This document shows positions 1 to 61,521 of a stretch of 61,521 bases of DNA, in pieces. The DNA lies in IMG/VR virus record IMGVR_UViG_3300034096_000310, positions 1-61,521 of that record, one strand, 5' to 3'. Each line of letters opens with the position of its first letter. Positions within the stretch are counted from its first letter, which is position 1. Both the position numbers and the translations under genes were made by a program. Below the pieces are notes generated by a model that was not told the origin of the DNA, ran no database searches, and was given only the letters and a program-made list of their open reading frames with translations. The stretch is from a virus. Taxonomy: Duplodnaviria; Caudoviricetes.

Positions 1-376
1 AAACTACGAGGGGGATATCGGAATACTTCCGAATAAGCCCACCATGTTTAACAGCATGAAGAGCAACCTGAAGGTGTTGGAATACGCGGCTCTAAAGATC
101 CCAGTAGTGGTGTCTATGAACGACCCGTATATGGGACTTCCTGTTGATTACTTCAATGGCGAAAACGAGTTCGTGTTTCAGATCAACAGACTAGTTGCAA
201 GTAAGGAGCTTAGAAAAAGAAGAGGGCAGGAGTTGTATGACTTCTGCTTTGAGAATTACAACATGAATACTTGGGCAGATAAAAGGTTAAAGGTTTATGA
301 AGAAATCATTTAATGTGGTAATAGCCACAGCGGGTAGAACTACCCTGCAAAGAATGGTGGACTCTATTGCGCCTCA
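1..376. repeat. Terminal direct repeat, left copy (circular overlap)
   Basis: 1-376 matches 61146-61521 except at 323/61468 (A/C) and 340/61485 (C/A). Confidence 0.95.
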
Positions 377-971
377 ACTAGAGGAGCAGGACTATTTGAC
401 TATTATCTGGGACTGTCAACCTATAGCTTTACAAATCGATAGTAATTGTCAAGTTATAACCTTACACAACCCCGAGCCGCTCGGCTTTTGGGGCCATGGT
501 TCTAGGAACCGCTGGATACCAGAACTGCCCGGTGATTACTTTATGAATGGGGATGATGATGACATATACACCGAAGGGTGTATGGATAAGATCAGATCCG
601 TTGTAAAAGATCACAAGCTGTACATGTTTCAGCTTGAGCATTCTGGTTTTATTATCCCAAAAGAAAAGGTTGTCAAGGTAGGTAACTGCGGTACACCCTG
701 TGGGGTTTATCCAAAGGTTAATCCGATGCCTAAGTGGGAGCATGTGTATGGTGGGGATGGGATGTTTTATGAAAAGCTATCTACCATTCTTGACGTTGAG
801 TTTGTGGGTCACATTATCTACAAGGTCTTCCCAAGAGACAGGGCCGAGGTAATCCCTGATAAGCCCGGCGCCATTTACTGCGACTGCGGGTTTACTTGCT
901 CAATAACATTCAATCAGTTTCTTAAAACATGGGAGGGCTACTGTAATAGATGCAGCAAGGTAATAAGATAA
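297..971 (+). CDS. Glycosyltransferase, GT2/GT-A fold
   Basis: N-terminal VVIATAGR, GHGSRN, GDYFMNGDDDD (DxD) and YGGDGMF motifs. Confidence 0.8.
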   Translation: MKKSFNVVIATAGRTTLQRMVDSIAPQLEEQDYLTIIWDCQPIALQIDSNCQVITLHNPEPLGFWGHGSRNRWIPELPGDYFMNGDDDDIYTEGCMDKIRSVVKDHKLYMFQLEHSGFIIPKEKVVKVGNCGTPCGVYPKVNPMPKWEHVYGGDGMFYEKLSTILDVEFVGHIIYKVFPRDRAEVIPDKPGAIYCDCGFTCSITFNQFLKTWEGYCNRCSKVIR

Positions 972-1594
972 TACACTATTTCCTAGATGGTAAACTGGAC
1001 TTCGACTACCGTGACAGCTGGGCTAAGCATGCCCCTGACTGGGAGCTAAAACACTGGAGCTGTTCAAACATGCCTGTAGATATCTACCCAGAACTACAGG
1101 ATTTGATAAACAGCAAAAGGTATTCTAACCTTTCAGACTTCACTAGATGGTGGGCGGTTTACGAACACGGTGGTGTATACCTAGACTTTGACGTCGAGCT
1201 TATCGCGCCAATTGACAGTCTACTAGATCTTGAATCATTTGTTTCTATAGAAGGTCGTCCTGTACACCCTAATGGTGCTGTTTCCGGCGGTCACAAAGGG
1301 AACCCGTACCACCTTGAAATACTAGGTAAATATTGGGATGTTATTCTAGGAAGAAAGGTTTACCCAGCTGCTATTGAGGTTGCTTGTAGTCCTTGGATGC
1401 TTAAGGATTATGTTGAAAGCAAGAAGGGTTCTGCCCTTGATGACTCAGATCTATACGAAGTAAAAAAGTATGGCGGACTTACCACCTTACCAAAGGAGTA
1501 CTTCTACCCATACAATTGGAATGAACAATACAGCCCATCTGTTATCACAGATAAAACGATGGGTATTCACTGGTGGAAACATAGTTGGAAATGA
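950..1594 (+). CDS. Glycosyltransferase, GT32/OCH1-like DxD family
   Basis: KIIHY, SW...PDWELKHW, SDFTRWWAVYEHGGVYLDFDVE, YFYP, IHWWKHSW. Confidence 0.85.
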   Translation: MQQGNKIIHYFLDGKLDFDYRDSWAKHAPDWELKHWSCSNMPVDIYPELQDLINSKRYSNLSDFTRWWAVYEHGGVYLDFDVELIAPIDSLLDLESFVSIEGRPVHPNGAVSGGHKGNPYHLEILGKYWDVILGRKVYPAAIEVACSPWMLKDYVESKKGSALDDSDLYEVKKYGGLTTLPKEYFYPYNWNEQYSPSVITDKTMGIHWWKHSWK

Positions 1595-2193
1595 TATCAG
1601 AAAAAGACTTTAGTAGGATGGAGTTCAACCCCACGTCAAAGCGTGGTATGCTAACTGCCTATCCTAAACTAAAAACAATCACCGGAGATGCGGATGACAG
1701 AATGATCCGCTATGTTCTGTTAATGTATGACATGAACTCTCCGCTTCGCGAGTACTACCCAGAGTTAGAGAAAAGAAAGCAGTTCGCTGCGAGCACAGCT
1801 GGTTACGATCTAGACAAAGACGATGTGACTGGTCTATTTGATTTTAAGATCAAAGTAGAAGAAGAAGAGGTTGTATATGAGGAGCTGCTGAATCTAATTG
1901 TAAAATATTTGAAATACCAGAACAACTACGTCTGGTCTATGATAGTTGGTAACGAGCAAGCCTTCTATGAGTTTAACAAAAGAGTGATGATCCCTGTAGA
2001 TGGAACACGAGACAAAGATATTCTACAGGCGGTCGATATCAAGAACAAGCTCATGGATGCACAGGATAATATCGTGCAGCGTTTGCAGCGCTACCTGCGA
2101 GAGTTGACTGGCGAGGATGATAAACTAGAAGAATCAATAACAAAAAGAAAAAGGCTAAGACCTGAAAATATAAATGTACGCGCTAATATCTGA
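1585..2193 (+). CDS. Hypothetical protein, possible terminase small subunit
   Basis: Helical 202-aa ORF overlapping the large terminase start; positional inference only. Confidence 0.4.
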   Translation: MEMISEKDFSRMEFNPTSKRGMLTAYPKLKTITGDADDRMIRYVLLMYDMNSPLREYYPELEKRKQFAASTAGYDLDKDDVTGLFDFKIKVEEEEVVYEELLNLIVKYLKYQNNYVWSMIVGNEQAFYEFNKRVMIPVDGTRDKDILQAVDIKNKLMDAQDNIVQRLQRYLRELTGEDDKLEESITKRKRLRPENINVRANI

Positions 2194-4195
2194 CGGATCT
2201 GTTGAGGACATTCACGGACTCAAGTGTCACCTGCCTCCGGTCGGTTATGTATTAAACGTACAGACCGGGGAGCTGGAGAAGAGGGGCGTGTACGCTAATT
2301 CACCAAAGAAGTCTGATCAGTGTTGGGAATACGTAAAGCCACCTACAGACTACAACAAACTACGAGAGAAAGAGATTCAGCGACAGCTGGAAGATAAAGA
2401 GTTCTTTGATCCAAAGCTTGAGATGTTCAGGCAGCAGGAATGGGATAGGAGATTAAACGGATTCTGGTTTTATAACAATGGTGCACCCACTTATATAACC
2501 GGACTTCACTACTTCTATCTCAACTACTGGACGCTCGATACGGGACTACCTAAGTACAGGGACACAGACAGAAAGTACTTCTACTTTTTGCAGTACTGTA
2601 TAGAGGACCCGGAGTGTTTTGGGATGGTAGAGATTACCAAGCGCCGCCAAGGTAAGACATTCCGTGGTGGTGTGTTTTTGTACGAGTACACGTCTAGGAC
2701 TAGAAATACTAGATCTGGTATTCAATCGAAGACAGGTAATGACGCCAAGGAGGTATTCCGTAAGGCGGTGGTGCAGCCATTTAAAAAGCTGCCACACTTC
2801 TTCCAACCCGTCTACGACCAGAGTAAGGGTTTGACTCCAACATCGGAGTTGCGCTTTTACAATACGGTAGTAAAGGGGCGGAAGGCTAGCCAGATCCTCG
2901 ATGAGGAAGAGCTGGAAAGTATGATCGACTGGAAGCCATCAGAGGCCATCTCTTATGACGGACAGAAGATCCACCGGATGCTGCACGATGAGGTGGGAAA
3001 GACGATGGAAGTGAATGTCTGGAACCGTTTCCTAGTAACTAGGTACTGTAATCTGGACGACGAGGGGCGCATCATCGGTAAGCACCTGTTGACCACTACG
3101 GTGGAAGATATGGAGCAGGGAGGGGCTGAGTTTCAGATGATCTGGAAAAGCTCTGACCACAACAACAAACAAGGGAAGAGAACCGCCTCTGGACTGTATA
3201 GATACTTCTGTCCTGCTGACGAGACGAGGTATTACGACAGGTACGGATACGCTGATAAGGATAAGGCTTTGAATGAGATCCTCGAAGAGAGGAGGCTCCT
3301 TGCAGGTGACGCCCGGGCTCTGAGTTCGGTCATCCGCAAAGAACCTTTAAGCTGGGAGGAGGCGTTCAGAATAGACGGAAGCAAGTGCTTGTACAACCCT
3401 GAGAAGTTAAACGAAAGGTTGGATAGGTTGAGCTGGAAGGAGAACCTGACTACGCGAGGAAACTTTGTATGGCAGGGAGGTGTGCAGGATTCGAGGGTAG
3501 AGTTTGAGCCGGCCAGTAATGGCAGGTGGCAGGTAGTGAAGCTCTTTGATAAAGATGAGGATAGTAACAAGGTCGCCAAGAGAGGTGACTCGTACTATCC
3601 AAACAACACGCTGCAGTTCGTGATGGGTGTCGACCCAGTGGACCACTCCGCCACAGAAGATGGTAGGAGGTCTAATGGTGCCGGCATCGTTCTTCAGAAG
3701 TATAACGCAGCTCGGGGGGATGATATGTACAACTACTCATTTGTAGCTAGGTACCTCTACAGACCAGAGAGCGTGCAGATCTTCTACGAAGACATGATCA
3801 AGATGGCGGTGTACTACGGATGTAGTGTGCTGTTCGAGAACAACAAAATCGGACTGATGCACTACTTCAACGACAGGGGTTACGGTAGCTTCCTAATGTG
3901 GCTTCCTGAAAGGAACCAGCCCGGGATAGCGGCCAGCCCTAAGACACACCAGCAGATCGCCGAGCTGACAGAGGACTATATCAACAATCATATTGAGCGA
4001 GTTTATTTCAAAGATCTCGTCCAAGACTGGTTGGAGTTTGATATGTCCAAGACAACAAGATTTGACATTGCCATGGCAGCTGGTTATGCGCTGATTGCTG
4101 ATCAGGCCAAGGTATTAAAAAAAGATACAAGTCAGGTGCGAGATGTATCTGATTACTTTAAACCCAATAAAATATGGACAAACTGGACGCGGTAG
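2174..4195 (+). CDS. terL: Terminase large subunit (crAss-related type)
   Basis: Walker A-like KRRQGKT, Walker B LHDE, nuclease motifs MGVDPVD and LFENNK, C-terminal FDIAMA. Confidence 0.92.
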   Translation: MYALISDGSVEDIHGLKCHLPPVGYVLNVQTGELEKRGVYANSPKKSDQCWEYVKPPTDYNKLREKEIQRQLEDKEFFDPKLEMFRQQEWDRRLNGFWFYNNGAPTYITGLHYFYLNYWTLDTGLPKYRDTDRKYFYFLQYCIEDPECFGMVEITKRRQGKTFRGGVFLYEYTSRTRNTRSGIQSKTGNDAKEVFRKAVVQPFKKLPHFFQPVYDQSKGLTPTSELRFYNTVVKGRKASQILDEEELESMIDWKPSEAISYDGQKIHRMLHDEVGKTMEVNVWNRFLVTRYCNLDDEGRIIGKHLLTTTVEDMEQGGAEFQMIWKSSDHNNKQGKRTASGLYRYFCPADETRYYDRYGYADKDKALNEILEERRLLAGDARALSSVIRKEPLSWEEAFRIDGSKCLYNPEKLNERLDRLSWKENLTTRGNFVWQGGVQDSRVEFEPASNGRWQVVKLFDKDEDSNKVAKRGDSYYPNNTLQFVMGVDPVDHSATEDGRRSNGAGIVLQKYNAARGDDMYNYSFVARYLYRPESVQIFYEDMIKMAVYYGCSVLFENNKIGLMHYFNDRGYGSFLMWLPERNQPGIAASPKTHQQIAELTEDYINNHIERVYFKDLVQDWLEFDMSKTTRFDIAMAAGYALIADQAKVLKKDTSQVRDVSDYFKPNKIWTNWTR

Positions 4196-6642
4196 ACTTT
4201 CCAAGTCACCTTATCGATCCGAGGGAGAAAAACAGAGACTGGATTCTCCAATATTGTAAAGCGGCATGGAGTTCTTTCGAGAACGACAACCCCCGTGAAA
4301 TCTTCTATCATGCCAGATACAGGTATGAGGTTATCAAAGCTTACGCTATGGGTAACCAAAGCATCAACAAGTATAGACCACTGATGCAGGTCGATGAAGC
4401 CGCCAACGAGGACTGGCTGAATATCGACTGGTCTGTAATCCCTATTGTTCCGAAGTTTAGGCGCGTAGCCCTCGGTAAGTTAAACAAGGTGGACTATAAT
4501 ATTGTAGCCACACCTATTGACTCACTGGCGGCAGAGGAGACTATGGAGTACTTCTCTGATTTGCGTTCTAAGATTATGCTTCGTGAGGCGGCGGCTATGG
4601 TAGACCCCGAGCTGCTCAACTCTCCAGAGCTGCAGATCCAACCCGGTGAGGCAGCTGATATGGATGAGCTGGAGATGCAGATGAACTACACGTTCAAGCA
4701 CCAGATGGCTATCGAGGCTGAGCAAGGTATCAAGCTGGTCCTTGAGCAGAACAAGATCGAGCAGATGCGTGAGAAGATCAAGGAGGACCTGTTCGACTAC
4801 GGCGTTGCTGGTTATAAAGAATATATCGACAGTAACGGTGCCGTAAAGGTTCGTACTGTAAATCCAAGAAACATCCTGATCAATCAATGTAAGAAGAAAG
4901 ACTTCTCTGATGCAGCCTATATCGGCGAGATCATCGAGATGACTATTTCTGATTTGAAGCAGGCAGCCGGTAATCAGTTTAGTGAGGCCGAGTATGAGTC
5001 AATTGCTAAACAATATATTGGCTGGTTAGGTAATCCCAAGGAGTGGCCATCGTCTCTGTCTGTTTATAATAAGGGTTACGATAAGTTTAGAATCCGCCTG
5101 TTGGATCTAGAGTTCTTCTCCGTCAATGAGATGGTGTATGAGCAGCGGGTCGACAGACGTGGTAATAAAGTATTTGCCCGTGCAAAGTACGAAGACAAGA
5201 ATAAGAGAAAAGACAAATACGACCGCGTTGCATTTAAGGTAGTATATAAGGGCAAGTGGATTATCGGTACCAACTACATCTTTGACTATGGCTTGTGCAC
5301 AGACATGAAGCGTGCTAAGTCATCTCTCATGGACACTGAGCTGAGCTATCACTTGATCGCTCCTGAGTTCTATGATATGAAGGCTTATGGTATGATGGAG
5401 CAAATTATCCCCATCGCCGATGCTATCCAGATTGCATGGTATCGTTTACAGAACGCCATCAACCAGTCTAAGCCTAAGGGTATTATGATTGAGATGGGTG
5501 CTCTCGAAGATATCCCACTTGGTAAGGGCGGTAAGATGCTAAGCCCAATGAAGGTTATCGACCTGTTTAATAAGACCGGTACGCTGGTGTATCGTAAAAG
5601 CGATGCGCAGGGTAGGATGACCAATTACAAACCTATCGAAGAGTTAGAGAACGGATTAGGAAGAGACGTGATGAGCTACTGGCAGTTGATCCAAAATCAT
5701 ATCCAGACCATCCGTGATATCACCGGTATGAACGAGTTTACCGATGGTTCTACACCAGATCCACGCGCTCTTACTACGGTGGCTAAGTTGGCCTACGAGG
5801 GCACCAATAACGCACTTACACATATTGTGCATGGCGATAAGTTCTTGTTGGAGTCTTTGTCTAACGCTGTCATCTTGAGACTTCAAGACGTAGCTAAGTC
5901 AGGGAACGTGCAAGGATATGTCCGCGCCTTGGGATCTAACACCATGAAGTTTATTAAGGTGTCACCACATCTTGGGCTTTATGAGTTTGGAATCTTCTTG
6001 GAAGATAAGCCAACTGACGACCAAAGAGCTATGCTACAACAGCAAGTGATGGCTGGTCAGGCAAATGGTTTATTGGATATCGAGGATGCTATCATCATTC
6101 AGAATACAGACAATTTAAAAGTAGCCCAGCAGCTTCTTGCCTTTAAGATCAAGAGACGTAAGCAAGAGGAAGAGGACAAGGCTATGCGTGCACAGCAGAT
6201 GAACGCTCAGGTACAGCAGCAGTCGGCCATCGTATCAGAACAGGCCAAGCAGCAGACTATTCAAGTTGAGGGGCAGGTTAAGTCACAGCTCATTCAGGTT
6301 GAAAAAGAGTTCGATGCCAAGTTGCTGGAGATTAAATACCAGTATGAATTGCAACTCGAGCAGCTTCGTCAGGGCGGTAAGATCGAAACCAAGAAAGAGG
6401 AGAACAAGGGTAAGAAGAGTGTTACCAAGATCAGAATGGGTCAACCTGATGATACTGTTGAGGAGGTCCCAATGATCCCCATCGAAGCTATACGTGAAGA
6501 GCCGCCTGTAGAAAACGAGGAGATGGTAGAGCAAGAGGAGAATGAAGTAGAGGAGCAAGAGCAGGAGAATGAAATGGAAGAAGTAGAAATGGAGGAAGGC
6601 GAGGAGATGGAGCAAGAGAATGAGGAGAACGCTGGAATGTAA
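4174..6642 (+). CDS. Portal protein with acidic C-terminal tail
   Basis: 822 aa directly after terL; IDWSVIPIVPKF motif typical of crAss-related portals; C-terminal coiled coil. Confidence 0.85.
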   Translation: MDKLDAVDFPSHLIDPREKNRDWILQYCKAAWSSFENDNPREIFYHARYRYEVIKAYAMGNQSINKYRPLMQVDEAANEDWLNIDWSVIPIVPKFRRVALGKLNKVDYNIVATPIDSLAAEETMEYFSDLRSKIMLREAAAMVDPELLNSPELQIQPGEAADMDELEMQMNYTFKHQMAIEAEQGIKLVLEQNKIEQMREKIKEDLFDYGVAGYKEYIDSNGAVKVRTVNPRNILINQCKKKDFSDAAYIGEIIEMTISDLKQAAGNQFSEAEYESIAKQYIGWLGNPKEWPSSLSVYNKGYDKFRIRLLDLEFFSVNEMVYEQRVDRRGNKVFARAKYEDKNKRKDKYDRVAFKVVYKGKWIIGTNYIFDYGLCTDMKRAKSSLMDTELSYHLIAPEFYDMKAYGMMEQIIPIADAIQIAWYRLQNAINQSKPKGIMIEMGALEDIPLGKGGKMLSPMKVIDLFNKTGTLVYRKSDAQGRMTNYKPIEELENGLGRDVMSYWQLIQNHIQTIRDITGMNEFTDGSTPDPRALTTVAKLAYEGTNNALTHIVHGDKFLLESLSNAVILRLQDVAKSGNVQGYVRALGSNTMKFIKVSPHLGLYEFGIFLEDKPTDDQRAMLQQQVMAGQANGLLDIEDAIIIQNTDNLKVAQQLLAFKIKRRKQEEEDKAMRAQQMNAQVQQQSAIVSEQAKQQTIQVEGQVKSQLIQVEKEFDAKLLEIKYQYELQLEQLRQGGKIETKKEENKGKKSVTKIRMGQPDDTVEEVPMIPIEAIREEPPVENEEMVEQEENEVEEQEQENEMEEVEMEEGEEMEQENEENAGM

Positions 6643-6646
6643 TATT

Positions 6647-6693
6647 TCACCCCCTGATTTCTATTGCCATATCAACATATGTTAAAAACTTTG
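6647..6693 (+). promoter_or_regulatory. Putative promoter: TCACCCCCT box plus -7-like AAACTTTG
   Basis: Same box-to-TTTG spacing (46 nt) as at three other loci; intergenic. Confidence 0.6.
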
Positions 6694-6712
6694 CAAACCC
6701 AAAAAACCAAAT

Positions 6713-7732
6713 ATGAGTGAAGACTTAAACTTCAGTAACATTAAAATGAGTGATGTTACTGTTGGCGGTAAACCTCTAGTAGAGGAAACGCCAGCGGCCG
6801 AATCAGGTACTGAAACTCCGACAAATGCGGAACCAGCGCCAGAGGTAGCCAAACAAGAGCCAGCTGTAGAGAACGCTCCAGAGCCAGTATCTGAGCCAGC
6901 TCAAACCCCAGAACCTGTTTCCCAAGAGGAGCCAGCTCGGGGGTATGAATGGAAAGACGACTTTATAAAAGGAGTTGTCGAGTTCTATGAAAAGACAGGT
7001 GACATTACACCATACCTGCAAGCCAAGCTTGTAGACTTCAACGGAATGAGCGACACGGAGGTTATGAGACGTAGTCTTCGTGAGCAGTATCCGGACGTTT
7101 CTGATAAAGCCTTTGATAGGTTATATCAGCAACAAGTAGTCGAAAAGTACAAACTGGATGCGGATCAGTGGGGCGAAGATGATGCAGAGTTGGGCAAAGA
7201 GTTGCTCAAGTCTGAAGCTACCAAGCTCCGCCAGAAGTATCTAGACTGGCAAAAAGGTTTCATGGCTCCCGAACCGGTCGTGAGTCAAGAGGCCGCACAG
7301 GAAGAGGCGCAACTACAAGAAACGCTTCGACAGTTTGAAAGTGATGTGAAGAGTAACAAACTCACAAACCAGATCTTAGGTGACAAGAGAATTGCCATCA
7401 AGATTGGAGATAGTGAGTTTAACTACGAGCTTCCCGATCCAAACTCTATGGTGGACATGACGCTTGACAATAACAAGTTCTTTCAACAATTCGGGTCCGG
7501 TGACGGCCAGTTGGACTATAGTAAATGGTATAAGACCGTTGCCTATAGTCAAAACCCAGAGCAATTTGAAAAGGCTCTGATTAACTACGGCAAGACACTC
7601 GGGCGCGAAGAAGTAACGAAGGAGATCAAAAACCCTTCTAGCAATGCAGTTGGAGATGTTCCAACAGAGGACAGCGGTGACTTTGTTACCGGGCTTTTGA
7701 ATGCGTTTGCTAACAGAGGGGTAAACAAATAA
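6713..7732 (+). CDS. Putative scaffold/head assembly protein
   Basis: Acidic, Pro/Glu-rich N-terminus; lies between portal and capsid genes. Confidence 0.6.
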   Translation: MSEDLNFSNIKMSDVTVGGKPLVEETPAAESGTETPTNAEPAPEVAKQEPAVENAPEPVSEPAQTPEPVSQEEPARGYEWKDDFIKGVVEFYEKTGDITPYLQAKLVDFNGMSDTEVMRRSLREQYPDVSDKAFDRLYQQQVVEKYKLDADQWGEDDAELGKELLKSEATKLRQKYLDWQKGFMAPEPVVSQEAAQEEAQLQETLRQFESDVKSNKLTNQILGDKRIAIKIGDSEFNYELPDPNSMVDMTLDNNKFFQQFGSGDGQLDYSKWYKTVAYSQNPEQFEKALINYGKTLGREEVTKEIKNPSSNAVGDVPTEDSGDFVTGLLNAFANRGVNK

Positions 7733-7760
7733 ATTTTAAACCCACTAAATTAATCCGACT

Positions 7761-9077
7761 ATGCCCGGAGCTATTGGAAACATAACTAAAAGTTACGTTT
7801 CGTCTATCAACTTTATGGATCAGAGGGAAATCCTCAACAAGATCCTCGACATCACAAACGAAGAGTCTTCTTTCTTGGATGTCATGGAACTCACTGGCCG
7901 TTCTAACCCCACTGCAGTTCCCCAGTACCATCACTTTGTAAACGAAGAGCTGTATGTTCTCGCTACTGTTAGCGCTGTAACTGGTTCTGGCGTTTCTGCT
8001 ACAACTGGTACTACTTTGACCGCCACCATCGATGCAGCTGCTGCTGCCTATGTAAACGTAGGTGAGTTGGTTCTTTTCCCTAACGGACGCGTAGGTTACG
8101 TGTCTTCTAAGAACAGTACTAACATTGTTATCAAGTCTGTAGATGCTACAACCTTGACGCTTGTTGCTACTGACAAGATCAGCTTCTTCTCTAACGCCGC
8201 TGGTGAAGGTTCACTTTCTCCTGATGCTAAGCGTTGGGGTGCTGAGAAGTACTACAACCAAGTGCAGATCTTCAAGGGTCAGTTCAAAATCACTGACATC
8301 CAGAAGGCTTCAAAGGTTGAAGTTGACTTCCAAGGTAAGCCCTTCTTCATGTACAAAGGTCAGCACGAGAGCTTGATGAAGTTCCGTGGTGATATCAGCG
8401 CCGCCCTGATGTTCGGTCGTATGAGCAGCACTCAGTTCTCTGATGCTTCTCCTGTTCTGACTGATGCTGAAGGTAAGCCTGTTCAAACTACTGCTGGTCT
8501 TGATCAGTATGTTACCACTTACGGTATCGATCAGTCTTTGTTGACTGCTGGTACTGTAACTCTGGCTGACATTCAGACTCTGACTCAGACTTTGAACAAA
8601 GCTCGTGCCGCTTCTGAGTACTTCCTGTTCGTTGGTACAACCATGAACATCGCGTTGGACAACTTGTTCAACAACTTGGGTAACAGCGCCCTGCTGTCTC
8701 AAGGTGCTCGCTTCCAGATCACCAGCAAGCTGGATCTCGGAATCGACAGCGTGAAGATCTACGGTCGTACTTTCCATAAGAAGTATCTGCCTTTGCTCGA
8801 TCACAAGAACATCGTGAACTTCACCGGTGGTCCAAACTTCAAGGACAGCGCCTATGGTGCTCCTGCCACGAAGATCAAGACCAACGACGGTCAGATGCTC
8901 GATCGTATCGGAGTACGCTACATGGCTGGCGACGGAACCGACCTGAAGTATCGTGAGATCCTTCTCGGTGGTCTGGCTCCTGTTCCAACCAACGAGCGTT
9001 CTGAACTCGCTATTCACTACGAAAGCGTTCAGGGCCTCGAGGTACTCGGTGCCAACACGTTTTTTAAACTCAAATAA
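7761..9077 (+). CDS. Major capsid protein
   Basis: 438 aa, strong codon bias, gene order terL-portal-scaffold-MCP, crAss-like YYNQVQIFK and C-terminal ESVQGLEVLGAN. Confidence 0.85.
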   Translation: MPGAIGNITKSYVSSINFMDQREILNKILDITNEESSFLDVMELTGRSNPTAVPQYHHFVNEELYVLATVSAVTGSGVSATTGTTLTATIDAAAAAYVNVGELVLFPNGRVGYVSSKNSTNIVIKSVDATTLTLVATDKISFFSNAAGEGSLSPDAKRWGAEKYYNQVQIFKGQFKITDIQKASKVEVDFQGKPFFMYKGQHESLMKFRGDISAALMFGRMSSTQFSDASPVLTDAEGKPVQTTAGLDQYVTTYGIDQSLLTAGTVTLADIQTLTQTLNKARAASEYFLFVGTTMNIALDNLFNNLGNSALLSQGARFQITSKLDLGIDSVKIYGRTFHKKYLPLLDHKNIVNFTGGPNFKDSAYGAPATKIKTNDGQMLDRIGVRYMAGDGTDLKYREILLGGLAPVPTNERSELAIHYESVQGLEVLGANTFFKLK

Positions 9078-9092
9078 TTGAGTATCAACAAG

Positions 9093-9120
9093 ATAGTGGG
9101 GATGAAATACTCCCCACTAT
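9093..9120 (+). terminator. Stem-loop after the capsid gene
   Basis: ATAGTGGGGA-N8-TCCCCACTAT, perfect 10-bp stem, weak U tail. Confidence 0.5.
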
Positions 9121-9142
9121 TCTTACAACCAAACAGAGTCAG

Positions 9143-9841
9143 ATGTATTGCGTATACACGCACACGAGGAAAGACACCAACAAGATCTTTTACATAGGGG
9201 TAGGGAATATTAGAAGACCTTATTCTAAAGTTAATAGAAACAAGCACTGGTACCATATTGCTAATAAGCATGAGTATACTGTGAATATAACACACAGGGA
9301 TCTAATATGGGAAGAGGCTTGTGCTATTGAGAGATATCTAATAGCTTTTTATGGCCGACTAGATTTGAAGCAAGGGAATCTTGTTAATATGACGGATGGT
9401 GGAGATGGTGCTGTTGGATTGAAGCATAGTGATGATACAAAAAGGAGTTTTAGCGAAATTAAGAGAAAGCTATACTCCGATAAGACTAAACATCCTTTAT
9501 ATGGAAGGCGTGGGGAAAACAGTCCAAACTATGGAAAGAAGAAGAGTAAGGAAACTATTGAAAAGATTAGATCAAAACAGTCTGGGGTAAATTGTAGGCT
9601 ATTTGGTAAAACAGGAGCTGAATGTATTAACTCTAAGCCAGTTATTGATAATTTCACTGGGGTTGTTTATCCTTCAATAAAAGAAGCTGCTAATTCGATT
9701 GGGATTTGCTATTCTAATTTAAGGAAGATGCTTTGTGGCACTAAGATAAATAGCTCAGGAATCACATATTTGAATAACCAAAAACAAACATCAAATGCGC
9801 AAGACGAACCTTTACAACGGGGTATCAGAATCCCTCGTTAA
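9143..9841 (+). CDS. Free-standing GIY-YIG homing endonuclease with NUMOD3/NUMOD1-like DNA-binding repeats
   Basis: CVY...FYIG, E..LI, N.TDGGDG, HSDDTK and YGKKKSKETIEKI motifs; AT-rich relative to flanks. Confidence 0.8.
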   Translation: MYCVYTHTRKDTNKIFYIGVGNIRRPYSKVNRNKHWYHIANKHEYTVNITHRDLIWEEACAIERYLIAFYGRLDLKQGNLVNMTDGGDGAVGLKHSDDTKRSFSEIKRKLYSDKTKHPLYGRRGENSPNYGKKKSKETIEKIRSKQSGVNCRLFGKTGAECINSKPVIDNFTGVVYPSIKEAANSIGICYSNLRKMLCGTKINSSGITYLNNQKQTSNAQDEPLQRGIRIPR

Positions 9842-10628
9842 AAAAACAATGTTGAAGCCCGGAGAGCAAGTAGTTTACCGGCTTTACAACATGCAGAAGA
9901 ATCCGATGAACCCAGAGAAAATCGCGATCCCTTCGGCAAAGAATGTACCACCGGTTGACACAATCTGGGATGAAGAGAAGAGTGAGTACGTTGACATCGC
10001 CTGTATCAAATCAGTAGATGCTCAAGGTAACCACAATTTCCAAGAGATCTTTTTCTACGGCAACATGGCCGGCCATTTAATCCTGCAAGGCGGTAGAGCC
10101 TTTGATCAGGAGATCCACACCTATCTGACTCTTTGTGACTACAACGCGTCCAAGCCAAACAGGGACACGACGAAGGAAATCATATTCGAGCGTGTAGACG
10201 AAGAGGTTAAGGCAGAGAAGGAAAGCCGCACCCGCAACATCCGCAGGGAGGCGTTAAATGCCGCAGCTGATCTGACGCCAGAAGAGGTGAAGGACTACGC
10301 CGCTGCCTTGGGTAAAGACGATAGCAAGCCTGTGAAGGTTCTTCGTAACGAGCTCGAGGAAATGGCTGATAGTCAACCAGAAGACTTTATGAGCCTGATT
10401 AATAACAAGCAGGCGGTAATGAAGGCTACTATCAACAGGGCGCTTAAGAAGAATGCCCTCGTTTTCAATGAGGAGCAGTCACGGTTCGAATGGCCCAATA
10501 AGGAGGCGATCCTTACTGTTGCCAGAACCACTGGAAGCGACGCTATTGAGGAGCTGATCAGTTTCTGTATCAGTTCTGCCAAGGGCGAGAAGGTCTTCCA
10601 AACTATTCAGAGTAAGGCCAAAAAGTGA
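9795..10628 (+). CDS. Conserved protein downstream of MCP (probable structural/assembly protein)
   Basis: Position matches the conserved post-MCP gene of crAss-related phages. Confidence 0.5.
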   Translation: MRKTNLYNGVSESLVKKTMLKPGEQVVYRLYNMQKNPMNPEKIAIPSAKNVPPVDTIWDEEKSEYVDIACIKSVDAQGNHNFQEIFFYGNMAGHLILQGGRAFDQEIHTYLTLCDYNASKPNRDTTKEIIFERVDEEVKAEKESRTRNIRREALNAAADLTPEEVKDYAAALGKDDSKPVKVLRNELEEMADSQPEDFMSLINNKQAVMKATINRALKKNALVFNEEQSRFEWPNKEAILTVARTTGSDAIEELISFCISSAKGEKVFQTIQSKAKK

Positions 10629-10682
10629 TAGCCTTAGTTCACAACTGAACTGAGGTTCATCTCGTGTTTGGTTGTTTGGTAA

Positions 10683-10714
10683 GTCCCGGGGGTTTCTACC
10701 TTCGGGATTTTTTT
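10683..10714 (+). terminator. Rho-independent terminator
   Basis: GTCCCGGGGGT-TTCT-ACCTTCGGGAT followed by a T run. Confidence 0.75.
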
Positions 10715-10766
10715 ATGGGGTGTTTTTCAGGGTATTGACCTATGAGTATTGGAAATTTGCATCCAA

Positions 10767-11966
10767 ATGCCCACAATTCCCAATACATCGTTCAATGTCA
10801 AGTTTGATCTTGACGGAACCCCAACGCTGGTCTTAACAGACACCACCACAGCTCCGCCTGCCGGTCTCGTGGGTATCTTCGAGATCATCCAGCCTGATGG
10901 TTATGTAAGGACTGGAGATATTAATTCGCCAGACATTCCGTCTGCAGGCTCTAGCTTTTCGTTCGTCCTGACACTAGACGCCTCCGGGCAGGTGCAGAGG
11001 GGTTCTTATTCGATTAAGTATACGGCAGCGGCTCCGTCCTATTTGTCAACAGACTTTACTAGGACCTTCCAGTTTCAGTACGCGCCTGTGTCTTTGGTGA
11101 TGACCGAGCAGTTTGATGTCTTTACTCCTAAGTTAGAGTATATCGACTCAACTGCATATCAGGTTTCAAACTATAACAACACGGCGGTTACCAGAGCTTG
11201 GACGGCGGTATCTACTCCAACAGGAACTATTACAGGTAGCACAGCTACGTTTGATGTAAAGTATACTAATCAGTATTGGGACGCTAACTATACAATCACG
11301 CTTACCTCTAGTCTTGTCTATACCCACCAGACCTATGCTTGGTTGACCGTGGAGGAGACGATTACAAAGACGGTAAGTACATATGCTGAAACTCCAGCCA
11401 CCATCAGTCAGATTACCAGTCTGATTGTTTTGTTGAAAAACACATTAGAGAGTCAGGTAGATACTGTGAGTGAGTTCGCTCAAACAAGAGAGGACTTTAC
11501 ATATGCTCAGTCATTATTCGAACACATTATTTACAGGATTAGGCTTAATAACACTACAGGCATATATCGTGATTTAAAAGATCTGATTGCTGTATTGCGT
11601 AACTACCAGATCCCAACCTATGTTCCACTGAACGCCCCGATCGGCCCTTATGATTTAACGCCGCTATATCCGGGTGCTGCATGGGGAAATATTACTGGGA
11701 CAATCACAAATCAGACTGATCTTATAAACTACATAGCTAGTCAGATCAATGCTGGTAAGTATGTGGTAAACGTAGGGAACAACAGCGCTACGAGTTTTAC
11801 CGTAACACACAGCCTTAATACTCTTGACGTAGATGTTGAGTTGTTTGAAAATGCTACAGGAGAGACTGTGCTTGCAGACGTATCTAGAACTGGCGTGAAT
11901 ACTATATCAGTTTCTTTTGCTACTGCCCCAACAACAAATCAATACAGGGTTATTGTAAATAAATAA
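10767..11966 (+). CDS. Virion structural protein (tail/fibre-associated)
   Basis: Thr-rich beta protein; C-terminal FTVTHSLNT..VDV domain seen in phage fibres; ATG at 10767 preferred to TTG at 10749. Confidence 0.55.
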   Translation: MPTIPNTSFNVKFDLDGTPTLVLTDTTTAPPAGLVGIFEIIQPDGYVRTGDINSPDIPSAGSSFSFVLTLDASGQVQRGSYSIKYTAAAPSYLSTDFTRTFQFQYAPVSLVMTEQFDVFTPKLEYIDSTAYQVSNYNNTAVTRAWTAVSTPTGTITGSTATFDVKYTNQYWDANYTITLTSSLVYTHQTYAWLTVEETITKTVSTYAETPATISQITSLIVLLKNTLESQVDTVSEFAQTREDFTYAQSLFEHIIYRIRLNNTTGIYRDLKDLIAVLRNYQIPTYVPLNAPIGPYDLTPLYPGAAWGNITGTITNQTDLINYIASQINAGKYVVNVGNNSATSFTVTHSLNTLDVDVELFENATGETVLADVSRTGVNTISVSFATAPTTNQYRVIVNK

Positions 11967-11967
11967 T

Positions 11968-14900
11968 ATGAAATTCTTATCCAATATATTAGTTAAAGCA
12001 GGTTTAATCGTAGACGGTTCAACCACTTTAAATACAATTGCTAATGCCACCACCGATACAGATAAGTTCTTGGTTAGTGATGCTGGCGTGGTAAAATACC
12101 GTACCGGATCAGAAGTTCTTTCTGATATTGGCGCTCAAGGTTCTTTAACTTTAACCACTACTGGTAGTTCCGGTGCTGCCACATTGGTTGGAAATACTCT
12201 TAATATTCCGCAATACGCAGGCACCGTTACTTCTGTAGCGATGACTGTGCCAACAGGTTTGCAGGTCGGGGGAAGCCCAATTATATCATCTGGCACATTG
12301 GCGCTTACATTTCAATCAGGATACAGTATACCGACAAACGTAAAACAAGGCAATTGGGATGACGCCTATACGTGGGTGTCAAACTTCCCAACACAGACGG
12401 GGAATAACGGGAAATATTTAACTACAGACGGGAATACTCTTTCTTGGGGTACAATTAACATATCTGGTTATGTGCCTACCAGCCGATCACTGACTATCAA
12501 CGGCACTGCCTACGACCTATCGTTAGATCGCTCTTGGTCTGTTGGTACAATAACTTCAATAACAGGTGGTACTGGATTAACCGGTGGGACCATTACTTCG
12601 TCAGGCACTTTGGCATTTGATACGACTTGGGGTGATGCGAGATATCAACAGTTATTAACAAACCCAGTTACAGGCTCAGGCACAGCAGGTCAAGTAGCCT
12701 ATTTTAATGGCACTAACTCTATCACATCTTCCCCTACATTCGCCTTTACACCTACCTCACAACTATTAGTAAATAACTCTGTTACTGCTGCAAGTGCTAT
12801 TGCGAGGGGAATAAATGCCACTCCATCTTTAACTGCCGCTGCTAATAACGATGTCCTTGTTGGGTTGGATATTGCACCTACTTTTACCAATGGGGCATTT
12901 ACAGGAGTACAGAATTGGGGTATTCGTTCACAGGGAAGCATTTATGTACCTTCAAATATTAACGGTAGCGGTTTTGGAATTACAATACAAAATACCAATA
13001 GTGGCTCAAGTGCTTTGTCAGGTATGGGATTCCAAAATGACCAATCTCAAGGAACATCAATATTACAATATTCATCAACAAGAAACAATGTTGATAATAA
13101 TAATCAATACAACTGCGGACCTGCTACAATATTTGATTATCAAGGAGCTGGTTCGTTAGTATTTTCTTCATCTTTATCATCGGGTTCGAATAGAGGTATT
13201 AGATTTTTTACGGGTGCAAGTTCTTTGACTGCAACTGAAAAAGTTAGAATATTTGCAAATGGTAATGTTACAATTCAAAATGGCGGCACACATACCGATG
13301 CAGGCTTCCGTTTAGATGTGAACGGAACAGCAAGAGCCACTACAAGCGTAAACGCTGGTACAACAGTTTTAGCAGGATTTGGACAAGCGACAAGAAGTGA
13401 AGATGGTGTTACAAATAATAACTATTTTTCAACTGGTCAAGATATAATCTTTTCATCGAATAGGTTTAGAAGTAATTTTTTAAGTCCTTCAAATAGGTTA
13501 GTTTTATCAACTCAAAATATAGCCAATAGAACAGTGGCTTTATTATTTGGTATTGACGCTACACAATTAGACGCTGGAATTACTTTAGATAACAATACTA
13601 GAACTGTTTCTTTAATAAATAGTACAGGAAACTCAAATAGCTCAACTTATACACCTAGGCTAAATGTCTTTACAAGTGGCAACGTAGCTATAAACAGTTT
13701 AACAGACGCCGGTTTTCGTTTGGATATAAACGGCACAGCTAGAGTGCAGGGGAATACGACAATACAAACAACAAATCCTTTAATTAGATTAGTTAATAAT
13801 ACTGCTACAAATGATGACCCTATATTATATTATCAAGGGGGTTTATTAAGGCTTGTCGATTTTAGTAGTGCGAATAAAGGTTTATTTATCAATACTGCGG
13901 TAGGTAATGCTTCTTTGAGTATGAGTGGAAGTGCTAACGAAGCAACTACAATGTTCAGGGTTCACGGAAGTATAACCGCTGCCTCTGCTATTGCAAGAGG
14001 AGTAAACTTAACAACCACTTTAGTAGCAGCAGCCAATAACGATGTATTAGTAGGACTTGATATTAACCCTATCTTTACCAATGGGGCATTTACTGGTGTA
14101 ACTAATTTGGGATTGAGAGTTACAGGAAATTCAATTTTTTCAAGAAATCTAAATAGTAATACGTTTATAACTATAAGTAATACAACTGCAGGAAATTTAA
14201 GCCAAGCAACTTTAGGTCTTGTTAGTGATGCTTCAGCCGGTTCAGCAACATTTCGTAAAAATAGTTCAACAACAGGAGTATACAAAATTTTAACTGTAAG
14301 TTCTGCTCAAATTTACAATGAAACAGCGGGAGATATTGCAATCCTTAATGATGTTGCAACTGGTACAATTAAAATGGCTGCAGGGGCGAGTTCTACTTCT
14401 CAAATGCAAATTTTTGCAAATGGCAATGTAGGCATCAATCAAAATACCGATGCAGGCTTCCGTTTAGATGTGAACGGTACAGCAAGGGTACAGGGTACAA
14501 CTACTATTTCCGGAGATAATAATCTTATTTTTCAACGAGCAACAGATGGCAATTCATTATTAGGTGTTGAACTTAGAAATTCAGGTGGTAATGAAAGAGG
14601 AGCATTTAAAATAAATATGTCCACTGGAGAAGTTAGAATAGGAGCTACTAATGGTGGTGGTTTCTTCCCTACATTTTTTACTAATGGTGTAGAGGGTGGT
14701 AGATTTACTGGAGCTGGAACTTTCCAAACATCCGCATCCGTAACCGCTGCCTCAGCTATTGCCAGAGGGGTAAACTTTACCAACACTTTAGTAGCAGCAG
14801 CCAATAACGATTTTTTAGTAGGACTTGATATAAACCCTACTTTTACCAATGGTGCTTTTACAGGGGTAAATAATGTGGGTTTAAGAGTGAACTTCCCAAA

Positions 14901-17007
14901 TTCTGGTGCAAATAATGTAGCAACTTTTAGAACAGGCACAAACAATAATGCTAATCTAACTTCAATACAATTAGTAAACTCAGCATCAGGTTTAAGTTCA
15001 ATTGTTAATTTAGTTTCTGGTAACGTGGATAATGGAAATCCATATTTTGCTATTCAGAATAGAAATAATGCTGGAACAGTAAATGAAAACTTTAGAATTT
15101 TTCAATCAGGCAACGTAGTAATTCAAAACGGTGGCACATTCACAGACGCAGGCTTTAGATTAGATGTAAATGGTACTGCAAGGGTGCAGGGGACTGCAAC
15201 ATTTTTAGATGGGTTAAGAATTAATGGCGGATTTACTTCATTTAATGCATCTACTATATTTGGTTCACCAGCTCAATCAGGAAATACATTTAACTTTAAT
15301 ACACAATATGCAGGTGCAGCTACAGGTGCAACAAATTATTTTAATTTTACGGGAACATTAGCATCACAAACGGGTGGCTTATTTGTGTTCTTTAATATGG
15401 CGCAAACATTGAGCAATGCAAATAGTGCGCAAACATATAGAGGTTTTTATTATAACCCAACTGTAACAGGTTTAGTTGCAAATACATCGCATATCGCTTT
15501 TGAAAATACATCGGGTAATGTTCTATTAGGAACAACAAGTGGTAACGTAGCCATAGGTACATCTACCTTAGGTACTGCTACTGAACTAACTTTAGGTGGT
15601 AGTCAAACCGCATCATCTTCCATAGCAAGAGGTCAGTTATTAAATACAACCTTAGTAGCAGCCGCCAATAACGATGTCTTAGTAGGATTAGATATTAACC
15701 CTACGTTTACGAATGGGGCATTCACGGGGGTAACGAATTTGGCAATTAGAACATTAAGCGGAAGGTTGAGTTTTACGGGAGCTGCTGGAGGTGGTACTTT
15801 GAATTTATTTACTACTAATAGCACCTTTTTAAGTAATGCAAGTAACGGTGTTTTGACATTTAATCGAAATTCAAGTTCAGGATGGCAAGGAATTGAGCAT
15901 CAGGTTTCTGGTGCTTTAATGGCTTATGACGCAATTACTACCAGTGGAGAATTTAGAAGATTTGCAAATAGTGGTGGTTATTTTCAAACATTCTATTCTA
16001 ATGGTGTTGAAGCAATAAGGTTGAGTACTTCTCAAAATCTACTTATTGGCACCACAACAGACGCAGGCTTTAGATTAGATGTAAATGGTACTGCAAGAGT
16101 GCAAAGTTTCACAACAATAAATGCTGCACCTGCAGTAAATGCCGATGCTGCTTTAGCAGTTAATGCTACTACGAATAATAGCACAGGTGGTCAAATGAAT
16201 GGCATAAATAGCACTGCAACTGTTGTCACAAATACAGGTAATTTTTCAGGTATCAATTCAACTATAAATAATTCATCTACTGCCGTTTCAATGCTTGGTT
16301 TTAACGCTGCAGTAAATATTAGCGCAAACACAACAACACAAGCGAGAGGGTTTGCAGTAGGTGGAGCAGTAACAGGTTCAGGAGCCGTTACTACTTATGT
16401 AGGCTACGATTACGTTGATGTATTCAAATCAGGTAGCGGAGCAGTAACAAGGCAAAATGCTATAAGAATTGCTAATTTAACGGCAGGCAGTACTGCAAAT
16501 ATTGGCATACTATTTAACAATTCAGCAGGTACAGCAGTTAATGGAACTTGGGATATTTACTCTCAATCTGGTAATGCATCTTATTTAGCAGGTAACTTAA
16601 TGATAGGCACTACTACTGCTGGGGGAAGATTTACCATACAACCAACAAATGACCAAGTGGGAATGGCGATAAGCGGGTCTTCCCTCACAGGCTCAAATGC
16701 TCAAAGTTTAGTATCTCTCTCTCAAACTTGGAACACCACAGGCAATCCTACTGCTATAAAATTAGATGTAACAAATACTGCTTCGGGTGCAAATTCTTAC
16801 TTATTAGACCTACAAGTAGGCGGCATCCCACAGTTTACTGTATTTAAGGGTGGGGAAATTAAAACATCAAGTCCTGCTGGTGGTGTAGCACAAACTTGGA
16901 AACTCGGCTCAGTACAAGCGGTTACCCCTACATCACCGAACAGAACTATTGAAGTAGAAGTAAACGGAACAACATATTATCTTCACGCAAAAACAACAAA
17001 CGATTAA
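11968..17007 (+). CDS. Long tail fibre / receptor-binding protein with internal repeats
   Basis: 1679 aa, G/T/N/S rich; 4x AANND(V/F)LVGLDI.P.FTNGAFTGV and 5x TDAGFRLD(V/I)NGTAR. Confidence 0.8.
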   Translation: MKFLSNILVKAGLIVDGSTTLNTIANATTDTDKFLVSDAGVVKYRTGSEVLSDIGAQGSLTLTTTGSSGAATLVGNTLNIPQYAGTVTSVAMTVPTGLQVGGSPIISSGTLALTFQSGYSIPTNVKQGNWDDAYTWVSNFPTQTGNNGKYLTTDGNTLSWGTINISGYVPTSRSLTINGTAYDLSLDRSWSVGTITSITGGTGLTGGTITSSGTLAFDTTWGDARYQQLLTNPVTGSGTAGQVAYFNGTNSITSSPTFAFTPTSQLLVNNSVTAASAIARGINATPSLTAAANNDVLVGLDIAPTFTNGAFTGVQNWGIRSQGSIYVPSNINGSGFGITIQNTNSGSSALSGMGFQNDQSQGTSILQYSSTRNNVDNNNQYNCGPATIFDYQGAGSLVFSSSLSSGSNRGIRFFTGASSLTATEKVRIFANGNVTIQNGGTHTDAGFRLDVNGTARATTSVNAGTTVLAGFGQATRSEDGVTNNNYFSTGQDIIFSSNRFRSNFLSPSNRLVLSTQNIANRTVALLFGIDATQLDAGITLDNNTRTVSLINSTGNSNSSTYTPRLNVFTSGNVAINSLTDAGFRLDINGTARVQGNTTIQTTNPLIRLVNNTATNDDPILYYQGGLLRLVDFSSANKGLFINTAVGNASLSMSGSANEATTMFRVHGSITAASAIARGVNLTTTLVAAANNDVLVGLDINPIFTNGAFTGVTNLGLRVTGNSIFSRNLNSNTFITISNTTAGNLSQATLGLVSDASAGSATFRKNSSTTGVYKILTVSSAQIYNETAGDIAILNDVATGTIKMAAGASSTSQMQIFANGNVGINQNTDAGFRLDVNGTARVQGTTTISGDNNLIFQRATDGNSLLGVELRNSGGNERGAFKINMSTGEVRIGATNGGGFFPTFFTNGVEGGRFTGAGTFQTSASVTAASAIARGVNFTNTLVAAANNDFLVGLDINPTFTNGAFTGVNNVGLRVNFPNSGANNVATFRTGTNNNANLTSIQLVNSASGLSSIVNLVSGNVDNGNPYFAIQNRNNAGTVNENFRIFQSGNVVIQNGGTFTDAGFRLDVNGTARVQGTATFLDGLRINGGFTSFNASTIFGSPAQSGNTFNFNTQYAGAATGATNYFNFTGTLASQTGGLFVFFNMAQTLSNANSAQTYRGFYYNPTVTGLVANTSHIAFENTSGNVLLGTTSGNVAIGTSTLGTATELTLGGSQTASSSIARGQLLNTTLVAAANNDVLVGLDINPTFTNGAFTGVTNLAIRTLSGRLSFTGAAGGGTLNLFTTNSTFLSNASNGVLTFNRNSSSGWQGIEHQVSGALMAYDAITTSGEFRRFANSGGYFQTFYSNGVEAIRLSTSQNLLIGTTTDAGFRLDVNGTARVQSFTTINAAPAVNADAALAVNATTNNSTGGQMNGINSTATVVTNTGNFSGINSTINNSSTAVSMLGFNAAVNISANTTTQARGFAVGGAVTGSGAVTTYVGYDYVDVFKSGSGAVTRQNAIRIANLTAGSTANIGILFNNSAGTAVNGTWDIYSQSGNASYLAGNLMIGTTTAGGRFTIQPTNDQVGMAISGSSLTGSNAQSLVSLSQTWNTTGNPTAIKLDVTNTASGANSYLLDLQVGGIPQFTVFKGGEIKTSSPAGGVAQTWKLGSVQAVTPTSPNRTIEVEVNGTTYYLHAKTTND

Positions 17008-17009
17008 TA

Positions 17010-17288
17010 ATGAAAAAAATCAGTCCTCTTTCGATTTGGGTAAATGGCGAAACAAAGTCAGCCGAGTACCTTAACGCAGTGTGTATCAACCTTCAATTGG
17101 GTTCATCGGCTACCTTTTGCTATCAGCTCTTTACAGGTGTAGAAGTTGATGGTGTAATGCAACCCGGGGAGAATCTAACCTCTGGAAACCTGACAATGGA
17201 CGGCGAAGCCTACCAGTCTTGGACTACAGACGACGTGGCTTGGGATTGGATCGCAGCTCAGCTGAACCTGCAGATCATCGAAGCCTAA
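17010..17288 (+). CDS. Small acidic protein, possible fibre chaperone/accessory
   Basis: Directly follows the fibre gene. Confidence 0.45.
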   Translation: MKKISPLSIWVNGETKSAEYLNAVCINLQLGSSATFCYQLFTGVEVDGVMQPGENLTSGNLTMDGEAYQSWTTDDVAWDWIAAQLNLQIIEA

Positions 17289-17313
17289 CGGGTGTGGGAA
17301 ATTTAGGGGGTAA

Positions 17314-17349
17314 AACTATCTGAAATAGATAGTTATCCCCTTAACTTTG
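17314..17349 (+). promoter_or_regulatory. Palindromic operator plus -7 element TAACTTTG upstream of the lysis cluster
   Basis: AACTATCT-GAAAT-AGATAGTT at 17314-17334; TAACTTTG at 17342-17349. Confidence 0.65.
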
Positions 17350-17365
17350 TCCAAAATATATATCT

Positions 17366-17641
17366 ATGTTAGATTTTAACCAAGCAATGAAGGGACTTGA
17401 CGGCAAAGAAGTTCAGGACATGGACGGAAATTCCATTACCCTAGGTAAGCTTTTAGCCAGCCAATTGGCCTCTTCAAACAAAGGAGATGCACTCAAAATG
17501 TTTACATGGGCCCAGAAGGTCTACAATGGGGAAACCCTTGACCTAGACCCCAGTGATGAGGGTACGTTGAAGGACTTCATTAAGTCCAACGACAGCCTGA
17601 CCGTACTGGCTAAGGCCCAGCTTTTAAGTGTATTCAAGTAA
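17366..17641 (+). CDS. Hypothetical protein
   Basis: 91-aa ORF after a promoter, phage-like codon use. Confidence 0.6.
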   Translation: MLDFNQAMKGLDGKEVQDMDGNSITLGKLLASQLASSNKGDALKMFTWAQKVYNGETLDLDPSDEGTLKDFIKSNDSLTVLAKAQLLSVFK

Positions 17642-17647
17642 TTAGTC

Positions 17648-17905
17648 ATGGCGAACAGTTTGGAAAAGGTGAGGAGTTGGATCGGGCCGATGGTTATCTC
17701 TGGATTTAGCATGGTCCTATGGAGCCTGCTGCAAGAGATTCGGTCAGATGTCAAAACACTCCTTCAGGCGGAAGCGGCTACCAATATCAGGATTGAGAAT
17801 CTGGATAGAAGGATGTCCGAGGCTGAAAGAGCAATCACCCAGAACAGGCTGTTCGCCATTAAACCAGAAGAAGTTGAAATACCTAAGCCTCGCAAACGTA
17901 ACTAA
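17648..17905 (+). CDS. Single-TM membrane protein with coiled coil (holin/antiholin-like)
   Basis: Hydrophobic WIGPMVISGFSMVLWSLL followed by a heptad-like segment. Confidence 0.5.
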   Translation: MANSLEKVRSWIGPMVISGFSMVLWSLLQEIRSDVKTLLQAEAATNIRIENLDRRMSEAERAITQNRLFAIKPEEVEIPKPRKRN

Positions 17906-18065
17906 GGGATGGAGGACATCCATCATTGGGGCGGTAATGATTATCGCCGCCATTGCCAGTGTGTTTGTGAAGGAAGCAACTTGGGTTGATGCTACAGTGG
18001 CTATCTCTATTGGCATCGGGCTGCTGTTTGCTCCTGATGATGCCATTAAGAAGGCCAATCAATGA
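17874..18065 (+). CDS. Putative two-TM holin
   Basis: KGWRTSIIG followed by two hydrophobic helices and a charged tail; TTG start at 17874 is inferred. Confidence 0.6.
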   Translation: MKYLSLANVTKGWRTSIIGAVMIIAAIASVFVKEATWVDATVAISIGIGLLFAPDDAIKKANQ

Positions 18066-18598
18066 AGTACTTGATAATCATACTGTTACTGGTTTCTTGT
18101 AACCCCGTTAAGCGGGTGTTGAAGGACCCAGTCAAGTTGGATCAGGTAGCTCAGGAGGTTGTCAGGATGGGGTATTGCGTAAACGATACCACCGTTATAA
18201 CCGAGGTTAAGGACACGGTAATCTACCGCGACTCAATTGTCGAGAAGGTGGAGCAAATACCCTGCAAGGATTTTGATACTACTATTGGACGGGCCCGGAT
18301 CTGGGTCAGATCGGGGGTGCTAACATACAGCGCCAAGGATTCTGTAGTCTACAGAACCAAGACAATTACAAATACGGTTAGGGACAGGGAGTATGAGAGG
18401 GTTCTTCTCAGCGATCTGCGCATGTTAAAAGATACGCTATCTACTGAACGTAGTGAGGCTAAACTCCTCAAGTCTGAGTTTAAGTCTTATAAGATGGATG
18501 CAAGAATTGATAGGGCAAAATTGTGGCTAATCATAATAGCTCTGGTGATCTTTGCATTCAGAAAACAAATCACTTCAGTATGGCGCTTTTTCGTGTAA
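18062..18598 (+). CDS. Lipoprotein, putative unimolecular spanin
   Basis: Signal II lipobox LLVSC and C-terminal TM LWLIIIALVIFAF; next to the holin. Confidence 0.65.
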   Translation: MKYLIIILLLVSCNPVKRVLKDPVKLDQVAQEVVRMGYCVNDTTVITEVKDTVIYRDSIVEKVEQIPCKDFDTTIGRARIWVRSGVLTYSAKDSVVYRTKTITNTVRDREYERVLLSDLRMLKDTLSTERSEAKLLKSEFKSYKMDARIDRAKLWLIIIALVIFAFRKQITSVWRFFV

Positions 18599-18858
18599 AG
18601 GCAGCAAGAGACGGAAAGCATGCTTGGCAGGCGACCGGCACCAACCCAAAGACGGGTCGGGATATCACCCTTAAAGGTGGTGAGGCTAAGCATCGTGGCA
18701 AGTGGGGAACTCAAGGTGGGAAGAGCGAGGGGCGCGTAAAGAGCTTCTTTGCACGTCACGCCAAGAACGATAGCCCTGTTGCCTTCATCAATGCCTTGAA
18801 CTGGAAGCGTGGTTCGCAGATCGGGAAAACAGTGAACATCCCCAATAGTAAGTTCTAA
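18580..18858 (+). CDS. Small basic protein
   Basis: K/R/G rich, contains KSFFARH; start MALFRV at 18580. Confidence 0.55.
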   Translation: MALFRVKAARDGKHAWQATGTNPKTGRDITLKGGEAKHRGKWGTQGGKSEGRVKSFFARHAKNDSPVAFINALNWKRGSQIGKTVNIPNSKF

Positions 18859-19550
18859 TGAATATAAACGACGTACATAAAACAGTTTTGTATTTCCTGA
18901 ATAAGGAGCAAAATGGTTTCGTCACCCCAGAGGAGATCGACCTTGTTTTGGATAAGGCGCAGATGGTTTTATTTAACCAGTACCACACCAATCCTAAGGC
19001 GCCCTTTAACCCAGATGCTAGAAGCTTTGGTGACTCACAGCGTCTTGATGATGCACTCAGTGCCTTTAAGTCTAAGTACACGTTCACCACTAACTTAACA
19101 CCGTCTGGCGTTATAACACTCCCTAGCGATTACATCCACCTGATATCTCTTTTTACCACTCAGTATAACAACACGCTACAGCGTAATGTTTATTCGGCGG
19201 TTAAGGTATTGAATGAGGAGGAGCTGATTGATCGCCTTGAGTCTCAGGTTCTGCCTGTTACTCCAGATGAGCCTATCGCTATCATGAATAGCCAGAACAG
19301 GATTCAGCTATTCCCGGAGAGTCCGGCTACTGGTGGTGTTTATTATTTCAAGCGCCCAGCTGTTCCCGTGTTTGGTTACACACAGTCTGGCCGTACCATC
19401 ACTTATAATGCCGGTACTTCAACGCAGCTTGAGTGGAGAGATACTGATATCATGAATATTATCGTGATTGCCCTATCATACTATGGTTTGAATATGACCA
19501 ATGCAGATATTGTGCAGTTCGCTAACGTAAAGGAAATACAAGGACAGTAA
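18858..19550 (+). CDS. Tail ring/tubular protein
   Basis: LNKEQNGFVTPEE and YFKRP..P motifs as in crAss-related ring proteins. Confidence 0.7.
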   Translation: MNINDVHKTVLYFLNKEQNGFVTPEEIDLVLDKAQMVLFNQYHTNPKAPFNPDARSFGDSQRLDDALSAFKSKYTFTTNLTPSGVITLPSDYIHLISLFTTQYNNTLQRNVYSAVKVLNEEELIDRLESQVLPVTPDEPIAIMNSQNRIQLFPESPATGGVYYFKRPAVPVFGYTQSGRTITYNAGTSTQLEWRDTDIMNIIVIALSYYGLNMTNADIVQFANVKEIQGQ

Positions 19551-19551
19551 A

Positions 19552-20175
19552 ATGGCTACCACAAAATATAAAATATCTGAGCAAGTTCAACGCCTACTGA
19601 TGAGCAATCCATCTATCAGTGGTCGCTTTGAATTAAACGAGATTAAGATCTTGGTGGGTCAGGTAGCCAACCAGATTTTGAAGGCGGATTACTTTGGTGT
19701 AAACCTTCCTGAAGGAGACACCATCCCACAGAACTGTATGGTCTACACCTACGATAATGTGGCGGTAACTACTTATAAGACTAGCCTCAGTAGGGCTACG
19801 CTTCCTTCTATACCTATCAGCCTCCCTAGAAATATGGGTGTGCTGCACGTATCTAAGACGAATGCTATCGATGAGCCTTTCATCCCCATCCCTACTTCTA
19901 TGTATGGGATCGTAAAGCCGCAGGACCTTCTTGGTGATCTGTCTGGCTTGATCTCTTACGAGGTGGTGGGCAAGGATATCATCTTTAACACTAACCTTCC
20001 GGGCCAGAGTGTGAACTCGGTTTACATCCGGCTCGTGGGCGTAGATATCAATGCTGTAACAGACTATGAGATCCTGCCATTGACTGCCGATATGGAGGCG
20101 CAGGTGATTACTCAAGTATTCAACATATTAGTTCAAACACCTAAGGATACTAAACCCTTTGACGAAAGAGAATAA
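19552..20175 (+). CDS. Tail ring/structural protein
   Basis: Size and position within the ring gene cluster. Confidence 0.55.
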   Translation: MATTKYKISEQVQRLLMSNPSISGRFELNEIKILVGQVANQILKADYFGVNLPEGDTIPQNCMVYTYDNVAVTTYKTSLSRATLPSIPISLPRNMGVLHVSKTNAIDEPFIPIPTSMYGIVKPQDLLGDLSGLISYEVVGKDIIFNTNLPGQSVNSVYIRLVGVDINAVTDYEILPLTADMEAQVITQVFNILVQTPKDTKPFDERE

Positions 20176-20177
20176 CA

Positions 20178-20939
20178 ATGCAAGTAACAACACTCGATAA
20201 GATTGTAAGAGGGGCGCTGGCTGACAGGGGGTATACCATGCATTGGTACCTTCAGTTCCTGACATACGGGGTCAGCTGTCTTCGTGAGTTAAACTTTGAC
20301 GTTCTTCAAAACATCAAGAGTGTTCGTCTTCCTATTAACTCTTACAAGGCCGCTACGCTTCCTATAGACTATGTGGATTATATACGTGTAGGGAATGAGC
20401 TGGGTCAGTATCTATATCCTTGGGGAGAGAAGAGAGACTCCTTTAATCGCTTAAACAAGTTTGATTCACAAGGAAACAAAACCCCCTATGGAGACATCGA
20501 AGCAACAAATGGAATACTTCCTAATAACTGGGAAGGATTCTGGTACACTAATTATATTAACGACAAAGGAGAACATCTGGGACGCATATTCAATAACATC
20601 CCGGGCTTTAGAGAATCCTTTGTTATCCTCAGAGAACGCAACGAAATACAATTAGACGTAAGCTATACCGGCCAGTTTATTGTGATGGATTATATCACAG
20701 ATGGCATGACGCTTACTGCTGCAAATAATGTTCACCCCTATGCTATCGAGACGATCAAGGCTTATATCTTCTGGAAGATGAAGGAGCACGGACGTCAGTA
20801 TAATATGGGTGAGCGCCAGATGGCCAAGGAGGAGTTCTACAATCAGTTGAGAATCCTTAAGGGTCGAATGAATTCAATAGATGTACTCGATATCCGTCGT
20901 AGCCTACAGGCTTCTTACGGACCAGTGATAAAGAACTAA
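20178..20939 (+). CDS. Tail ring/structural protein
   Basis: LPIDYVDYIRV motif resembling LPSDYIHL of 18858-19550; position. Confidence 0.6.
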   Translation: MQVTTLDKIVRGALADRGYTMHWYLQFLTYGVSCLRELNFDVLQNIKSVRLPINSYKAATLPIDYVDYIRVGNELGQYLYPWGEKRDSFNRLNKFDSQGNKTPYGDIEATNGILPNNWEGFWYTNYINDKGEHLGRIFNNIPGFRESFVILRERNEIQLDVSYTGQFIVMDYITDGMTLTAANNVHPYAIETIKAYIFWKMKEHGRQYNMGERQMAKEEFYNQLRILKGRMNSIDVLDIRRSLQASYGPVIKN

Positions 20940-20940
20940 T

Positions 20941-23900
20941 ATGCCCGTAACTAAGAAAACCTTTGTTGGCGGCGTAAATCAGGATGACGCCGACTTCTTG
21001 TTGCAGCCTACCGAATACCTCGGTGCGCTGAACATCCGCTTTGTAACATCTGAAAGTGGGGAGGTCGGGAGAATAACTAACATCGAAGGTAACGTAGAAA
21101 AGAACCAGACGATCAACTCGGCTGGTAATACAGTTTCATGGTCTCTTCCTGCTGGCACCAATAGAACAATCGGCGCCTATGAAGATACGGAGAAGCGCAG
21201 GCTGATCTGGTTCAATTGGAACTCTACAGGCAAGCACGGTATCTATGCATATAGTGCGGACGCTGATAGGATTTATACAGTCCTTAGGTCTGATGTTTTG
21301 GATTTTCAGTCTGATAAGTTTGTTCATAGTGTGGCTATGGTCGATGACCTGCTGTACTGGACGGACAACCACAACGAACCAAGGAGAATAAATGTTGATG
21401 CGGCGATCAAGATGAACCACCCCACTTATGTGGCGTCTTCTGCTTTGATACCATTCTCTGTAAGGATTACCACTGCTGGTTCTGGATATGTCAATGGTAC
21501 TTATAATAACGTACCTCTGACTGGCGGCTCTGGTGTTCAGGCTACTGCTACAATCGTCGTTTCAGGTGGTACTGTCACTTCTGCCGTAATTGTTTATGGT
21601 GGTATAAACTACGCCCTCAATGATACGCTCAGTGCTTCTAATACGAACCTCGGTGGATCTGGGTCTGGTTTGGTTTTAACTATCAATCGGATCTTGGATA
21701 AGAGCAATATCACCCTGATCCGTAACCAGCCTTGGGCTCCTCTTACGGTAAATAAGTCACAGACTGTAGCGCTGACGAATAACTTTATTTCTGACGATGC
21801 GTTTCAGTTCTGCTATCGTTTTGTCTATAGGGATAACGAGGTGAGTACTTTCTCGCCTCTGTCTAAGTTGATTGATTATAATACTGAAGCTGAGAATACC
21901 TCTGGGTTTAACACTGTCGATGTCACACTTCCTCTATCTCAGGCCATTGAGCTTGATGTAAAGAAGGTTGAGTTTGCGGTCAAGTATATGACTGGCGGGG
22001 CTGTGGTGGTCTTCAAAACAATCGAGGATGTGGCTACGTTCCGTGCTCATAACAACGGGACAGCGATTACGTTTAAGTTTTTTAATGATACTATTGGGGT
22101 TTCTGTAGACAATGCTGCTGCAGTAAAGCCTTTTGATTCTGTACCACTGAAGGTCAAGACACTTGATCTGGCTAAGAGTAGGTTGTTTTTGGGTAACGTA
22201 ACAGATGGTTATGACACCCCACGAACCACCTCCCTTTCCATTGGTAGTGCGATTGCCGATACTACGGCTATTAAGGGACAGTGGCATATTGTTGTTTACA
22301 GAGATGGAGGTATTACCTATACTAGGTACATGCTTCTGATTAATAACATTACAGCTCCGGGGTATTACGATACAACTCCAATACCTACAACAACTACACC
22401 TCTTCCAACAACTGTTGTGTTCTCTGGTCTTACGTTCGCTGGGGGTGGGCTTTCTACTATTGCTATCTACCTAGGCGTTAATGACACGGACATTCTTCAG
22501 CTGGCCTATCAGAATGTTGATGCGACTATTACACCTGCGGGTGGACAGCCAGTTAGTACAACCCTGACCGGACTTTCTATATTCAAGAGTGATTCATTCT
22601 ACAGAGCTGGTGTTGTATTCTATGATGCTGCTGGAAGAAAGAGTGGTGTGGTTACGGCAGATACACTGCGTGTTAATATCCCAGACAGAGATTATACCGG
22701 TACGTCTTTTTACACAGGCGTAAACTGGAGTTTGAATAACATCTCCGCCGTTAGTGAGATCCCTTCTTGGGCCACACATTATTCTGTGGTGAGAACGAAG
22801 TGCTTGACAGTATCCTCGTTTCTTCAGATGCGGGCTGATTCTGTTCACTATATGCCTAAGAAAAAAGATGATGGTACATATGACACGTTGAAGCACACAT
22901 ATGCTGCAGATGACTTCGGTCTTGCCATCAATGTGAAGAGCTTGTTTAGCTATGGTCTTGGTTATTCTTTTAACCCCGGTGATATATTAAAACTATATGT
23001 CTCTGGCGGTAGCATATACAGACTTAAAATAAAGGATACTTTTTCTAACTATGTCATCACCGACTTGGTGAATCTCGGTAACACATCTTCTACACAGGCG
23101 CTATACGAAATCTATACGCCATATGTGCAAAGTACTTCCGAGTTCTTTTACGAGGTTGGGCAAACATATAAGGTTAACTCTCCCGGTACGGCCTCTCGTC
23201 AGTATAGTACAATCTCTGGTGTGTTCACCGGAGATGTTACGCTGATCCAAAGAACGCTTAACTCAAATAACTTCTTGGCTGAGGCGATGAGCCCCATTGA
23301 CAAGTACTGGCAAAACTGGTACACCGATATTGGGCGTGTGAATATTGTGGTTGAGGATGGTCAAACAGACAAGCCTGTTTCTATATACTATTCAAACGTC
23401 ATTATCCCCGGGACTAGATCTAATGGGTTGAGCACATTCGATGCGCTTGACAATACGCTGGTTCCAGAGGAGCTCGGGGGTATCAGTAGGCTTATCTTAA
23501 CATCCAAGTCACAGTCAGATGGTACAACACTTCTTTGTATCGGAGAGTCTGAGACGGCTAGTATTTATATTGGCGAGACACAAGTGTTTGACAACACGGG
23601 TTCGTCCTTCCTAGCAAAGAGCTCTGGTGTAATCGGGAATATGAATGTCCTTCGTGGGTCATTTGGTACTATAAACCCAGAGAGTGCTTTTGAGTGGGGC
23701 GGTGCTGTGGTGTTCTTTGACGCCAACCGTGGTTGCTGGATTCAGTACAACGTGAACGGACTGTTTGCTATTTCGGATAACAAGATGTTCCGCTACTTTA
23801 AGAGGGTGGGACAGGATATAATAAATTATTACAAGAACCCCAATGAGTATAACTTGGTTAATCCAAGTCTACCTATGCGGGTATTGGGAGGTGTAGATCC

Positions 23901-24945
23901 GTTCCATGAGGAGTACATCATGAATGTTCCTAGGATGTTTTTAAATCCTAAGAATGCGGTTCTTACAGACATGGAGATCACAACCCTGTCTGCAAACTTT
24001 ACAACTGTTGCTCCTAATCTAGTGGCGGCGCCTAGTACTCTATCCGGGTTTACTTATATTTTAAATAACGGCCCATCTACATCTCAGTCGTTTGTGGTTA
24101 CAGGTACAAACTTGAGCCCCAACGGTACACTGAGTGTGGCCTGTTCTTCTTCGTTTGAGGTTTCTGCTGATAACATCACCTTCTCCTGCTTGGCGACTGC
24201 TGCCTATACTGGCACTTCTGCTTCTGCTACATTCTATGTAAGGATGAAGGCTGGTAAGTCTACAGCCTCTTATAGTGAGAGTATCACAGTAACCGGTGGA
24301 GGTGGAAGTGTAAACGTATCGCTCAGCGGTTCTGTTACCAATCCTGTTACTCCGTCTATTGTAATCTTCCCAAGCACGGTTGGAGGAATGAACTATGTGG
24401 TAGGTAGCGGTCCTTCTGCTTCTGCACTGTTTACAGTTGAGGCGTTTAACTTATCTCCAGCGAGTGGAAACATTACCATACCAGCCTCTACAGACTTTGT
24501 GTTTTCTTTAAACAACTCTACGTTCACCTCTAGTTTGACAATTGCTTACACAGGTGGAGGATTGACTGCTACTACGGTTTATGCCAGACTGAAAGCTGGT
24601 CTTGCAATTGGGAGCTATTCAGAGTCTTTGAGTGTAACCGGTGGTACTGCCACGGCTAGTCTTACTGTTTCTGGTAATGTAACTAGCGCCACTCCTACAA
24701 CATATTCTTATACATCTGGCCTTGGTAACAGTGTTTCTCAGGCTTGTAATAATTACATCGGATACCCAGTCACATTATATGCATTAGATGATTCCACTCA
24801 GATTGGTGCTGGTACGCAATTATTCTACGATAGTGCAGCCACTACGCCTGTTACTGGATTCACGCACGTCTTTATCAACGGTGCCAACTGGGATCTTGAT
24901 CCTGTGACCGGGGTGATTATTTCTTACTCTTCAATTCAGTGCTAA
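20941..24945 (+). CDS. Tail stabilisation (muzzle, P22 gp10-like) protein, N-terminal part with appended Ig-like repeats
   Basis: F.GG.N.D N-terminus, LLYWTDN.NEPRRIN, FCYRF, RLFLGN, Y.AGVVFYD..GR, FG..NPES motifs. Confidence 0.75.
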   Translation: MPVTKKTFVGGVNQDDADFLLQPTEYLGALNIRFVTSESGEVGRITNIEGNVEKNQTINSAGNTVSWSLPAGTNRTIGAYEDTEKRRLIWFNWNSTGKHGIYAYSADADRIYTVLRSDVLDFQSDKFVHSVAMVDDLLYWTDNHNEPRRINVDAAIKMNHPTYVASSALIPFSVRITTAGSGYVNGTYNNVPLTGGSGVQATATIVVSGGTVTSAVIVYGGINYALNDTLSASNTNLGGSGSGLVLTINRILDKSNITLIRNQPWAPLTVNKSQTVALTNNFISDDAFQFCYRFVYRDNEVSTFSPLSKLIDYNTEAENTSGFNTVDVTLPLSQAIELDVKKVEFAVKYMTGGAVVVFKTIEDVATFRAHNNGTAITFKFFNDTIGVSVDNAAAVKPFDSVPLKVKTLDLAKSRLFLGNVTDGYDTPRTTSLSIGSAIADTTAIKGQWHIVVYRDGGITYTRYMLLINNITAPGYYDTTPIPTTTTPLPTTVVFSGLTFAGGGLSTIAIYLGVNDTDILQLAYQNVDATITPAGGQPVSTTLTGLSIFKSDSFYRAGVVFYDAAGRKSGVVTADTLRVNIPDRDYTGTSFYTGVNWSLNNISAVSEIPSWATHYSVVRTKCLTVSSFLQMRADSVHYMPKKKDDGTYDTLKHTYAADDFGLAINVKSLFSYGLGYSFNPGDILKLYVSGGSIYRLKIKDTFSNYVITDLVNLGNTSSTQALYEIYTPYVQSTSEFFYEVGQTYKVNSPGTASRQYSTISGVFTGDVTLIQRTLNSNNFLAEAMSPIDKYWQNWYTDIGRVNIVVEDGQTDKPVSIYYSNVIIPGTRSNGLSTFDALDNTLVPEELGGISRLILTSKSQSDGTTLLCIGESETASIYIGETQVFDNTGSSFLAKSSGVIGNMNVLRGSFGTINPESAFEWGGAVVFFDANRGCWIQYNVNGLFAISDNKMFRYFKRVGQDIINYYKNPNEYNLVNPSLPMRVLGGVDPFHEEYIMNVPRMFLNPKNAVLTDMEITTLSANFTTVAPNLVAAPSTLSGFTYILNNGPSTSQSFVVTGTNLSPNGTLSVACSSSFEVSADNITFSCLATAAYTGTSASATFYVRMKAGKSTASYSESITVTGGGGSVNVSLSGSVTNPVTPSIVIFPSTVGGMNYVVGSGPSASALFTVEAFNLSPASGNITIPASTDFVFSLNNSTFTSSLTIAYTGGGLTATTVYARLKAGLAIGSYSESLSVTGGTATASLTVSGNVTSATPTTYSYTSGLGNSVSQACNNYIGYPVTLYALDDSTQIGAGTQLFYDSAATTPVTGFTHVFINGANWDLDPVTGVIISYSSIQC

Positions 24946-25703
24946 TGCCTTTCTATTCTACCATAACCATCAATGTAATACCGGACAAGACCTATAAGGT
25001 TTCTGCTCCTGCAGGGGTGGATGTGTATTATTCTGGTATTAAGATCTTTGGTGCTGGCGCAAATACTGTGTTTATCGCCAATGAGACCACTAGTTTTGTG
25101 GTGGAGTCTGTCTCTGCCACGAGTGGAGCTGTGACTGTAACCGAGCTGTTTACCAACCTTTATGAGGCTTACGACGGGGTCGGGGGTACTTGGGTTTACC
25201 ATACGGACATGGACAAATGGGTGGGTAAGTACAGCTTCCGCCCTGAGTGGATGAGCATGGTAGCCAACAGACTGGTGACCTTTAAGAACGGTAAGCCTTA
25301 TATCCACAACGGTACCTTTAATACCTTCTATGGTCAAGCTTATGACAGTGCTATTGCTGGCGTTCACAATGATGCCGGGAATACGGTTAAGGTTTATACT
25401 AACGTAGCGGTTGAGGGTGAGATCCCGGGCCGCATGCATTTCAGAACAGAGATCCCCAACGTACAAAGCTCTGACTTGGTGGCTAACGAATTCTCAGTTC
25501 GGGAGGGCGTCAACTACTCTGATATCCTGAGGGACCGCCTAAGTCCTAATGCATCAGGAACTTACGAACAGAAGCTCATGAAGGGCGACAAGATCCGTGG
25601 TGAGGTGTGCAAGTTTACCTACTTCCTCAGCCAGCCTACCACCAGAAAGAACCTTAAGTTTCTCTCTATCACATTCTCCGGTTCCAGCGGGCAGACAGTG
25701 TAA
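24945..25703 (+). CDS. Tail stabilisation protein, C-terminal part
   Basis: W.GKYSF.PE, TFKNG..YIHN, NTFYG, REG, G..IRG motifs; TAATG coupling to the upstream ORF. Confidence 0.65.
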   Translation: MPFYSTITINVIPDKTYKVSAPAGVDVYYSGIKIFGAGANTVFIANETTSFVVESVSATSGAVTVTELFTNLYEAYDGVGGTWVYHTDMDKWVGKYSFRPEWMSMVANRLVTFKNGKPYIHNGTFNTFYGQAYDSAIAGVHNDAGNTVKVYTNVAVEGEIPGRMHFRTEIPNVQSSDLVANEFSVREGVNYSDILRDRLSPNASGTYEQKLMKGDKIRGEVCKFTYFLSQPTTRKNLKFLSITFSGSSGQTV

Positions 25704-25705
25704 TA

Positions 25706-25752
25706 TCACCCCCTGTTTATCAGAGGGTTTACTATACCATAGTCGAATTTTG
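25706..25752 (+). promoter_or_regulatory. Putative promoter: TCACCCCCT box plus GAATTTTG
   Basis: 46-nt spacing, as at 6647, 60436 and 51628. Confidence 0.6.
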
Positions 25753-25773
25753 CAATACTAAAAAATTTAGTTA

Positions 25774-26520
25774 ATGGGACCATTGGCCGCTGCCGGTTTA
25801 GTAGCTCAAGGACTTGGTAGCATTTTCGGTGCTGTTCAGGGCGCCAAGATGCTCAAGGAAGCTAAGAAAATTAATCCTCAATATAAGCCTTACGAGACTA
25901 GCAAAGCTGCTAGTGAAATGCTCGGTCTGGCTCAGACGCGTTTAAATGCCATCAACCCTATGCGGGCCGCTGCTCAGCGTAACGTCGGAACTAGTCAGGC
26001 AAACACAATGGCTGGTATCAGCCGTAACGTAACCGATCCTAGTCAAGCTTTGGCTATGGCGGCTGGTATTCAGGGGCAAGCTGATCAGGCGTTTTTTAAC
26101 ATAGGCGCTCAAGATCAGGCTATGCAACAGCAGAACTTGGCCAATCTGATGCAGGCGCAGAACGTGATGATCGGTGAGGACCGCATGAAGTATCAAGACA
26201 TGCTGACAAAGTTCCAGCTTGATCAAGCGCAGAAGAATGCATTGAGAAGCGCTGGTCAGCAGAACATCCTTGGGTCTGCACAGAACATCTCCGGATCATT
26301 GTTTGGCGCACAGCAAATGATGAATCAAGCTGCTCAAGCAATGATGGGCGGAATGGGAGGCGGTGGTGCTGCTGCAGGATTCGGTTCAATGTTCGGAGGC
26401 GGTGGAGGTGTTACTCAGGCTGGACTTGGTAGTATGCAAAGAACTCCTGTTGGTATTGAAGGAGCACAGCCTGTATCAGGTCCATTTATATCTTCTACAC
26501 CAACTGGTATTAGACGATAA
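25774..26520 (+). CDS. Internal virion/ejection protein
   Basis: A/Q/G/M-rich helical protein with hydrophobic N-terminus, after the tail genes. Confidence 0.6.
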   Translation: MGPLAAAGLVAQGLGSIFGAVQGAKMLKEAKKINPQYKPYETSKAASEMLGLAQTRLNAINPMRAAAQRNVGTSQANTMAGISRNVTDPSQALAMAAGIQGQADQAFFNIGAQDQAMQQQNLANLMQAQNVMIGEDRMKYQDMLTKFQLDQAQKNALRSAGQQNILGSAQNISGSLFGAQQMMNQAAQAMMGGMGGGGAAAGFGSMFGGGGGVTQAGLGSMQRTPVGIEGAQPVSGPFISSTPTGIRR

Positions 26521-26547
26521 CAACGGTATTGTAAACACTTAATAAAA

Positions 26548-27975
26548 ATGAACGGGATTACCCCACTACAATATAGCAACGCTCCAATTCAGATGATGTC
26601 TGCTCTTGCAAGTGATATACAGCAGCAGAATATTCTTAACCAGAAGAGATACCAAGAAGAGTTCAATCAAGGTTTAGAACTTGCTAAGATGATCAGTCCA
26701 CAAGTCCTCAACAAAGATTTTGATGCGCAGGTTGTCAATGAGGGAATCGGTGCTGTTAGAAACAATCTTCGTGAATTTATTAAGAAGAACCCTAATGCAG
26801 CTTTTGGTCAAATCCAATCCGAGGTTCAAAAACAGCTCGGGACTATTTCCGATTGGAGTACGAAAGTTAAGACTATTAAGTCCTCTATAGAAGAAGCATT
26901 CAAGAAAATGCCTCAGGACAAGAACATAAACAAAGATCGCTGGATGAACGCTGCCTTAACTAGGGCACTATACAAAACAAATCCAGACGGTACTAGGACA
27001 TTTAGAAATTCTATGGAGCTTGAACCAACCAAGGATGGAGGTATTGGTTTTGATTATGTAACAGATGTGTGGAATATGGGCGGTGAAAATTTTATTGATA
27101 TCGCTGAAATAACAAATGATTTACAAGATAAAATTAAGAACTCTGCCAAGAATAAGCAGAACATAACTGTGACTGTAGGCGCTACAAAGAACAAACCCGG
27201 CTTCACAAGAACTGACAATATCGAGATGCCTGTATGGGCAGAGTGGGATGCAACCAACAATAAAGTGACCGTCAAAAAGAAAAACGGTGTTATTGATGAG
27301 GATATCTACAATTCATTTGTTGGTGGTCAGGGAAGTGAGTATGACAAGTTCTTGAATTTAAAAGTAAAGTCGGCTCTTTCTGCTGGAGATGTCGGAGGAA
27401 TAAAAGCCGAAGACGTATACAATGATGATGGCTCTGTTAAAGACCCTTCAAAGCTTGAGATGGTAAAACGCACTTGGCTGTCTGACTACATGGAGAAATT
27501 CGCTCCAAGAACACAGACTGAAAGAGATGTAACCCAGCCGGCGAGAACGCAGGTTGTTATCACTAGGGATCAGCCTAAGGATGAAACATTCATTGATGTG
27601 GTTTCCGAGGTTAAAGATTATATGACAGCTAACCCTCGCAAGAAGGGTACTAATTGGTATCCAGTAACAGCCTTTGGCGACGTCGCTCAAGATGCTATCA
27701 TAGGCAAAGCGAGAAAGGTTACCGGGATAAATAGTATAGGGTTAAAAGATATTCAGATTGAAGATAGGGGTGGTAAGCCAAGCATAATTATCGCGCAAGA
27801 TATTCTTGATGACAGAGGGGAAGTCGCCTACAAGAAGGGGCAGTATCTAAGTTCGCTTGGGACACAGGCAAATATATCCGCCAACCAGCCACTGGGAGCT
27901 AAGGCTAAAGGGGCTGCTGTACAGGCTGCTCAGACAAAGAAGAAATACAATCCTCAAACAGGTAAATACGAATAA
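26548..27975 (+). CDS. Internal virion/ejection protein
   Basis: Position between the small and giant ejection proteins. Confidence 0.5.
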   Translation: MNGITPLQYSNAPIQMMSALASDIQQQNILNQKRYQEEFNQGLELAKMISPQVLNKDFDAQVVNEGIGAVRNNLREFIKKNPNAAFGQIQSEVQKQLGTISDWSTKVKTIKSSIEEAFKKMPQDKNINKDRWMNAALTRALYKTNPDGTRTFRNSMELEPTKDGGIGFDYVTDVWNMGGENFIDIAEITNDLQDKIKNSAKNKQNITVTVGATKNKPGFTRTDNIEMPVWAEWDATNNKVTVKKKNGVIDEDIYNSFVGGQGSEYDKFLNLKVKSALSAGDVGGIKAEDVYNDDGSVKDPSKLEMVKRTWLSDYMEKFAPRTQTERDVTQPARTQVVITRDQPKDETFIDVVSEVKDYMTANPRKKGTNWYPVTAFGDVAQDAIIGKARKVTGINSIGLKDIQIEDRGGKPSIIIAQDILDDRGEVAYKKGQYLSSLGTQANISANQPLGAKAKGAAVQAAQTKKKYNPQTGKYE

Positions 27976-30900
27976 TGGACGAGAAACAATTACAGGCGCT
28001 ATTCAATGAAATGAAATCAAAGCTTGAACTTGGCGACTTCGCCACGTTTAAGAACCAGATAGGTAGTGATGAAAAGTTTAGAAAAGCTTTTTATACAGAG
28101 GCGTCTAATAATTTAGAGCTCGGGGACTTTAATGCCTTCGAAGAATCTTTTAAAAAAAAAGTCTCTACTACACCATCTGCAAAGCCTGCTCCAGTTTCTG
28201 GTCCCGCGCCCGCGCCTGCTTCCCCATCAAAATCACCATCACCTTCGGGGCTAACCTATAATGACATTGAGTTAGTCATTGAGGATACTAGAAAGAAGGC
28301 AAGACGTTTACAGGATTTAAAGGAATCCCCCGGCTCATCCGCCGGTATTGGTGCTCCCGGTATTATAATACCGAAACCTACACTAGATCTCGCTGCGCAA
28401 GAGTTGCAGTTAGCAGAAAAAAAGAAGAAAGAAGTTCTAACACGGTACCAAAATGAGCTGTCTCGTCCAGTTGAAAGACTGATTGAGACTGGTGAGTACA
28501 AAGGTTTTTTTACACAGGATGGTGTGTTTGATGAGGCTAAGGCCCGTAATTATTTTAAGAAAGTTACACAGAAGTTTGGTGGCGGTAGCCATCTTCAGGA
28601 CCAGTGGCTGGTAAATCTTAAGACCAGAGGTCAGCAGGAAATAGACAAGCCAAGGTTTAACCAGATACTTGGCGAGGAGATGAAGAATCAAAATCTTGAT
28701 CTCACACAATATAGTACACAAGTATTTAATCAACTAACACAACAGCAAAGAGCTACCGCAGATTCTCTTAAAAAAGAAAGAGACACTGAGGCTTTGAAGT
28801 TGCTTAATAGCGCTGAGGCTAAGGCTAAGCAATACGCAGAAGAATTAAATAAAGCTGTTAATAGTCTTAACGATCAGATTAAAGCGGGCTTGATTACTAA
28901 CGAAGCCGCTGCTGCTGCATATGATCAGCTAGTTAAACAATACGAGACCACTATCAAGGGTATTGATAATGGTTATAAGGACGCCATCCGTAGGATGAAT
29001 GTACGGATCAATGGTAAGTTTGATAGAATCGAGCAAGAGGTTAAGGCCATCAATGCTTCTATCGACGGCGACAAGGTTATGCAGTCCCTACCTCCTGATG
29101 TGCGTAAGCGTTTAGAGACGGCGTATCAAAATGCTGGACAAAGACTGTCTACTGAGAAGAATGAGGCTAGAAAGAAACTAGATATTGTAACGGGTATTGG
29201 GACAACCGATGCTGTTTCTAGAACAGTTAATCTTGCTTTAAAGGGTCTTACATCTGGATTCAACAGAGGTCTGGCTGAAGTTGGGGAATACCTTAATATG
29301 AAAGGTTTGAGCGGAAGTTTCGTCGATGCGCTCCGCAACAGACGTACAGCTGCTGAGACATTCGCACCTGCTCAATACGAATGGAATAAAGACGAATGGC
29401 TTAAAAGAGCTGTATCATCTACCGCTACTTCTCTTGGCGCCTCTGTCCCAATCCTACTTCCAACCATAGGAGCTGTTGCTCTTACAGGTGGTGGAGCTGC
29501 TGGGGCTCTTGCAGCTGGTGCTTTGTCATTTGCAGGTGAGAGTGCACAGATTGGTGGTGGACAGTTCAGAGAAGGTCTTGAAGAGACTGGTGATGTTGGA
29601 GCTGCTACACAGAGAGCAGAGGAGGTGATGAGACAGAACATGATTACCGCTCCGCTTTCCTTTATTGGTGGTCTTGGTGATGTAATGATCACAACCGGGA
29701 AGGGCCTGTCAAAGGTTGCAACCGGTATTGCTTTAGAGCAAGTAGAAGAAATCCCTACAGAATATATACAAAGCTTCAATGAGGCTAAGGCTAGGGGTTA
29801 TAAGAAAGGCATTGGTGATTTTATCAAAGAGAACCCGGAGATCGCGGCAGATACATTCATATCAACCGTTGGTCAGTCTGGTGCCATGAAGGGTATTACT
29901 AGTGCGTTTAGTGTTTTCCAAAAGAACGTGCCTGCTTCTACAACACAGATGCTAACAGATGCTGTAAGCAAGAATGGTATTGAGTTTACTAATGGGCTTA
30001 TTGATAAATGGTTTGAGGCTGGGAAAATCAACGAGAAAACTGTAGCAAAATTAAAGGCTGAAGTTACTAAGATCCAGTCGCAGTTGCCAAAGCTGCAAGA
30101 GGCTGGTGTTGATGGAGATAAGGCTAAGCTTATGTCTTCTTTGTCTTCTCAGTCACAAGAGTTACAGAATAAGATTAATGCAGAGAAGGACCCAGCTGTA
30201 AAGGCTTTGTACCAGAACCAGCTTAATGTTATCAACCAAGATATCTCACAGCTAGTAAAAGGGGAGACGCCATACGTGGTGTTCACTCTTCCCGGTGGCG
30301 GAGAGATGACTCGTGTGATGACGGTTCGGGAGTTTAATGCACTTCCTGCTGAGTCTTCAAATGATATGGTAAAGAACTCTGACGGCATACAGGTCGTCGG
30401 AGATGATGCACTGAATACGCAGCTCACACAAAAAAAGCAAGAGCTTGGTGTTCCAGAAGCTGCACCGGGTGTATTTACGCAAGCACCCGCTGGTCAAGAA
30501 CTCTCTATAACAGAGACAAAGCCTGCAGAACAGATAGAAAAGAAGGAGGCAATAAAGCAGAAGAACGAATTCATCACTGATACAGATTTCGTACAAGAGG
30601 CTTTCACCCCTGAGGAAGATGCGGCAGATCGTGAGGCGTTACCAGAGTCGCAGTTCCAGACCGAAGAGGAGCTGTCCAACTTCTTGGAAACAGGCGAGTA
30701 TGCTATGCTTACCGGCCAGAACCCAGAAGCTATTCCTCTTTCTAAAGAAGCTAACAGAAGACTAAACGAGAAGGCTCAGCAATGGTTGAGCTCTCGTGGC
30801 CTGACAGCTGTACCAATTTTTGGTAAGTATGGTAACTCGGAGAGATCATTCATGGTCCCCGGGATGACCAAGCAGCAGGCTATAGATTTTGCTAAAGAGT

Positions 30901-33900
30901 TCCAACAGGATTCGGTGGCGCATAGTTCTGGTCTTGTATATCAGGACGGGTCATTCAACCCAAGAACAGAGGGTGTGGACCTCAGCCAAAGGTTTGATCA
31001 AGGTGGCGACTTCTTCTCTACAATTAATGTCGGCGGAAAGAAAGTTGACTTCTCAATCAATTATGATTTTGACACGAAGGTTCAGCCGATGAAACCAATA
31101 GCCGATAGGCTGCGTACAGAGATCTTTGGCGATACAAAGCAGAAGGTAGACAGTGCGCAGAAGGCGTTGGAGAAGACCGGTGTGGTGATAAATATGGTTG
31201 CTGACCCAGCGGAGTTTGACAGTAGAGTTGCACAGCTCGGGGGACAGCGGGGTATGGAGGGTGTGTTCTTGTCTGATACTGGGGAGATCTTGATCAATCA
31301 GCAGAAGCTGGATCAGGGTATTGCAGATGGCCGTGTTATATGGCATGAAGCTTCTCACCCTGTAGTGAATATTGTAAGGAACACGAACCCCCAACTTTTT
31401 GGTCAGGTGGTTGCTGGTCTTAGACAGGCAGCTGCAGATAACAAAGGTGTGGCTGGTGCGCTTGCATGGGCTGAGAGTCAGTATGCTCAAGACGGGCAGG
31501 GTACTATAGACGACGAGGCGGTGGTAGAAACTATCGCTGGAATTGCTGAGGGGATGATCGACATCACTAAGCTTCCTACTGGTCTTAAACAATCTATTAT
31601 AGATTTAATTAATCGAATAGCGAGAGCGCTTGGTTTTGATCAGGTGCTGGATGATACAGATATCGCGGCGTTTAAAAATCTCGCCAGTGATATAGCCAAT
31701 GCCCTTACTACTGGTCAGGATATATCTGAGTTGGTAGGCGCCGAGAACGTAAAAGAATATCTGAATACTGTTGAAACACCCGGGCTTGTAACCGGTGGAG
31801 AACTTGCCACAGCAGCACAAGCGAGGATAACTACCGAGCCGGCTGTAAGTGTGTATGACTCTAAGGAGGTTTCAGCGCTACCTCAGAAATCACTCGAGGA
31901 GGTTTATAACCAGTTCGATGGTAAAGCAGTTGTTATTAACTCAGACCCTACACGTGTTGGTGAGTTGACCCTGCCTTCTGGTAAAAAGATATTTATGTAT
32001 GGCGGGCCAGCCTACTTATCTATAAAGGATAACGTAGATGCAAATGTAGGATTCGCCACTACACAAACTAGCAAGGTTAACACGTGGATTAAGTACGTGA
32101 AGGAAGTGTTTGGTGATAATCCGGGTGTAACACTTGTCGCATCTCAGGCCCCAACATCAATCCTTAGCAACTCATACGCGCTTCGCTATGTAATGGATGC
32201 TATATCCATGTTACCAAAGTCTGTTCTTAGATCTTCTGATTTTAAGAATGAATTCTTCGGAAAGGATCTGGTGTTATTAAAGGATGCGTTTGGTGAGAAG
32301 GCGTATAACGAATTTGTAAACAAGTATAAGAAAGCTGACCTGTCTGATCCCAAAGTAATCGATGATATGATTGCTGAGATGGGATATAAGGTTGGGGATG
32401 ATAATAAGCCTGCAAGCTTCAAGGCTCGCGGTGCTTTTGTAAGTAACCTAGTTGGTGGTATTGCTGATAAGGCTTCTCTAAAAGGAGTTGAAGGCGATAA
32501 GGGGTATGTTTCTAAGAAGCCCAATAAGTATATCGCCAAGCAGTTGATGGATAGGCTTGGTGTTAATGCTGAGAAGATCATGAGAGAGATTGGCGAGCCA
32601 TCGCTTGTTGATCTGTACATGAACGAAGGCAACTGGGGATTTGCTGTGGCAGGGTTTGAGACAGATCCTAACATGACTGTTGAGGCTGTTCAGCAAGGTG
32701 GTGTTAAGCACCCATTGTTCAATGCCAAGTTTCCCGGTAAGAATGCATTCATTCTAGATGGCGCCTATGAGTTGAATAAGATGTTCACTCCTGTTGAAAT
32801 TATAGGCCCTTCTGGTATGCCATATACTAAGACGGCGGCACAGATGCTTGCTGGTAGTATGTATGTAAAGGGTCAGCCTTTAGCGGAGGGTGGTTCATTT
32901 GAGTATGTACGTACATCTCCTGCTGGCCGTAGGATACAAGAGATAAGAGGGAACCTAGTCGCCGATGCTGGTCTAGATAATAAGATGGCTAGCGATGATC
33001 AGGGTAATTATATCTTCTACCACTACTCAGATCGTAAACTGAAATCAATAAGCCCTAGCAAGTTTGGCAAGAACCTCGCCACTGGTAGAGACGAGCGTCC
33101 CGGTATTGGTATTTCTATGTACTATACCAGACCAGATGTTTTAGAGGTTGGTGTTCCTTCTGACTATGGTTATGCTGTCAGGGTTCCAGAACAGAGTGTG
33201 TATCCGTTTAACGAAGACCCACTTGATCTGTTGCCAGCAGCTGAGCAGGAGTTCAATAAGAAGTTCCCCGGTCAGGCATTTGATCTTAATAAGCAGGTGG
33301 CTTTTGTAACACAAGAGGCTGCCAAGCGTGGGTATCCAATGACTGTTGCTGAGTGGAATATCAAAGGCACTAAGGCTTTAAGAGCACAGACTACAGAAGA
33401 GTTTAAGCCGGAAGTTTATAGAGAGCTGGTCCCCGGAACAACGAACCAGTACAAGTTTAATCCAGAGCTTGATAAATTCAAACCTAATAGAAAGGGAAGA
33501 ATACAAGCTTCTCGTGGTAACCGAATGGAATCTAGTAAGGACTTTAAGCTGGCTGCCTTTGTAATGAGAGAGAAGGCGGATGGTGCGTCAATATCAGAGA
33601 TTGTTTCTGGTATTGCTTCTGTGTTTCCTAACATGAGTCCTCAAGAGATTAAAGATCTCGTGGATGATCCGGAGACTTGGCTCAGAAATAAATATGCAAA
33701 CCTGAGTAAGGCGATGCAGGATAACCTGATTGCCCGGGCTCGTGTGAAAAATATATACGCCACCCGAACCGGCGCCATTGCCCCTGCCTTCCAAGGTCTA
33801 GAGGTACCGATGTCAAAGATCGAGGAGGCCACTCAAGCTCCTACATTTAAGGAGCGTGTAGATAAGGTATTTACAAACTTCAAGAATAAGTTCATCGATC

Positions 33901-36509
33901 CTGCTAAGGGTCTACCTGATTGGGTTATATCACTGAAAGATTTTGCAGGTGGTACAAAGCAGATTGAGATAAGCAGAGCAGAGCTTACAATCCGCCAGTT
34001 AAAAGAGGTGGCCAAGAAGATTGGCTTCACAGACTGGGATATGTTTGCTGCTGCACTGAAGTCTATACCTCAGCCTATCCAGAAGCCTGTTGGTTCTGGT
34101 ACCGGTATGGTTGCCTTCAACCCTAGTGTCGCTGCTGCTGGCGCTCCTTATACTATACCTAATAGTCTTCTCCCACAAACCACACCTCCTGCTGTACAGG
34201 CGCTGCCGCTAGAGATCATTCCTTTTGTCTACAAGATGAGAGGGCAGATCGATGGTCTTACAAAGGATCTTATTGCTAGTGGTTATGTAACCCCCGAGCA
34301 GGCCGCCAAGTTAGAGTCTAACATTGGCCAGTATGTGAACAGGGCTTACCGTTTGTATAACGAGAAGGGGTGGAGACCTGATCAAGATCAGATCAGAGAG
34401 GCTACTAAATTCTTGGCTGATCAATACATCAAGCAACTGGCTACAGATAATGCTGGCGTACTGACTTACGAGCAGGTAGAAAAGCAGGCTATTGAGAAGG
34501 CTAAGCGTGATGTGAATGAGATTCTCGACAAGAAGACCAACCCATACTTCGCAGCCAAAAGCGAGTCGCGCAATATGGGAATTCTTAAAGAGAGAAAAGA
34601 TATACCAGAGCCTATCAGAAAACTGATGGGTGAGTATACCGATCCGGGTACCGTGTTTATCATGACTGTTGCTAAGCAGGCTGCACTGAAAGCCTCTAGC
34701 GAATACCTGACTAAGGTTAGAAACATGGGAATGGGTACACTCTTCTTTGAAGAGAGCGATCCTAATAGGCCCGCTTCTGCTAGTGTGCAGATTGCTGCTA
34801 AAGGTAGCGATACTAAGTCGCCGCTGAATGGATTGTATACAACGCCTGAAGTTGCTGAGGCGATGGAAACAGTTAACCCTACTTACAACGAAGTGGTTAA
34901 CCTGTGGATGAAGGCGGTTGGTGCGGTACGTTGGGGTAAGACAGTGGGATCTGTGAAGACACAGCTTCTGAACTTCGAATCTAACCTTGGGTTTGCTGTC
35001 ATGAACGGGCTGCTGATGACAGGCGCTACTGGTAAAGCTTTTAATGAATCTAGAAAATACATAGGTGGCCAGTATTCCAACAAAGAGCTGAGCGATGTTA
35101 CGCAGAAGGTAATTCAGTTGGGTCTGGTTGGTCAGGGTGTAAACGCTACTGAGCTGGCAAAGATGCTGGGCTCGGGGGATATACACGACATTGCTTTGGA
35201 TCTTGCTGTTAATCCTGACTCTAAATATAGAATGGCTAAGAAGGCGCCGGGTAAAGCTCTTGGTGTACTGAATAAGCTATACCGTATGGGTGATGACTTC
35301 TGGAAAGTCTACGCTTATATGAATGAGAGAGAGCTGATGGCTGGTACTATGTTCGATAAGAAGTATGCAGACCTGACTGATCAAGAGCAGGCTGATGTGG
35401 ACATTGAGTCTAGTGAGAGAGTGAAGAGTACATGGCCAACCTATGACAGGGTATTCCCTGCTGTTAAGGGCATCTCTCAGAACGCCCCCATCTTCGGTAA
35501 CTTCATCAGCTTCCGTGCTGAGTCTATCCGTGTGCTGGCAAATACAATTGCCATGGCTATTAAGGATCTGAAGACTCCGGGATTCGAGGGTATTGGTGCA
35601 CGCCGTATGGCAGGTATTCTTTCTTACATCGCTATTAGAACTGGCGTTACGTATGCCTTTGCACAAGCTGTAGGTATGGCTGCATCTGGTCTTACTGGAC
35701 TTATGTTCGGGGGAGACGATGAGGAGGAGCGTAAGAAAAGAGCTTTCAAGCAGGCGGCTCCATCGTTTATGGCAACGCAAGACTTGGCTGTTCTTCCAAC
35801 AAAGGATAAGCACAAGTTTGTTGTGTATAGTCTTTCTGGTATCGACCCTTATAATACTACGTTCAATACCCTTAATGCGCTTACTGATGGTACGGCCACT
35901 ATGAAGCCGGGACCTGCAGCTGCGTTTTCTGAATTCTTCGGTGGGTTCCTCAGCCCTGAGATGACCTTTAATACAGCTTGGTCTGTTCTTACTAATACGA
36001 ATCCAAAGAACGGGGACAGAATTGTTGGGGATACCGACGAGGGTGCTGATTCCTATGCTAAGATCGGGGCTTATCTGTTTGATGAGTTAAAGCCTTCTAC
36101 GATTGGGATGGTGCAGCGTCTTGCCGGAGATAACCCAGCTGCCGAGCTTTCGTCTTTGGTGGGCGCCAGACCTTACGAGGTTGACCTGCACAAGTCCTTC
36201 TCCTTTGCCATGAGCGATATGGCTAAGCAGATTGAGGAGATTAATAGGGCTTACAACAGGGTGAAGTATAACGAGAAGTCTACAAACGATGACAAGGTAA
36301 TTGCCCAGAAAGAGGCAGAACAGAAGAAGGCTTTGCTGATCGAGCGCATGAACCAGCGGTTTAATGACTACATCCTGATCGGGGCTGACCCTAATGAGCT
36401 GAAGAAGATTGTACTTGAGCGGTCACAGATTAAGACCACCGGCTTTGACAAGGGGACTAAGTTCGGGATTATCACAGGTAAAGTAAACCCAGAGTCACTT
36501 TATAAATAA
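27975..36509 (+). CDS. Giant polyvalent internal virion protein (2844 aa)
   Basis: Coiled coils, hydrophobic hairpin, DUF3293-like segment (MLTGQNP...DFAKEFQQDSV), zincin HEASH...DEAVVE, ART-like FYHYS...MYYT. Confidence 0.7.
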   Translation: MDEKQLQALFNEMKSKLELGDFATFKNQIGSDEKFRKAFYTEASNNLELGDFNAFEESFKKKVSTTPSAKPAPVSGPAPAPASPSKSPSPSGLTYNDIELVIEDTRKKARRLQDLKESPGSSAGIGAPGIIIPKPTLDLAAQELQLAEKKKKEVLTRYQNELSRPVERLIETGEYKGFFTQDGVFDEAKARNYFKKVTQKFGGGSHLQDQWLVNLKTRGQQEIDKPRFNQILGEEMKNQNLDLTQYSTQVFNQLTQQQRATADSLKKERDTEALKLLNSAEAKAKQYAEELNKAVNSLNDQIKAGLITNEAAAAAYDQLVKQYETTIKGIDNGYKDAIRRMNVRINGKFDRIEQEVKAINASIDGDKVMQSLPPDVRKRLETAYQNAGQRLSTEKNEARKKLDIVTGIGTTDAVSRTVNLALKGLTSGFNRGLAEVGEYLNMKGLSGSFVDALRNRRTAAETFAPAQYEWNKDEWLKRAVSSTATSLGASVPILLPTIGAVALTGGGAAGALAAGALSFAGESAQIGGGQFREGLEETGDVGAATQRAEEVMRQNMITAPLSFIGGLGDVMITTGKGLSKVATGIALEQVEEIPTEYIQSFNEAKARGYKKGIGDFIKENPEIAADTFISTVGQSGAMKGITSAFSVFQKNVPASTTQMLTDAVSKNGIEFTNGLIDKWFEAGKINEKTVAKLKAEVTKIQSQLPKLQEAGVDGDKAKLMSSLSSQSQELQNKINAEKDPAVKALYQNQLNVINQDISQLVKGETPYVVFTLPGGGEMTRVMTVREFNALPAESSNDMVKNSDGIQVVGDDALNTQLTQKKQELGVPEAAPGVFTQAPAGQELSITETKPAEQIEKKEAIKQKNEFITDTDFVQEAFTPEEDAADREALPESQFQTEEELSNFLETGEYAMLTGQNPEAIPLSKEANRRLNEKAQQWLSSRGLTAVPIFGKYGNSERSFMVPGMTKQQAIDFAKEFQQDSVAHSSGLVYQDGSFNPRTEGVDLSQRFDQGGDFFSTINVGGKKVDFSINYDFDTKVQPMKPIADRLRTEIFGDTKQKVDSAQKALEKTGVVINMVADPAEFDSRVAQLGGQRGMEGVFLSDTGEILINQQKLDQGIADGRVIWHEASHPVVNIVRNTNPQLFGQVVAGLRQAAADNKGVAGALAWAESQYAQDGQGTIDDEAVVETIAGIAEGMIDITKLPTGLKQSIIDLINRIARALGFDQVLDDTDIAAFKNLASDIANALTTGQDISELVGAENVKEYLNTVETPGLVTGGELATAAQARITTEPAVSVYDSKEVSALPQKSLEEVYNQFDGKAVVINSDPTRVGELTLPSGKKIFMYGGPAYLSIKDNVDANVGFATTQTSKVNTWIKYVKEVFGDNPGVTLVASQAPTSILSNSYALRYVMDAISMLPKSVLRSSDFKNEFFGKDLVLLKDAFGEKAYNEFVNKYKKADLSDPKVIDDMIAEMGYKVGDDNKPASFKARGAFVSNLVGGIADKASLKGVEGDKGYVSKKPNKYIAKQLMDRLGVNAEKIMREIGEPSLVDLYMNEGNWGFAVAGFETDPNMTVEAVQQGGVKHPLFNAKFPGKNAFILDGAYELNKMFTPVEIIGPSGMPYTKTAAQMLAGSMYVKGQPLAEGGSFEYVRTSPAGRRIQEIRGNLVADAGLDNKMASDDQGNYIFYHYSDRKLKSISPSKFGKNLATGRDERPGIGISMYYTRPDVLEVGVPSDYGYAVRVPEQSVYPFNEDPLDLLPAAEQEFNKKFPGQAFDLNKQVAFVTQEAAKRGYPMTVAEWNIKGTKALRAQTTEEFKPEVYRELVPGTTNQYKFNPELDKFKPNRKGRIQASRGNRMESSKDFKLAAFVMREKADGASISEIVSGIASVFPNMSPQEIKDLVDDPETWLRNKYANLSKAMQDNLIARARVKNIYATRTGAIAPAFQGLEVPMSKIEEATQAPTFKERVDKVFTNFKNKFIDPAKGLPDWVISLKDFAGGTKQIEISRAELTIRQLKEVAKKIGFTDWDMFAAALKSIPQPIQKPVGSGTGMVAFNPSVAAAGAPYTIPNSLLPQTTPPAVQALPLEIIPFVYKMRGQIDGLTKDLIASGYVTPEQAAKLESNIGQYVNRAYRLYNEKGWRPDQDQIREATKFLADQYIKQLATDNAGVLTYEQVEKQAIEKAKRDVNEILDKKTNPYFAAKSESRNMGILKERKDIPEPIRKLMGEYTDPGTVFIMTVAKQAALKASSEYLTKVRNMGMGTLFFEESDPNRPASASVQIAAKGSDTKSPLNGLYTTPEVAEAMETVNPTYNEVVNLWMKAVGAVRWGKTVGSVKTQLLNFESNLGFAVMNGLLMTGATGKAFNESRKYIGGQYSNKELSDVTQKVIQLGLVGQGVNATELAKMLGSGDIHDIALDLAVNPDSKYRMAKKAPGKALGVLNKLYRMGDDFWKVYAYMNERELMAGTMFDKKYADLTDQEQADVDIESSERVKSTWPTYDRVFPAVKGISQNAPIFGNFISFRAESIRVLANTIAMAIKDLKTPGFEGIGARRMAGILSYIAIRTGVTYAFAQAVGMAASGLTGLMFGGDDEEERKKRAFKQAAPSFMATQDLAVLPTKDKHKFVVYSLSGIDPYNTTFNTLNALTDGTATMKPGPAAAFSEFFGGFLSPEMTFNTAWSVLTNTNPKNGDRIVGDTDEGADSYAKIGAYLFDELKPSTIGMVQRLAGDNPAAELSSLVGARPYEVDLHKSFSFAMSDMAKQIEEINRAYNRVKYNEKSTNDDKVIAQKEAEQKKALLIERMNQRFNDYILIGADPNELKKIVLERSQIKTTGFDKGTKFGIITGKVNPESLYK

Positions 36510-36516
36510 GTACCAT

Positions 36517-36981
36517 ATGTTAACAGATGCACAGATCAGGACCAAGTATGGAGAGCCCGGGGACTACGATAACTTCGTTTCGTTTCAGACCCCCTTCCCG
36601 ATGCGTATAGCGTGGGATCTCAAACAGACGGTCACTAAGATAACATGCCATAAAGAGGTCAAGGATAGGCTTGAAAATGCGTTTAAAGAGATTCTAGCCC
36701 ACTACGGTTTACAGAAGGTAAAGGAACTGGGGATTGACCTGTTCGGTGGTTGCGTGAATGTGCGCACCATGAGGGGCTCAAAAACCAAGTGGTCCCGCCA
36801 CGCATGGGGTATAGCTATTGACCTAGATCCAGCACGTAACACATTGAAAATGAAGTGGTCACAATCTAACTTCTCTAAACCTGAGTACGCCAAGATGCAC
36901 GAGATCTTTGAGGCCAACGGCTTTATCAATTACGGCAAGGTTCGGGGGTTCGATTCTATGCACTTTGAAACCGCCATATAA
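36517..36981 (+). CDS. Endolysin, M15 family Zn peptidase
   Basis: SRHAWGIAIDL and DSMHFE motifs. Confidence 0.85.
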   Translation: MLTDAQIRTKYGEPGDYDNFVSFQTPFPMRIAWDLKQTVTKITCHKEVKDRLENAFKEILAHYGLQKVKELGIDLFGGCVNVRTMRGSKTKWSRHAWGIAIDLDPARNTLKMKWSQSNFSKPEYAKMHEIFEANGFINYGKVRGFDSMHFETAI

Positions 36982-36993
36982 TAAATTTGCAGC

Positions 36994-37893
36994 ATGTCTT
37001 TATTCAACGTCTTCAATAACAACAAGCCCAAGGAGGACCCCGAGCGCCCCCTAGTTCGTAAGTACGCAACCGCTAAGCTACCCGGATCTGACAAAAGACT
37101 GGTGGATGTTTCTAGGGACGTGGCCAAGAAGTTAAAGATGGACCCCAATATGCTAGCCTCTAGCTTTTTGGTGGAGGGCGGAAATGAAATCTTCAGAGAG
37201 GACGGGTTCCCTATATCTACAGCCTATGACGTAGCATCCAGACGCGGTGACTTTGATCAGGGTGAGTATATGGCTGACGCTTTCTATGTGGCCGGACTTG
37301 ACAACTGGGGAGACATAGCGCCTAGACTTAAGAAGAAAGGATACATACCAGAGAATCTAGACTACCAGCTTTACCCAGCTTGGAATGAGGCGGTGGAAAA
37401 GAACATCGTGAAAAGAGATTCTAAGGGGAATATAACACAGTACGTAATGCCAGAGAAGTTGGTACGTACAGCCTACGAAGGGCAGGGGGATGAGCAGATT
37501 GCTGCTATTGAAGAAATAAATAAATCACTATCCAAGAAGGGCATCAAGCCCAACCAGACTGCGGCCTTTAGAAACTACGAGGATATGATCCTAGCTAAGG
37601 GGGCCTTTCTCCGAGAGTTCCAAGATCAGGTCGAAGACTACGCCAACAAGAAGGGTGTGAAGATGTCTGATGAGGAGAAGAACTACCTGACTATGTCTGC
37701 CTATAACGGCGGTATGGGTACTGCTATGGACCTTATCGATATGATGAAGTCTGGTAGTAAGGTGGTGCAGACCGGTGGCAAGAACGTAGCCGCACACAAA
37801 AATGTAGGCAAGCGCCTAAAGTATATGGGCTTTATGGGTGATCTGTTTACCCCAATGCCAGCTACTGGGTCTATCCAATCAGCTACTAGGTAA
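36994..37893 (+). CDS. Lytic transglycosylase-like protein
   Basis: SAYNGGMG motif and candidate catalytic E in FLVEGG; preceded by TAAATTTG (36982-36989). Confidence 0.5.
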   Translation: MSLFNVFNNNKPKEDPERPLVRKYATAKLPGSDKRLVDVSRDVAKKLKMDPNMLASSFLVEGGNEIFREDGFPISTAYDVASRRGDFDQGEYMADAFYVAGLDNWGDIAPRLKKKGYIPENLDYQLYPAWNEAVEKNIVKRDSKGNITQYVMPEKLVRTAYEGQGDEQIAAIEEINKSLSKKGIKPNQTAAFRNYEDMILAKGAFLREFQDQVEDYANKKGVKMSDEEKNYLTMSAYNGGMGTAMDLIDMMKSGSKVVQTGGKNVAAHKNVGKRLKYMGFMGDLFTPMPATGSIQSATR

Positions 37894-37983
37894 TTCATCT
37901 TACGTGAGATCTAAAAACAAGGCGGCAAAGTTTACAGTGAGAAGGATAGGAGATACGGCGATAAGGGTGTGGAGAATAAAATA

Positions 37984-38007
37984 AGAGAGGGCTAGAAAGC
38001 CCCCTCT
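37984..38007. terminator. Hairpin at the convergence of + and - transcription
   Basis: AGAGAGGGCT-AGAA-AGCCCCCTCT. Confidence 0.45.
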
Positions 38008-38053
38008 GGTTCATGTTGGTTTGGTTGTACTATCATGAGCAAGATCCGTGCCA

Positions 38054-38551
38054 CTACTCTTGGGCGAACCATACATTGGCTATCCCCTTGTAGATACTGA
38101 CACCCATCCTGACAAACGGTCGGTCCCATCCCTTTTCTAGAATGACATTTCTGTGGGGCGTGGATGCTATCCATCCGTCAAAGGCGTCCTTTGGCGTTAT
38201 CTTAAAGTCTTTGGGCTGTAGCATATATGATATCTCATACCCCCGAGCTTTCATCCCAAGCAGCTCTTTGGGTTTGTTGTACATGATGTGCCACTGGTCG
38301 TTCTTACCTTCCGGTATACAACCCCCAGTCCAGAACTTGGAGAATGACCAAGTATGCAGGCTGCAGGGGTTGTCTATATCGAAGTGAAAGTACATATCTA
38401 TGCTGTGCGTCTCCGCCACATATGATAGAGAGTCGCAGTAGCTAAGGGCCGTCTTCCCGTTTTTAATCCTGTACTCATTAATCTTATTAAAAAGCCTGAT
38501 CTCTTCCGGCTCGGGAGTGTGGAGAAGTAATAGTATTAATGATAGTATCAT
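38054..38551 (-). CDS. CAP/SCP-domain protein with N-terminal hydrophobic signal
   Basis: INEYR..NG...L, AETHS.DM, W.AS.PHR.VIL, MGVSI. Confidence 0.8.
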   Translation of the reverse strand: MILSLILLLLHTPEPEEIRLFNKINEYRIKNGKTALSYCDSLSYVAETHSIDMYFHFDIDNPCSLHTWSFSKFWTGGCIPEGKNDQWHIMYNKPKELLGMKARGYEISYMLQPKDFKITPKDAFDGWIASTPHRNVILEKGWDRPFVRMGVSIYKGIANVWFAQE

Positions 38552-38676
38552 AGTTCGTTGATTAGGTTTTCTAATTCTTTTAGTGTCTGGCCAAGGACGA
38601 TCCCGATCTTCAGGTTATCGCCCTCCTCTATAGCCTTTGCTAGGGCTATGTAGATTTGCTTAAGATTTTCTTTCAT
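38548..38676 (-). CDS. Small hypothetical protein (42 aa, MKENLKQIY...)
   Basis: Read directly from the sequence; ATGA overlaps at both ends. Confidence 0.55.
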   Translation of the reverse strand: MKENLKQIYIALAKAIEEGDNLKIGIVLGQTLKELENLINEL

Positions 38677-38867
38677 CTGTTTTTTGTTGGTGTGCGAATA
38701 GCTGTTACTGATGCTGTCTTTTCTATCTTGATATCCTTAAAGCAAAGTTCCCCCGAGCATGCAGGGCAATTGAACTTCTGCTTGTGGACATCACTGTCCC
38801 ACACATACTCTTTTAATTTTGCGCCACACTTACATCGGTATACCCGAGGGAATAGTTTGTTTGCCAT
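38673..38867 (-). CDS. Zn-ribbon protein
   Basis: CKC and CPAC. Confidence 0.6.
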   Translation of the reverse strand: MANKLFPRVYRCKCGAKLKEYVWDSDVHKQKFNCPACSGELCFKDIKIEKTASVTAIRTPTKNR

Positions 38868-38869
38868 GT

Positions 38870-39502
38870 TTATTTTATTAAGTTCATTACTACAGCTACG
38901 GTTTGCTTTAAAGCTACCAGATCAGATACGTTGGCGATCTTTATGTCAAAGTCCCATCCATCTAGAGCCGTCTCAGATGGGTGGTTGTTAACCGGCCTTA
39001 CCCCAGATCTGTCTATGCGGATTACATATCCACCACTATCCTTGATAGCTTGAGCCTCGTTAGGGAACCTACAGTCTGTGAAGATCCAATTAGGGTAGTC
39101 TTCTATCGGGCTACCATTGGCATCTCTTCCTATGAACTCTTTCTTGTACCCAGACATAGCGGCGTTAACCCAAGCATTTTGGTGTAGACCTTGACGTACT
39201 GCATCTGTGCCTAGCTTTTGTAGGAACTCCCGAACCGACATCATCTTCATAAACCTTACGTCATCGAATACTACATCTAGTGGAGTGCCAATCTCCGTGT
39301 GCCATTCTTTACCAAGAAATGATTCCTTGAATTTTTGGTCCTCGAACTTGTGCTCTGGTATACCGGTCAGGATACTGGCGATCTTTTTCAATGGCCCTGA
39401 GAACTTCACTATCCTCCAGTTCTTCTCTGGTTGCAGTTCTTGTATGAGTCTTGCCACAGTATCTTTCCCCCCGGTGGCATAGGAGCTGAGCCCTAGTATC
39501 AT
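38870..39502 (-). CDS. Deoxynucleoside monophosphate kinase
   Basis: GLSSYATGGKDT P-loop, FSGPLK, REFLQKLGTD, TDCRFPNE, HPSE. Confidence 0.9.
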   Translation of the reverse strand: MILGLSSYATGGKDTVARLIQELQPEKNWRIVKFSGPLKKIASILTGIPEHKFEDQKFKESFLGKEWHTEIGTPLDVVFDDVRFMKMMSVREFLQKLGTDAVRQGLHQNAWVNAAMSGYKKEFIGRDANGSPIEDYPNWIFTDCRFPNEAQAIKDSGGYVIRIDRSGVRPVNNHPSETALDGWDFDIKIANVSDLVALKQTVAVVMNLIK

Positions 39503-39795
39503 ATTGATTTGATTAAATTGTTTTGCCTTAACTGAAGTTTGTCTTTGTAGTTGTAGAGAAGTAGCGCCAGTATTTGTACTTGCTCATCATACCCAAACGC
39601 TATTTTCTTACTGCCGAAATTTATTGTCACCCCGTTCCCATCATCTACCATCGTGGCCACCCTTTCTCCGGGCTTAGTCCATGACGGGTTGTTCGACCTG
39701 CTTAGATAAACTTCGCCAAGCAGATCCACTAAATCATATTCGTAATTGTTTACCTTACCATCGTTGTTTTCGTTGGTCCATACTTGATACTCCAT
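39499..39795 (-). CDS. Hypothetical protein
   Basis: Likely start MEYQVW at 39795; the upstream extension overlaps a structured element. Confidence 0.55.
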   Translation of the reverse strand: MEYQVWTNENNDGKVNNYEYDLVDLLGEVYLSRSNNPSWTKPGERVATMVDDGNGVTINFGSKKIAFGYDEQVQILALLLYNYKDKLQLRQNNLIKSI

Positions 39796-39901
39796 GTTGT
39801 GTAGTTTTAAATTAAAAAAGAGGGGAGGCATACAGGTGCATAACGCGATGCAGCATTTACCGTCACGTGCCGGATTTCTCTGGCTCACCTCCCCGGGTTA
39901 A

Positions 39902-40123
39902 TTAAAAGGGCAACTTCTCTTCTGCTTGCGCAGGGGCAGGCGTGTATACCTGCAGATACGGTTTGCCTTCCTTGCTTTTACGCAGGGTTACATTAACCCA
40001 ACCCTTCTCGTTTAGGTTGTCTGTCAGCTTCTGAATGTCATCAGCTGTGAATCCGATACGGGTTTCTAACTCACCGAATTTGTTCGTCGCTTCGGTAGTG
40101 CGACCTACATAGATTTTCTCCAT
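39902..40123 (-). CDS. Small ssDNA-binding-like protein
   Basis: Beta-rich core with acidic EEKLPF tail. Confidence 0.55.
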   Translation of the reverse strand: MEKIYVGRTTEATNKFGELETRIGFTADDIQKLTDNLNEKGWVNVTLRKSKEGKPYLQVYTPAPAQAEEKLPF

Positions 40124-40125
40124 GG

Positions 40126-40266
40126 TTACTTGATTTTAATTGTGAACGTATATTTGATTAATCCGAACTCTAGTGTAAACTCTTTGTGACTTTGACAGTA
40201 GACGATGACTATAACCGGGAACAGGATATAGTCTTTGTGTTTTTCAAGGCTGGTGGTGATGGTCAT
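40126..40266 (-). CDS. Small hypothetical protein (46 aa)
   Basis: Fills the gap and is coupled to its neighbours. Confidence 0.4.
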   Translation of the reverse strand: MTITTSLEKHKDYILFPVIVIVYCQSHKEFTLEFGLIKYTFTIKIK

Positions 40267-40607
40267 ATTATTTTGTTTTGGGTTAGCATTTCGATGATCT
40301 CTTTGAAGTCCTCTATACTCATGGCCACAATAGTGCCCTGACGGTTGCGCTTATGGAATACGACATTGTAGTTCTGGTCTACTGGCATTTCACCCAGCAC
40401 CTTTTGCATGCTGCCGAGATTCTCTACCGCCTTACACTGCACATTGAATGGATCGGTAAAGCACAGGTCGATACCTTGGTCGTCTTTGTTTTTAGACTCA
40501 GATCGGGAGGATACACACTTATCCCATCCTAGCTCTTTGAACCAGTCTCGGATCTGTAGTTCAAACCCGTGTCCTTTTTTCCTTGCTGATCTACCCCTTG
40601 TTGCCAT
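40263..40607 (-). CDS. Holliday junction resolvase (Hjc-like PD-(D/E)xK)
   Basis: KG..FE, GIDL, VQCK, FHKRNR. Confidence 0.8.
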   Translation of the reverse strand: MATRGRSARKKGHGFELQIRDWFKELGWDKCVSSRSESKNKDDQGIDLCFTDPFNVQCKAVENLGSMQKVLGEMPVDQNYNVVFHKRNRQGTIVAMSIEDFKEIIEMLTQNKII

Positions 40608-40911
40608 ACTTTTTGTATATCATTTTAGCTTTTACCAATTCCACTATCGTGTCCCATTCAACCTTATGATGGAAGGCGGTCTTGTAAAACTTGTTAGACT
40701 TCCACCTGTCCTGCATATAAAAGATCTCTTGGTCAGGTACTATATCCTCTTCTTTCGCCAGCTCTACCAAGTTCTCCCCGTCCTCTTCCAGACTCCAGAC
40801 CTTCAGATAGCCCCCACGGTTTGGCACATAGTGACCACTATACAGTTCCTGCTTGGATGAACTTGTTATAGTCGACCGGCTGGTGGATGAACTTCGTTTT
40901 GTCCTTGCCAT
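40591..40911 (-). CDS. Hypothetical protein (true start probably downstream of 40911)
   Basis: Fills the gap between helicase and resolvase. Confidence 0.45.
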   Translation of the reverse strand: MARTKRSSSTSRSTITSSSKQELYSGHYVPNRGGYLKVWSLEEDGENLVELAKEEDIVPDQEIFYMQDRWKSNKFYKTAFHHKVEWDTIVELVKAKMIYKKYGNKG

Positions 40912-42553
40912 CGTTTATTGGTTGAGTAGGTATGTATCTTGAATTAGAGATGTCGTAGGTGAAATAGTCTATTGCTTCCTGACCAGAGAAGCGGAACCTG
41001 ATCTTCCAAAAGTGTATCTCCGTCTGCTTGGTCTCCCTGTTTCTATACACCGTGATGCCTACATCGGGGGCGTTATAGTAGTGGGAGCTGTCGCCTACGT
41101 CATACCCAGTCGGCACTTCGTATACAGCCTGCTTGACCTTGGTTAACTTCTTGGGGTGGGCTACTAGCCAGATGTGGATGCCCTGTTCACGGGCAAATGC
41201 TCTGAGATCTCGCATCATGTTGCCTATCTGGTTGTGCCTGTTGTCCCCCGAGCCGGCGATCTGTCGCTCAACTGTACTCATGTTATCGATCACAAGACCC
41301 CTGATCCCATAGCGGCGCACCATCTCTTCTGCCTTCTTCATGATCGCCTCGATAGTACCATCCTCGCTGAGCTTGTAGTACTTGAAGTGCTCGTTCAGAA
41401 ATGGCGTGCCAGACGCAACCTCTTCTTTGGATATGCGTACTGTATTGGGCGCATTGAAGAATGACTTTCCGGTTCTAATTGATATTAGGTCGGTCATAGC
41501 GAAGGTGGCATTGGCTTCCTCAGCAGAGTACAACAGGTACGACCATCCGTGTCTGTCCGCCAGCCTGACCAGCAGATTCTTTAGCCACGTTGTTTTACCG
41601 TGTCCGGGGATGCCGGTGATGAGTGTGACCATACCGGGGTGCCAGACAAAGTGCTCATCCATATTGTCCCAGCCTGTGTCGAATCCCTCTGGGTATCCCT
41701 GTTCCCACAGTCCGATGATGTCGCTCTCGCTGACCACGTCGATCCCATCCACAGGGAATGGCTCTGCGTTGTTGTAACATTCCACAAGCCTTTCCTTTCC
41801 GTGTTTGAGAAGCGTGTCGTTGGCGTCCTTCTCCGGCATGTTAACAATCCAGCAGTTCGACTTACCCAGTCTGCGGGCCAGCTCGTTGCGAAGACCGATG
41901 CCAGCCTCGTCTGTATCCGTTGCCAGATAGATCTTGCGGCCTTCAAGGAATGGCAGCATCTCCTCCAACCACTCAAGCTTTTGGTTACCCTTGCTCGCCC
42001 CGTTCGGTACACTGACAGCAGTCTTGATGCCAGCCTCATAAAACGATAGCGTATCAATCTCGCCTTCTGTAATGATGAGTTCAGTATCAGAGTTATCGCT
42101 TGAAACGTCAATCCCATACAGGCTAAGCATAGCGCCAGAGACAAGCTTAAACCTCTTCTGGCTATCTCTATACTTGATGTTAACCAGTTCGCCATTTAGG
42201 TAGTAATTAAAGTTGATGCATCTTGATTCACCATCACCCATGTATTGAACAGACTCGGTTACCTTATAGCGCAGCAGGGTTTGATTTGTAATCCCCCGAC
42301 CTGCAAACCAGTCTATCACTGGCTGTGATAAAACCTTGTGTTCTTCAACAGGCTTGGTGTATTCTTTCTTAACCTTGACAGTTCCGGACCAACCGCAGTT
42401 GTGGCAATTCCATACTCCTTCCTCGACATTCACGGACAGGCATGGGTCCTGCTTGTGCTTGCGGGAGTCAGAACACTTGGGGCATTTTGTCTTCACGTCC
42501 CCACGCGATCCGGGCCTGATGTTAATGCCATAGCGTTGGAGTTTTTCAAACAT
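40838..42553 (-). CDS. Primase-helicase (T7 gp4/Twinkle-like)
   Basis: CPKC...CHNC zinc finger, TOPRIM EGEID and DTDEAG, Walker A GIPGHGKT, LVAHP. Confidence 0.92.
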   Translation of the reverse strand: MFEKLQRYGINIRPGSRGDVKTKCPKCSDSRKHKQDPCLSVNVEEGVWNCHNCGWSGTVKVKKEYTKPVEEHKVLSQPVIDWFAGRGITNQTLLRYKVTESVQYMGDGESRCINFNYYLNGELVNIKYRDSQKRFKLVSGAMLSLYGIDVSSDNSDTELIITEGEIDTLSFYEAGIKTAVSVPNGASKGNQKLEWLEEMLPFLEGRKIYLATDTDEAGIGLRNELARRLGKSNCWIVNMPEKDANDTLLKHGKERLVECYNNAEPFPVDGIDVVSESDIIGLWEQGYPEGFDTGWDNMDEHFVWHPGMVTLITGIPGHGKTTWLKNLLVRLADRHGWSYLLYSAEEANATFAMTDLISIRTGKSFFNAPNTVRISKEEVASGTPFLNEHFKYYKLSEDGTIEAIMKKAEEMVRRYGIRGLVIDNMSTVERQIAGSGDNRHNQIGNMMRDLRAFAREQGIHIWLVAHPKKLTKVKQAVYEVPTGYDVGDSSHYYNAPDVGITVYRNRETKQTEIHFWKIRFRFSGQEAIDYFTYDISNSRYIPTQPINDGKDKTKFIHQPVDYNKFIQAGTV

Positions 42554-42719
42554 TTTTTATTTCTTTTGCTACTGACTTAATCTTTAGTTCTATCTCGTAA
42601 ATCTTTTTCTTGGTGACGTCTGCTCGATCGTAGTAGCGTTGCAGCTGCTGGATCAATTCTTCTCTCTTGTCTTCTAGTTGATCGTACTTTAGGTGGAGTT
42701 CTTTTCTTTTTTCGGTCAT
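42546..42719 (-). CDS. Small coiled-coil protein (57 aa)
   Basis: Read directly; overlaps both neighbours. Confidence 0.5.
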   Translation of the reverse strand: MTEKRKELHLKYDQLEDKREELIQQLQRYYDRADVTKKKIYEIELKIKSVAKEIKNV

Positions 42720-43121
42720 TGTCTTTTTTGTTTTTGTATCCAGAAATCAGTTGCGTCTTCTAAATATGTTATGAACTTTTGCTTGCTGCCAAAGAGTGTC
42801 GCCGGCCTGAGGTAGGGCTTCATCTTATCGTCCTTACCCCACGTCTCCTGCTTGTGCAAGATGATAGACTGGAACTGCTCGAAGCTGACCTTTGGGATTT
42901 GGCGGATGATAGACTGTATCTTCTCTGTGTTTTGATAGTTCTTGCCATACACCTCGTTGAAGTAGTCCATGACTCGCTGTGCTAGGTCCTCATCCTCGTG
43001 CTGCTCGATCTGTTCTTTTATTGATTCGAACTTCTCATCGTAGCTGACCAGCAGACTCAGTGCAGTAAGCGCATCCTTCTTGGTGCTAAACCTCTTCAGG
43101 AAATTCTGAGCGTCCGTATTC
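42716..43121 (-). CDS. Replication initiator-like protein (conserved phage C-terminal domain)
   Basis: W..D.KM..YLRPATLF...KF..YL motif; start MNTDAQ inferred. Confidence 0.7.
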
Positions 43122-43304
43122 ATACATGCATTCTTTAATAGTGTTAACTGACCATCCAGCGGCAACTAGTAGCGCGGCAAATACATCTATTGCATCTTGT
43201 AGGTTAGTCTCGTCAAGCCTACCAATGGATGTCTTCTGCCCATGTTTCCCGTACTCGTTGCCCCATGTCAGCCTCTTGCTGTAGTAGTCGATTGTAATTC
43301 TCAT
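43086..43304 (-). CDS. Hypothetical protein
   Basis: ORF within the replication operon. Confidence 0.5.
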   Translation of the reverse strand: MRITIDYYSKRLTWGNEYGKHGQKTSIGRLDETNLQDAIDVFAALLVAAGWSVNTIKECMYEYGRSEFPEEV

Positions 43305-43545
43305 AGTGCTTTAGTTTTATCTTATGAAAGAATAGTGATGGGTCTTTTCTGTTTCTCTCTGAGGTTACTTCGATGTTGAACAGTACCACGCTCCCGAGCT
43401 CTGGAGGGGTTACGTTACCCCATAGGGTTACATATAGCATCTTGTTGTCGCCGATATCAAACAGGATATTTCTGTAGGAGTAATCCTTATCACCATTACT
43501 GAACGACTTCTTTTCTGTCACCTCGAGAACCTTACCTTTAATCAT
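43219..43545 (-). CDS. OB-fold/SSB-like protein
   Basis: IKGKV...VTLWG...GSVV.F.I pattern. Confidence 0.5.
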   Translation of the reverse strand: MIKGKVLEVTEKKSFSNGDKDYSYRNILFDIGDNKMLYVTLWGNVTPPELGSVVLFNIEVTSERNRKDPSLFFHKIKLKHYENYNRLLQQEADMGQRVRETWAEDIHW

Positions 43546-43960
43546 ACTGGGTGAGCTTTAAATAAGAATTTTGTCGGTAAGTAAATTTGATTGCGTTGAG
43601 TGTGAGACACAGCTTCATGTAGAACTTCTTAACCGGATCGTCTATCATGTAGACAGTACCTTCTTTTACCCTGCGATTCGCCTCCCTAAGGTTAGCACGG
43701 AACTGCTGGATCTTGTTTCGGTGCGAGTCATAGGACATGTCTAGGTAGTCTTGCACAGAGGATTGATCGAAGCCGTGCATGTCTGCGATGCCGACGAAGA
43801 TCATACGCCCTAGGTCCTTGGCGCCTTCATAAGTCTCAGATGTCTGTAGGATTTTTGCAGAAGACCGGTCCCAAATAAATTGTGGTTTCATACAGCCTTC
43901 TAATTGATTTAGTCTTACCATTATTGATTGTTTAGTTTTACTAGAAAATTTTTTCTCCAA
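43538..43960 (-). CDS. Hypothetical protein, possible HTH
   Basis: ORF within the operon. Confidence 0.5.
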   Translation of the reverse strand: MEKKFSSKTKQSIMVRLNQLEGCMKPQFIWDRSSAKILQTSETYEGAKDLGRMIFVGIADMHGFDQSSVQDYLDMSYDSHRNKIQQFRANLREANRRVKEGTVYMIDDPVKKFYMKLCLTLNAIKFTYRQNSYLKLTQYD

Positions 43961-44922
43961 GTGATTTTGCCATCGGGCAGCTCCATTACCTGAGCACCGC
44001 CGTGCTGCTCCATATACTGCTTGAGCTTGTTGCCGTAGAGAAGCTTTTCACTCTCCGCCAGCTTGATTGTATTATTGTATAATACATACTGGGCGGCCCA
44101 TTCGGATTGTTCGCTACCGCCGTGGATAGTGATATCGTTCTCCCGGTCTTTATGCTTGACAGAGATGAAGGCGTTGAAGTCTTCTGAGTTATCAGCGTCT
44201 GGTTCGAACTGTGCGGCAATACCGTAGATCTCTTCTTTTTCTGAGGCGCCTGCTTCCATGATGGCCTCCCGAGCCGACAGCACACGCATCTGATGCTCTG
44301 TTGCTTTTTGTAGTATCGCCTGTTGAATATCAGAGTCTGCTTCAAATGTTTTGACTAGCATGTCCTGCCCATCTATCTGCATACAGATCTCTGCGTACTT
44401 GTGGCCAGTGACCAGCATGTAGTGATTCATCTGAGCGATATAGTTCGGGGGAACGCCATCGATATAAGAGTCGACGGTCATCTTGCCTACGTTCTTAATC
44501 TCTAGGATTCCTTTCTTCTTACCGAACACAGGGTGGTGCGTGATCTCACCATCTAAGTTGGCGAACAGCATAGCGTAGTCTGGGTTCTCGATGATGGCTT
44601 TAACCTTTCTGAACTTGCGCACCTTTGTTTTAGTGGCAATGTTTTTGATAAAGTTTTGCTCGCCATCCCAATACTGCCACATGTTTGCAATGGTGTCTTC
44701 AAGCATCTTGCCGAACGCCATCTGCCTGTTCATCTTTGTAGGGAGTAGGTCAACACCGATAGACTGATAGAATAGATTAAGTGGTGACTTCCACTTGTTC
44801 CATCCAAGCAATGTGCCTGCATCTGAACCACCAACCATTCCCCGAGAAACAAACGACTGGCGTAATTTTTGCCAGTCGCTTTCTGATAGCTTATCGGTTT
44901 TGGTTTTAATTAGCTTTTGCAT
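43921..44922 (-). CDS. YqaJ/lambda-type recombination exonuclease
   Basis: GGSDA, G..LE, ANLDG, LEIK, Y.AQ..HY. Confidence 0.9.
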   Translation of the reverse strand: MQKLIKTKTDKLSESDWQKLRQSFVSRGMVGGSDAGTLLGWNKWKSPLNLFYQSIGVDLLPTKMNRQMAFGKMLEDTIANMWQYWDGEQNFIKNIATKTKVRKFRKVKAIIENPDYAMLFANLDGEITHHPVFGKKKGILEIKNVGKMTVDSYIDGVPPNYIAQMNHYMLVTGHKYAEICMQIDGQDMLVKTFEADSDIQQAILQKATEHQMRVLSAREAIMEAGASEKEEIYGIAAQFEPDADNSEDFNAFISVKHKDRENDITIHGGSEQSEWAAQYVLYNNTIKLAESEKLLYGNKLKQYMEQHGGAQVMELPDGKITWRKNFLVKLNNQ

Positions 44923-45598
44923 CTTTCAATAGTTTTGTTAGGGTAGTTTTTTGAGCTAGGTTGAGTTTGTACTTTGGAAGGGCTGCTTCTACTTCTGCTA
45001 TCTTGCCTTCACTGATAGCCTTCACCATCGCATCGAATTGCTTTGGCTGCAATGCTTGCGGCTCGGGGGATTCAGGGACCTCAGGACTGGGATTCGCCTT
45101 TACAGGCTCCTGAGGCGCCTTAGCTTGTGGCTTCCCCTTTGTGTTTATGTGTTTGGTTAAATCCCATATGCGCTCTCCTCTGTCGTCAACAGGATTGCCG
45201 TACTGATCGCATTTAACGGTGACCATCTCTAGGTCGTAGAGGAATCTCCCGATCCCCCACTGAACGGCGGCACGCTTGAAGGCATCAGAGGCTGCAGATT
45301 TACCGGCCTGCTCATACATCTGGTCCTTCTCATCGTTCTCTACACGAGCACCACAGTCCCAACGCCAATGCGTTTGTCCATTGTCGTCAGTGATACCGAT
45401 GCCGGCGAATATGAAACCATCGATCTCTTTAAAGTCTGATTGCCATTGGCAGTGTGTGTCTAGCACATCCATCACTTGTCGTGCATCGATGTAGGCTGAA
45501 CAGAATGCTTTGGTCTTGTCTTTGTTTCGGCTTTGAACCCGCCATTGGTAGGGTATTGGTTGCCGTAGTTTCTGGGATAGGGTGTGGATAAAACTCAT
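44906..45598 (-). CDS. Rad52/Sak-like single-strand annealing protein
   Basis: WRVQ, AYIDAR.VMD.LD, K.AASDAFKRAAVQWGIGRFLY. Confidence 0.88.
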   Translation of the reverse strand: MSFIHTLSQKLRQPIPYQWRVQSRNKDKTKAFCSAYIDARQVMDVLDTHCQWQSDFKEIDGFIFAGIGITDDNGQTHWRWDCGARVENDEKDQMYEQAGKSAASDAFKRAAVQWGIGRFLYDLEMVTVKCDQYGNPVDDRGERIWDLTKHINTKGKPQAKAPQEPVKANPSPEVPESPEPQALQPKQFDAMVKAISEGKIAEVEAALPKYKLNLAQKTTLTKLLKDAKAN

Positions 45599-45822
45599 TG
45601 TATAGTATTTAAATAGTCTTTAACAAATTCGTATTCAGCGGATAGAAAGTAGATAGCCTGCCAGTCGTAGTAGAACTTTGTCTTGCCGCCTATGGTCAGA
45701 GCCTTAATGAAATGACTAGTGACCAGCCGCTCGTGGTTTTGCATGAGCCAGTGTCTGTATGGCTTTAGCGGGTACTCGTTCCCGTCTATCACCATGACGT
45801 CTTTGGAAAAATCATACTTCAT
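45595..45822 (-). CDS. Hypothetical protein
   Basis: ATGA-coupled to the annealase gene. Confidence 0.55.
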   Translation of the reverse strand: MKYDFSKDVMVIDGNEYPLKPYRHWLMQNHERLVTSHFIKALTIGGKTKFYYDWQAIYFLSAEYEFVKDYLNTIQ

Positions 45823-45899
45823 ATCTGTCTAAGATAGAAACACTCTATTATAGATAATCAATAGTTTTCAACAAAGATTTGCACATTAGTTGTAATAAA

Positions 45900-46127
45900 T
45901 CAATAATTACTATTGTAATATGATAGATGATAATTGTGCCCGGCTAGTGCTTGTTCTAGATCAATCCGCCTGACGTCAAATACATTCAGATCAGGGTTGC
46001 GCTCCAGCCTCCGGAAAGATCGGGGGGAAAGAACCTTTAAGCAGAACGTCTCATAGCTTACCGATCCTAGCATCTCGTCGTCTTGGTATATGATGACCGG
46101 GTCTTGCAGCGCTACTCTTATCTTCAT
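45900..46127 (-). CDS. Hypothetical protein
   Basis: ORF, coupled to the upstream gene. Confidence 0.5.
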   Translation of the reverse strand: MKIRVALQDPVIIYQDDEMLGSVSYETFCLKVLSPRSFRRLERNPDLNVFDVRRIDLEQALAGHNYHLSYYNSNY

Positions 46128-46357
46128 AGTGCTTTGTTTATGATGGCGAATTCCTCGTACACGGGACCGGATAGTGTCGAACCTGCGACTCGTTTGTCTA
46201 GATCAAAGTCTACCCAGTCTCCGTCTTTAAAATTGTAGACTTCACTTTTGATAGGCACCCAAGCAGTGCGGCTGACAATCATGCCGCCGCCATAGGGTAC
46301 GTCCTTGGGGAAACGCACCCACCATTTGTTCTCTAGTCTGAATGTTTGTCCTTGCAT
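46124..46357 (-). CDS. Hypothetical protein
   Basis: ORF with A-rich leader. Confidence 0.5.
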   Translation of the reverse strand: MQGQTFRLENKWWVRFPKDVPYGGGMIVSRTAWVPIKSEVYNFKDGDWVDFDLDKRVAGSTLSGPVYEEFAIINKAL

Positions 46358-46369
46358 ATTATTGGATTT

Positions 46370-46395
46370 AAAAAAAGCCCCACCGAAGCAGGGCT
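46370..46395 (-). terminator. Rho-independent terminator after the integrase
   Basis: Minus strand AGCCCTGC-TTCG-GTGGGGCT followed by a T run. Confidence 0.8.
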
Positions 46396-46464
46396 ATTGT
46401 TTACAATATGGAGTCGATCAGTGCAGCTACCATCCAGCTAAAGATTAGTAGCAGTAGTGTGATG

Positions 46465-47778
46465 TCACGCTTTCGTAGTGTCTTCATTGTAGACTTTATT
46501 ATAGTATTGCTTAACCTCTGTCTTGTAGGTCTTGTCAACCCATCCTATGTATCTGTTGATGGCGTCTGACTTATGTCCGGTGATAAACCTTACGTGGTCT
46601 ATCGATACGCCGTTAGAGATTAGCATAGTGACCGCCGTCTTACGAAGCATGTGGGGGTGGACGATCTCGTAGTACTTCTGTGTGACCGCTACCTTGCGAC
46701 CGATGATATCAGCCCGCTTGTACGTAACCAGCTCGTGCATCTCAGGATACTGGGCGAAAAATGACTTGAACCCTTTCCTTATGCACTGCATGGGGTGGTA
46801 TGGTAGCGGCGTGTAGATGTTGCCGTGGTGGTTGATGTTGTAGGCGTAACGCTCAGACAGTACACGAGGCAAGGGTGTGGTCGTCTCCGTGCCGGTCTTG
46901 AGATTCTCCTTTGTTAAGAACGCCTCCCCATCCACAAAAACAATATCATCCTTTGAAAGAGTCAGCGCATCCGATATCCTCAGAGACGTCACCAGCATCG
47001 TTGCAGAGATCTCCCACAGAAACCTCATCTCCTGATCCATCTTGTCGTACTTCTTATGGCTGTCCATAACAAGCGCCTTGGCAAACTCTGTTGGCAGGGT
47101 GATGATGGGTGTCTCGTAACCCGCTACCCTGTTGGGTTTGGGCAGGGTGAGGAACATATCCCGCTCCCAGTAGGCGAGTATAACCATGATGATCGTCATC
47201 ACATCGGCCCGGGTGTTAATCTTAAAGTCATTGTCTATCATGTAAGCAACGAACTTGTCGAAGTGCTTGGACATGTTGTCTGCGATCTCTCTTTTTTGTC
47301 CCAGCTCTTTGCCGGATAGATCGTAGTCCCTGAGGTCGATGTCTTTGTTCTTTGCCACGAACCGCCAGTAGGTGGTGGTAGCAAACTGATAGGTCCTAAT
47401 CGAGGAGATGCGGAACTTGTTCTTCGCTTTGGTAGTGATGTCACCATCCGTAATGCCATCGATATACCTGTCACATAGCTGGGCGAACTTGAACGTAGGT
47501 TCGTCATCCGGTACTTGGAACATCGGTTGGGAATAATATTTCTTTACGATCTCTAGCGATCCGTGCTTGGCGAACAGGTCGCTGATGATTGCCCGCTGGC
47601 GGTCCAGATCCGCGTTCATCTCTGGTACGTCAGGGGTGTCTCCCTTGAATCGTTCCCGGGTCGGGAGGAACTTAACGTGCTTCGGTACACGGATGCCGGT
47701 AGTAATACGGATCATCTCGCTCTTGTGGCAAACCCTCGAATAGATGGTGTTATCCCGCTGATAAAAAGTAATCTTCAT
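46465..47778 (-). CDS. int: Tyrosine integrase/recombinase
   Basis: Catalytic residues in LRISD, KT, HMLRKT, GHK, RYI; N-terminal arm-binding-like region (RITTGIRV). Confidence 0.9.
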   Translation of the reverse strand: MKITFYQRDNTIYSRVCHKSEMIRITTGIRVPKHVKFLPTRERFKGDTPDVPEMNADLDRQRAIISDLFAKHGSLEIVKKYYSQPMFQVPDDEPTFKFAQLCDRYIDGITDGDITTKAKNKFRISSIRTYQFATTTYWRFVAKNKDIDLRDYDLSGKELGQKREIADNMSKHFDKFVAYMIDNDFKINTRADVMTIIMVILAYWERDMFLTLPKPNRVAGYETPIITLPTEFAKALVMDSHKKYDKMDQEMRFLWEISATMLVTSLRISDALTLSKDDIVFVDGEAFLTKENLKTGTETTTPLPRVLSERYAYNINHHGNIYTPLPYHPMQCIRKGFKSFFAQYPEMHELVTYKRADIIGRKVAVTQKYYEIVHPHMLRKTAVTMLISNGVSIDHVRFITGHKSDAINRYIGWVDKTYKTEVKQYYNKVYNEDTTKA

Positions 47779-48085
47779 TGTAATAGTTTTTGTAAAAGTA
47801 TTTCCACTAGTCTGTTTTCTCTTGCACTTCCCAACACGCGTGGAATAGTTGAGGTGCAGAAACTATCTAAAATAGTTGGCTGGACTGGTGGTTCGGGGGA
47901 GGAAGAGCCACTAAAAACTTGCACAATTTGAGCCAAAAAAGTTGCACACTGCCGTGTAACTCATTGATTTTGTGTGTGTAGATAACTAACAATACCATAA
48001 CAGAGATCGGAATTTATTGTATGAATATACACAATACCAATCAAATAGCTAGTACCTAACAATTTTTTCAACATTTTTCAGCACG

Positions 48086-48295
48086 TTATTTCTGCACACC
48101 GTATGTTTCGTTGTAGTATTGATTACCGTATTCAATATCAATATGTTGATATCCATCTTTTCTCCCATCAATCCAAGCTTTACTTATCTGCTCCTTCTCC
48201 ATTTGTTTGGCTTTTTCTTTCCATTCACTAGGTGCTGCATATCCTGCAAAAAGAAATCTTTCATACAACCATTCTACTGCTGTTTGTTGTGCCAT
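48086..48295 (-). CDS. Small MAQQTAVEWL-family protein, copy 2
   Basis: Paralog of 48482-48724; AT-rich. Confidence 0.65.
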   Translation of the reverse strand: MAQQTAVEWLYERFLFAGYAAPSEWKEKAKQMEKEQISKAWIDGRKDGYQHIDIEYGNQYYNETYGVQK

Positions 48296-48481
48296 AATTT
48301 TTAATTTATATCCGTTATCAATAGGTCCTAAAGCAAATGGGTATGGTGTTCCATCTTTCATAGTTTATTTGTTCGGGAAAGTGGTATAGGTTAAATAATG
48401 GTTGGACTTATTATTAGGCTTTAACCACGTACAATCATTAATGATTGGTAGCCGTTCCATTATTTAATAATTTATTTTGTT

Positions 48482-48724
48482 TTAGTTGTTGGGGGAAGTA
48501 GTGTCATTACTTCCCTGACTTCCGTATGTTTCGTTGTAGTATTGTTCTGGAGTTTTATATCCTTTTATAGATAAATAATTCTTAAGACATTCATTTGCAA
48601 ATTTTATCATTTGTTCTTTCTCCATTGCTTTGGCTTGTTCTATCACCCTCTTCCATTGATTATGTGTTTTGGAATTATCTGCAATTTCATTTAACAACCA
48701 TTCTACTGCTGTTTGTTGTGCCAT
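48482..48724 (-). CDS. Small MAQQTAVEWL-family protein, copy 1
   Basis: Shares MAQQTAVEWL, AK.MEKEQ and QYYNETYG with copy 2. Confidence 0.65.
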   Translation of the reverse strand: MAQQTAVEWLLNEIADNSKTHNQWKRVIEQAKAMEKEQMIKFANECLKNYLSIKGYKTPEQYYNETYGSQGSNDTTSPNN

Positions 48725-48725
48725 A

Positions 48726-49370
48726 TTATTTGTTTAGTATTTCTTCTATATCGTAGTAGTAACAATCTCCGTTAGCGCTCACCCACCTGTCACTCTCCGA
48801 CTCCACGCACTCAAGCGATGTGTCTACCTTGAACTCTTTGGGATCAACTGGGAACTTGTTCGTTATGAAGTTAGAGTCCTTCCAATATATCCGATTGTTG
48901 GGTTGGCAAAGTAGGTACCCATCATCCGCCAGTAGAACGTGACCGCACTTATAATCCGTCGGCTCGTCTGAGTACGAATTGTTAAACCAATCCACGGTGA
49001 ATAGATAGGTGGCCCAAACAGAAGTCTTGTCCTTGAGGATAACCTTGCACCTCTTCTCCGCTAGATACATGTACTCAATGGCGCTTACGTTCTCACTAAA
49101 GCAATCCCATAGTTGCTTGAAGTCACTGGGGATGTCGGCGGTCGGTTCGTGGTAGAATAGTTCCGAGATAGGGACCCTACTTCTGAGCATCCCGTAGTCC
49201 GTCATAATGTGGAACGTCAGGATCTTACCACTGATGCTTTGAATAGCGAAGGCATAGCAGTTGTCATACACTTCTTTATCTGCCTCGTTCTTTGTCAGCC
49301 AGCTCCGCCTAACCTTTAGCTTTAGGTTAGGGATGTTTACGTTCAGTACGTTTGACTCGTGTGTTATCAT
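48726..49370 (-). CDS. Hypothetical phage protein (214 aa)
   Basis: Long ORF with QLWDCFS and QPNNRI motifs; function not recognised. Confidence 0.6.
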   Translation of the reverse strand: MITHESNVLNVNIPNLKLKVRRSWLTKNEADKEVYDNCYAFAIQSISGKILTFHIMTDYGMLRSRVPISELFYHEPTADIPSDFKQLWDCFSENVSAIEYMYLAEKRCKVILKDKTSVWATYLFTVDWFNNSYSDEPTDYKCGHVLLADDGYLLCQPNNRIYWKDSNFITNKFPVDPKEFKVDTSLECVESESDRWVSANGDCYYYDIEEILNK

Positions 49371-49384
49371 GTGTTAATATTTTG

Positions 49385-49452
49385 CACTCAGGGCGGGTCC
49401 TGCCCCCGCATCTCTCACCTTGGTGAGCGCTTTACTTTAAGCTACCTGAGTG
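49385..49452 (-). ncRNA. tRNA-like cloverleaf without a usable anticodon loop
   Basis: CACTCAGG/CCTGAGTG acceptor, TA, GCTT/AAGC D arm, CTCAC-CAAG-GTGAG, AGAT, GCGGG-N7-CCCGC. Confidence 0.7.
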
Positions 49453-49514
49453 ATCCCGGGTGTTTCGAACTAAGACCAAAACCCCTTTTAATAATAGCTC
49501 TACCCGGGAATGTT

Positions 49515-49847
49515 TTACTGGCCAATTATTTTTATGACCGAGATAATCTCATCCATCTCCTGAGGTTTGATCCTATCTAGCTTTGAGACGATCATGTCGT
49601 AGGTGCGCTCGTACTCTTCGTCTGACTTGTACCTTCCGCGGTGTAGCTTGCGGTAGTATACGATCGTGGAGTGGTCCTTGTTCATCGCCTTCCCTACCTG
49701 AACTGTGTTCAGACCGAACCTAGTGAGCAGGATGTGGGCATAGGCATAGCGAAGGTTTACTATATCAGAGTCCCGATGCTTGGTCTTTCTGAGGTCGATC
49801 TTGAATAGTTCGACACCGATGTCGCAGAGTTCATTATAGATTTGCAT
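49515..49847 (-). CDS. DnaA C-terminal-like HTH DNA-binding protein
   Basis: R..IV..R...VGK.MNKDHSTIVY. Confidence 0.75.
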   Translation of the reverse strand: MQIYNELCDIGVELFKIDLRKTKHRDSDIVNLRYAYAHILLTRFGLNTVQVGKAMNKDHSTIVYYRKLHRGRYKSDEEYERTYDMIVSKLDRIKPQEMDEIISVIKIIGQ

Positions 49848-49996
49848 TCGTATTTGTTTATAAGTTCAAGAACGGCTTCACAGAGCTCTTCGTTTAATAG
49901 CTTGAGTCTTTTCACTCTTAAGTTGTTGTCTTCGATCTTGCTCAATTCTTCGTTTATGTGCAAGAAGACACGCGTTGCTGCCTGTTTTTTTGTCAT
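49760..49996 (-). CDS. Hypothetical protein
   Basis: Helical ORF within the operon. Confidence 0.45.
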   Translation of the reverse strand: MTKKQAATRVFLHINEELSKIEDNNLRVKRLKLLNEELCEAVLELINKYECKSIMNSATSVSNYSRSTSERPSIGTLI

Positions 49997-50025
49997 AGGG
50001 TGTGATTAAAAGTTTGTAGATGTGC

Positions 50026-50310
50026 TTAAACCAGTCGTTCATCTCGAGTGGCTCCGGCGGATAGGTTGTTTTCATAAATGATTTCTATTCCTTTAGGTGT
50101 AGGGTTAAATGAAATAGTTTTGTTACCATAGATCGCTAGCTTCGCCCACCATTGCAGGATATAGCCTAGCTGACCGACGTCGGATTCATCGATGGTGTGT
50201 ACCACCTGACCCTTGGGTTGGTAGTTCCCGATAAAGAACGGATACAACGTGAAGGGTGCTCTTCGTCTGATCATCTCGAGTACTTGATCAAATAGGCTTA
50301 TCTGAAGCAT
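50026..50310 (-). CDS. Hypothetical protein
   Basis: ORF within the operon. Confidence 0.5.
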   Translation of the reverse strand: MLQISLFDQVLEMIRRRAPFTLYPFFIGNYQPKGQVVHTIDESDVGQLGYILQWWAKLAIYGNKTISFNPTPKGIEIIYENNLSAGATRDERLV

Positions 50311-50510
50311 AGTATGCGGTTTAACTTATTGTTTGTCGATCTTGATTTTCGTCTTACGTGGCCAGTGATGGTGCTGACAGAGACCCCAGTAAAGCGAGAA
50401 GCATCCGCCCGAGATTCGAATACCCCGAGCAGTTGCTTCTTCTCTACGTCGTATACCTTGGTCCTGATTCTACTACCATCGGTGTTCAGCCCAATCTTTT
50501 CTATCCTCAT
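50298..50510 (-). CDS. NUMOD1-type HTH DNA-binding protein
   Basis: VYD....LLGVFES..DASRF.GVS.STI. Confidence 0.65.
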   Translation of the reverse strand: MRIEKIGLNTDGSRIRTKVYDVEKKQLLGVFESRADASRFTGVSVSTITGHVRRKSRSTNNKLNRILCFR

Positions 50511-50707
50511 GAGACTATTTTTGTGATGATGATTCCATTCTTAGTGCGCTCTACATTGTAGCCATTCCTGACCATGTCGGCCAGTTGCTCATCGAGAGGC
50601 ATGATAGGGCCATCGGTTCGGGAGAATCCAACTGAGTCGTGGAGTGGGCCAGTCATAGTTTTTCTAACTTTGATACTGGACTTCTTGCTGAAGGCATTTT
50701 CATTCAT
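50507..50707 (-). CDS. Hypothetical protein
   Basis: ATGA-coupled ORF. Confidence 0.5.
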   Translation of the reverse strand: MNENAFSKKSSIKVRKTMTGPLHDSVGFSRTDGPIMPLDEQLADMVRNGYNVERTKNGIIITKIVS

Positions 50708-50710
50708 AGG

Positions 50711-50902
50711 TTATTGTTTGTGTCTGTTAATAATTTCGCTCCTTAAAATATCCAAGTACCCGAGCAGTGATGGTAGTTGGTGTTTCTTGATCTCGTCGGT
50801 GAGGGCTTTGTCAGTCTCAAGTCCCTCTTCGTAGCGGCGGTGGTCGTCGCTCATTCGGTAGTAAAAGTCATGTTCCATGATTCGCTTTAGCAGTTCTCTC
50901 AT
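50711..50902 (-). CDS. Hypothetical protein (HDFYY.MSDD.R motif)
   Basis: Small phage-type ORF. Confidence 0.55.
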   Translation of the reverse strand: MRELLKRIMEHDFYYRMSDDHRRYEEGLETDKALTDEIKKHQLPSLLGYLDILRSEIINRHKQ

Positions 50903-51164
50903 ACATTAGTGTTTTAAAGCCTTTATAAATTCCCCTTTTATAGGCATCGGTCTCGTGGTTGAATGCGCCGGCCAGTATAAGGGAGGTTACGGATACGTAC
51001 CTTGTCTCGATGTAGTTCAGAAGGGTGGAGAAGGTCTTACCTTCCTTTAGCTTCTGCTTCAGTTCGTCGGGCGACTTGACTGGGATGTCATCGAAAGAGC
51101 CATCCCGCCTTGCTCTGATGTGGGCATCGGCAATGCTCTTTACTTGAGGGGTGATTCGTTTCAT
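50868..51164 (-). CDS. Hypothetical protein
   Basis: First ORF after the 51.2-51.6 kb leader. Confidence 0.55.
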   Translation of the reverse strand: MKRITPQVKSIADAHIRARRDGSFDDIPVKSPDELKQKLKEGKTFSTLLNYIETRYVSVTSLILAGAFNHETDAYKRGIYKGFKTLMYERTAKANHGT

Positions 51165-51184
51165 AATATTTAATGTTTGGTGAA

Positions 51185-51450
51185 TACAAGGTCTATATCC
51201 CTGAGACTGGGATAGTCCGCTACTTTGTTATCAGTTCGTAGCATCAGTGCTCTAATACGCATCCCCATATCCAAGGGATGGCGGTCTTCTTACGAAGTCT
51301 CAGGTCTCGGGTTGTCACCTTGAAGACATTGCCCGAACTTTTGAACCGCCACTATCATCTCCCGACTGGCGACTAACCCAATCGGTTAAGCGTAAAGAAC
51401 AATTAACTTTCATTTGATAAGCCACTGAACTTACCTCGGACGAAACCTGT
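51185..51450 (-). ncRNA. Putative structured RNA/leader
   Basis: Non-coding; several hairpins and two long-range 9-bp complementarities. Confidence 0.5.
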
Positions 51451-51458
51451 TAAGACCG

Positions 51459-51487
51459 AAAAGCCCCCGATCCGAAGACCGAGGGCT
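51459..51487 (-). terminator. Intrinsic terminator within the leader
   Basis: AGCCCTCGGTC-TTCG-GATCGGGGGCT-TTT. Confidence 0.7.
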
Positions 51488-51581
51488 ATGAAAAAACCCC
51501 CAATTAGTCGCATTAAAAGGGGGAGCAGGTAAATAAAAGTAAGCATCCCCGACTTCGTATGCGACACGTCATCGGAAGGTG

Positions 51582-51628
51582 CAAAGATTAACACTCTAAT
51601 TTAGATAGTGCTGAAAAAGAGGGGGTGA
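51582..51628 (-). promoter_or_regulatory. Putative promoter: TCACCCCCT box, palindromic operator and AATCTTTG
   Basis: 46-nt spacing; operator at 51590-51610. Confidence 0.65.
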
Positions 51629-51640
51629 AAGTTCGGGGGA

Positions 51641-51925
51641 TTAATACTCCCAAGCAGGTCTCAATATATACTCGTATTCGCCTTCAGAATCATTTAGATT
51701 TGCCATTGCTTTAATTGAATTAACCTCTCTAATATTGTCCCCTATCCCGCTAAAAGATATAGATGTTACTTCTGCGCCAGTTTCATCCTCTATGGCTCTT
51801 ATTATTCTATCATCCCAATTTTCTTTTCTTATAACTGCGACTACGTTGTTGTCCTCGTTGAATAGCAAATAGTGTGTGTTGTTCATGGCTTCCCTTAGGT
51901 CGCCGATAGTCCAAATTTTCTGCAT
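51641..51925 (-). CDS. Early hypothetical protein (MQKIWT...)
   Basis: Start placed just after repeat element 51933-51992. Confidence 0.6.
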   Translation of the reverse strand: MQKIWTIGDLREAMNNTHYLLFNEDNNVVAVIRKENWDDRIIRAIEDETGAEVTSISFSGIGDNIREVNSIKAMANLNDSEGEYEYILRPAWEY

Positions 51926-51932
51926 GGTATTA

Positions 51933-51992
51933 GGGTTTTGATGAGGAACTATTTGCCATCGAAGGCCACGGCTATACCGATAGTTCGGGGGA
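51933..51992 (-). repeat. Intergenic tRNA-like element E7
   Basis: TCCCCC-GAACTA...GCC-TTCGAT-GGC-AAA-TAGTTC-CTCATCAAAACCC. Confidence 0.75.
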
Positions 51993-52322
51993 TTAATGTT
52001 CGTATCTCCAAGACTCCTTAGATTCACTCCTTTCGGATGCAACGTCACTTGCGTAGTCATTCGCCAATATCTTTAACTCCTCCACCTCCTCGCCACCAGT
52101 AATACCCCAGTCCATTTTCGCCACTCTTTCGGATAAGGAAGGTAGCTTTAGGTCAGCCAAGAACTGGTTCAGTAGTTCAAATGATTCCTTAAAAGATTTG
52201 GTCGTAGACTTATTGCTCACATTGATATTTTCAATGAACTCAAGCAGTTCATCGTTGACAATAAAGTCACTGCCATCATAGGACTTCAGTGCCTCAAGCA
52301 CTTGGGTGATAATAGTATCCAT
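51993..52322 (-). CDS. Early hypothetical acidic protein
   Basis: Bounded by elements E6 and E7. Confidence 0.6.
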   Translation of the reverse strand: MDTIITQVLEALKSYDGSDFIVNDELLEFIENINVSNKSTTKSFKESFELLNQFLADLKLPSLSERVAKMDWGITGGEEVEELKILANDYASDVASERSESKESWRYEH

Positions 52323-52327
52323 GATTC

Positions 52328-52393
52328 GGGGTTTTGATGAGGAACTGGTGACTGGAGCGACCAGTCTTCGGACATTCCTACCAGTTCGGGGGA
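52328..52393 (-). repeat. Intergenic tRNA-like element E6
   Basis: GAACTGGT...GACTG-GTCGCTC-CAGTC-ACCAGTTC-CTCATCAAAACCCC. Confidence 0.8.
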
Positions 52394-52555
52394 TTACTTT
52401 GTAACCAATCCATTCTCATAGGCGGTCTTAGCATCCTCTTCGTTAGCAAAGAGAATCTCAGCAGGATACTCACCTTCTGCGGATAGGATTTCAAAGTCAA
52501 GGTCTTCGCCTAGCATCTCTCGAATGTCAGACGGATTGTGTGCGTAGTATTTCAT
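52394..52555 (-). CDS. Small acidic protein (53 aa, MKYYAHNP...)
   Basis: Read directly; its stop abuts E6. Confidence 0.55.
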   Translation of the reverse strand: MKYYAHNPSDIREMLGEDLDFEILSAEGEYPAEILFANEEDAKTAYENGLVTK

Positions 52556-52721
52556 AGTTGTATCGTTTAAAGCCCGATTGCTTTGTGTCCTCCTCCACGA
52601 GTCGCTTGTAGCGATTCCGCAGTTCGGCTCTTAGCTTTCGGTCTTTGGTTTGGTGGTAGGCTTCCCACACCTTGTCAATCTCTGATGGGGTTGTTATTGC
52701 CTGATATACTATTGATTTCAT
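52527..52721 (-). CDS. Early hypothetical protein
   Basis: ORF within the array. Confidence 0.5.
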   Translation of the reverse strand: MKSIVYQAITTPSEIDKVWEAYHQTKDRKLRAELRNRYKRLVEEDTKQSGFKRYNYEILRTQSV

Positions 52722-52766
52722 CGGCTAATTTTAATAGTTCTTGAATTGCTTCTTCTATCTCTTTCA

Positions 52767-53033
52767 TTACCACTGGTTTTCGGTGAAGAATTTGATTGCA
52801 TTCTGAAGACTGCCAGTAGTGCCTTTCTTGACCTCATCACGACTGGGGATTCGGTTTCCGTAGTAGTCGCGGTGGGATTCTTTGGGGAGGAAGCACGCGC
52901 CAGTCTTCAGCATATCCATAGCTGATCGACCGATTGCACCTTCCATCTTCCAAGCAGTGCCTGATTCAATGAGTGACTGCATCTCGGCATAGCCTTGCTC
53001 CCGCTGATGCTTGCGGATGGTTTGGATGTTCAT
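52767..53033 (-). CDS. Early hypothetical protein
   Basis: AWKMEG.IGR and DYYGN.IPSR motifs; follows E5. Confidence 0.6.
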   Translation of the reverse strand: MNIQTIRKHQREQGYAEMQSLIESGTAWKMEGAIGRSAMDMLKTGACFLPKESHRDYYGNRIPSRDEVKKGTTGSLQNAIKFFTENQW

Positions 53034-53039
53034 AAAATT

Positions 53040-53105
53040 GGAGTTTTAGTTAGCACCGCCTCCAGTCGCGAACTGGATGCCATCAGGATGGGGCGGTTCG
53101 GGGGA
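53040..53105 (-). repeat. Intergenic tRNA-like element E5
   Basis: GAACCGCC...GATGG..TCCAG-TTCGCGA-CTGGA-GGCGGTGC. Confidence 0.75.
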
Positions 53106-53282
53106 TTATTGAGGGAGAATGGTGTAGTCCTCGCCATCGACATTCATCTGCTCCAATTCTTGCTCGTACGCGACTCCTTCATCGAGCAGTTCAAGGTACT
53201 TCTTCTCTGCTTCGGCTTCGTTATTGGCTTCAATTGTAAGGTACGTGGTGTAGGTGCGCTGTTGTTTGATTGTGTATTTCAT
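53106..53282 (-). CDS. Early small acidic protein (MKYTIK...)
   Basis: Bounded by E4 and E5. Confidence 0.6.
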   Translation of the reverse strand: MKYTIKQQRTYTTYLTIEANNEAEAEKKYLELLDEGVAYEQELEQMNVDGEDYTILPQ

Positions 53283-53350
53283 GGGGTTTTGATTTGATGA
53301 GGAACTGCCGAAGGAGTCGAACCTTCGTAAGACCATCGCAGTTCGGGGGA
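53283..53350 (-). repeat. Intergenic tRNA-like element E4
   Basis: GAACTGC-GATGGTCTTA-CGAAGG-TTCGACT-CCTTCG-GCAGTTC-CTCA. Confidence 0.85.
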
Positions 53351-53599
53351 TTATTCAATCTCTACTAACTGACCATCCTTTACTACATACTGATGGTCAT
53401 CATCCTCCTCCCATTCAGTCCAGTAGTATGCCTCATCTTCGTATGCCTCTTCCAAAGTATCGTACCCAAGGGACTGAGCGTACTTGAGGGCATCAGGTTC
53501 ATACTTGGCATAGTAGCATCCATCACCGAAGCAGAATCCTTCGTTCATTCCTTCGTTGGTCGCATCGCATTTGCGAGCGTAGGTTTGATTTTCTTGCAT
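53351..53599 (-). CDS. Early acidic hypothetical protein
   Basis: Its stop abuts E4. Confidence 0.6.
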   Translation of the reverse strand: MQENQTYARKCDATNEGMNEGFCFGDGCYYAKYEPDALKYAQSLGYDTLEEAYEDEAYYWTEWEEDDDHQYVVKDGQLVEIE

Positions 53600-53603
53600 A
53601 GGG

Positions 53604-53756
53604 TTAGTCGTTTAATGAATTAAGATGTTCAATCTCGGCATCATCGAGGTAGATACGGAGTCCATTGTCGATGGTGATGTAATTGTCCTTGACTTCGATT
53701 ATCTTCTTACCTACGAGGTATTCAGATGATTCGGGGGTGAATACTTGTGTGTTCAT
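53604..53756 (-). CDS. Early small protein (MNTQVF...)
   Basis: Starts directly after E3. Confidence 0.55.
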   Translation of the reverse strand: MNTQVFTPESSEYLVGKKIIEVKDNYITIDNGLRIYLDDAEIEHLNSLND

Positions 53757-53760
53757 ATCA

Positions 53761-53825
53761 GGGGTTTTGTTGAGGAACTGAGGGCGGTATCGCTCCGCCT
53801 TAGCCACTTTCTCAGTTCGGGAGAT
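53761..53825 (-). repeat. Intergenic tRNA-like element E3
   Basis: GAACTGAG-AAAGTGGCTAA-GGCGG-AGCGATA-CCGCC-CTCAGTTC-CTCA. Confidence 0.8.
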
Positions 53826-54317
53826 TTAGAATTCCCAGTCATAGTGATACTCTGCTCTACCAAAGAGGATATTCACCTTCGGGTATCTCCTTTTCACCTT
53901 GGTGAATCCTTTAACGAATCTGAGGTCGTTATTGTCATCGTAGAGTCCCAGTTCACTACAACGAATCCATAGGTCGGTCATATGCTTGAACTGATTCGAG
54001 AATTCGGGCTCAAACACGATGTCCTCAATCACCTCTCTCCATGCGCCGTTGCGGTATAGGAGAGTGCGCTTGTATCCATCGGGATTCGGAGTCAGTTCCC
54101 AGTCTTGGTGGCCCATACCTTCTGCATTGGGCTTGGCCTTGTGGTTCATCTCACGAATAACACACTGCTTACCATCGGCGGATACCTCCAACACCTCAGC
54201 AGGGTGGCGGTCTGAATACGATAGGAGAGTAGCACCTTTGCCTACCTCTGGGGTAGACGAATTGTTGCCCATAAGGTAGTTGGTGAAGCTACCTTCGAGT
54301 CTTCTAGTTTGTCTCAT
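53826..54317 (-). CDS. Early hypothetical protein
   Basis: PEVG.GAT...YSDR and G....Y.D..F motifs; bounded by E2 and E3. Confidence 0.65.
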   Translation of the reverse strand: MRQTRRLEGSFTNYLMGNNSSTPEVGKGATLLSYSDRHPAEVLEVSADGKQCVIREMNHKAKPNAEGMGHQDWELTPNPDGYKRTLLYRNGAWREVIEDIVFEPEFSNQFKHMTDLWIRCSELGLYDDNNDLRFVKGFTKVKRRYPKVNILFGRAEYHYDWEF

Positions 54318-54323
54318 GGTATA

Positions 54324-54379
54324 GGGGTTTGATTCGTAACTGGGAGGGGAGTCGAACCCCTCCTGAGACCATCCAGTTA
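54324..54379 (-). repeat. Intergenic tRNA-like element E2
   Basis: TAACTGG-ATGGTCTCA-GGAGGGG-TTCGACT-CCCCTCC-CAGTTA; the stem begins with the upstream stop codon. Confidence 0.8.
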
Positions 54380-55138
54380 TCCGCAGACGAACTCTGCGAC
54401 TGAGAACTTGGCATCACCCTCAACGATATCCTTCAGCCAGTTCTTCTCCTTGCCACTCATGAGGAGGGTAAACCCAAGCCGCTCCTCAGTTTCTACGTAC
54501 CGCTTGTACAACTGGGGGTTGTGCTTTGCGGCCACCTTGATATCGCTCTTATTGCTCATGATGCAGAACACGCAAGAGAGGCGGCTCATGCCGAGGTCGT
54601 AGGCATAGTGCCTCTTCTGACCTACTGACTCAATCTCAGCCCACACCTCCTTTACACTCCAGTCGAAGATGGGTAGCCAGTCGTACCACTCCCGACCCGC
54701 CTTGCTATTGCGCTCGTTGATGCGGAAGGGGATTTGCTTGGCGCGAGCGGATGACTCTTCGGAGCGGATACCCATGCAGTTCACGATGAGGGTCTTGCCT
54801 CTCTCCTTGCACCAGTTGCGGATAAACTTCTCAATCGGTTGGCGCTTGAGGTCACTGGTGCACTGGCGGTAACTGGGGGAGGGGAACATGCCGCGGTGCT
54901 CCACCATCTCGAAGAAGGTCTTGCCCGCACGAACGAGGTGCGCCTCTATGCCCAGTGAATTCTCTTGTACGTGCTCCCAACATCCCTCCCAGTCAACTTC
55001 GGGGAGGTCTGCATGGACGATGACCAGTTGGTCGTGGGGTACTACTTTGCTGAGGAATATCTTCATGGCTTGGCTATCCTTTCCACCTGAGTCGTTGATA
55101 AAAAAGATTGCGCCTCTGTCGATTAGTTGCTGAATCAT
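54377..55138 (-). CDS. PAPS reductase-family (PP-loop) protein
   Basis: SGGKDS, R.CT..LK..P, GIR.EES.ARA, PI.DW, Y.LG.SRLSC.FC. Confidence 0.85.
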   Translation of the reverse strand: MIQQLIDRGAIFFINDSGGKDSQAMKIFLSKVVPHDQLVIVHADLPEVDWEGCWEHVQENSLGIEAHLVRAGKTFFEMVEHRGMFPSPSYRQCTSDLKRQPIEKFIRNWCKERGKTLIVNCMGIRSEESSARAKQIPFRINERNSKAGREWYDWLPIFDWSVKEVWAEIESVGQKRHYAYDLGMSRLSCVFCIMSNKSDIKVAAKHNPQLYKRYVETEERLGFTLLMSGKEKNWLKDIVEGDAKFSVAEFVCG

Positions 55139-55144
55139 GGTATT

Positions 55145-55207
55145 GGGGTTTGGATGAGGAACTGGGTGTCATTCGATGACTTGCCTAAAGCGGCCCAGTT
55201 CGGGGGA
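55145..55207 (-). repeat. Intergenic tRNA-like element E1
   Basis: GAACTGGG...TAGG..GTC-ATCGAAT-GAC-A-CCCAGTTC-CTCA. Confidence 0.75.
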
Positions 55208-55209
55208 AA

Positions 55210-55293
55210 TTATCTACAAATTTGGTCTTGTATCTGACCCACCACATACCCTATCACCAATAGGGCAAGCAGTAACTGGATAACCTTTCTCAT
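55210..55293 (-). CDS. 27-aa membrane peptide MRKVIQLLLALLVIGYVVGQIQDQICR
   Basis: ATGA-coupled to the upstream ORF; stop lies just before E1. Confidence 0.5.
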   Translation of the reverse strand: MRKVIQLLLALLVIGYVVGQIQDQICR

Positions 55294-55484
55294 AGGGGTA
55301 GTAGGTTTGCTTGTTTACAAAGGCGCTCCCACTTAAGGTCACGCAAGATTTGCTTTGAATCTCCGCCCAGTTCCACGAGGATTTGCTTTACTCGGGTATG
55401 GGTAGAGATTGTTTTTTCGGTACGACGGATAACTTGTCCATCTGCCTTGGCAGTAAAGAGTGGGGATTTGATTCGCTTACGCAT
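55290..55484 (-). CDS. Early basic protein (MRKRIK...)
   Basis: Start overlaps the end of 55477-55602. Confidence 0.55.
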   Translation of the reverse strand: MRKRIKSPLFTAKADGQVIRRTEKTISTHTRVKQILVELGGDSKQILRDLKWERLCKQANLLPL

Positions 55485-55602
55485 AAGAAGGATTTTGAAG
55501 GGTGATAGAAAGGGTGTCAAATGTCACGATTTCCCATCCCATGGATAGGAGGTCAGCGGCAATCTGCTGACCCTTTAGGGTGAGGAGGTTTACGTTTATC
55601 AT
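55477..55602 (-). CDS. First early ORF, 41 aa (MINVNLLTLKG...)
   Basis: Read directly; AAACACC-ATG leader like other array genes. Confidence 0.55.
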   Translation of the reverse strand: MINVNLLTLKGQQIAADLLSMGWEIVTFDTLSITLQNPSYA

Positions 55603-55608
55603 GGTGTT

Positions 55609-55666
55609 TGGGTTTCGGAGGTTACTGCCCCCATCGTCAGTAGTGCGAATATTAGCACTAGACCCA
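55609..55666 (-). ncRNA. Type III hammerhead ribozyme
   Basis: UGGGUC / UAGUGC-UAAUAUUC-GCACUA / CUGACGA-U / GGGGG-CAGUAA-CCUCC / GAAA-CCCA. Confidence 0.88.
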
Positions 55667-56185
55667 TTTACTTATCGGGTAGTCGGGGGTGATAAATCGA
55701 CCCTTAACATCTGCCCATGCAAGTCAGTCCTTTCGGTTTGCTGACTCCAACACCCTGACTCGGAACTACCGAGGTTTGGCGCGACCTTGCGAGAACACTG
55801 GGAGCAGGTACGATACCGCCAGTGTGCCTGATGTTTATGTGCCGAGGAAGGCATCCTCGAGTCTCATCCCACTCTTCGTGGTGGCCACAACGTCTTACGA
55901 CGGAAGGCTCATATCGAGACCATCGCTATGCATTAATCGTGGTTTGGTGTCCGTCCGTCCATCGTACTCACCTAGTCGGGTGGATGGGTGGGAGGTGCGT
56001 TGCCCTAACACGAAACCTGAAAAGAACTATAGTGCTTTGCGGAATCGCTTACTCTCTACACCTCTTCCGACATTACCTTTCGGGATTGTTTATCAGTTCC
56101 ATTTAGCCTATTGCACTAGGGCAGGCGCACCATTACTTCAGAGCGGTAGTAAGCAAAACCTCAAAGAACTTCGTCCCGAAAGACA
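55661..56185 (-). ncRNA. Putative large structured non-coding RNA (~520 nt)
   Basis: Lies between a consensus promoter and the hammerhead cut site; many nested helices and GNRA loops; no credible ORF. Confidence 0.6.
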
Positions 56186-56188
56186 AGG

Positions 56189-56221
56189 CAAAACTAACGG
56201 ATAGGGATAACCGAATCCAAA
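56189..56221 (-). promoter_or_regulatory. Bacteroidota housekeeping-type promoter (early, leftward)
   Basis: TTTG (56221-56218), 21-nt spacer, TAGTTTTG (56196-56189), A/T-rich upstream. Confidence 0.8.
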
Positions 56222-56346
56222 TATTTTTGAAACTTTTTTTAAAAAATACGTATGTATACTTAGGCCGAGTGGCCAAAATCAATGAGTTATGAAAAATGTT
56301 AAATATTGTTAAGGGTTAACCATTAGTGGCCCAGTTCGGGGGCATC

Positions 56347-56670
56347 CTATAGCCGCTTATTGACATAGTAATTCCGTAAGTAAGAGAGATACTCCCTTCC
56401 TCTAGGAGATAGAGAGTAACGAATACCCTCTCGGACAAGCAATCCCAGTTGACAAAGATGCTTAAGGTTATTCCACGCATTGTTAGGCTTAACCCGACCA
56501 ATAGAATACTTAGCCAAATACTCACACACCCCTGCACACGTACACACACCCAAGACACGAACACCAACGAGTAAGCGCAAATCCAAGGGAGCAAGACGAG
56601 GGATACCCATCCGCTTCGCGATGCGATACTCCGCACCATCAGACATCAAATAGAATTTCTCAAGTTTCAT
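56347..56670 (-). CDS. Winged-helix (MarR-like) DNA-binding protein
   Basis: LK.L.QLGLLVR....YSLS.RGREYL wing motif. Confidence 0.6.
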   Translation of the reverse strand: MKLEKFYLMSDGAEYRIAKRMGIPRLAPLDLRLLVGVRVLGVCTCAGVCEYLAKYSIGRVKPNNAWNNLKHLCQLGLLVREGIRYSLSPRGREYLSYLRNYYVNKRL

Positions 56671-57100
56671 TGCTGGTCGACGGAGGGGAAAGGGGAGGGG
56701 GGATTATTTCGCTTTTCAGTACACACACCCACATTTTCCCACCTGACCTCCATCCGCTTTTTGTTTTATCGTTTATCGTTTCGCTTTTTCTCCCCACATC
56801 TGCACGATTTGCACACGTGTGCGTGTTGAGTGTCAGCATATTGCGTACTCCAGATGCTAATCGGTACTTAGCTACGAGGGGGCAAAATCGATTTCGGAAG
56901 GCCGAAAAACGCACCCACCCAGTCGCGGATTCGCGGTTCGCGCACGCATGCCCACCCACCCATTTATATATATAACCCCCACCCTTCACCCACATATTCC
57001 ACCCAAATATTCCCACTGGTGATACTCACGGCTTTCTACAAATGTAAACTGAGCAACTATCTATTTTATTGTGTTACTCACAGATGTTGGTAACTGGCTC

Positions 57101-57131
57101 TTTGAATTAGGTTATGGGGTCTTTATTTTTG
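57101..57131 (+). promoter_or_regulatory. Bacteroidota housekeeping-type promoter (rightward)
   Basis: TTTG (57101-57104), 19-nt spacer, TATTTTTG (57124-57131). Confidence 0.7.
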
Positions 57132-57134
57132 GCG

Positions 57135-57400
57135 CTATCCACCTTTCAGGAATCCGGCTCGGGTGGATCTAGAACGCGCAAGAGTGGGACAGCAGACGAT
57201 GGCGCAGCCCCGATGCAAAGGGAGGAGGGGTATGTCTGCAGGCTGGCACTTCAGTCTTAAAGTAGCTCCCAGACCGATCGGCGGTGTGTCCAGATCGGGA
57301 CGATAGATGCGGGCGTCCGAAGGGGCTCAGGCAAGTATCGGTTGCAGATCGGGGGACATAGTCATGCTCTCGATTCTGCAAGCATCCTCAAAGGCTAGGC
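57135..57400 (+). ncRNA. Putative structured RNA/leader
   Basis: GC-rich non-coding stretch with at least six helices right after the promoter. Confidence 0.5.
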
Positions 57401-57457
57401 AAGTATGTATACCTGTTTTTAGAGTATTAGTACAGGGTGGAGTCTAATTTGCAGATT

Positions 57458-57613
57458 ATGGAAATGATAAAAAGAAAGGACGGGTCTTATTCTCGCAGGG
57501 GTCTGTGGGATAATATCCGGGCCAATGCCGGTTCGGGGAAGAAGCCCACGAAGGCTATGTTAAAGCAAGAAGCTAAAATCAAAAGGAATGCCACTAAAAA
57601 AAGCAAAGGGTAA
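57458..57613 (+). CDS. Small basic protein (51 aa, GLWDNIRA motif)
   Basis: Read directly; K/R rich. Confidence 0.65.
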   Translation: MEMIKRKDGSYSRRGLWDNIRANAGSGKKPTKAMLKQEAKIKRNATKKSKG

Positions 57614-57761
57614 GTCTGACTACAACAAGGTAGTCTCTGCCAACATCCGTGAACTCATGGCGGATAACAAGAAGAAGGGTAAGGAGAAGGGTGCTGGTGG
57701 TAAGGCTAGGTCTAGGAAGCAGATACTGGCAATTGCGATCAGCTCGGCAAAGGGCAAATGA
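57588..57761 (+). CDS. Small basic protein (57 aa, MPLKK...SANIRELM...KQILAIA)
   Basis: Read directly; ATGA-coupled to the HNH gene. Confidence 0.65.
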   Translation: MPLKKAKGKSDYNKVVSANIRELMADNKKKGKEKGAGGKARSRKQILAIAISSAKGK

Positions 57762-58024
57762 GAAAGCACACCAAGGTATACGTAGATTATTTCGGTTGGG
57801 CGGACTTCTATCCCTGTGAGGTCTGTGGGGCTAAGGCGGTGGACATCCATCACATCGAAGCTCGGGGGATGGGTGGTAGTAAAAAGTCTGACCACATCGA
57901 GAACCTAATGGCTCTTTGCAGATCCTGCCATCTGGAGTACGGCGACAAGCGCCAGCACATAGAATTCCTTAAAACACGGCACCAGCATAATGTTGATAAT
58001 CATGTTGGTAAAAACTATCTATAA
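57758..58024 (+). CDS. HNH endonuclease
   Basis: CEVC, DIHHI, NLMALCRSCH. Confidence 0.85.
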   Translation: MRKHTKVYVDYFGWADFYPCEVCGAKAVDIHHIEARGMGGSKKSDHIENLMALCRSCHLEYGDKRQHIEFLKTRHQHNVDNHVGKNYL

Positions 58025-58051
58025 TAGATAGTTCTTATCTAAATTAGTAGT

Positions 58052-58633
58052 ATGCAGCCGATCTATAAGATTTTCGTAAGCATAGAAAAGCGTTTCCAAG
58101 ACGAGATCGTTACCGACGGTGGGTTGAAGTTGTACTATGATCACACTTACAAACCGGAGGATAACTCAACGATTGTCGGTGTGGTGGAGGCCATCCCAGC
58201 CAAGCATGACCTAGCCAACTTCCCTGATGATTTTATATTCAATGTTCAGGTAGGAGACAGGCTTTATTTCCATTTCAATATCGTCCATGACATGTCTAAT
58301 ATGATTGAGGTGGATGGGAAGCAGTATTGGATGGTGGATTATTTTGACGCGATCGCGCTGGTGCGCGATTCTCAGATACACCCTGTCGGATCATACGTGT
58401 TGATTGAGCCACTAGAAGAAAAGATTGAAAGCTCCCTAATTATTCCCGAGATCGTTGAGCGTGAGGGTTGTCGTGGTAGAGTGGTGGCCAGCAACGAGCT
58501 GCCAGTGGGGGCAGAGGTGGAGTATGAGGAGGTGGGTAAGTTCTGGAATGTGATCGAGGGGCGAAGGCTGTACTGTATGTTTAACAGTAACATATTGTTT
58601 ACTTATGACCAAGAAAGAAATAAAGAGCATTAG
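58052..58633 (+). CDS. GroES/Cpn10-like protein (tandem domains)
   Basis: TDGGL, GVVEAI, VQVGDR; then PVGSYVLIEP..SLIIP..GRVVA. Confidence 0.75.
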   Translation: MQPIYKIFVSIEKRFQDEIVTDGGLKLYYDHTYKPEDNSTIVGVVEAIPAKHDLANFPDDFIFNVQVGDRLYFHFNIVHDMSNMIEVDGKQYWMVDYFDAIALVRDSQIHPVGSYVLIEPLEEKIESSLIIPEIVEREGCRGRVVASNELPVGAEVEYEEVGKFWNVIEGRRLYCMFNSNILFTYDQERNKEH

Positions 58634-58991
58634 AGAAATCGCGAACCGTTTGCCAGTCGTATATGAGCAGACGGTTTCTGGTTTTTATATGGAGGAAGGC
58701 AAGTACTTGCCCAACATCGTCAACCATCCTGTCAATCATGAGCGCCGTCTTAGGAAAGCTTACGAGAGACTGGGGATGGATGGAGTGAGGGGTTATCTAG
58801 ACATGATCATTAAACTTCAAAAACAAAGACATGAGAATTTCGTCAACGACGGAAGTGGGAATAGTGGAGGGCAGACTAATGAAGCTGAAGCTGTGGATAC
58901 TGCGGTTTCAGATCAAGAGGAAGATATACTCAGTATCGATAGCGTTCAGCCGGGAAAAGAAGATTCAGGAATTGGAGGGGGAGATAAATAA
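58605..58991 (+). CDS. Hypothetical protein
   Basis: VNHERRL..AY motif; coupled ORF. Confidence 0.55.
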   Translation: MTKKEIKSIREIANRLPVVYEQTVSGFYMEEGKYLPNIVNHPVNHERRLRKAYERLGMDGVRGYLDMIIKLQKQRHENFVNDGSGNSGGQTNEAEAVDTAVSDQEEDILSIDSVQPGKEDSGIGGGDK

Positions 58992-59003
58992 GAATTATGA
59001 AGA

Positions 59004-59501
59004 GTGCTAGACTGTGAAACACCACTAGGCCGCTTCTTTATCGAGGAGCAGTACCGAGTCCAGAATGTATTAACTGGGAGGGGTTACACCGTCATCAACA
59101 CTAGTGGAGCTGATAATAACACAGACGTTATTCTAGCAAAGGAGATTGAAGGTAGGTTGACTATTACTGGGCTGGCGGAGATCAAGTGTAGGAAGAGTGC
59201 GGGTGGTGTTCCGCTGACAAGAGAGTATTTAAAAGAGAACGGTGGGTATTTGATCACCTACTCTAAGTTGAAGTTCGGCGCACACGCAAGTTCTTTATAT
59301 AGTGTTCCATTCTTTGTGATTGTGTCTTTGATGGATGAGGGTGTGATACTGGTTTGGCAAATAACGGACACTAGAGGTAATTACGTGGAAAAGATTGACG
59401 TGAGGGAGACAGCGACCCGCAAGACAGTGAACGGTGGGGAGATAGTGAGAAAGAATGCTTTTCTGTCTATGGAGTCAAAATTCTTAACAGTCATTGAATA
59501 A
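59004..59501 (+). CDS. PD-(D/E)xK nuclease-like protein
   Basis: TD.....AEIKCR motif; GTG start. Confidence 0.6.
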   Translation: MLDCETPLGRFFIEEQYRVQNVLTGRGYTVINTSGADNNTDVILAKEIEGRLTITGLAEIKCRKSAGGVPLTREYLKENGGYLITYSKLKFGAHASSLYSVPFFVIVSLMDEGVILVWQITDTRGNYVEKIDVRETATRKTVNGGEIVRKNAFLSMESKFLTVIE

Positions 59502-59958
59502 AGGAGCAGCAGCTGAGGTTTTGTTTGACTACCACATCATCGAGCGTGGTATGATGACGGCCCGACCGATATACGATTCTGGGTACGATAGGATTGTGGA
59601 TAGTAAGGGTAAGCTCACCCGGGTCCAGATCAAGATGACGACGTGTAAACAGTATGGGTCGTGGATAGTTTCGACTAGCGGTTCAGGGGGTAGGAGGTAT
59701 AAAGATGAGTTCGATGTGTTGGCGGTGTATCTCAAACAGGCTTGCGTGTGGATGTTGATCCCATTTGAGAAGATCACCTCTTCTAGAATGAAGATTAGCT
59801 TAGAGGGTAAGGCAAAAAAGTATATAAACAACTGGAGCATATTTTATGAAAAAGAAGATCGATCTGAAACTATACCAGTGCCGAGTGCACCTGATTGCAA
59901 CGGACGATCTAAGAAAAGAGTATGCTCGCCTGCACAAAAGGTACCGAGAGGAACCTGA
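59494..59958 (+). CDS. PD-(D/E)xK endonuclease (group I intron-associated type)
   Basis: KG..AE, YDRIVD, RVQIK, Y..EFDVLAVY, W.LIP. Confidence 0.75.
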   Translation: MNKGAAAEVLFDYHIIERGMMTARPIYDSGYDRIVDSKGKLTRVQIKMTTCKQYGSWIVSTSGSGGRRYKDEFDVLAVYLKQACVWMLIPFEKITSSRMKISLEGKAKKYINNWSIFYEKEDRSETIPVPSAPDCNGRSKKRVCSPAQKVPRGT

Positions 59959-60286
59959 TGAGGATGGCGGAATAGCAGAGGCGTGGTGTGTGCACTTTGA
60001 TATGATTGACTATTATGTGCTGGTTGACGTGAAGCACTTGACGGTAAACACGATCGCCCACGAGATCTATCACACGGTGTCTAGTTTACTAGGAAGTAGG
60101 GATATAAAGGACGAGGAATCCGGGGCTTGGCTCTGCGGAATGTTGATGGAGGAGGCCCTTAAGTTTTATAATAAATTCAAAGACAATGGCATTCACAGAC
60201 CGGTTCGTAAAGTTAAAGGTAATGCTGGAGGGCCCGGAGCGGACAGCACTGATAACTCACGTTTACATCAACCCGATGACAATTGA
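59846..60286 (+). CDS. Zincin-like metalloprotein
   Basis: TIAHEIYH...DEESGAW. Confidence 0.6.
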   Translation: MKKKIDLKLYQCRVHLIATDDLRKEYARLHKRYREEPDEDGGIAEAWCVHFDMIDYYVLVDVKHLTVNTIAHEIYHTVSSLLGSRDIKDEESGAWLCGMLMEEALKFYNKFKDNGIHRPVRKVKGNAGGPGADSTDNSRLHQPDDN

Positions 60287-60434
60287 CGCCTTCACCGACG
60301 AGATGGTGACCTATGACCTTGACTATGAGAAAGGTGTGGAGCAGAGTGCCGTCAGGGTATGGACCAAGCATGATATCCATCTAGTGATGATGGGCATCGG
60401 GGACTTTATGGATCTTCTCAATTCCCACTACTAA
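60186..60434 (+). CDS. Hypothetical protein
   Basis: YINP..I motif; ORF. Confidence 0.5.
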   Translation: MAFTDRFVKLKVMLEGPERTALITHVYINPMTIDAFTDEMVTYDLDYEKGVEQSAVRVWTKHDIHLVMMGIGDFMDLLNSHY

Positions 60435-60435
60435 T

Positions 60436-60482
60436 TCACCCCCTAAAATTAAGACTCTCTATTTTAGAGAGTTATAGCTTTG
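60436..60482 (+). promoter_or_regulatory. Putative promoter: TCACCCCCT box, palindromic operator and TAGCTTTG
   Basis: 46-nt spacing; operator at 60453-60473; exact TAnnTTTG. Confidence 0.7.
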
Positions 60483-60489
60483 CCACGGC

Positions 60490-61458
60490 ATGAAAGTGTT
60501 ATCCTACGTAAAGGGTATGGACGGATGTTCGTACCACCGGATATACCTGCCGAACCAGACAATCACCGAGAACAGGGTAGTATCACAGCTTTCCAAAGAG
60601 GATCTGCAGTGGTGCGATATCCTGCACTATTCTAGACATGTGTTCGAGGCGCCTGAGTTTTTGAGAGCTAAGGCTAAAGAGTACGGGTTTAAGATAGTGG
60701 TTGATACGGATGACTGGTGGGAGGTAGGAAAGGACCACCCGAAGTATCCAGTGTGGTCCAAGAGTGATGTGTCCCTACAGATCAGGAAGCACCTGATGGA
60801 GGCTGATGCGGTCACCACCACTCATGATAGGCTGGCGCAGATTGTGCCCAACGACAATGTATACGTCCTGCCCAACACCATTGCATATGGCGAAGGGCAG
60901 TTTAAGTATAAGGAGCAGAAGGACAGTGAGAGGGTTAGGCTTTTATATGCAAGCTCTTTGATGAACTACGCTAACACGGCGATCATCGCTGGGGCTATGA
61001 AAAAGCTAAAGCACCTACCCATCGAGGTTGTTCTGGTTGGCTACTCTGAGTCGACGCCGTTCTTTGACATTGTGGTTAAAAATCTTACAGCTAATGAGAT
61101 CCCCTACCGTACTGTGCCATGGACCTCTGTTGAGGACTACATGTCAAACTACGAGGGGGATATCGGAATACTTCCGAATAAGCCCACCATGTTTAACAGC
61201 ATGAAGAGCAACCTGAAGGTGTTGGAATACGCGGCTCTAAAGATCCCAGTAGTGGTGTCTATGAACGACCCGTATATGGGACTTCCTGTTGATTACTTCA
61301 ATGGCGAAAACGAGTTCGTGTTTCAGATCAACAGACTAGTTGCAAGTAAGGAGCTTAGAAAAAGAAGAGGGCAGGAGTTGTATGACTTCTGCTTTGAGAA
61401 TTACAACATGAATACTTGGGCAGATAAAAGGTTAAAGGTTTATGAAGAAATCATTTAA
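60490..61458 (+). CDS. Glycosyltransferase, GT-B/GT4-like
   Basis: GCSYHR, VVDTDDWW, ADAVTTT, VLPN, DIGI.P...FN.MKSNLKVLEYAA; ORF 44-313 is its duplicated 3' end. Confidence 0.85.
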   Translation: MKVLSYVKGMDGCSYHRIYLPNQTITENRVVSQLSKEDLQWCDILHYSRHVFEAPEFLRAKAKEYGFKIVVDTDDWWEVGKDHPKYPVWSKSDVSLQIRKHLMEADAVTTTHDRLAQIVPNDNVYVLPNTIAYGEGQFKYKEQKDSERVRLLYASSLMNYANTAIIAGAMKKLKHLPIEVVLVGYSESTPFFDIVVKNLTANEIPYRTVPWTSVEDYMSNYEGDIGILPNKPTMFNSMKSNLKVLEYAALKIPVVVSMNDPYMGLPVDYFNGENEFVFQINRLVASKELRKRRGQELYDFCFENYNMNTWADKRLKVYEEII

Positions 61459-61521
61459 TGTGGTAATCGCCACAGCGGGTAGAAATACCCTGCAAAGAAT
61501 GGTGGACTCTATTGCGCCTCA
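61146..61521. repeat. Terminal direct repeat, right copy
   Basis: Matches 1-376. Confidence 0.95.

What the first reader, a model, noticed from the sequence alone, without database searches (positions are those of the whole stretch)
55609..55666. Type III hammerhead ribozyme just upstream of the first early gene
Seen (minus strand): UGGGUC, stem I UAGUGC/GCACUA, core CUGACGA, one extra U, stem II GGGGG/CCUCC, GAAA, CCCA closing stem III. Loop I begins with U and loop II ends with A. Established: this matches the hammerhead core; an extra nucleotide after A9 is tolerated in natural hammerheads, and the loop U/A contact is typical of type III. The predicted cut is between 55661 and 55660. The ATG at 55602 follows 6 nt after stem III, and the ribozyme's AAACCC doubles as the leader motif of the array genes. 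Inference: it takes the place of a tRNA-like element at the first junction, separating the upstream ncRNA from the mRNA and leaving a 5'-OH end. This independently supports the idea that the elements are RNA-cutting signals.
Basis: partly seen in the sequence, partly recalled or inferred. Interest (0 to 1): 0.85.

Follow-up and report, generated by a model that had tools for sequence, protein, structure and literature searches.

The report
Phage hammerhead ribozyme ending a ncRNA
A small self-cutting RNA (a hammerhead ribozyme) lies between a long structured non-coding RNA and the first protein gene of a lake-water phage operon, and related phages carry a different hammerhead or a twister ribozyme at the same spot, so the cut itself seems to be what is selected.

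Summary
Minus strand 55666-55609 carries every hammerhead core letter and three helices, with one extra U after A9. It is the only such motif in the window. Shuffled windows gave 0 of 3000 hits at the observed helix lengths. Rfam does not detect it.

Comparative evidence supports it. All 10 records that hold the conserved upstream non-coding RNA have a self-cleaving ribozyme motif directly after it:
- 3 records have this form.
- 6 have a canonical type III hammerhead with different, covarying stems (Rfam 31-39 bits where searched).
- 1 has a type-P1 twister (55 bits, E 3e-10).

A covariance model built only from the sister hammerheads ranks 55668-55605 first in the window, at 21.8 bits against 13.5 for the next hit.

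Contigs from lake metatranscriptomes cover about 56173-55663. Two of them stop 2-4 nt from the predicted cut, and none crosses it. This is only a hint.

The most likely role is co-transcriptional self-cleavage that frees a ~510-nt structured ncRNA and leaves the operon mRNA with a 5'-OH end. The element is a new member of a known kind. The context is the interesting part.

The parts
55609..55666 (-). Whole type III hammerhead (form A, with one extra U after A9)
   Evidence: Sequence. MFE fold is the three-way junction. Only descriptor hit in the window. Top hit of sister-locus model R1 at 21.8 bits.
55661..55666 (-). Stem III 5' strand UGGGU plus C17. The predicted cut is 3' of C55661, between 55661 and 55660. 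These 6 nt would stay on the upstream RNA.
   Evidence: The position of the cut follows from the hammerhead numbering (established knowledge). RNA contigs end at 55665 and 55663.
55641..55660 (-). Stem I hairpin (6 bp) with the 8-nt loop 1
   Evidence: Three of its pairs differ on both sides from the sister hammerheads.
55633..55640 (-). Core C3-A9 (CUGACGA, 55640-55634) and the inserted U (55633)
   Evidence: In the R1 alignment the U is placed as an insertion.
55617..55632 (-). Stem II hairpin (5 bp, one G-U) with the 6-nt loop 2
   Evidence: Stem II pairs covary among the six sequences.
55609..55616 (-). G12 A13 A14 plus the stem III 3' strand (A15.1 CCCA)
55661..56173 (-). Upstream non-coding RNA. 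The extent is taken from the RNA-library contigs; the 5' end is approximate.
   Evidence: Contig cover spans 55663-56173 in 4 of 4 runs, with none in 56175-56400. No conserved ORF, and 1-nt and 28-nt indels between relatives.
55677..56012 (-). Conserved structured core of the ncRNA
   Evidence: 80-86% identity to six other records. Consensus fold has 83 pairs, 21 with compensatory change. No Rfam family.
55477..55608 (-). 6-nt A/C leader (55608-55603) and the first ORF (41 aa, ATG at 55602)
   Evidence: The ORF is conserved at 50% identity, 75% positives, in L044.

Best explanation
This is a genuine self-cleaving type III hammerhead on the minus-strand transcript. That transcript starts about 510 nt upstream and runs into a phage operon holding small ORFs, a PAPS-reductase-like gene, an integrase, and recombination and replication genes.

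As RNA polymerase passes 55609 the three helices form and the RNA cuts itself 3' of C55661.
- The upstream product is a ~510-nt structured non-coding RNA. It keeps only 6 ribozyme bases and ends in a 2',3'-cyclic phosphate.
- The downstream product is the operon mRNA. It starts with a 5'-OH and keeps the folded ribozyme body, followed by a 6-nt A/C leader and the ATG.

The ribozyme travels with the ncRNA rather than with any particular downstream gene. Both classes found at this site, the type III hammerhead and the P1 twister, cut near their own 5' end. I therefore think the main selected function is to give the ncRNA a defined, exonuclease-resistant 3' end without a terminator. Uncoupling and insulating the mRNA would be a second effect.

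Shown: the motif, its conservation, the covariation, the class swapping, and RNA-library cover of the ncRNA.
Inferred: cleavage itself, the end chemistry, and which product benefits.
For: **Motif.** All core letters and three helices are present. The MFE fold is the hammerhead junction. It is the only hit in the window, and 0 of 3000 shuffles match at the observed helix lengths.

**Linkage to the ncRNA.** Ten distinct records hold the conserved ncRNA. They are the window, the 46,146-nt contig (L002/L043/L163), the 57,088-nt contig (L003/L045), the 60,217-nt contig (L004/L044/L099), and L164 to L169. In 10 of 10 a ribozyme motif starts within a few bases of the ncRNA's end.
- 3 records have form A.
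- 6 have form B, without the extra U and with other stems.
- 1 has a type-P1 twister, L166:11998-11936, at 55 bits and E 3.1e-10.

**Specificity of the descriptor.** It gave no hit anywhere else in 169 loci totalling 1,452,479 bases.

**Rfam on form B.** Hammerhead_3 scores L164 at 39.4 bits, L165 at 33.2, L167 at 31.8 and L003 at 31.4.

**Sister-locus model.** Model R1 was built from 5 form-B sequences only. Run with filters off over the whole window, it ranks 55668-55605 first at 21.8 bits; the next hit scores 13.5. Over 936,895 bases from 100 sources that hit is still first, and the best hit in another locus scores 14.7.

**Covariation.** On the structure-aware alignment A6 (6 sequences, 16 pairs), 7 pairs change on both sides. 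95.8% of cells are paired, against 26-37% when partners are slid. None of 500 shuffles reach the observed values.

**Downstream gene varies.** It is a 41-aa ORF in the window and in L165/L169, the PAPS-reductase gene in L003, and a small hydrophobic ORF in L044. L166 has a different ORF again.

**No terminator.** No terminator-like site lies between the ncRNA and the ORF.

**RNA libraries.** 4 of 4 lake metatranscriptome runs have contigs on about 55663-56173, at depth 3-20. All four have none on 55611-55657 or on 56175-56400. Of the 16 laid pieces, 0 cross the cut. Two pieces end at 55665 (X15) and 55663 (X16) without loose ends. DNA runs hold 0.88-1.00 of the sampled words of 55400-56100, against 0.41-0.68 for the five RNA runs that hold a substantial share (X15-X19); a sixth RNA run, X20, holds 0.11.

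**Precedents.**
- Hammerheads flank genes in prophages, and the HF1/HF2 hammerhead lies 13 nt before the first early ORF with a mapped 5' end within 3 nt of the cut (passages of PMC3088659).
- HDV-like theta ribozymes have their cut site at the 3' end of phage tRNAs (passages of PMC10879173).
Against: - No Rfam hammerhead model scores this element at any threshold tried. The identical copy in L168 also gets no hit at E<=5.
- The extra base after A9 lowered the trans-cleavage rate moderately in the one natural case I could read about (PMC1636495 passage). Activity may therefore be reduced.
- Form A is known only as three identical copies, so there is no covariation within the form.
- The covariation count rests on 6 sequences. 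Five of them trained the model that made the alignment.
- The RNA evidence comes from assembled contigs at low depth. Contigs show neither strand nor true ends.
- Two of the four runs have contigs that stop earlier, at 55711 and 55747.
- The first 91 nt of the predicted downstream fragment (55660-55570) have no cover at all.
- The function of the ncRNA is unknown, so it could be only a long leader.
- Cleavage itself was not and cannot be tested here.
Confidence: 0.62

Rival explanations
1. The cleavage is the same, but it is selected for the mRNA rather than the ncRNA. The hammerhead acts as a natural insulator in the manner of the synthetic RiboJ element (recalled, not looked up). It removes a long structured leader and leaves a 5'-OH end protected by the folded ribozyme. 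Dissociation of the 5-bp stem III then frees the A/C-rich leader next to the ATG for ribosome loading. On this view the upstream RNA is a by-product or a separate matter.
For: - The stem III 3' strand ends 6 nt before the ATG.
- In every form-B record and after the L166 twister, an A/C-rich leader and an ATG follow within about 10-25 nt.
- A/C-rich leaders containing AAACC also follow the tRNA-like elements in the same operon. By my count 6 of 39 listed minus-strand starts have AAACC within 30 nt, against 4.4% of background 30-nt stretches.
- The HF1/HF2 precedent is of this kind (PMC3088659 passages).
- Reviews suggest processing of polycistronic transcripts as a role (PMC6765202 passage).
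Against: - The downstream gene changes between relatives while the ncRNA-ribozyme junction stays fixed.
- A ribozyme meant to give a clean mRNA 5' end would more naturally be type I, which cuts near its 3' end. Here both classes leave almost the whole ribozyme on the mRNA.
- The RNA libraries show the ncRNA at several-fold higher contig depth than the downstream region. Contig depth is a poor measure, however.
- The two readings are not exclusive.
Confidence: 0.25
2. It is a decayed hammerhead that no longer cleaves at a useful rate. The inserted U after A9 and the G-U pair in stem II would mark a relic of a form-B-like ancestor, kept only as a structured spacer.
For: - No Rfam hit.
- The insertion lies in the catalytic core, and the CChMVd insertion lowers the rate.
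- Only identical copies of form A are known.
Against: - All 11 conserved core letters, the A15.1-U16.1 pair, the G10.1-C11.1 pair and the GUC site are intact.
- Stems I, II and III are longer than in form B, and all pairs are intact.
- An unrelated phage contig, L042, carries a type I hammerhead with the same U insertion before a GGGGG stem II and perfect stems I and III. That contig also has an Rfam-detected RAGATH-1/type I hammerhead.
- Natural hammerheads with a base between 9 and 10.1 exist.
- The RNA contigs that match form A exactly are the ones that stop at 55665 and 55663.
Confidence: 0.07
3. It is a chance look-alike, or a structured element that does not cut, such as a protein-binding or attenuator hairpin pair.
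For: - About 3e-4 chance hits per window of comparable total pairing means a very large scan will meet some.
- Rfam is silent.
Against: - The site is homologous to Rfam-scored hammerheads and to a twister in relatives.
- The core letters are conserved while 7 of 16 pairs covary.
- The R1 hit is the best in 937 kb.
- There is no U-tract or terminator-like site.
Confidence: 0.03

Closest known systems
Type III hammerhead ribozymes (Rfam RF00008), and hammerheads of prophages and phages as surveyed by Perreault et al. 2011 (PMC3088659, passages read)
   Same: Same core letters, the same three-helix junction with stem III open, a GUC cleavage site, and an intergenic position on the coding strand of a phage operon. 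The sister elements at the same locus score 31-39 bits with RF00008.
   Different: There is one extra U between A9 and G10.1. RF00008 gives no hit at all, and even the sisters stay below its 48.5-bit gathering score. There is only one copy, which does not flank a gene on both sides.
HHphage of haloviruses HF1/HF2 (described in PMC3088659, passages read)
   Same: It is a hammerhead 13 nt upstream of the start codon of the first ORF of an early polycistronic transcript. The mapped 5' end lies within 3 nt of the cut. Here the distance from the ribozyme to the ATG is 6 nt.
   Different: The host domain differs (archaeal virus). That variant needs high salt or Mg. No conserved upstream ncRNA is described there.
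Hammerheads with a base inserted between positions 9 and 10.1: CChMVd(+) A10 (PMC1636495 passage; the original De la Pena and Flores 2001 paper was not seen) and Penelope-like-element hammerheads (PMC4209133 passage)
   Same: The insertion is at the same core position, and G10.1-C11.1 is kept.
   Different: Those are viroid or eukaryotic retroelement ribozymes, and the inserted base in CChMVd is A. Here it is U in a DNA phage. The same U is seen in a type I hammerhead of another phage contig (L042).
HDV-like theta ribozymes next to phage tRNAs (PMC10879173, passages read)
   Same: A small self-cleaving ribozyme sits immediately 3' of a phage non-coding RNA, with its cut site at that RNA's 3' end. 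It is proposed to replace host 3'-end processing. The hosts are mostly Bacteroidota, and the nearest isolated relatives of this phage's terminase also infect Bacteroidota.
   Different: The ribozyme class differs (hammerhead or twister, not HDV-like). The upstream RNA is a ~510-nt RNA of no known family, not a tRNA.
Type-P1 twister ribozyme (Rfam RF03160)
   Same: It occupies the identical position after the ncRNA in relative L166. It also cuts close to its own 5' end (position of the twister cut is recalled).
   Different: The fold and sequence are unrelated, and it is not present in the window.

Membership tests
Hammerhead ribozyme class, type III | Core C3 U4 G5 A6 N7 G8 A9 | tested here: met
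   CUGACGA at 55640-55634 on the minus strand. The descriptor requires it.
Hammerhead ribozyme class, type III | Core G12 A13 A14 followed by the A15.1-U16.1 pair | tested here: met
   GAAA at 55616-55613. A55613 pairs with U55662 in the MFE fold.
Hammerhead ribozyme class, type III | Cleavage triplet N-U-H (H is not G) 5' of stem I | tested here: met
   GUC at 55663-55661.
Hammerhead ribozyme class, type III | Three helices around the core, with stems I and II closed by loops and stem III open | tested here: met
   The MFE structure has 6, 5 and 5 bp. 7 of 16 pairs change compensatorily against the sister elements.
Hammerhead ribozyme class, type III | G10.1-C11.1 pair closing stem II next to A9 | tested here: met
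   The G55632-C55617 pair is present, but one U (55633) lies between A9 and G10.1. The same kind of insertion occurs in natural hammerheads and in the L042 type I hammerhead.
Hammerhead ribozyme class, type III | Loop 1 - loop 2 tertiary contact (5' U of loop 1, 3' A of loop 2) | tested here: inconclusive
   The letters are present: loop 1 starts with U55654 and loop 2 ends with A55622. This matches the motif in the PMC2632901 abstract. The contact itself cannot be tested here.
Hammerhead ribozyme class, type III | Site-specific self-cleavage giving a 2',3'-cyclic phosphate and a 5'-OH | not testable with these tools
   There is only a hint. RNA-library contigs end at 55665 and 55663, and none of 16 pieces crosses the site.
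Rfam RF00008 Hammerhead_3 (the curated model) | Score at or above the gathering score of 48.5 bits | tested here: not met
   No hit at gathering score, at E<=10 or at E<=1. The sister form-B elements score 31.4-39.4 bits, also below gathering. This is a property of the model, not a defining feature of the ribozyme class.
Rfam RF03160 twister-P1 (for the element in L166, not in the window) | Score at or above the gathering score of 67.2 bits | tested here: inconclusive
   55.0 bits, E 3.1e-10, full-length match 1-68 of 68. This is below gathering but far above chance.

The most novel reading that the evidence does not exclude
The hammerhead is one interchangeable version of a dedicated 3'-end-making cassette for a new class of ~500-nt structured phage RNA. 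The other versions are the form-B hammerhead and the P1 twister. The RNA is made from the leader of the operon it precedes and accumulates far above the neighbouring genes in lake metatranscriptomes.

The same operon is punctuated by six tRNA-like acceptor/T-arm elements before A/C-rich leaders. The whole transcript would then be parsed by RNA-structure signals: a ribozyme at the first junction and host tRNA-processing enzymes at the others.

This would assign a concrete biological job to phage hammerhead and twister ribozymes. It would also point to a leader-derived regulatory RNA, loosely like the processed immunity RNAs of P4 and P1 (recalled).
Probability: 0.4. Interest if true: 0.8.

Novelty: new member of a known kind. 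Interest (0 to 1): 0.6.

Why it matters
The biological role of most bacterial and phage self-cleaving ribozymes is still open (PMC6765202 passage). This locus makes the question directly testable.

- Three different ribozymes occupy one fixed junction after one conserved, structured RNA that is present in RNA libraries, so the cut itself appears to be the selected feature.
- Its two products are defined: a ~510-nt ncRNA and the operon mRNA.
- A core variant with a U inserted after A9 escapes all current Rfam hammerhead models. It recurs in an unrelated phage contig, so surveys based on those models undercount phage hammerheads.

The ribozyme itself is not a new kind of element.

Tried and rejected
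**Rfam.** Searches of the window at four settings gave no hammerhead and no family for the ncRNA. The rspL hit (17.2 bits, E 6.6) and the HIV-1_SL4 hit (11.6 bits, E 4.3) lie on the plus strand, and I treat them as chance. RF00008 run alone on the record gave nothing.

**tRNA search.** ARAGORN found no tRNA or tmRNA in the window.

**Phage records.** blastn of 54000-58000 against phage records gave only two weak hits inside the PAPS-reductase gene.

**MAFFT alignment of form A with form B.** Alignment A2 put the core out of register and was not used. The model-guided alignment A6 replaced it.

**The 14-nt ncRNA word.** In IMG/VR it gave 118 or more stretches. blastn showed only the known relatives to be real. 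I used the rest as unrelated background for the descriptor and for model R1.

**Prophage and host search.** Two scans of genome contigs with ncRNA patterns found nothing. No prophage copy and no direct host assignment came out of it.

**Host.** A Bacteroidota host is only suggested. The terminase's nearest isolated relatives, at 32% identity or less, are mostly Flavobacterium and Cellulophaga phages. Most start codons lack Shine-Dalgarno-like leaders. A TTTG-containing box upstream resembles the Bacteroidota -7 element (the consensus is recalled).

**Antisense idea.** I tested whether the ncRNA pairs with the downstream operon RNA. The longest perfect complement is 12 nt, and 64 of 200 shuffled ncRNAs reach 12 or more. 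Rejected.

**Terminator idea.** I tested whether an intrinsic terminator defines the ncRNA's 3' end. No terminator-like site lies between 56350 and 55400 on the minus strand.

**L005.** It encodes an 87%-identical PAPS reductase but has a different structured upstream region and no hammerhead by my descriptor. It was not counted among the ncRNA holders.

**RNA parts without cover.** The stretches 55570-55662 and 56175-56400 have no contig cover. I report them only as absence of contigs, not as proof of absence of RNA.

**Literature.** Searches for this ncRNA, or for a hammerhead/twister swap at an ncRNA 3' end, returned nothing describing it. They covered only the open-access library. Supplementary files were not consulted, and the supplements of PMC3088659 and PMC10879173 could list related loci.

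Full report
**What is at the site**

Read on the minus strand, 55666-55609 spells out a complete hammerhead:
- a 5-bp stem III (UGGGU with ACCCA)
- C17 at 55661
- a 6-bp stem I with an 8-nt loop
- CUGACGA
- one extra U (55633)
- a 5-bp stem II (GGGGG with CCUCC, one G-U) with a 6-nt loop
- GAAA

Six bases later comes the ATG of a 41-aa ORF, at 55602. The unconstrained minimum-energy fold of 55670-55605 is exactly this junction: -19.4 kcal/mol, z = -2.54, and 3 of 200 shuffles fold as well.

**Chance**

I wrote a type III descriptor. It requires the core letters, the A15.1-U16.1 pair and H17, allows 0-1 inserted base after A9, and sets minimum helix lengths. In the window it finds this site and no other on either strand.

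In dinucleotide-preserving shuffles of the window:
- 5 of 300 had a hit at 4/3/3 bp, and none at 5/4/4 or 6/5/5.
- In 3000 further shuffles there were 52 hits at 4/3/3, 3 at 5/4/4 and 0 at 6/5/5. One hit had 16 or more pairs in all.

That is about 3e-4 per window, which is not decisive for a scan of very many windows.

The proposed Rfam check is negative at every setting. Sequence statistics alone therefore left the matter open.

**Relatives**

The window is an IMG/VR virus record, 92% complete. PHROGs annotation gives:
- a terminase at 2174-4195 and virion genes on the plus strand
- on the minus strand, a PAPS-reductase-like gene (54377-55138), an integrase (46465-47778), a RecE-like exonuclease (43921-44922) and a primase/helicase (40838-42553)

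I found relatives in three ways: through the PAPS reductase, through a winged-helix-like ORF upstream, and through DNA patterns from the non-coding stretch.

Ten distinct records carry a conserved non-coding stretch homologous to window 56012-55677, at 78-86% identity or identical. In all ten a self-cleaving ribozyme motif begins within a few bases of its end.
- Three records have the window's element letter for letter: the window, the 46,146-nt contig and L168.
- Six have a different type III hammerhead, which I call form B: the 57,088-nt contig (L003), the 60,217-nt contig (L044), L164, L165, L167 and L169. Form B has no extra U, an 8-bp stem I with a 3-nt loop, a 4-bp stem II and a 3-4-bp stem III.
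- One more distant record, L166, has no hammerhead. It has a type-P1 twister at 11998-11936, scoring 55.0 bits with E 3.1e-10.

Rfam's Hammerhead_3 scores form B at 31.4 bits (L003) and at 39.4, 33.2 and 31.8 bits (L164, L165, L167). L044 and L169 were not put to Rfam. The identical form-A copy in L168 gets nothing at E<=5 in that same call. Because the model scores form B at this site and not form A with its inserted U, I read the miss as a limit of the model rather than a sign that the site is empty; this is an inference.

The descriptor gave no hit anywhere else in 169 loci totalling 1,452,479 bases. Most of those loci are unrelated viral DNA fetched by a chance 14-mer.

**Independent model and covariation**

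I built covariance model R1 from the five distinct form-B sequences only (A5).
- Run with filters off over the whole window, its best hit is 55668-55605 on the minus strand. The hit is full length, scores 21.8 bits with a rough E of 4e-4, and places the U as an insertion. The next hit scores 13.5 bits.
- Over 936,895 bases from 100 sources that hit is still first, and the best hit in any other locus scores 14.7 bits.

On the model-guided alignment A6 (6 sequences, 16 pairs):
- 7 pairs change on both sides: 3 in stem I, 3 in stem II and 1 in stem III.
- 95.8% of cells are paired, against 26-37% when the partners are slid.
- None of 500 shuffles reach the observed values.

There are two caveats. 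The sample is only six sequences, and five of them trained the model.

**The inserted U**

A base between A9 and G10.1 occurs in the CChMVd(+) hammerhead, where it lowers the trans-cleavage rate moderately (passage of PMC1636495). It is also conserved in the hammerheads of Penelope-like elements (passage of PMC4209133).

I found a further case by pattern search. L042:2400-2350 is a type I hammerhead with the same CUGAUGA-U-GGGGG arrangement and perfect stems I and III. Its MFE fold is the junction, at -23.9 kcal/mol. Rfam misses this one too, although it finds a RAGATH-1/type I hammerhead elsewhere on that contig.

Loop 1 begins with U and loop 2 ends with A, as in the loop-loop motif of the PMC2632901 abstract. 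I also see possible loop-loop pairing in both forms, but that rests only on reading the letters.

**The upstream RNA**

Between the winged-helix-like ORF (56347-56670) and the hammerhead there is no conserved ORF. Relatives differ by 1-nt indels and a 28-nt indel.

The consensus fold of seven sequences has 83 pairs, 21 of them with compensatory change. No Rfam family matches.

The 5' third is mosaic. The window and L165/L169 share one version, and L003, L044, L164 and L167 share another.

**RNA libraries**

Of 24 runs listed for 55400-56100, 20 hold part of the stretch, and 6 of those are lake metatranscriptomes. I laid four of them on 55000-56400 as assembled contigs.
- All four cover about 55663-56173, at summed depths of 3-20.
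- All four have no contig on 56175-56400 or on 55611-55657.
- None of the 16 pieces crosses 55661/55660.
- Two contigs that match the window without a mismatch end at 55665 (X15) and 55663 (X16) with no loose end. In the other two runs the last contig stops at 55711 and 55747.
- One low-depth contig covers 55300-55569.

The silent flanks argue against DNA carry-over. The contig ends are 2-4 nt short of the predicted 3' end. Contigs show neither strand nor true ends, so this is a hint and not proof. No terminator-like site lies in between.

**How it most likely works**

Transcription starts upstream of about 56173. The promoter is not established. A TTTGG box at 56220-56216 is conserved in the relatives and resembles the Bacteroidota -7 element, whose consensus I recall from memory.

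The ncRNA folds, the hammerhead forms and the RNA cuts itself after C55661.
- The ncRNA keeps six ribozyme bases and a cyclic phosphate.
- The mRNA keeps the ribozyme body with a 5'-OH.
- Once the short stem III falls apart, the leader next to the ATG is single-stranded.

The downstream gene differs among relatives. It is a 41-aa ORF in the window and in L165/L169, conserved at 50% identity in L044. It is the PAPS-reductase gene in L003, a small hydrophobic ORF in L044 and another ORF in L166. The ncRNA-ribozyme junction is constant. Both ribozyme classes found here cut close to their own 5' end; the position of the twister cut is recalled. For these reasons I favour 3'-end formation of the ncRNA as the primary role, with insulation of the mRNA as a compatible second role.

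The closest functional precedent is the HDV-like theta ribozyme placed at the 3' end of phage tRNAs (PMC10879173). The closest positional precedent is the HF1/HF2 hammerhead, 13 nt before the first early ORF (PMC3088659).

The same operon does contain tRNA-like elements. Each has a 7-8-bp closing stem, a small hairpin and a T-arm-like hairpin, and is followed by an A/C-rich leader and an ATG. Their homologue in L004 gives a T-arm match to the tmRNA model.

In L003 the hammerhead directly precedes the PAPS-reductase gene, which in the window follows such an element. That makes the two kinds of element positionally equivalent. It does not show that the tRNA-like elements are cut. 'Early' expression is likewise not shown.

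**Verdict**

This is a real hammerhead of a core variant that Rfam misses, so it is a new member of a known kind. The context raises the interest:
- three ribozymes are interchangeable at the 3' end of a new, conserved, structured RNA that is present in RNA libraries
- the same operon is also punctuated by tRNA-like elements

Noticed in passing
window 55661-56173 (-), conserved core 55677-56012: A ~510-nt structured non-coding RNA of no Rfam family lies directly upstream of the hammerhead. Its consensus fold has 83 pairs, 21 with compensatory change, over 7 sequences. RNA-library contigs cover it in 4 of 4 lake metatranscriptomes while the flanks are silent. Its function is unknown, and it has no significant complementarity to the downstream operon.
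   Followed up: partly
window minus strand, about 55205-55141, 54380-54320, 53348-53285, 53103-53036, 52391-52325, 51990-51926: Six intergenic tRNA-like elements. Each starts right after a stop codon with a C-run followed by GAAC. Each has a 7-8-bp closing stem, a short hairpin and a T-arm-like hairpin; two have a UUCGACU loop. Each is followed by an A/C-rich leader and an ATG. ARAGORN and Rfam call none of them tRNA. The homologue in L004 matches the T-arm of the tmRNA model.
   Followed up: partly
L166:11936-11998 (-): A type-P1 twister ribozyme (55 bits, E 3.1e-10, below gathering 67.2) stands where the relatives have a hammerhead, 24 nt before the next ATG. The same locus has a tRNA at 7237-7312.
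   Followed up: yes
L042:2350-2400 (-) and L042:4131-4214 (-): An unrelated 19.9-kb phage contig carries a type I hammerhead with the same U inserted after A9, which Rfam misses. It also carries a RAGATH-1/type I hammerhead that Rfam finds at 34.2 and 26.7 bits. Hammerheads with this insertion may be under-counted in phages.
   Followed up: partly
window 56012-56222 (-) compared with L003, L044, L164, L167: The 5' third of the ncRNA is mosaic. Two unrelated versions are joined to the same core at about 56012. RNA contigs identical to the window's core carry the other version as a loose end at 56012.
   Followed up: partly
L005:300-665 (+): A relative with an 87%-identical PAPS reductase has a different GC-rich, apparently structured non-coding stretch upstream of its first small ORF. 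There is no hammerhead by my descriptor and no Rfam hit at E<=1.
   Followed up: no
window 48086-48740: Two neighbouring small minus-strand ORFs (48086-48361 and 48482-48724) share direct repeats at a spacing of 423-429 nt. One repeat is an exact 23-mer, which suggests a tandem gene duplication.
   Followed up: no
window 56347-56670 (-): A 107-aa ORF just upstream of the ncRNA promoter region is conserved at 50% identity in L044. It has no PHROGs family and no RNA-contig cover. By eye it looks like a winged-helix DNA-binding protein, which I did not test. The 46-kb contig, identical from 56012 downward, differs in this part.
   Followed up: no
window 55000-55140: One low-depth RNA contig (X18, depth 2.3) ends at 55140, 2 nt before the PAPS-reductase ATG and just after the tRNA-like element and leader. 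A single contig carries no weight, but it is worth checking with raw reads.
   Followed up: no

Follow-up and report, generated by a model that had tools for sequence, protein, structure and literature searches.

A structured non-coding RNA family at the head of a replication/recombination operon in Bacteroidota-type phages, with a hammerhead ribozyme at its 3′ boundary in nine of fifteen lineages

The window (the whole stretch of 61,521 nucleotides analysed here, IMG/VR record IMGVR_UViG_3300034096_000310, from a freshwater phage) carries an element of ~524 nt on its minus strand, running from 56184 to 55661. It heads a long replication/recombination operon of ~17 kb that runs leftward. An integrase is encoded at 46465–47778, and relatives of the TerL protein were found among Flavobacterium, Cellulophaga and Bacteroides phages (125 records; best 31.7% identity); the carriers are temperate Bacteroidota-type phages. 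Because scans of genome contigs with the core pattern of the RNA (0 matches) and with TerL (no relative) both came back empty, no prophage or named host was found. The features of the locus are as follows:

56189–56221, minus strand: promoter, with its –7 box TAGTTTTG at 56196–56189, fitting the Bacteroidota sigma-A consensus TAnnTTTG
56171–56186, minus strand: 5′-terminal hairpin, weak in the window (3–5 bp, UUGUC/GACGA)
56163–56170, minus strand: first boxA-like word AGUUCUUU, directly 3′ of the hairpin
56013–56146, minus strand: optional module of ~134 nt, absent from L002, L003 and L042, present in L141/L149
55795–56012, minus strand: 5′ domain, specific to the window, L003, L042, L139, L144 and L149
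55712–55792, minus strand: family core of ~75 nt, common to all members (alignment A4, pair counts, model R1)
55667–55711, minus strand: 3′ domain, with compensatory changes in helices 16 and 17
55609–55666, minus strand: type III hammerhead, cleavage predicted after C55661 (GUC)
55477–55602, minus strand: first operon ORF (41 aa), its ATG 7 nt after the hammerhead
55293–55484, minus strand: 64-aa basic protein (MRKRIKSP...), co-occurring with the hammerhead-bearing subfamily

Small ORFs homologous to the 41-aa ORF are present in lineages L149 and L003, and an ATG lies within about 10–30 nt 3′ of the RNA in every member. The 64-aa protein has no Pfam family and no Foldseek PDB match at E ≤ 0.001; its AF2 model (pLDDT 70) shows a strand-strand-helix-helix order, and an Atlas feature search pointed, as no more than a lead, to HTH_7-like clusters (0.90). 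A role for this protein as an N-like or RHH factor was dropped as unsupported on the grounds of the missing Pfam family, the pLDDT and the missing PDB fold match. No tRNAs lie near the element, so that the tRNA neighbourhood of GOLLD and ROOL, which the first-pass annotation had brought up, does not recur here.

That annotation had seen no credible minus-strand ORF in the region, and the longest minus-strand stop-to-stop frames indeed measure only 73 and 63 aa, neither being conserved. Coding conservation of the plus-strand ORF at 55689–56204 (171 aa), which would have spoken against an RNA, was likewise absent: substitutions at its codon positions 1/2/3 number 89/102/75, with no third-position excess, 1-nt indels occur among the relatives, the frame is broken in five of six relatives, and Pfam and PHROG searches returned no match. 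Neither strand has a frame with coding conservation.

Homologues were searched in IMG/VR, as had been proposed, and in freshwater metagenome contigs, and the family comprises 15 distinct core sequences. Conserved-word scans supplied six IMG/VR contigs beyond the window's own record and 14 of the 15 metagenome hits. With covariance model R1, the window scored 91.6 bits and the 15 member loci 80.7–96.1 bits, as compared to 11.7 bits for the best non-member among the 54 sources searched. R1 found one copy in the window and one in each of five further virus records (5/5), and no second copy per genome in the style of nutL/nutR was found in any of them. The proposed comparison with Rfam 15 gave no match for the body of the RNA: none of its 4227 covariance models reached the gathering score anywhere in the window, and the eight relatives' loci matched no family at gathering score, apart from a tRNA in L091. 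Searches at E ≤ 10 of window 55000–57500 and of L137:1380–1730 yielded chance-level matches only, and the rows for STnc300, v-snoRNA-1, rpsL sRNA, mir-1889, CRISPR-DR36 and c4-2 were discarded. The element had no blastn match among the INPHARED phages, and we found no earlier description of the RNA in the literature. Also set aside were 42 of 45 stretches in one pattern scan and 42 of 48 in another, thrown out as chance, together with the chance pattern matches L088, L092 and L147 and the weak nhmmer rows L077, L056 and L078.

The modules of the family follow a common order of promoter, 5′ hairpin plus AGUUCUU, swappable 5′ domain, invariant ~75-nt core, 3′ domain and, in part of the lineages, hammerhead. 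Apart from the hairpin and AGTTCTT, the 5′ regions could not be aligned between the four subgroups, and the variable sequence 5′ of the core amounts to 150–400 nt. The first-pass annotation had listed seven helices for the window, all of which can be read directly from its sequence:

56131–56126 with 55999–55994, minus strand: outer helix 1, GGUGCG/CGCACC
56123–56117 with 56007–56001, minus strand: outer helix 2, UGCCCUA/UAGGGCA
55920–55916 with 55865–55861, minus strand: helix GUCUC/GAGAC
55859–55854 with 55848–55843, minus strand: helix CGAGGA/UCCUCG
55825–55819 with 55801–55795, minus strand: helix ACACUGG/CCAGUGU
55773–55769 with 55763–55759, minus strand: helix CUCGG/CCGAG
55746–55741 with 55727–55722, minus strand: helix AGUCAG/CUGACU, around CC-GAAA-GG

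The two outermost helices, however, are not features of the family, as they pair the optional 134-nt insertion with the conserved body. This module holds the 5′ strands of both outer helices, ends in a second AGUUCUUU (56028–56021), and contains a local hairpin that competes with outer helix 2 and displays a compensatory change (GCCU..AGGC in the window, GACU..AGUC in L149). RNA-library contigs from three runs span the 56012/56013 junction. The 5′ domain is built from the helices CCAUCCACC/GGUG..GAUGG, GUCUC/GAGAC (enclosing CGUC-GUAA-GACG and CACC/GGUG), CGAGGA/UCCUCG and ACACUGG/CCAGUGU; compensatory changes were found in GUCUC/GAGAC, CGUC/GACG and CGAGGA/UCCUCG, the ACACUGG/CCAGUGU helix is invariant, and 30 nt of the inner hairpins of this domain are missing from L003.

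Within the core, an invariant GCGCCAAACC is followed by the covarying hairpin CUCGG/CCGAG, an invariant AGGGUGUUGG and a second covarying hairpin with an internal loop and the CC-GAAA-GG tip. A further putative helix of the RNA, CCAAACC/GGUGUUGG, is invariant. Among the 14 distinct family members, 98.5% of the 266 cells of the core structure are paired and nine of its 19 pairs have changed on both sides; none of 500 shuffles did as well, and slid controls reached 27–42% paired. Over the full length, compensatory changes were found in 16 of the 91 RNAalifold pairs among six relatives (0/500 shuffles as good), the structure having been derived from the same six sequences as were tested. Downstream of the core, the 3′ domain consists of a helix UGGG/CCCG enclosing a hairpin whose loop, CGAUUUAUC, is invariant, and then a conserved UAAGU; in place of this, subfamily 2 has a simple hairpin, with AUAAGUG kept. 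Covariation was thus present both in the core and at full length. The folding z-score against shuffled sequence, which had been proposed as a further check, was not significant: the minus strand gave –1.34, with two of 20 shuffles folding equally well, and the plus strand –0.50. The stretch from 56184 to 55661 is a structured, non-coding RNA and belongs to a family not described before.

At the 3′ boundary of this RNA, the window reads GGGUC and U on either side of the predicted cleavage site, followed by CUGACGA and GAAAC, and these elements are held together by stem III (UGGGU/ACCCA), stem I (UAGUGC/GCACUA) and stem II (GGGGG/CCUCC, then GAAA). The catalytic core CUGANGA...GAAA, the GUH triplet and the A15.1-U16.1 pair of a hammerhead are all present, seven other lineages having CUGAUGA, and the minimum free energy fold of the window hammerhead is a three-way junction (z –2.37). 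All three stems are supported by covariation across lineages, as read by eye: stem I is paired throughout as UAGUGC/GCACUA, UACGGA/UCCGUA, UACGGG/CCCGUA or UGCGGA/UCCGCA, stem II occurs as GGGGG/CCUCC, GGCC/GGCC, GCC/GGC, GUCC/GGAC or GCCA/UGGC, and stem III as GGGU/ACCC, GGU/ACC or GCGU/ACGC. The core of the window copy, CUGACGA, is followed by an extra U55633, which lies between A9 and the first G-C pair of stem II and forms either a U.C mispair or a one-nt bulge. A clean 10.1-11.1 pair next to the core, which served Perreault et al. (PMC3088659) as an acceptance rule for hammerhead candidates, is therefore missing from the window, whereas it is present in L003, L042, L139, L144, L149, L089 and L091. 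In a search of 121 nt, RF00008 did not detect the window hammerhead at E ≤ 10. The gathering score (48.5 bits) was reached neither by this copy nor by any of the eight relatives' loci; L089 attained 43.0 bits (E 9e-9), just short of it.

A hammerhead ends the RNA in nine of the 15 lineages, where it lies 7–25 nt before the first start codon. Since it is absent from the other six, release by a ribozyme is not essential. The earlier description of the RNA as ribozyme-terminated is supported, with a type III hammerhead in nine lineages; the copy in the window itself is non-canonical and is missed by Rfam, and even so RNA-library contigs stop close to its predicted cleavage site.

Six metatranscriptome runs hold 13–58% of the words of the stretch, and contigs from four runs cover 55663–56173. 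In two studies, contigs terminate without a loose end at 55665 and 55663, 2–4 nt from the predicted cleavage site, and the upper contig ends at 56173, 56170 and 56169 lie 11–15 nt from the predicted +1. These ends weakly hint at RNA ends near +1 and the predicted cleavage site, although assembled contigs cannot prove transcript ends. To this extent, the RNA of ~520 nt that had been anticipated is represented in the libraries. No back-splice or other joints were seen in the contigs, so there is no sign of circular forms.

As a separate observation on the libraries, four runs had no contig over 56220–56900 (the upstream ORF) or 55581–55651 (the hammerhead body), missing cover not being evidence, and contig depth, which is not evidence either, was higher over the RNA than over 54800–55569.

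Upstream of the RNA, the –7 box is preceded at a distance of 21 nt by TTTG (56221–56218), to be compared with the –33 TTTG consensus. The same boxes at the same spacing were found in L003, L042, L139, L144, L149 and L091, subfamily 2 has the box TATCTTTG, and every member starts just 3′ of a Bacteroidota-type –7 box. As the Flavobacterium –7 box occupies –12 to –5 (PMC9723704), +1 is predicted at about 56184. A scan with the sigma-70 consensus did not list the promoter at 56189–56221, as is to be expected for a Bacteroidota host. The promoter claimed by the first-pass annotation is thus backed by a conserved Bacteroidota-type –7 box but escapes the sigma-70 scan. Taken together, the view of a discrete large non-coding RNA that is bounded by a promoter, terminated by a ribozyme and may form a new class is supported by an RNA that is non-coding, covaries, occurs in RNA libraries and has no Rfam match.

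In most relatives the 5′ hairpin has 6–7 bp and begins at the predicted +1, and its stems vary yet stay complementary (CGGAUUC/GAGUCCG, GUUGAC/GUCGAC, GUCAAU/AUUGAC, GUCAAA/UUUGAC). Directly after it, AGTTCTT was found in 14 of the 14 lineages examined, at 16 sites, 15 of which read GUUCUUU and so agree in 7/7 letters with the GYTCTTT part of a boxA consensus that may not be that of the host phylum; L089 has GUUCUUA. The tail after GUUCUUU varies (C/G/A/U, then A), with an A-rich tail partly kept (UUUCAAAUG, UUUGAGG, UUUAAGG, UUUUCAU). AGTTCTTT occurs 13 times in the window as a whole, against an expectation of 2.9, so that the boxA-like word is not confined to the leader. For boxA, the forms UGCUCUUUAACA and AUGAUCUUUGAAA have been published, and in the rrn operons of B. 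subtilis a boxA-like sequence lies immediately downstream of a small 5′-terminal hairpin (both PMC13753749); GYTCTTTAANA has been used as a search pattern (bioRxiv 10.1101/091223), TGTTCTTTAACA follows a boxB stem-loop (PMC2666751), and GTTCTTTAAAA upstream of a CRISPR array was inserted there to reduce polarity (PMC7862264). No description of boxA in Bacteroidetes was found in the literature. By resemblance only, the start of the leader looks like the hairpin-plus-boxA start of rRNA operon leaders.

We tentatively favour, as possible rather than probable, the reading that the RNA is a Nus/boxA-loaded leader of an early operon, in which the conserved core would act as a binding platform and the hammerhead would cut the leader from the mRNA. 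The nascent leader would start like an rRNA-operon leader, with a terminal hairpin followed by the boxA-like GUUCUUU, and might load host NusB/NusE-type factors onto RNA polymerase, which would confer resistance to Rho-type termination across the long untranslated RNA and the ~17-kb operon. The core could then be the platform for a further candidate partner, and the hammerhead would separate the folded leader from the mRNA, yielding a free structured RNA. The released message would carry a 5′-OH end and an unstructured A/C-rich start region, which would suit the Shine-Dalgarno-less translation of Bacteroidota. It sits awkwardly with a tethered antitermination signal, and counts against it, that a boxA-bearing RNA would be cut from the polymerase before any gene is transcribed. 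The more specific proposal of a ribozyme-released antitermination RNA, which would mimic an rRNA operon, lock its core onto the elongation complex or a Nus partner, and be freed to travel with or re-target the polymerase, seems distinctly unlikely to us. If true, Bacteroidota phages would have a functional equivalent of lambda N/nut that needs no protein, and a bacterial hammerhead would for the first time serve for more than simple transcript trimming.

Other explanations were weighed against the boxA-loaded leader. That there is no functional RNA, and that the region is protein-coding (e.g. by the plus-strand ORF 55689–56204) or neutral DNA with chance hairpins, is extremely improbable: although the 171-aa frame exists and the folding z-score is unremarkable, this notion is already contradicted by the strong compensatory change in core and full length and by the codon-position and indel tests with their broken frames, the plus-strand ORF belongs to no protein family, and the invariant core is common to phages whose proteins are only 27–61% identical. 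Among functional explanations, a precedent is offered by the c4 RNA of P1/P7 and the CI RNA of P4, which are made from the leader of the operon they control and are cut out by RNase P. The family might similarly be a processed trans- or cis-acting regulatory RNA of the immunity type, cut by the hammerhead from the leader of the operon under its control, that would limit downstream lytic genes or host genes by base pairing, with the swappable 5′ domain as its specificity and the boxA-like word only shielding untranslated RNA from Rho. We consider this somewhat unlikely. The operon-head position in an integrase-bearing temperate phage (46465–47778), the ribozyme release, the modular 5′ domains, the presence in six metatranscriptome libraries, the small putative DNA-binding regulators flanking the RNA, and a GAAA hairpin region with a faint c4-2 (RF02944) match (14.6 bits, E 4.5) would all agree with it, but there is no conserved complementarity to the downstream 0.8–1.5 kb at eight loci, the sole notable match (11–14 nt, to a PAPS reductase ORF) being confined to the window and L003. 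Moreover, the complement of the invariant loop CGAUUUAUC is absent elsewhere in the phage (window searched), the c4-clan models stay below significance, and the best-conserved part is an invariant folded core and not a variable antisense loop.

The invariant single-stranded and junction nucleotides between covarying helices could also point to a protein decoy or sponge, or a host-takeover RNA, in which the core would titrate a host transcription, translation or defence factor and the hammerhead would free a stable form. A free RNA end at the cleavage site (weakly hinted at by the contigs) and the independence of the RNA from the identity of the downstream gene are in line with such a role, which is nevertheless unlikely, the single copy with its single binding platform being unlike repeat-rich sponges. 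The same combination of invariant junction and covarying stems is riboswitch-like, and a sensor leader, in which the core would bind a small molecule or second messenger as an aptamer and so tune early-operon expression, could act on hammerhead cleavage in the hammerhead-bearing subfamily or on start-codon access in subfamily 2. Although the RNA lies directly upstream of the start codon in all members and its 3′ tail runs straight into stem III of the hammerhead, this is quite improbable, given that the core and the hammerhead lie about 60 nt apart, with an entire domain between them, that 150–400 nt of variable sequence lie 5′ of the core, and that neither a covarying alternative pairing nor an Rfam riboswitch match was seen.

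Although hammerheads have been recognised in bacteria and phages since 2011, a biological reason for them has mostly been lacking. Those of RF00008 and Perreault et al. (PMC3088659) share with the present ones the three-stem junction, CUGANGA...GAAA, the GUC triplet and covarying stems. As in our phages, the hammerheads of the haloviruses HF1 and HF2 precede the first early ORF by a few nt (13 nt before its start codon), and the 5′ end of the transcript has been mapped there to within 3 nt of the cleavage site (PMC3088659). In contrast to RF00008, the hammerhead is here only the 3′ boundary of a ~470-nt upstream body without counterpart, the window copy with its extra U between A9 and stem II goes undetected, and relatives reach 43 bits, below 48.5. 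Here, a large, conserved and folded RNA is regularly delimited at its 3′ end by a hammerhead, which would give the ribozyme a concrete processing role.

With boxA leaders of rrn operons and CRISPR arrays and with lambda-type nut sites, the family has in common a promoter-proximal hairpin directly followed by the boxA-like GUUCUUU, which agrees with the first seven letters of GYTCTTTAANA, TGTTCTTTAACA and GTTCTTTAAAA; the promoter-proximal position next to a boxB-like hairpin was found in 14/14 lineages, and hairpin and word stand at the head of a long untranslated transcript. Unlike in rrn and nut leaders, the tail after UUU varies, and a large conserved folded RNA and a ribozyme follow. Should the boxA-like start prove functional, antitermination by Nus factors would reach into Bacteroidota phages as well, and a phage would be seen both protecting and exploiting an untranslated leader of 300–520 nt. 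The put elements of HK022 are cis-acting antiterminator RNAs of about 70 nt, with two adjacent stem-loops, present in two copies (putL, putR) and not known to need boxA or Nus factors. Compared by description only, the family resembles put as a promoter-proximal folded RNA with a core of two abutting stems, which might act on the very polymerase transcribing it, and differs from it in its one copy per genome, boxA-like word and ribozyme.

The P1/P7 c4 and P4 CI RNAs (clan CL00128) are likewise structured RNAs cut from a phage operon leader, with a GAAA-capped hairpin bearing an asymmetric internal loop. In this clan, complementary target boxes in the same transcript are a characteristic feature, whereas no flanking complementary target boxes were found here (eight loci and the window); in addition, the RNA is about 5–7 times longer and has its own ribozyme and not RNase P. 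The best c4-2 score, in L137, was 14.6 bits (E 4.5) as compared to a gathering score of 41 (c4-2 is described in PMC5737381), and the clan (RF01695, RF02944, RF02913) had no match in the window at E ≤ 10. Like GOLLD, ROOL and HEARO, finally, this is a large and elaborate RNA carried by phages, in which junctions are conserved and stems covary; unlike them, it has no Rfam match (the GOLLD, ROOL, HEARO, OLE, raiA and GEMM models of Rfam 15 did not match in the window) and no adjacent tRNAs, and it occupies a fixed operon-leader position with promoter and ribozyme ends. In Bacteroidota, transcription and translation signals differ from those of model systems and phage gene regulation is almost unexplored. 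Next to GOLLD, ROOL and HEARO, the family adds a new RNA class with an invariant core from uncultivated freshwater Bacteroidota phages, and, being small, well-defined and equipped with a covariance model, it is amenable to cleavage assays, probing and pull-downs.

The element transcribed leftward from window 56184 to 55661 (minus strand), at the head of an operon, proved to be a conserved, folded, non-coding leader RNA that carries a 3′ ribozyme in most lineages. Relatives were recovered by starting from the adjacent PAPS-reductase gene and then running blastn and alignment, which revealed conservation from window 56012 through the hammerhead in three related contigs (L002, 99.7%; L042, 85%; L003, 80%). 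Scanning IMG/VR for conserved words brought in L089 and L090/L091, and 14 of the 15 matches of a metagenome scan were true members, bringing the distinct core sequences to 15 in total. A terminal hammerhead is present in nine lineages (the window, L002, L003, L042, L139, L141/L149, L144, L089 and L091) and six have the core without one (L145, L137, L135, L142, L140 and L136; subfamily 2 lies among these). The remaining pattern matches were mostly rejected as chance.

The phage itself (the window spans its entire 61,521-nt IMG/VR record, estimated 92% complete) is tailed and temperate, with the following layout:
plus strand: terminase, portal and head genes
~55.6 to 38 kb, minus strand: long block with a PAPS-reductase-like gene, integrase, Erf, RecE-type exonuclease, replication initiator and primase/helicase
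INPHARED matches of its large terminase were to Bacteroidota phages only (125 records, all below 60% identity, best 31.7%), including 68 Flavobacterium, 15 Cellulophaga and 3 Bacteroides records. Scanning genome contigs with the core pattern and the terminase yielded neither a prophage copy nor a named host. No tRNA was found in the window; the L091 phage has a tRNA gene at 13574-13651 (51 bits), ~4.5 kb downstream of its RNA.

All helices listed in the first-pass annotation were indeed present in the window sequence where it had placed them, and two of them belong to the ~75-nt core common to all members (window 55792-55712, minus strand), which comprises:
core element 1: invariant GCGCCAAACC
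core element 2: hairpin CUCGG/CCGAG
core element 3: invariant AGGGUGUUGG
core element 4: hairpin AGUCAG/CUGACU, interrupted by an asymmetric internal loop and capped by CC-GAAA-GG
When 14 members were aligned with plain MAFFT, pairing held in 98.5% of 266 cells and both sides had changed in 9 of the 19 core pairs (38 cells); none of 500 shuffles equalled this pairing, and slid controls paired at only 27-42%. Because the potential CCAAACC/GGUGUUGG helix is invariant, covariation neither supports nor contradicts it. Members scored 80.7-96.1 bits against a covariance model built on the core (R1), and nothing else in the 54 sources exceeded 11.7 bits; the model found exactly one copy apiece in the window and five additional virus records.

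Outside the core, RNAalifold on six full-length relatives recovered GUCUC/GAGAC, CGUC/GACG, CGAGGA/UCCUCG and ACACUGG/CCAGUGU plus further helices, with compensatory change in 16 of the 91 pairs of a structure predicted from these same six sequences. Thermodynamic stability, proposed earlier as a check, was unremarkable (z –1.34 over 601 nt, 2 of 20 shuffles as stable; opposite strand, z –0.50). The 5′ strand of the ACACUGG hairpin (~55815-55825) is complementary to ~54861-54871, ~267 nt into the PAPS-reductase ORF, over 11 nt in the window and 14 nt in L003; this is probably chance, given its absence in L149, L089 and L091.

The outer two helices (56131-56117 with 56007-55994) exist in the window, but their 5′ strands belong to a block of ~134 nt (about 56146-56013), present in L141/L149 and missing from L002, L003 and L042. 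In L149 a U-to-G change disrupts one of the 13 pairs, and a local hairpin within the block carries a compensatory change (GCCU..AGGC in the window versus GACU..AGUC in L149). The block is therefore an optional module, and the long-range clamp, at most, a lineage-specific feature. Copies of AGUUCUUU lie at both block ends (56170-56163 and 56028-56021), and the bracketed block (56013-56146) resembles a leader module that recombination at AGUUCUUU has duplicated or exchanged. The module also occurs in RNA-library contigs.

As claimed from the sequence, the region holds no credible minus-strand ORF, the only stop-to-stop frames being short (73 and 63 aa). The plus-strand ORF at 55689-56204 matches no Pfam or PHROG family and lacks protein-coding conservation: substitutions at codon positions 1/2/3 number 89/102/75 across six relatives, 1-nt indels separate their sequences, and every frame contains stops in five or more of the six sequences.

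The ribozyme of the relatives is a textbook type III hammerhead whose three stems all vary between lineages with pairing kept; L089 scores 43.0 bits against RF00008 (E 9e-9, local search; gathering score 48.5). The window copy, shared with L002, reads:
GGGUC↓UAGUGC..GCACUA-CUGACGA-U-GGGGG..CCUCC-GAAA-CCC
This copy is predicted to fold into the three-way junction (z –2.37), but it has one extra U adjoining stem II and escaped Rfam even when the search was confined to 121 nt. Under the acceptance rule quoted by Perreault et al. (PMC3088659), such a copy would require an activity test.

Six metatranscriptome runs contain 13-58% of sampled words from 55300-56400, and contigs of four of them were placed on the window. 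Identical contigs cover 55663-56012 and 56023-56173, and in three runs close-variant contigs span the 56012/56013 junction. Two studies have contigs that stop, free of loose ends, at 55665 and 55663, which is 2-4 nt short of the predicted cleavage after C55661; the upper ends are 56173, 56170 and 56169. These stops hint weakly at a discrete 3′ end and do not prove one; ends, levels and strand are beyond what contigs can reveal.

Upstream of the RNA, all members carry a box fitting TAnnTTTG:
56196-56189, minus strand: TAGTTTTG in the window (TATGTTTG in close relatives, TATCTTTG in subfamily 2)
A TTTG 21 nt further upstream of this –7 box is what we take to be the –33 element. Since the Flavobacterium sigma-A box spans –12 to –5 (PMC9723704), +1 is predicted near 56184, giving an RNA of ~524 nt that matches the ~520 nt first estimated. 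A 6-7-bp hairpin starts at this +1 in most lineages, with AGUUCUU directly 3′ of it in 14/14 lineages (16 sites), within 5′ sequences that are unalignable between the four subgroups. The same layout, a small 5′ hairpin followed directly by a boxA-like word, is described for B. subtilis rrn operons (PMC13753749). GUUCUUU fits the published boxA forms GYTCTTTAANA (10.1101/091223), TGTTCTTTAACA (PMC2666751) and GTTCTTTAAAA (PMC7862264), which may not be those of the host phylum; no boxA in Bacteroidetes was found in the literature. Over-representation of AGTTCTTT in the whole window (13 found versus 2.9 expected, most inside plus-strand structural genes) counsels against over-reading this likeness. 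In L137, L135, L142 and L136, some 150 nt before the RNA begins, the subfamily 2 promoters are preceded by two direct repeats, TTTTGTTAA(T/A)GGATTTTAAC, and L042 and L149 have repeated TTTAGCA/TGCTAAA words; both look like operator sites.

The flanking features are:
56347-56670, minus strand: 107-aa ORF directly upstream of the RNA promoter in seven loci, conserved C-terminal GREYLSYLRNY..NKRL
55293-55484, minus strand: 64-aa basic protein (MRKRIKSP...) downstream of the RNA
57176-57405: ~230-nt stretch ~80% identical to L089 6135-6362 and L091 6735-6871
The 107-aa ORF, always upstream in the hammerhead-bearing subfamily (seven loci), has no Pfam or PHROG match and may encode a winged-helix regulator. 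The 64-aa protein occurs in every hammerhead-bearing lineage whose locus extends far enough and is absent from subfamily 2 and other PAPS-reductase loci; no family was assigned, its AF2 model is strand-strand-helix-helix (pLDDT 70), and its Atlas features lean toward small resolvase-type HTH proteins at 0.90. The 57176-57405 stretch sits in an ORF-poor divergent region (56700-57437), gave nothing in Rfam, and may represent another conserved non-coding element (an RNA, an attP site or an origin); proteins of the L089 and L091 phages are only 27-61% identical to the window's. The gene downstream of the RNA varies from phage to phage, and in every member an ATG follows ~10-30 nt after the RNA without a Shine-Dalgarno sequence, which fits a phylum described as lacking them (PMC6847099).

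We tentatively prefer a reading in which the hairpin and boxA-like word would load Nus-type factors, letting polymerase traverse the long untranslated leader and the operon, while the invariant core would bind a further partner and the hammerhead would then separate the folded leader from the message. A processed regulatory RNA of the c4/CI kind is rather unlikely; complementarity searches of the RNA loci and the window found no targets. A protein decoy seems doubtful, and a ligand-sensing leader improbable. That the region has no function, or is coding, is very hard to believe.

Rfam 15 gave no match at gathering score across the whole window and chance-level rows only around the RNA locus (E≤10). 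No phage-database match was found for the RNA, nor a prior description in the literature on hammerheads and on phage and intergenic structured RNAs. Set beside known systems, the hammerhead, boxA-like word and Bacteroidota promoter are of known kinds, and the core and the composite architecture are new.
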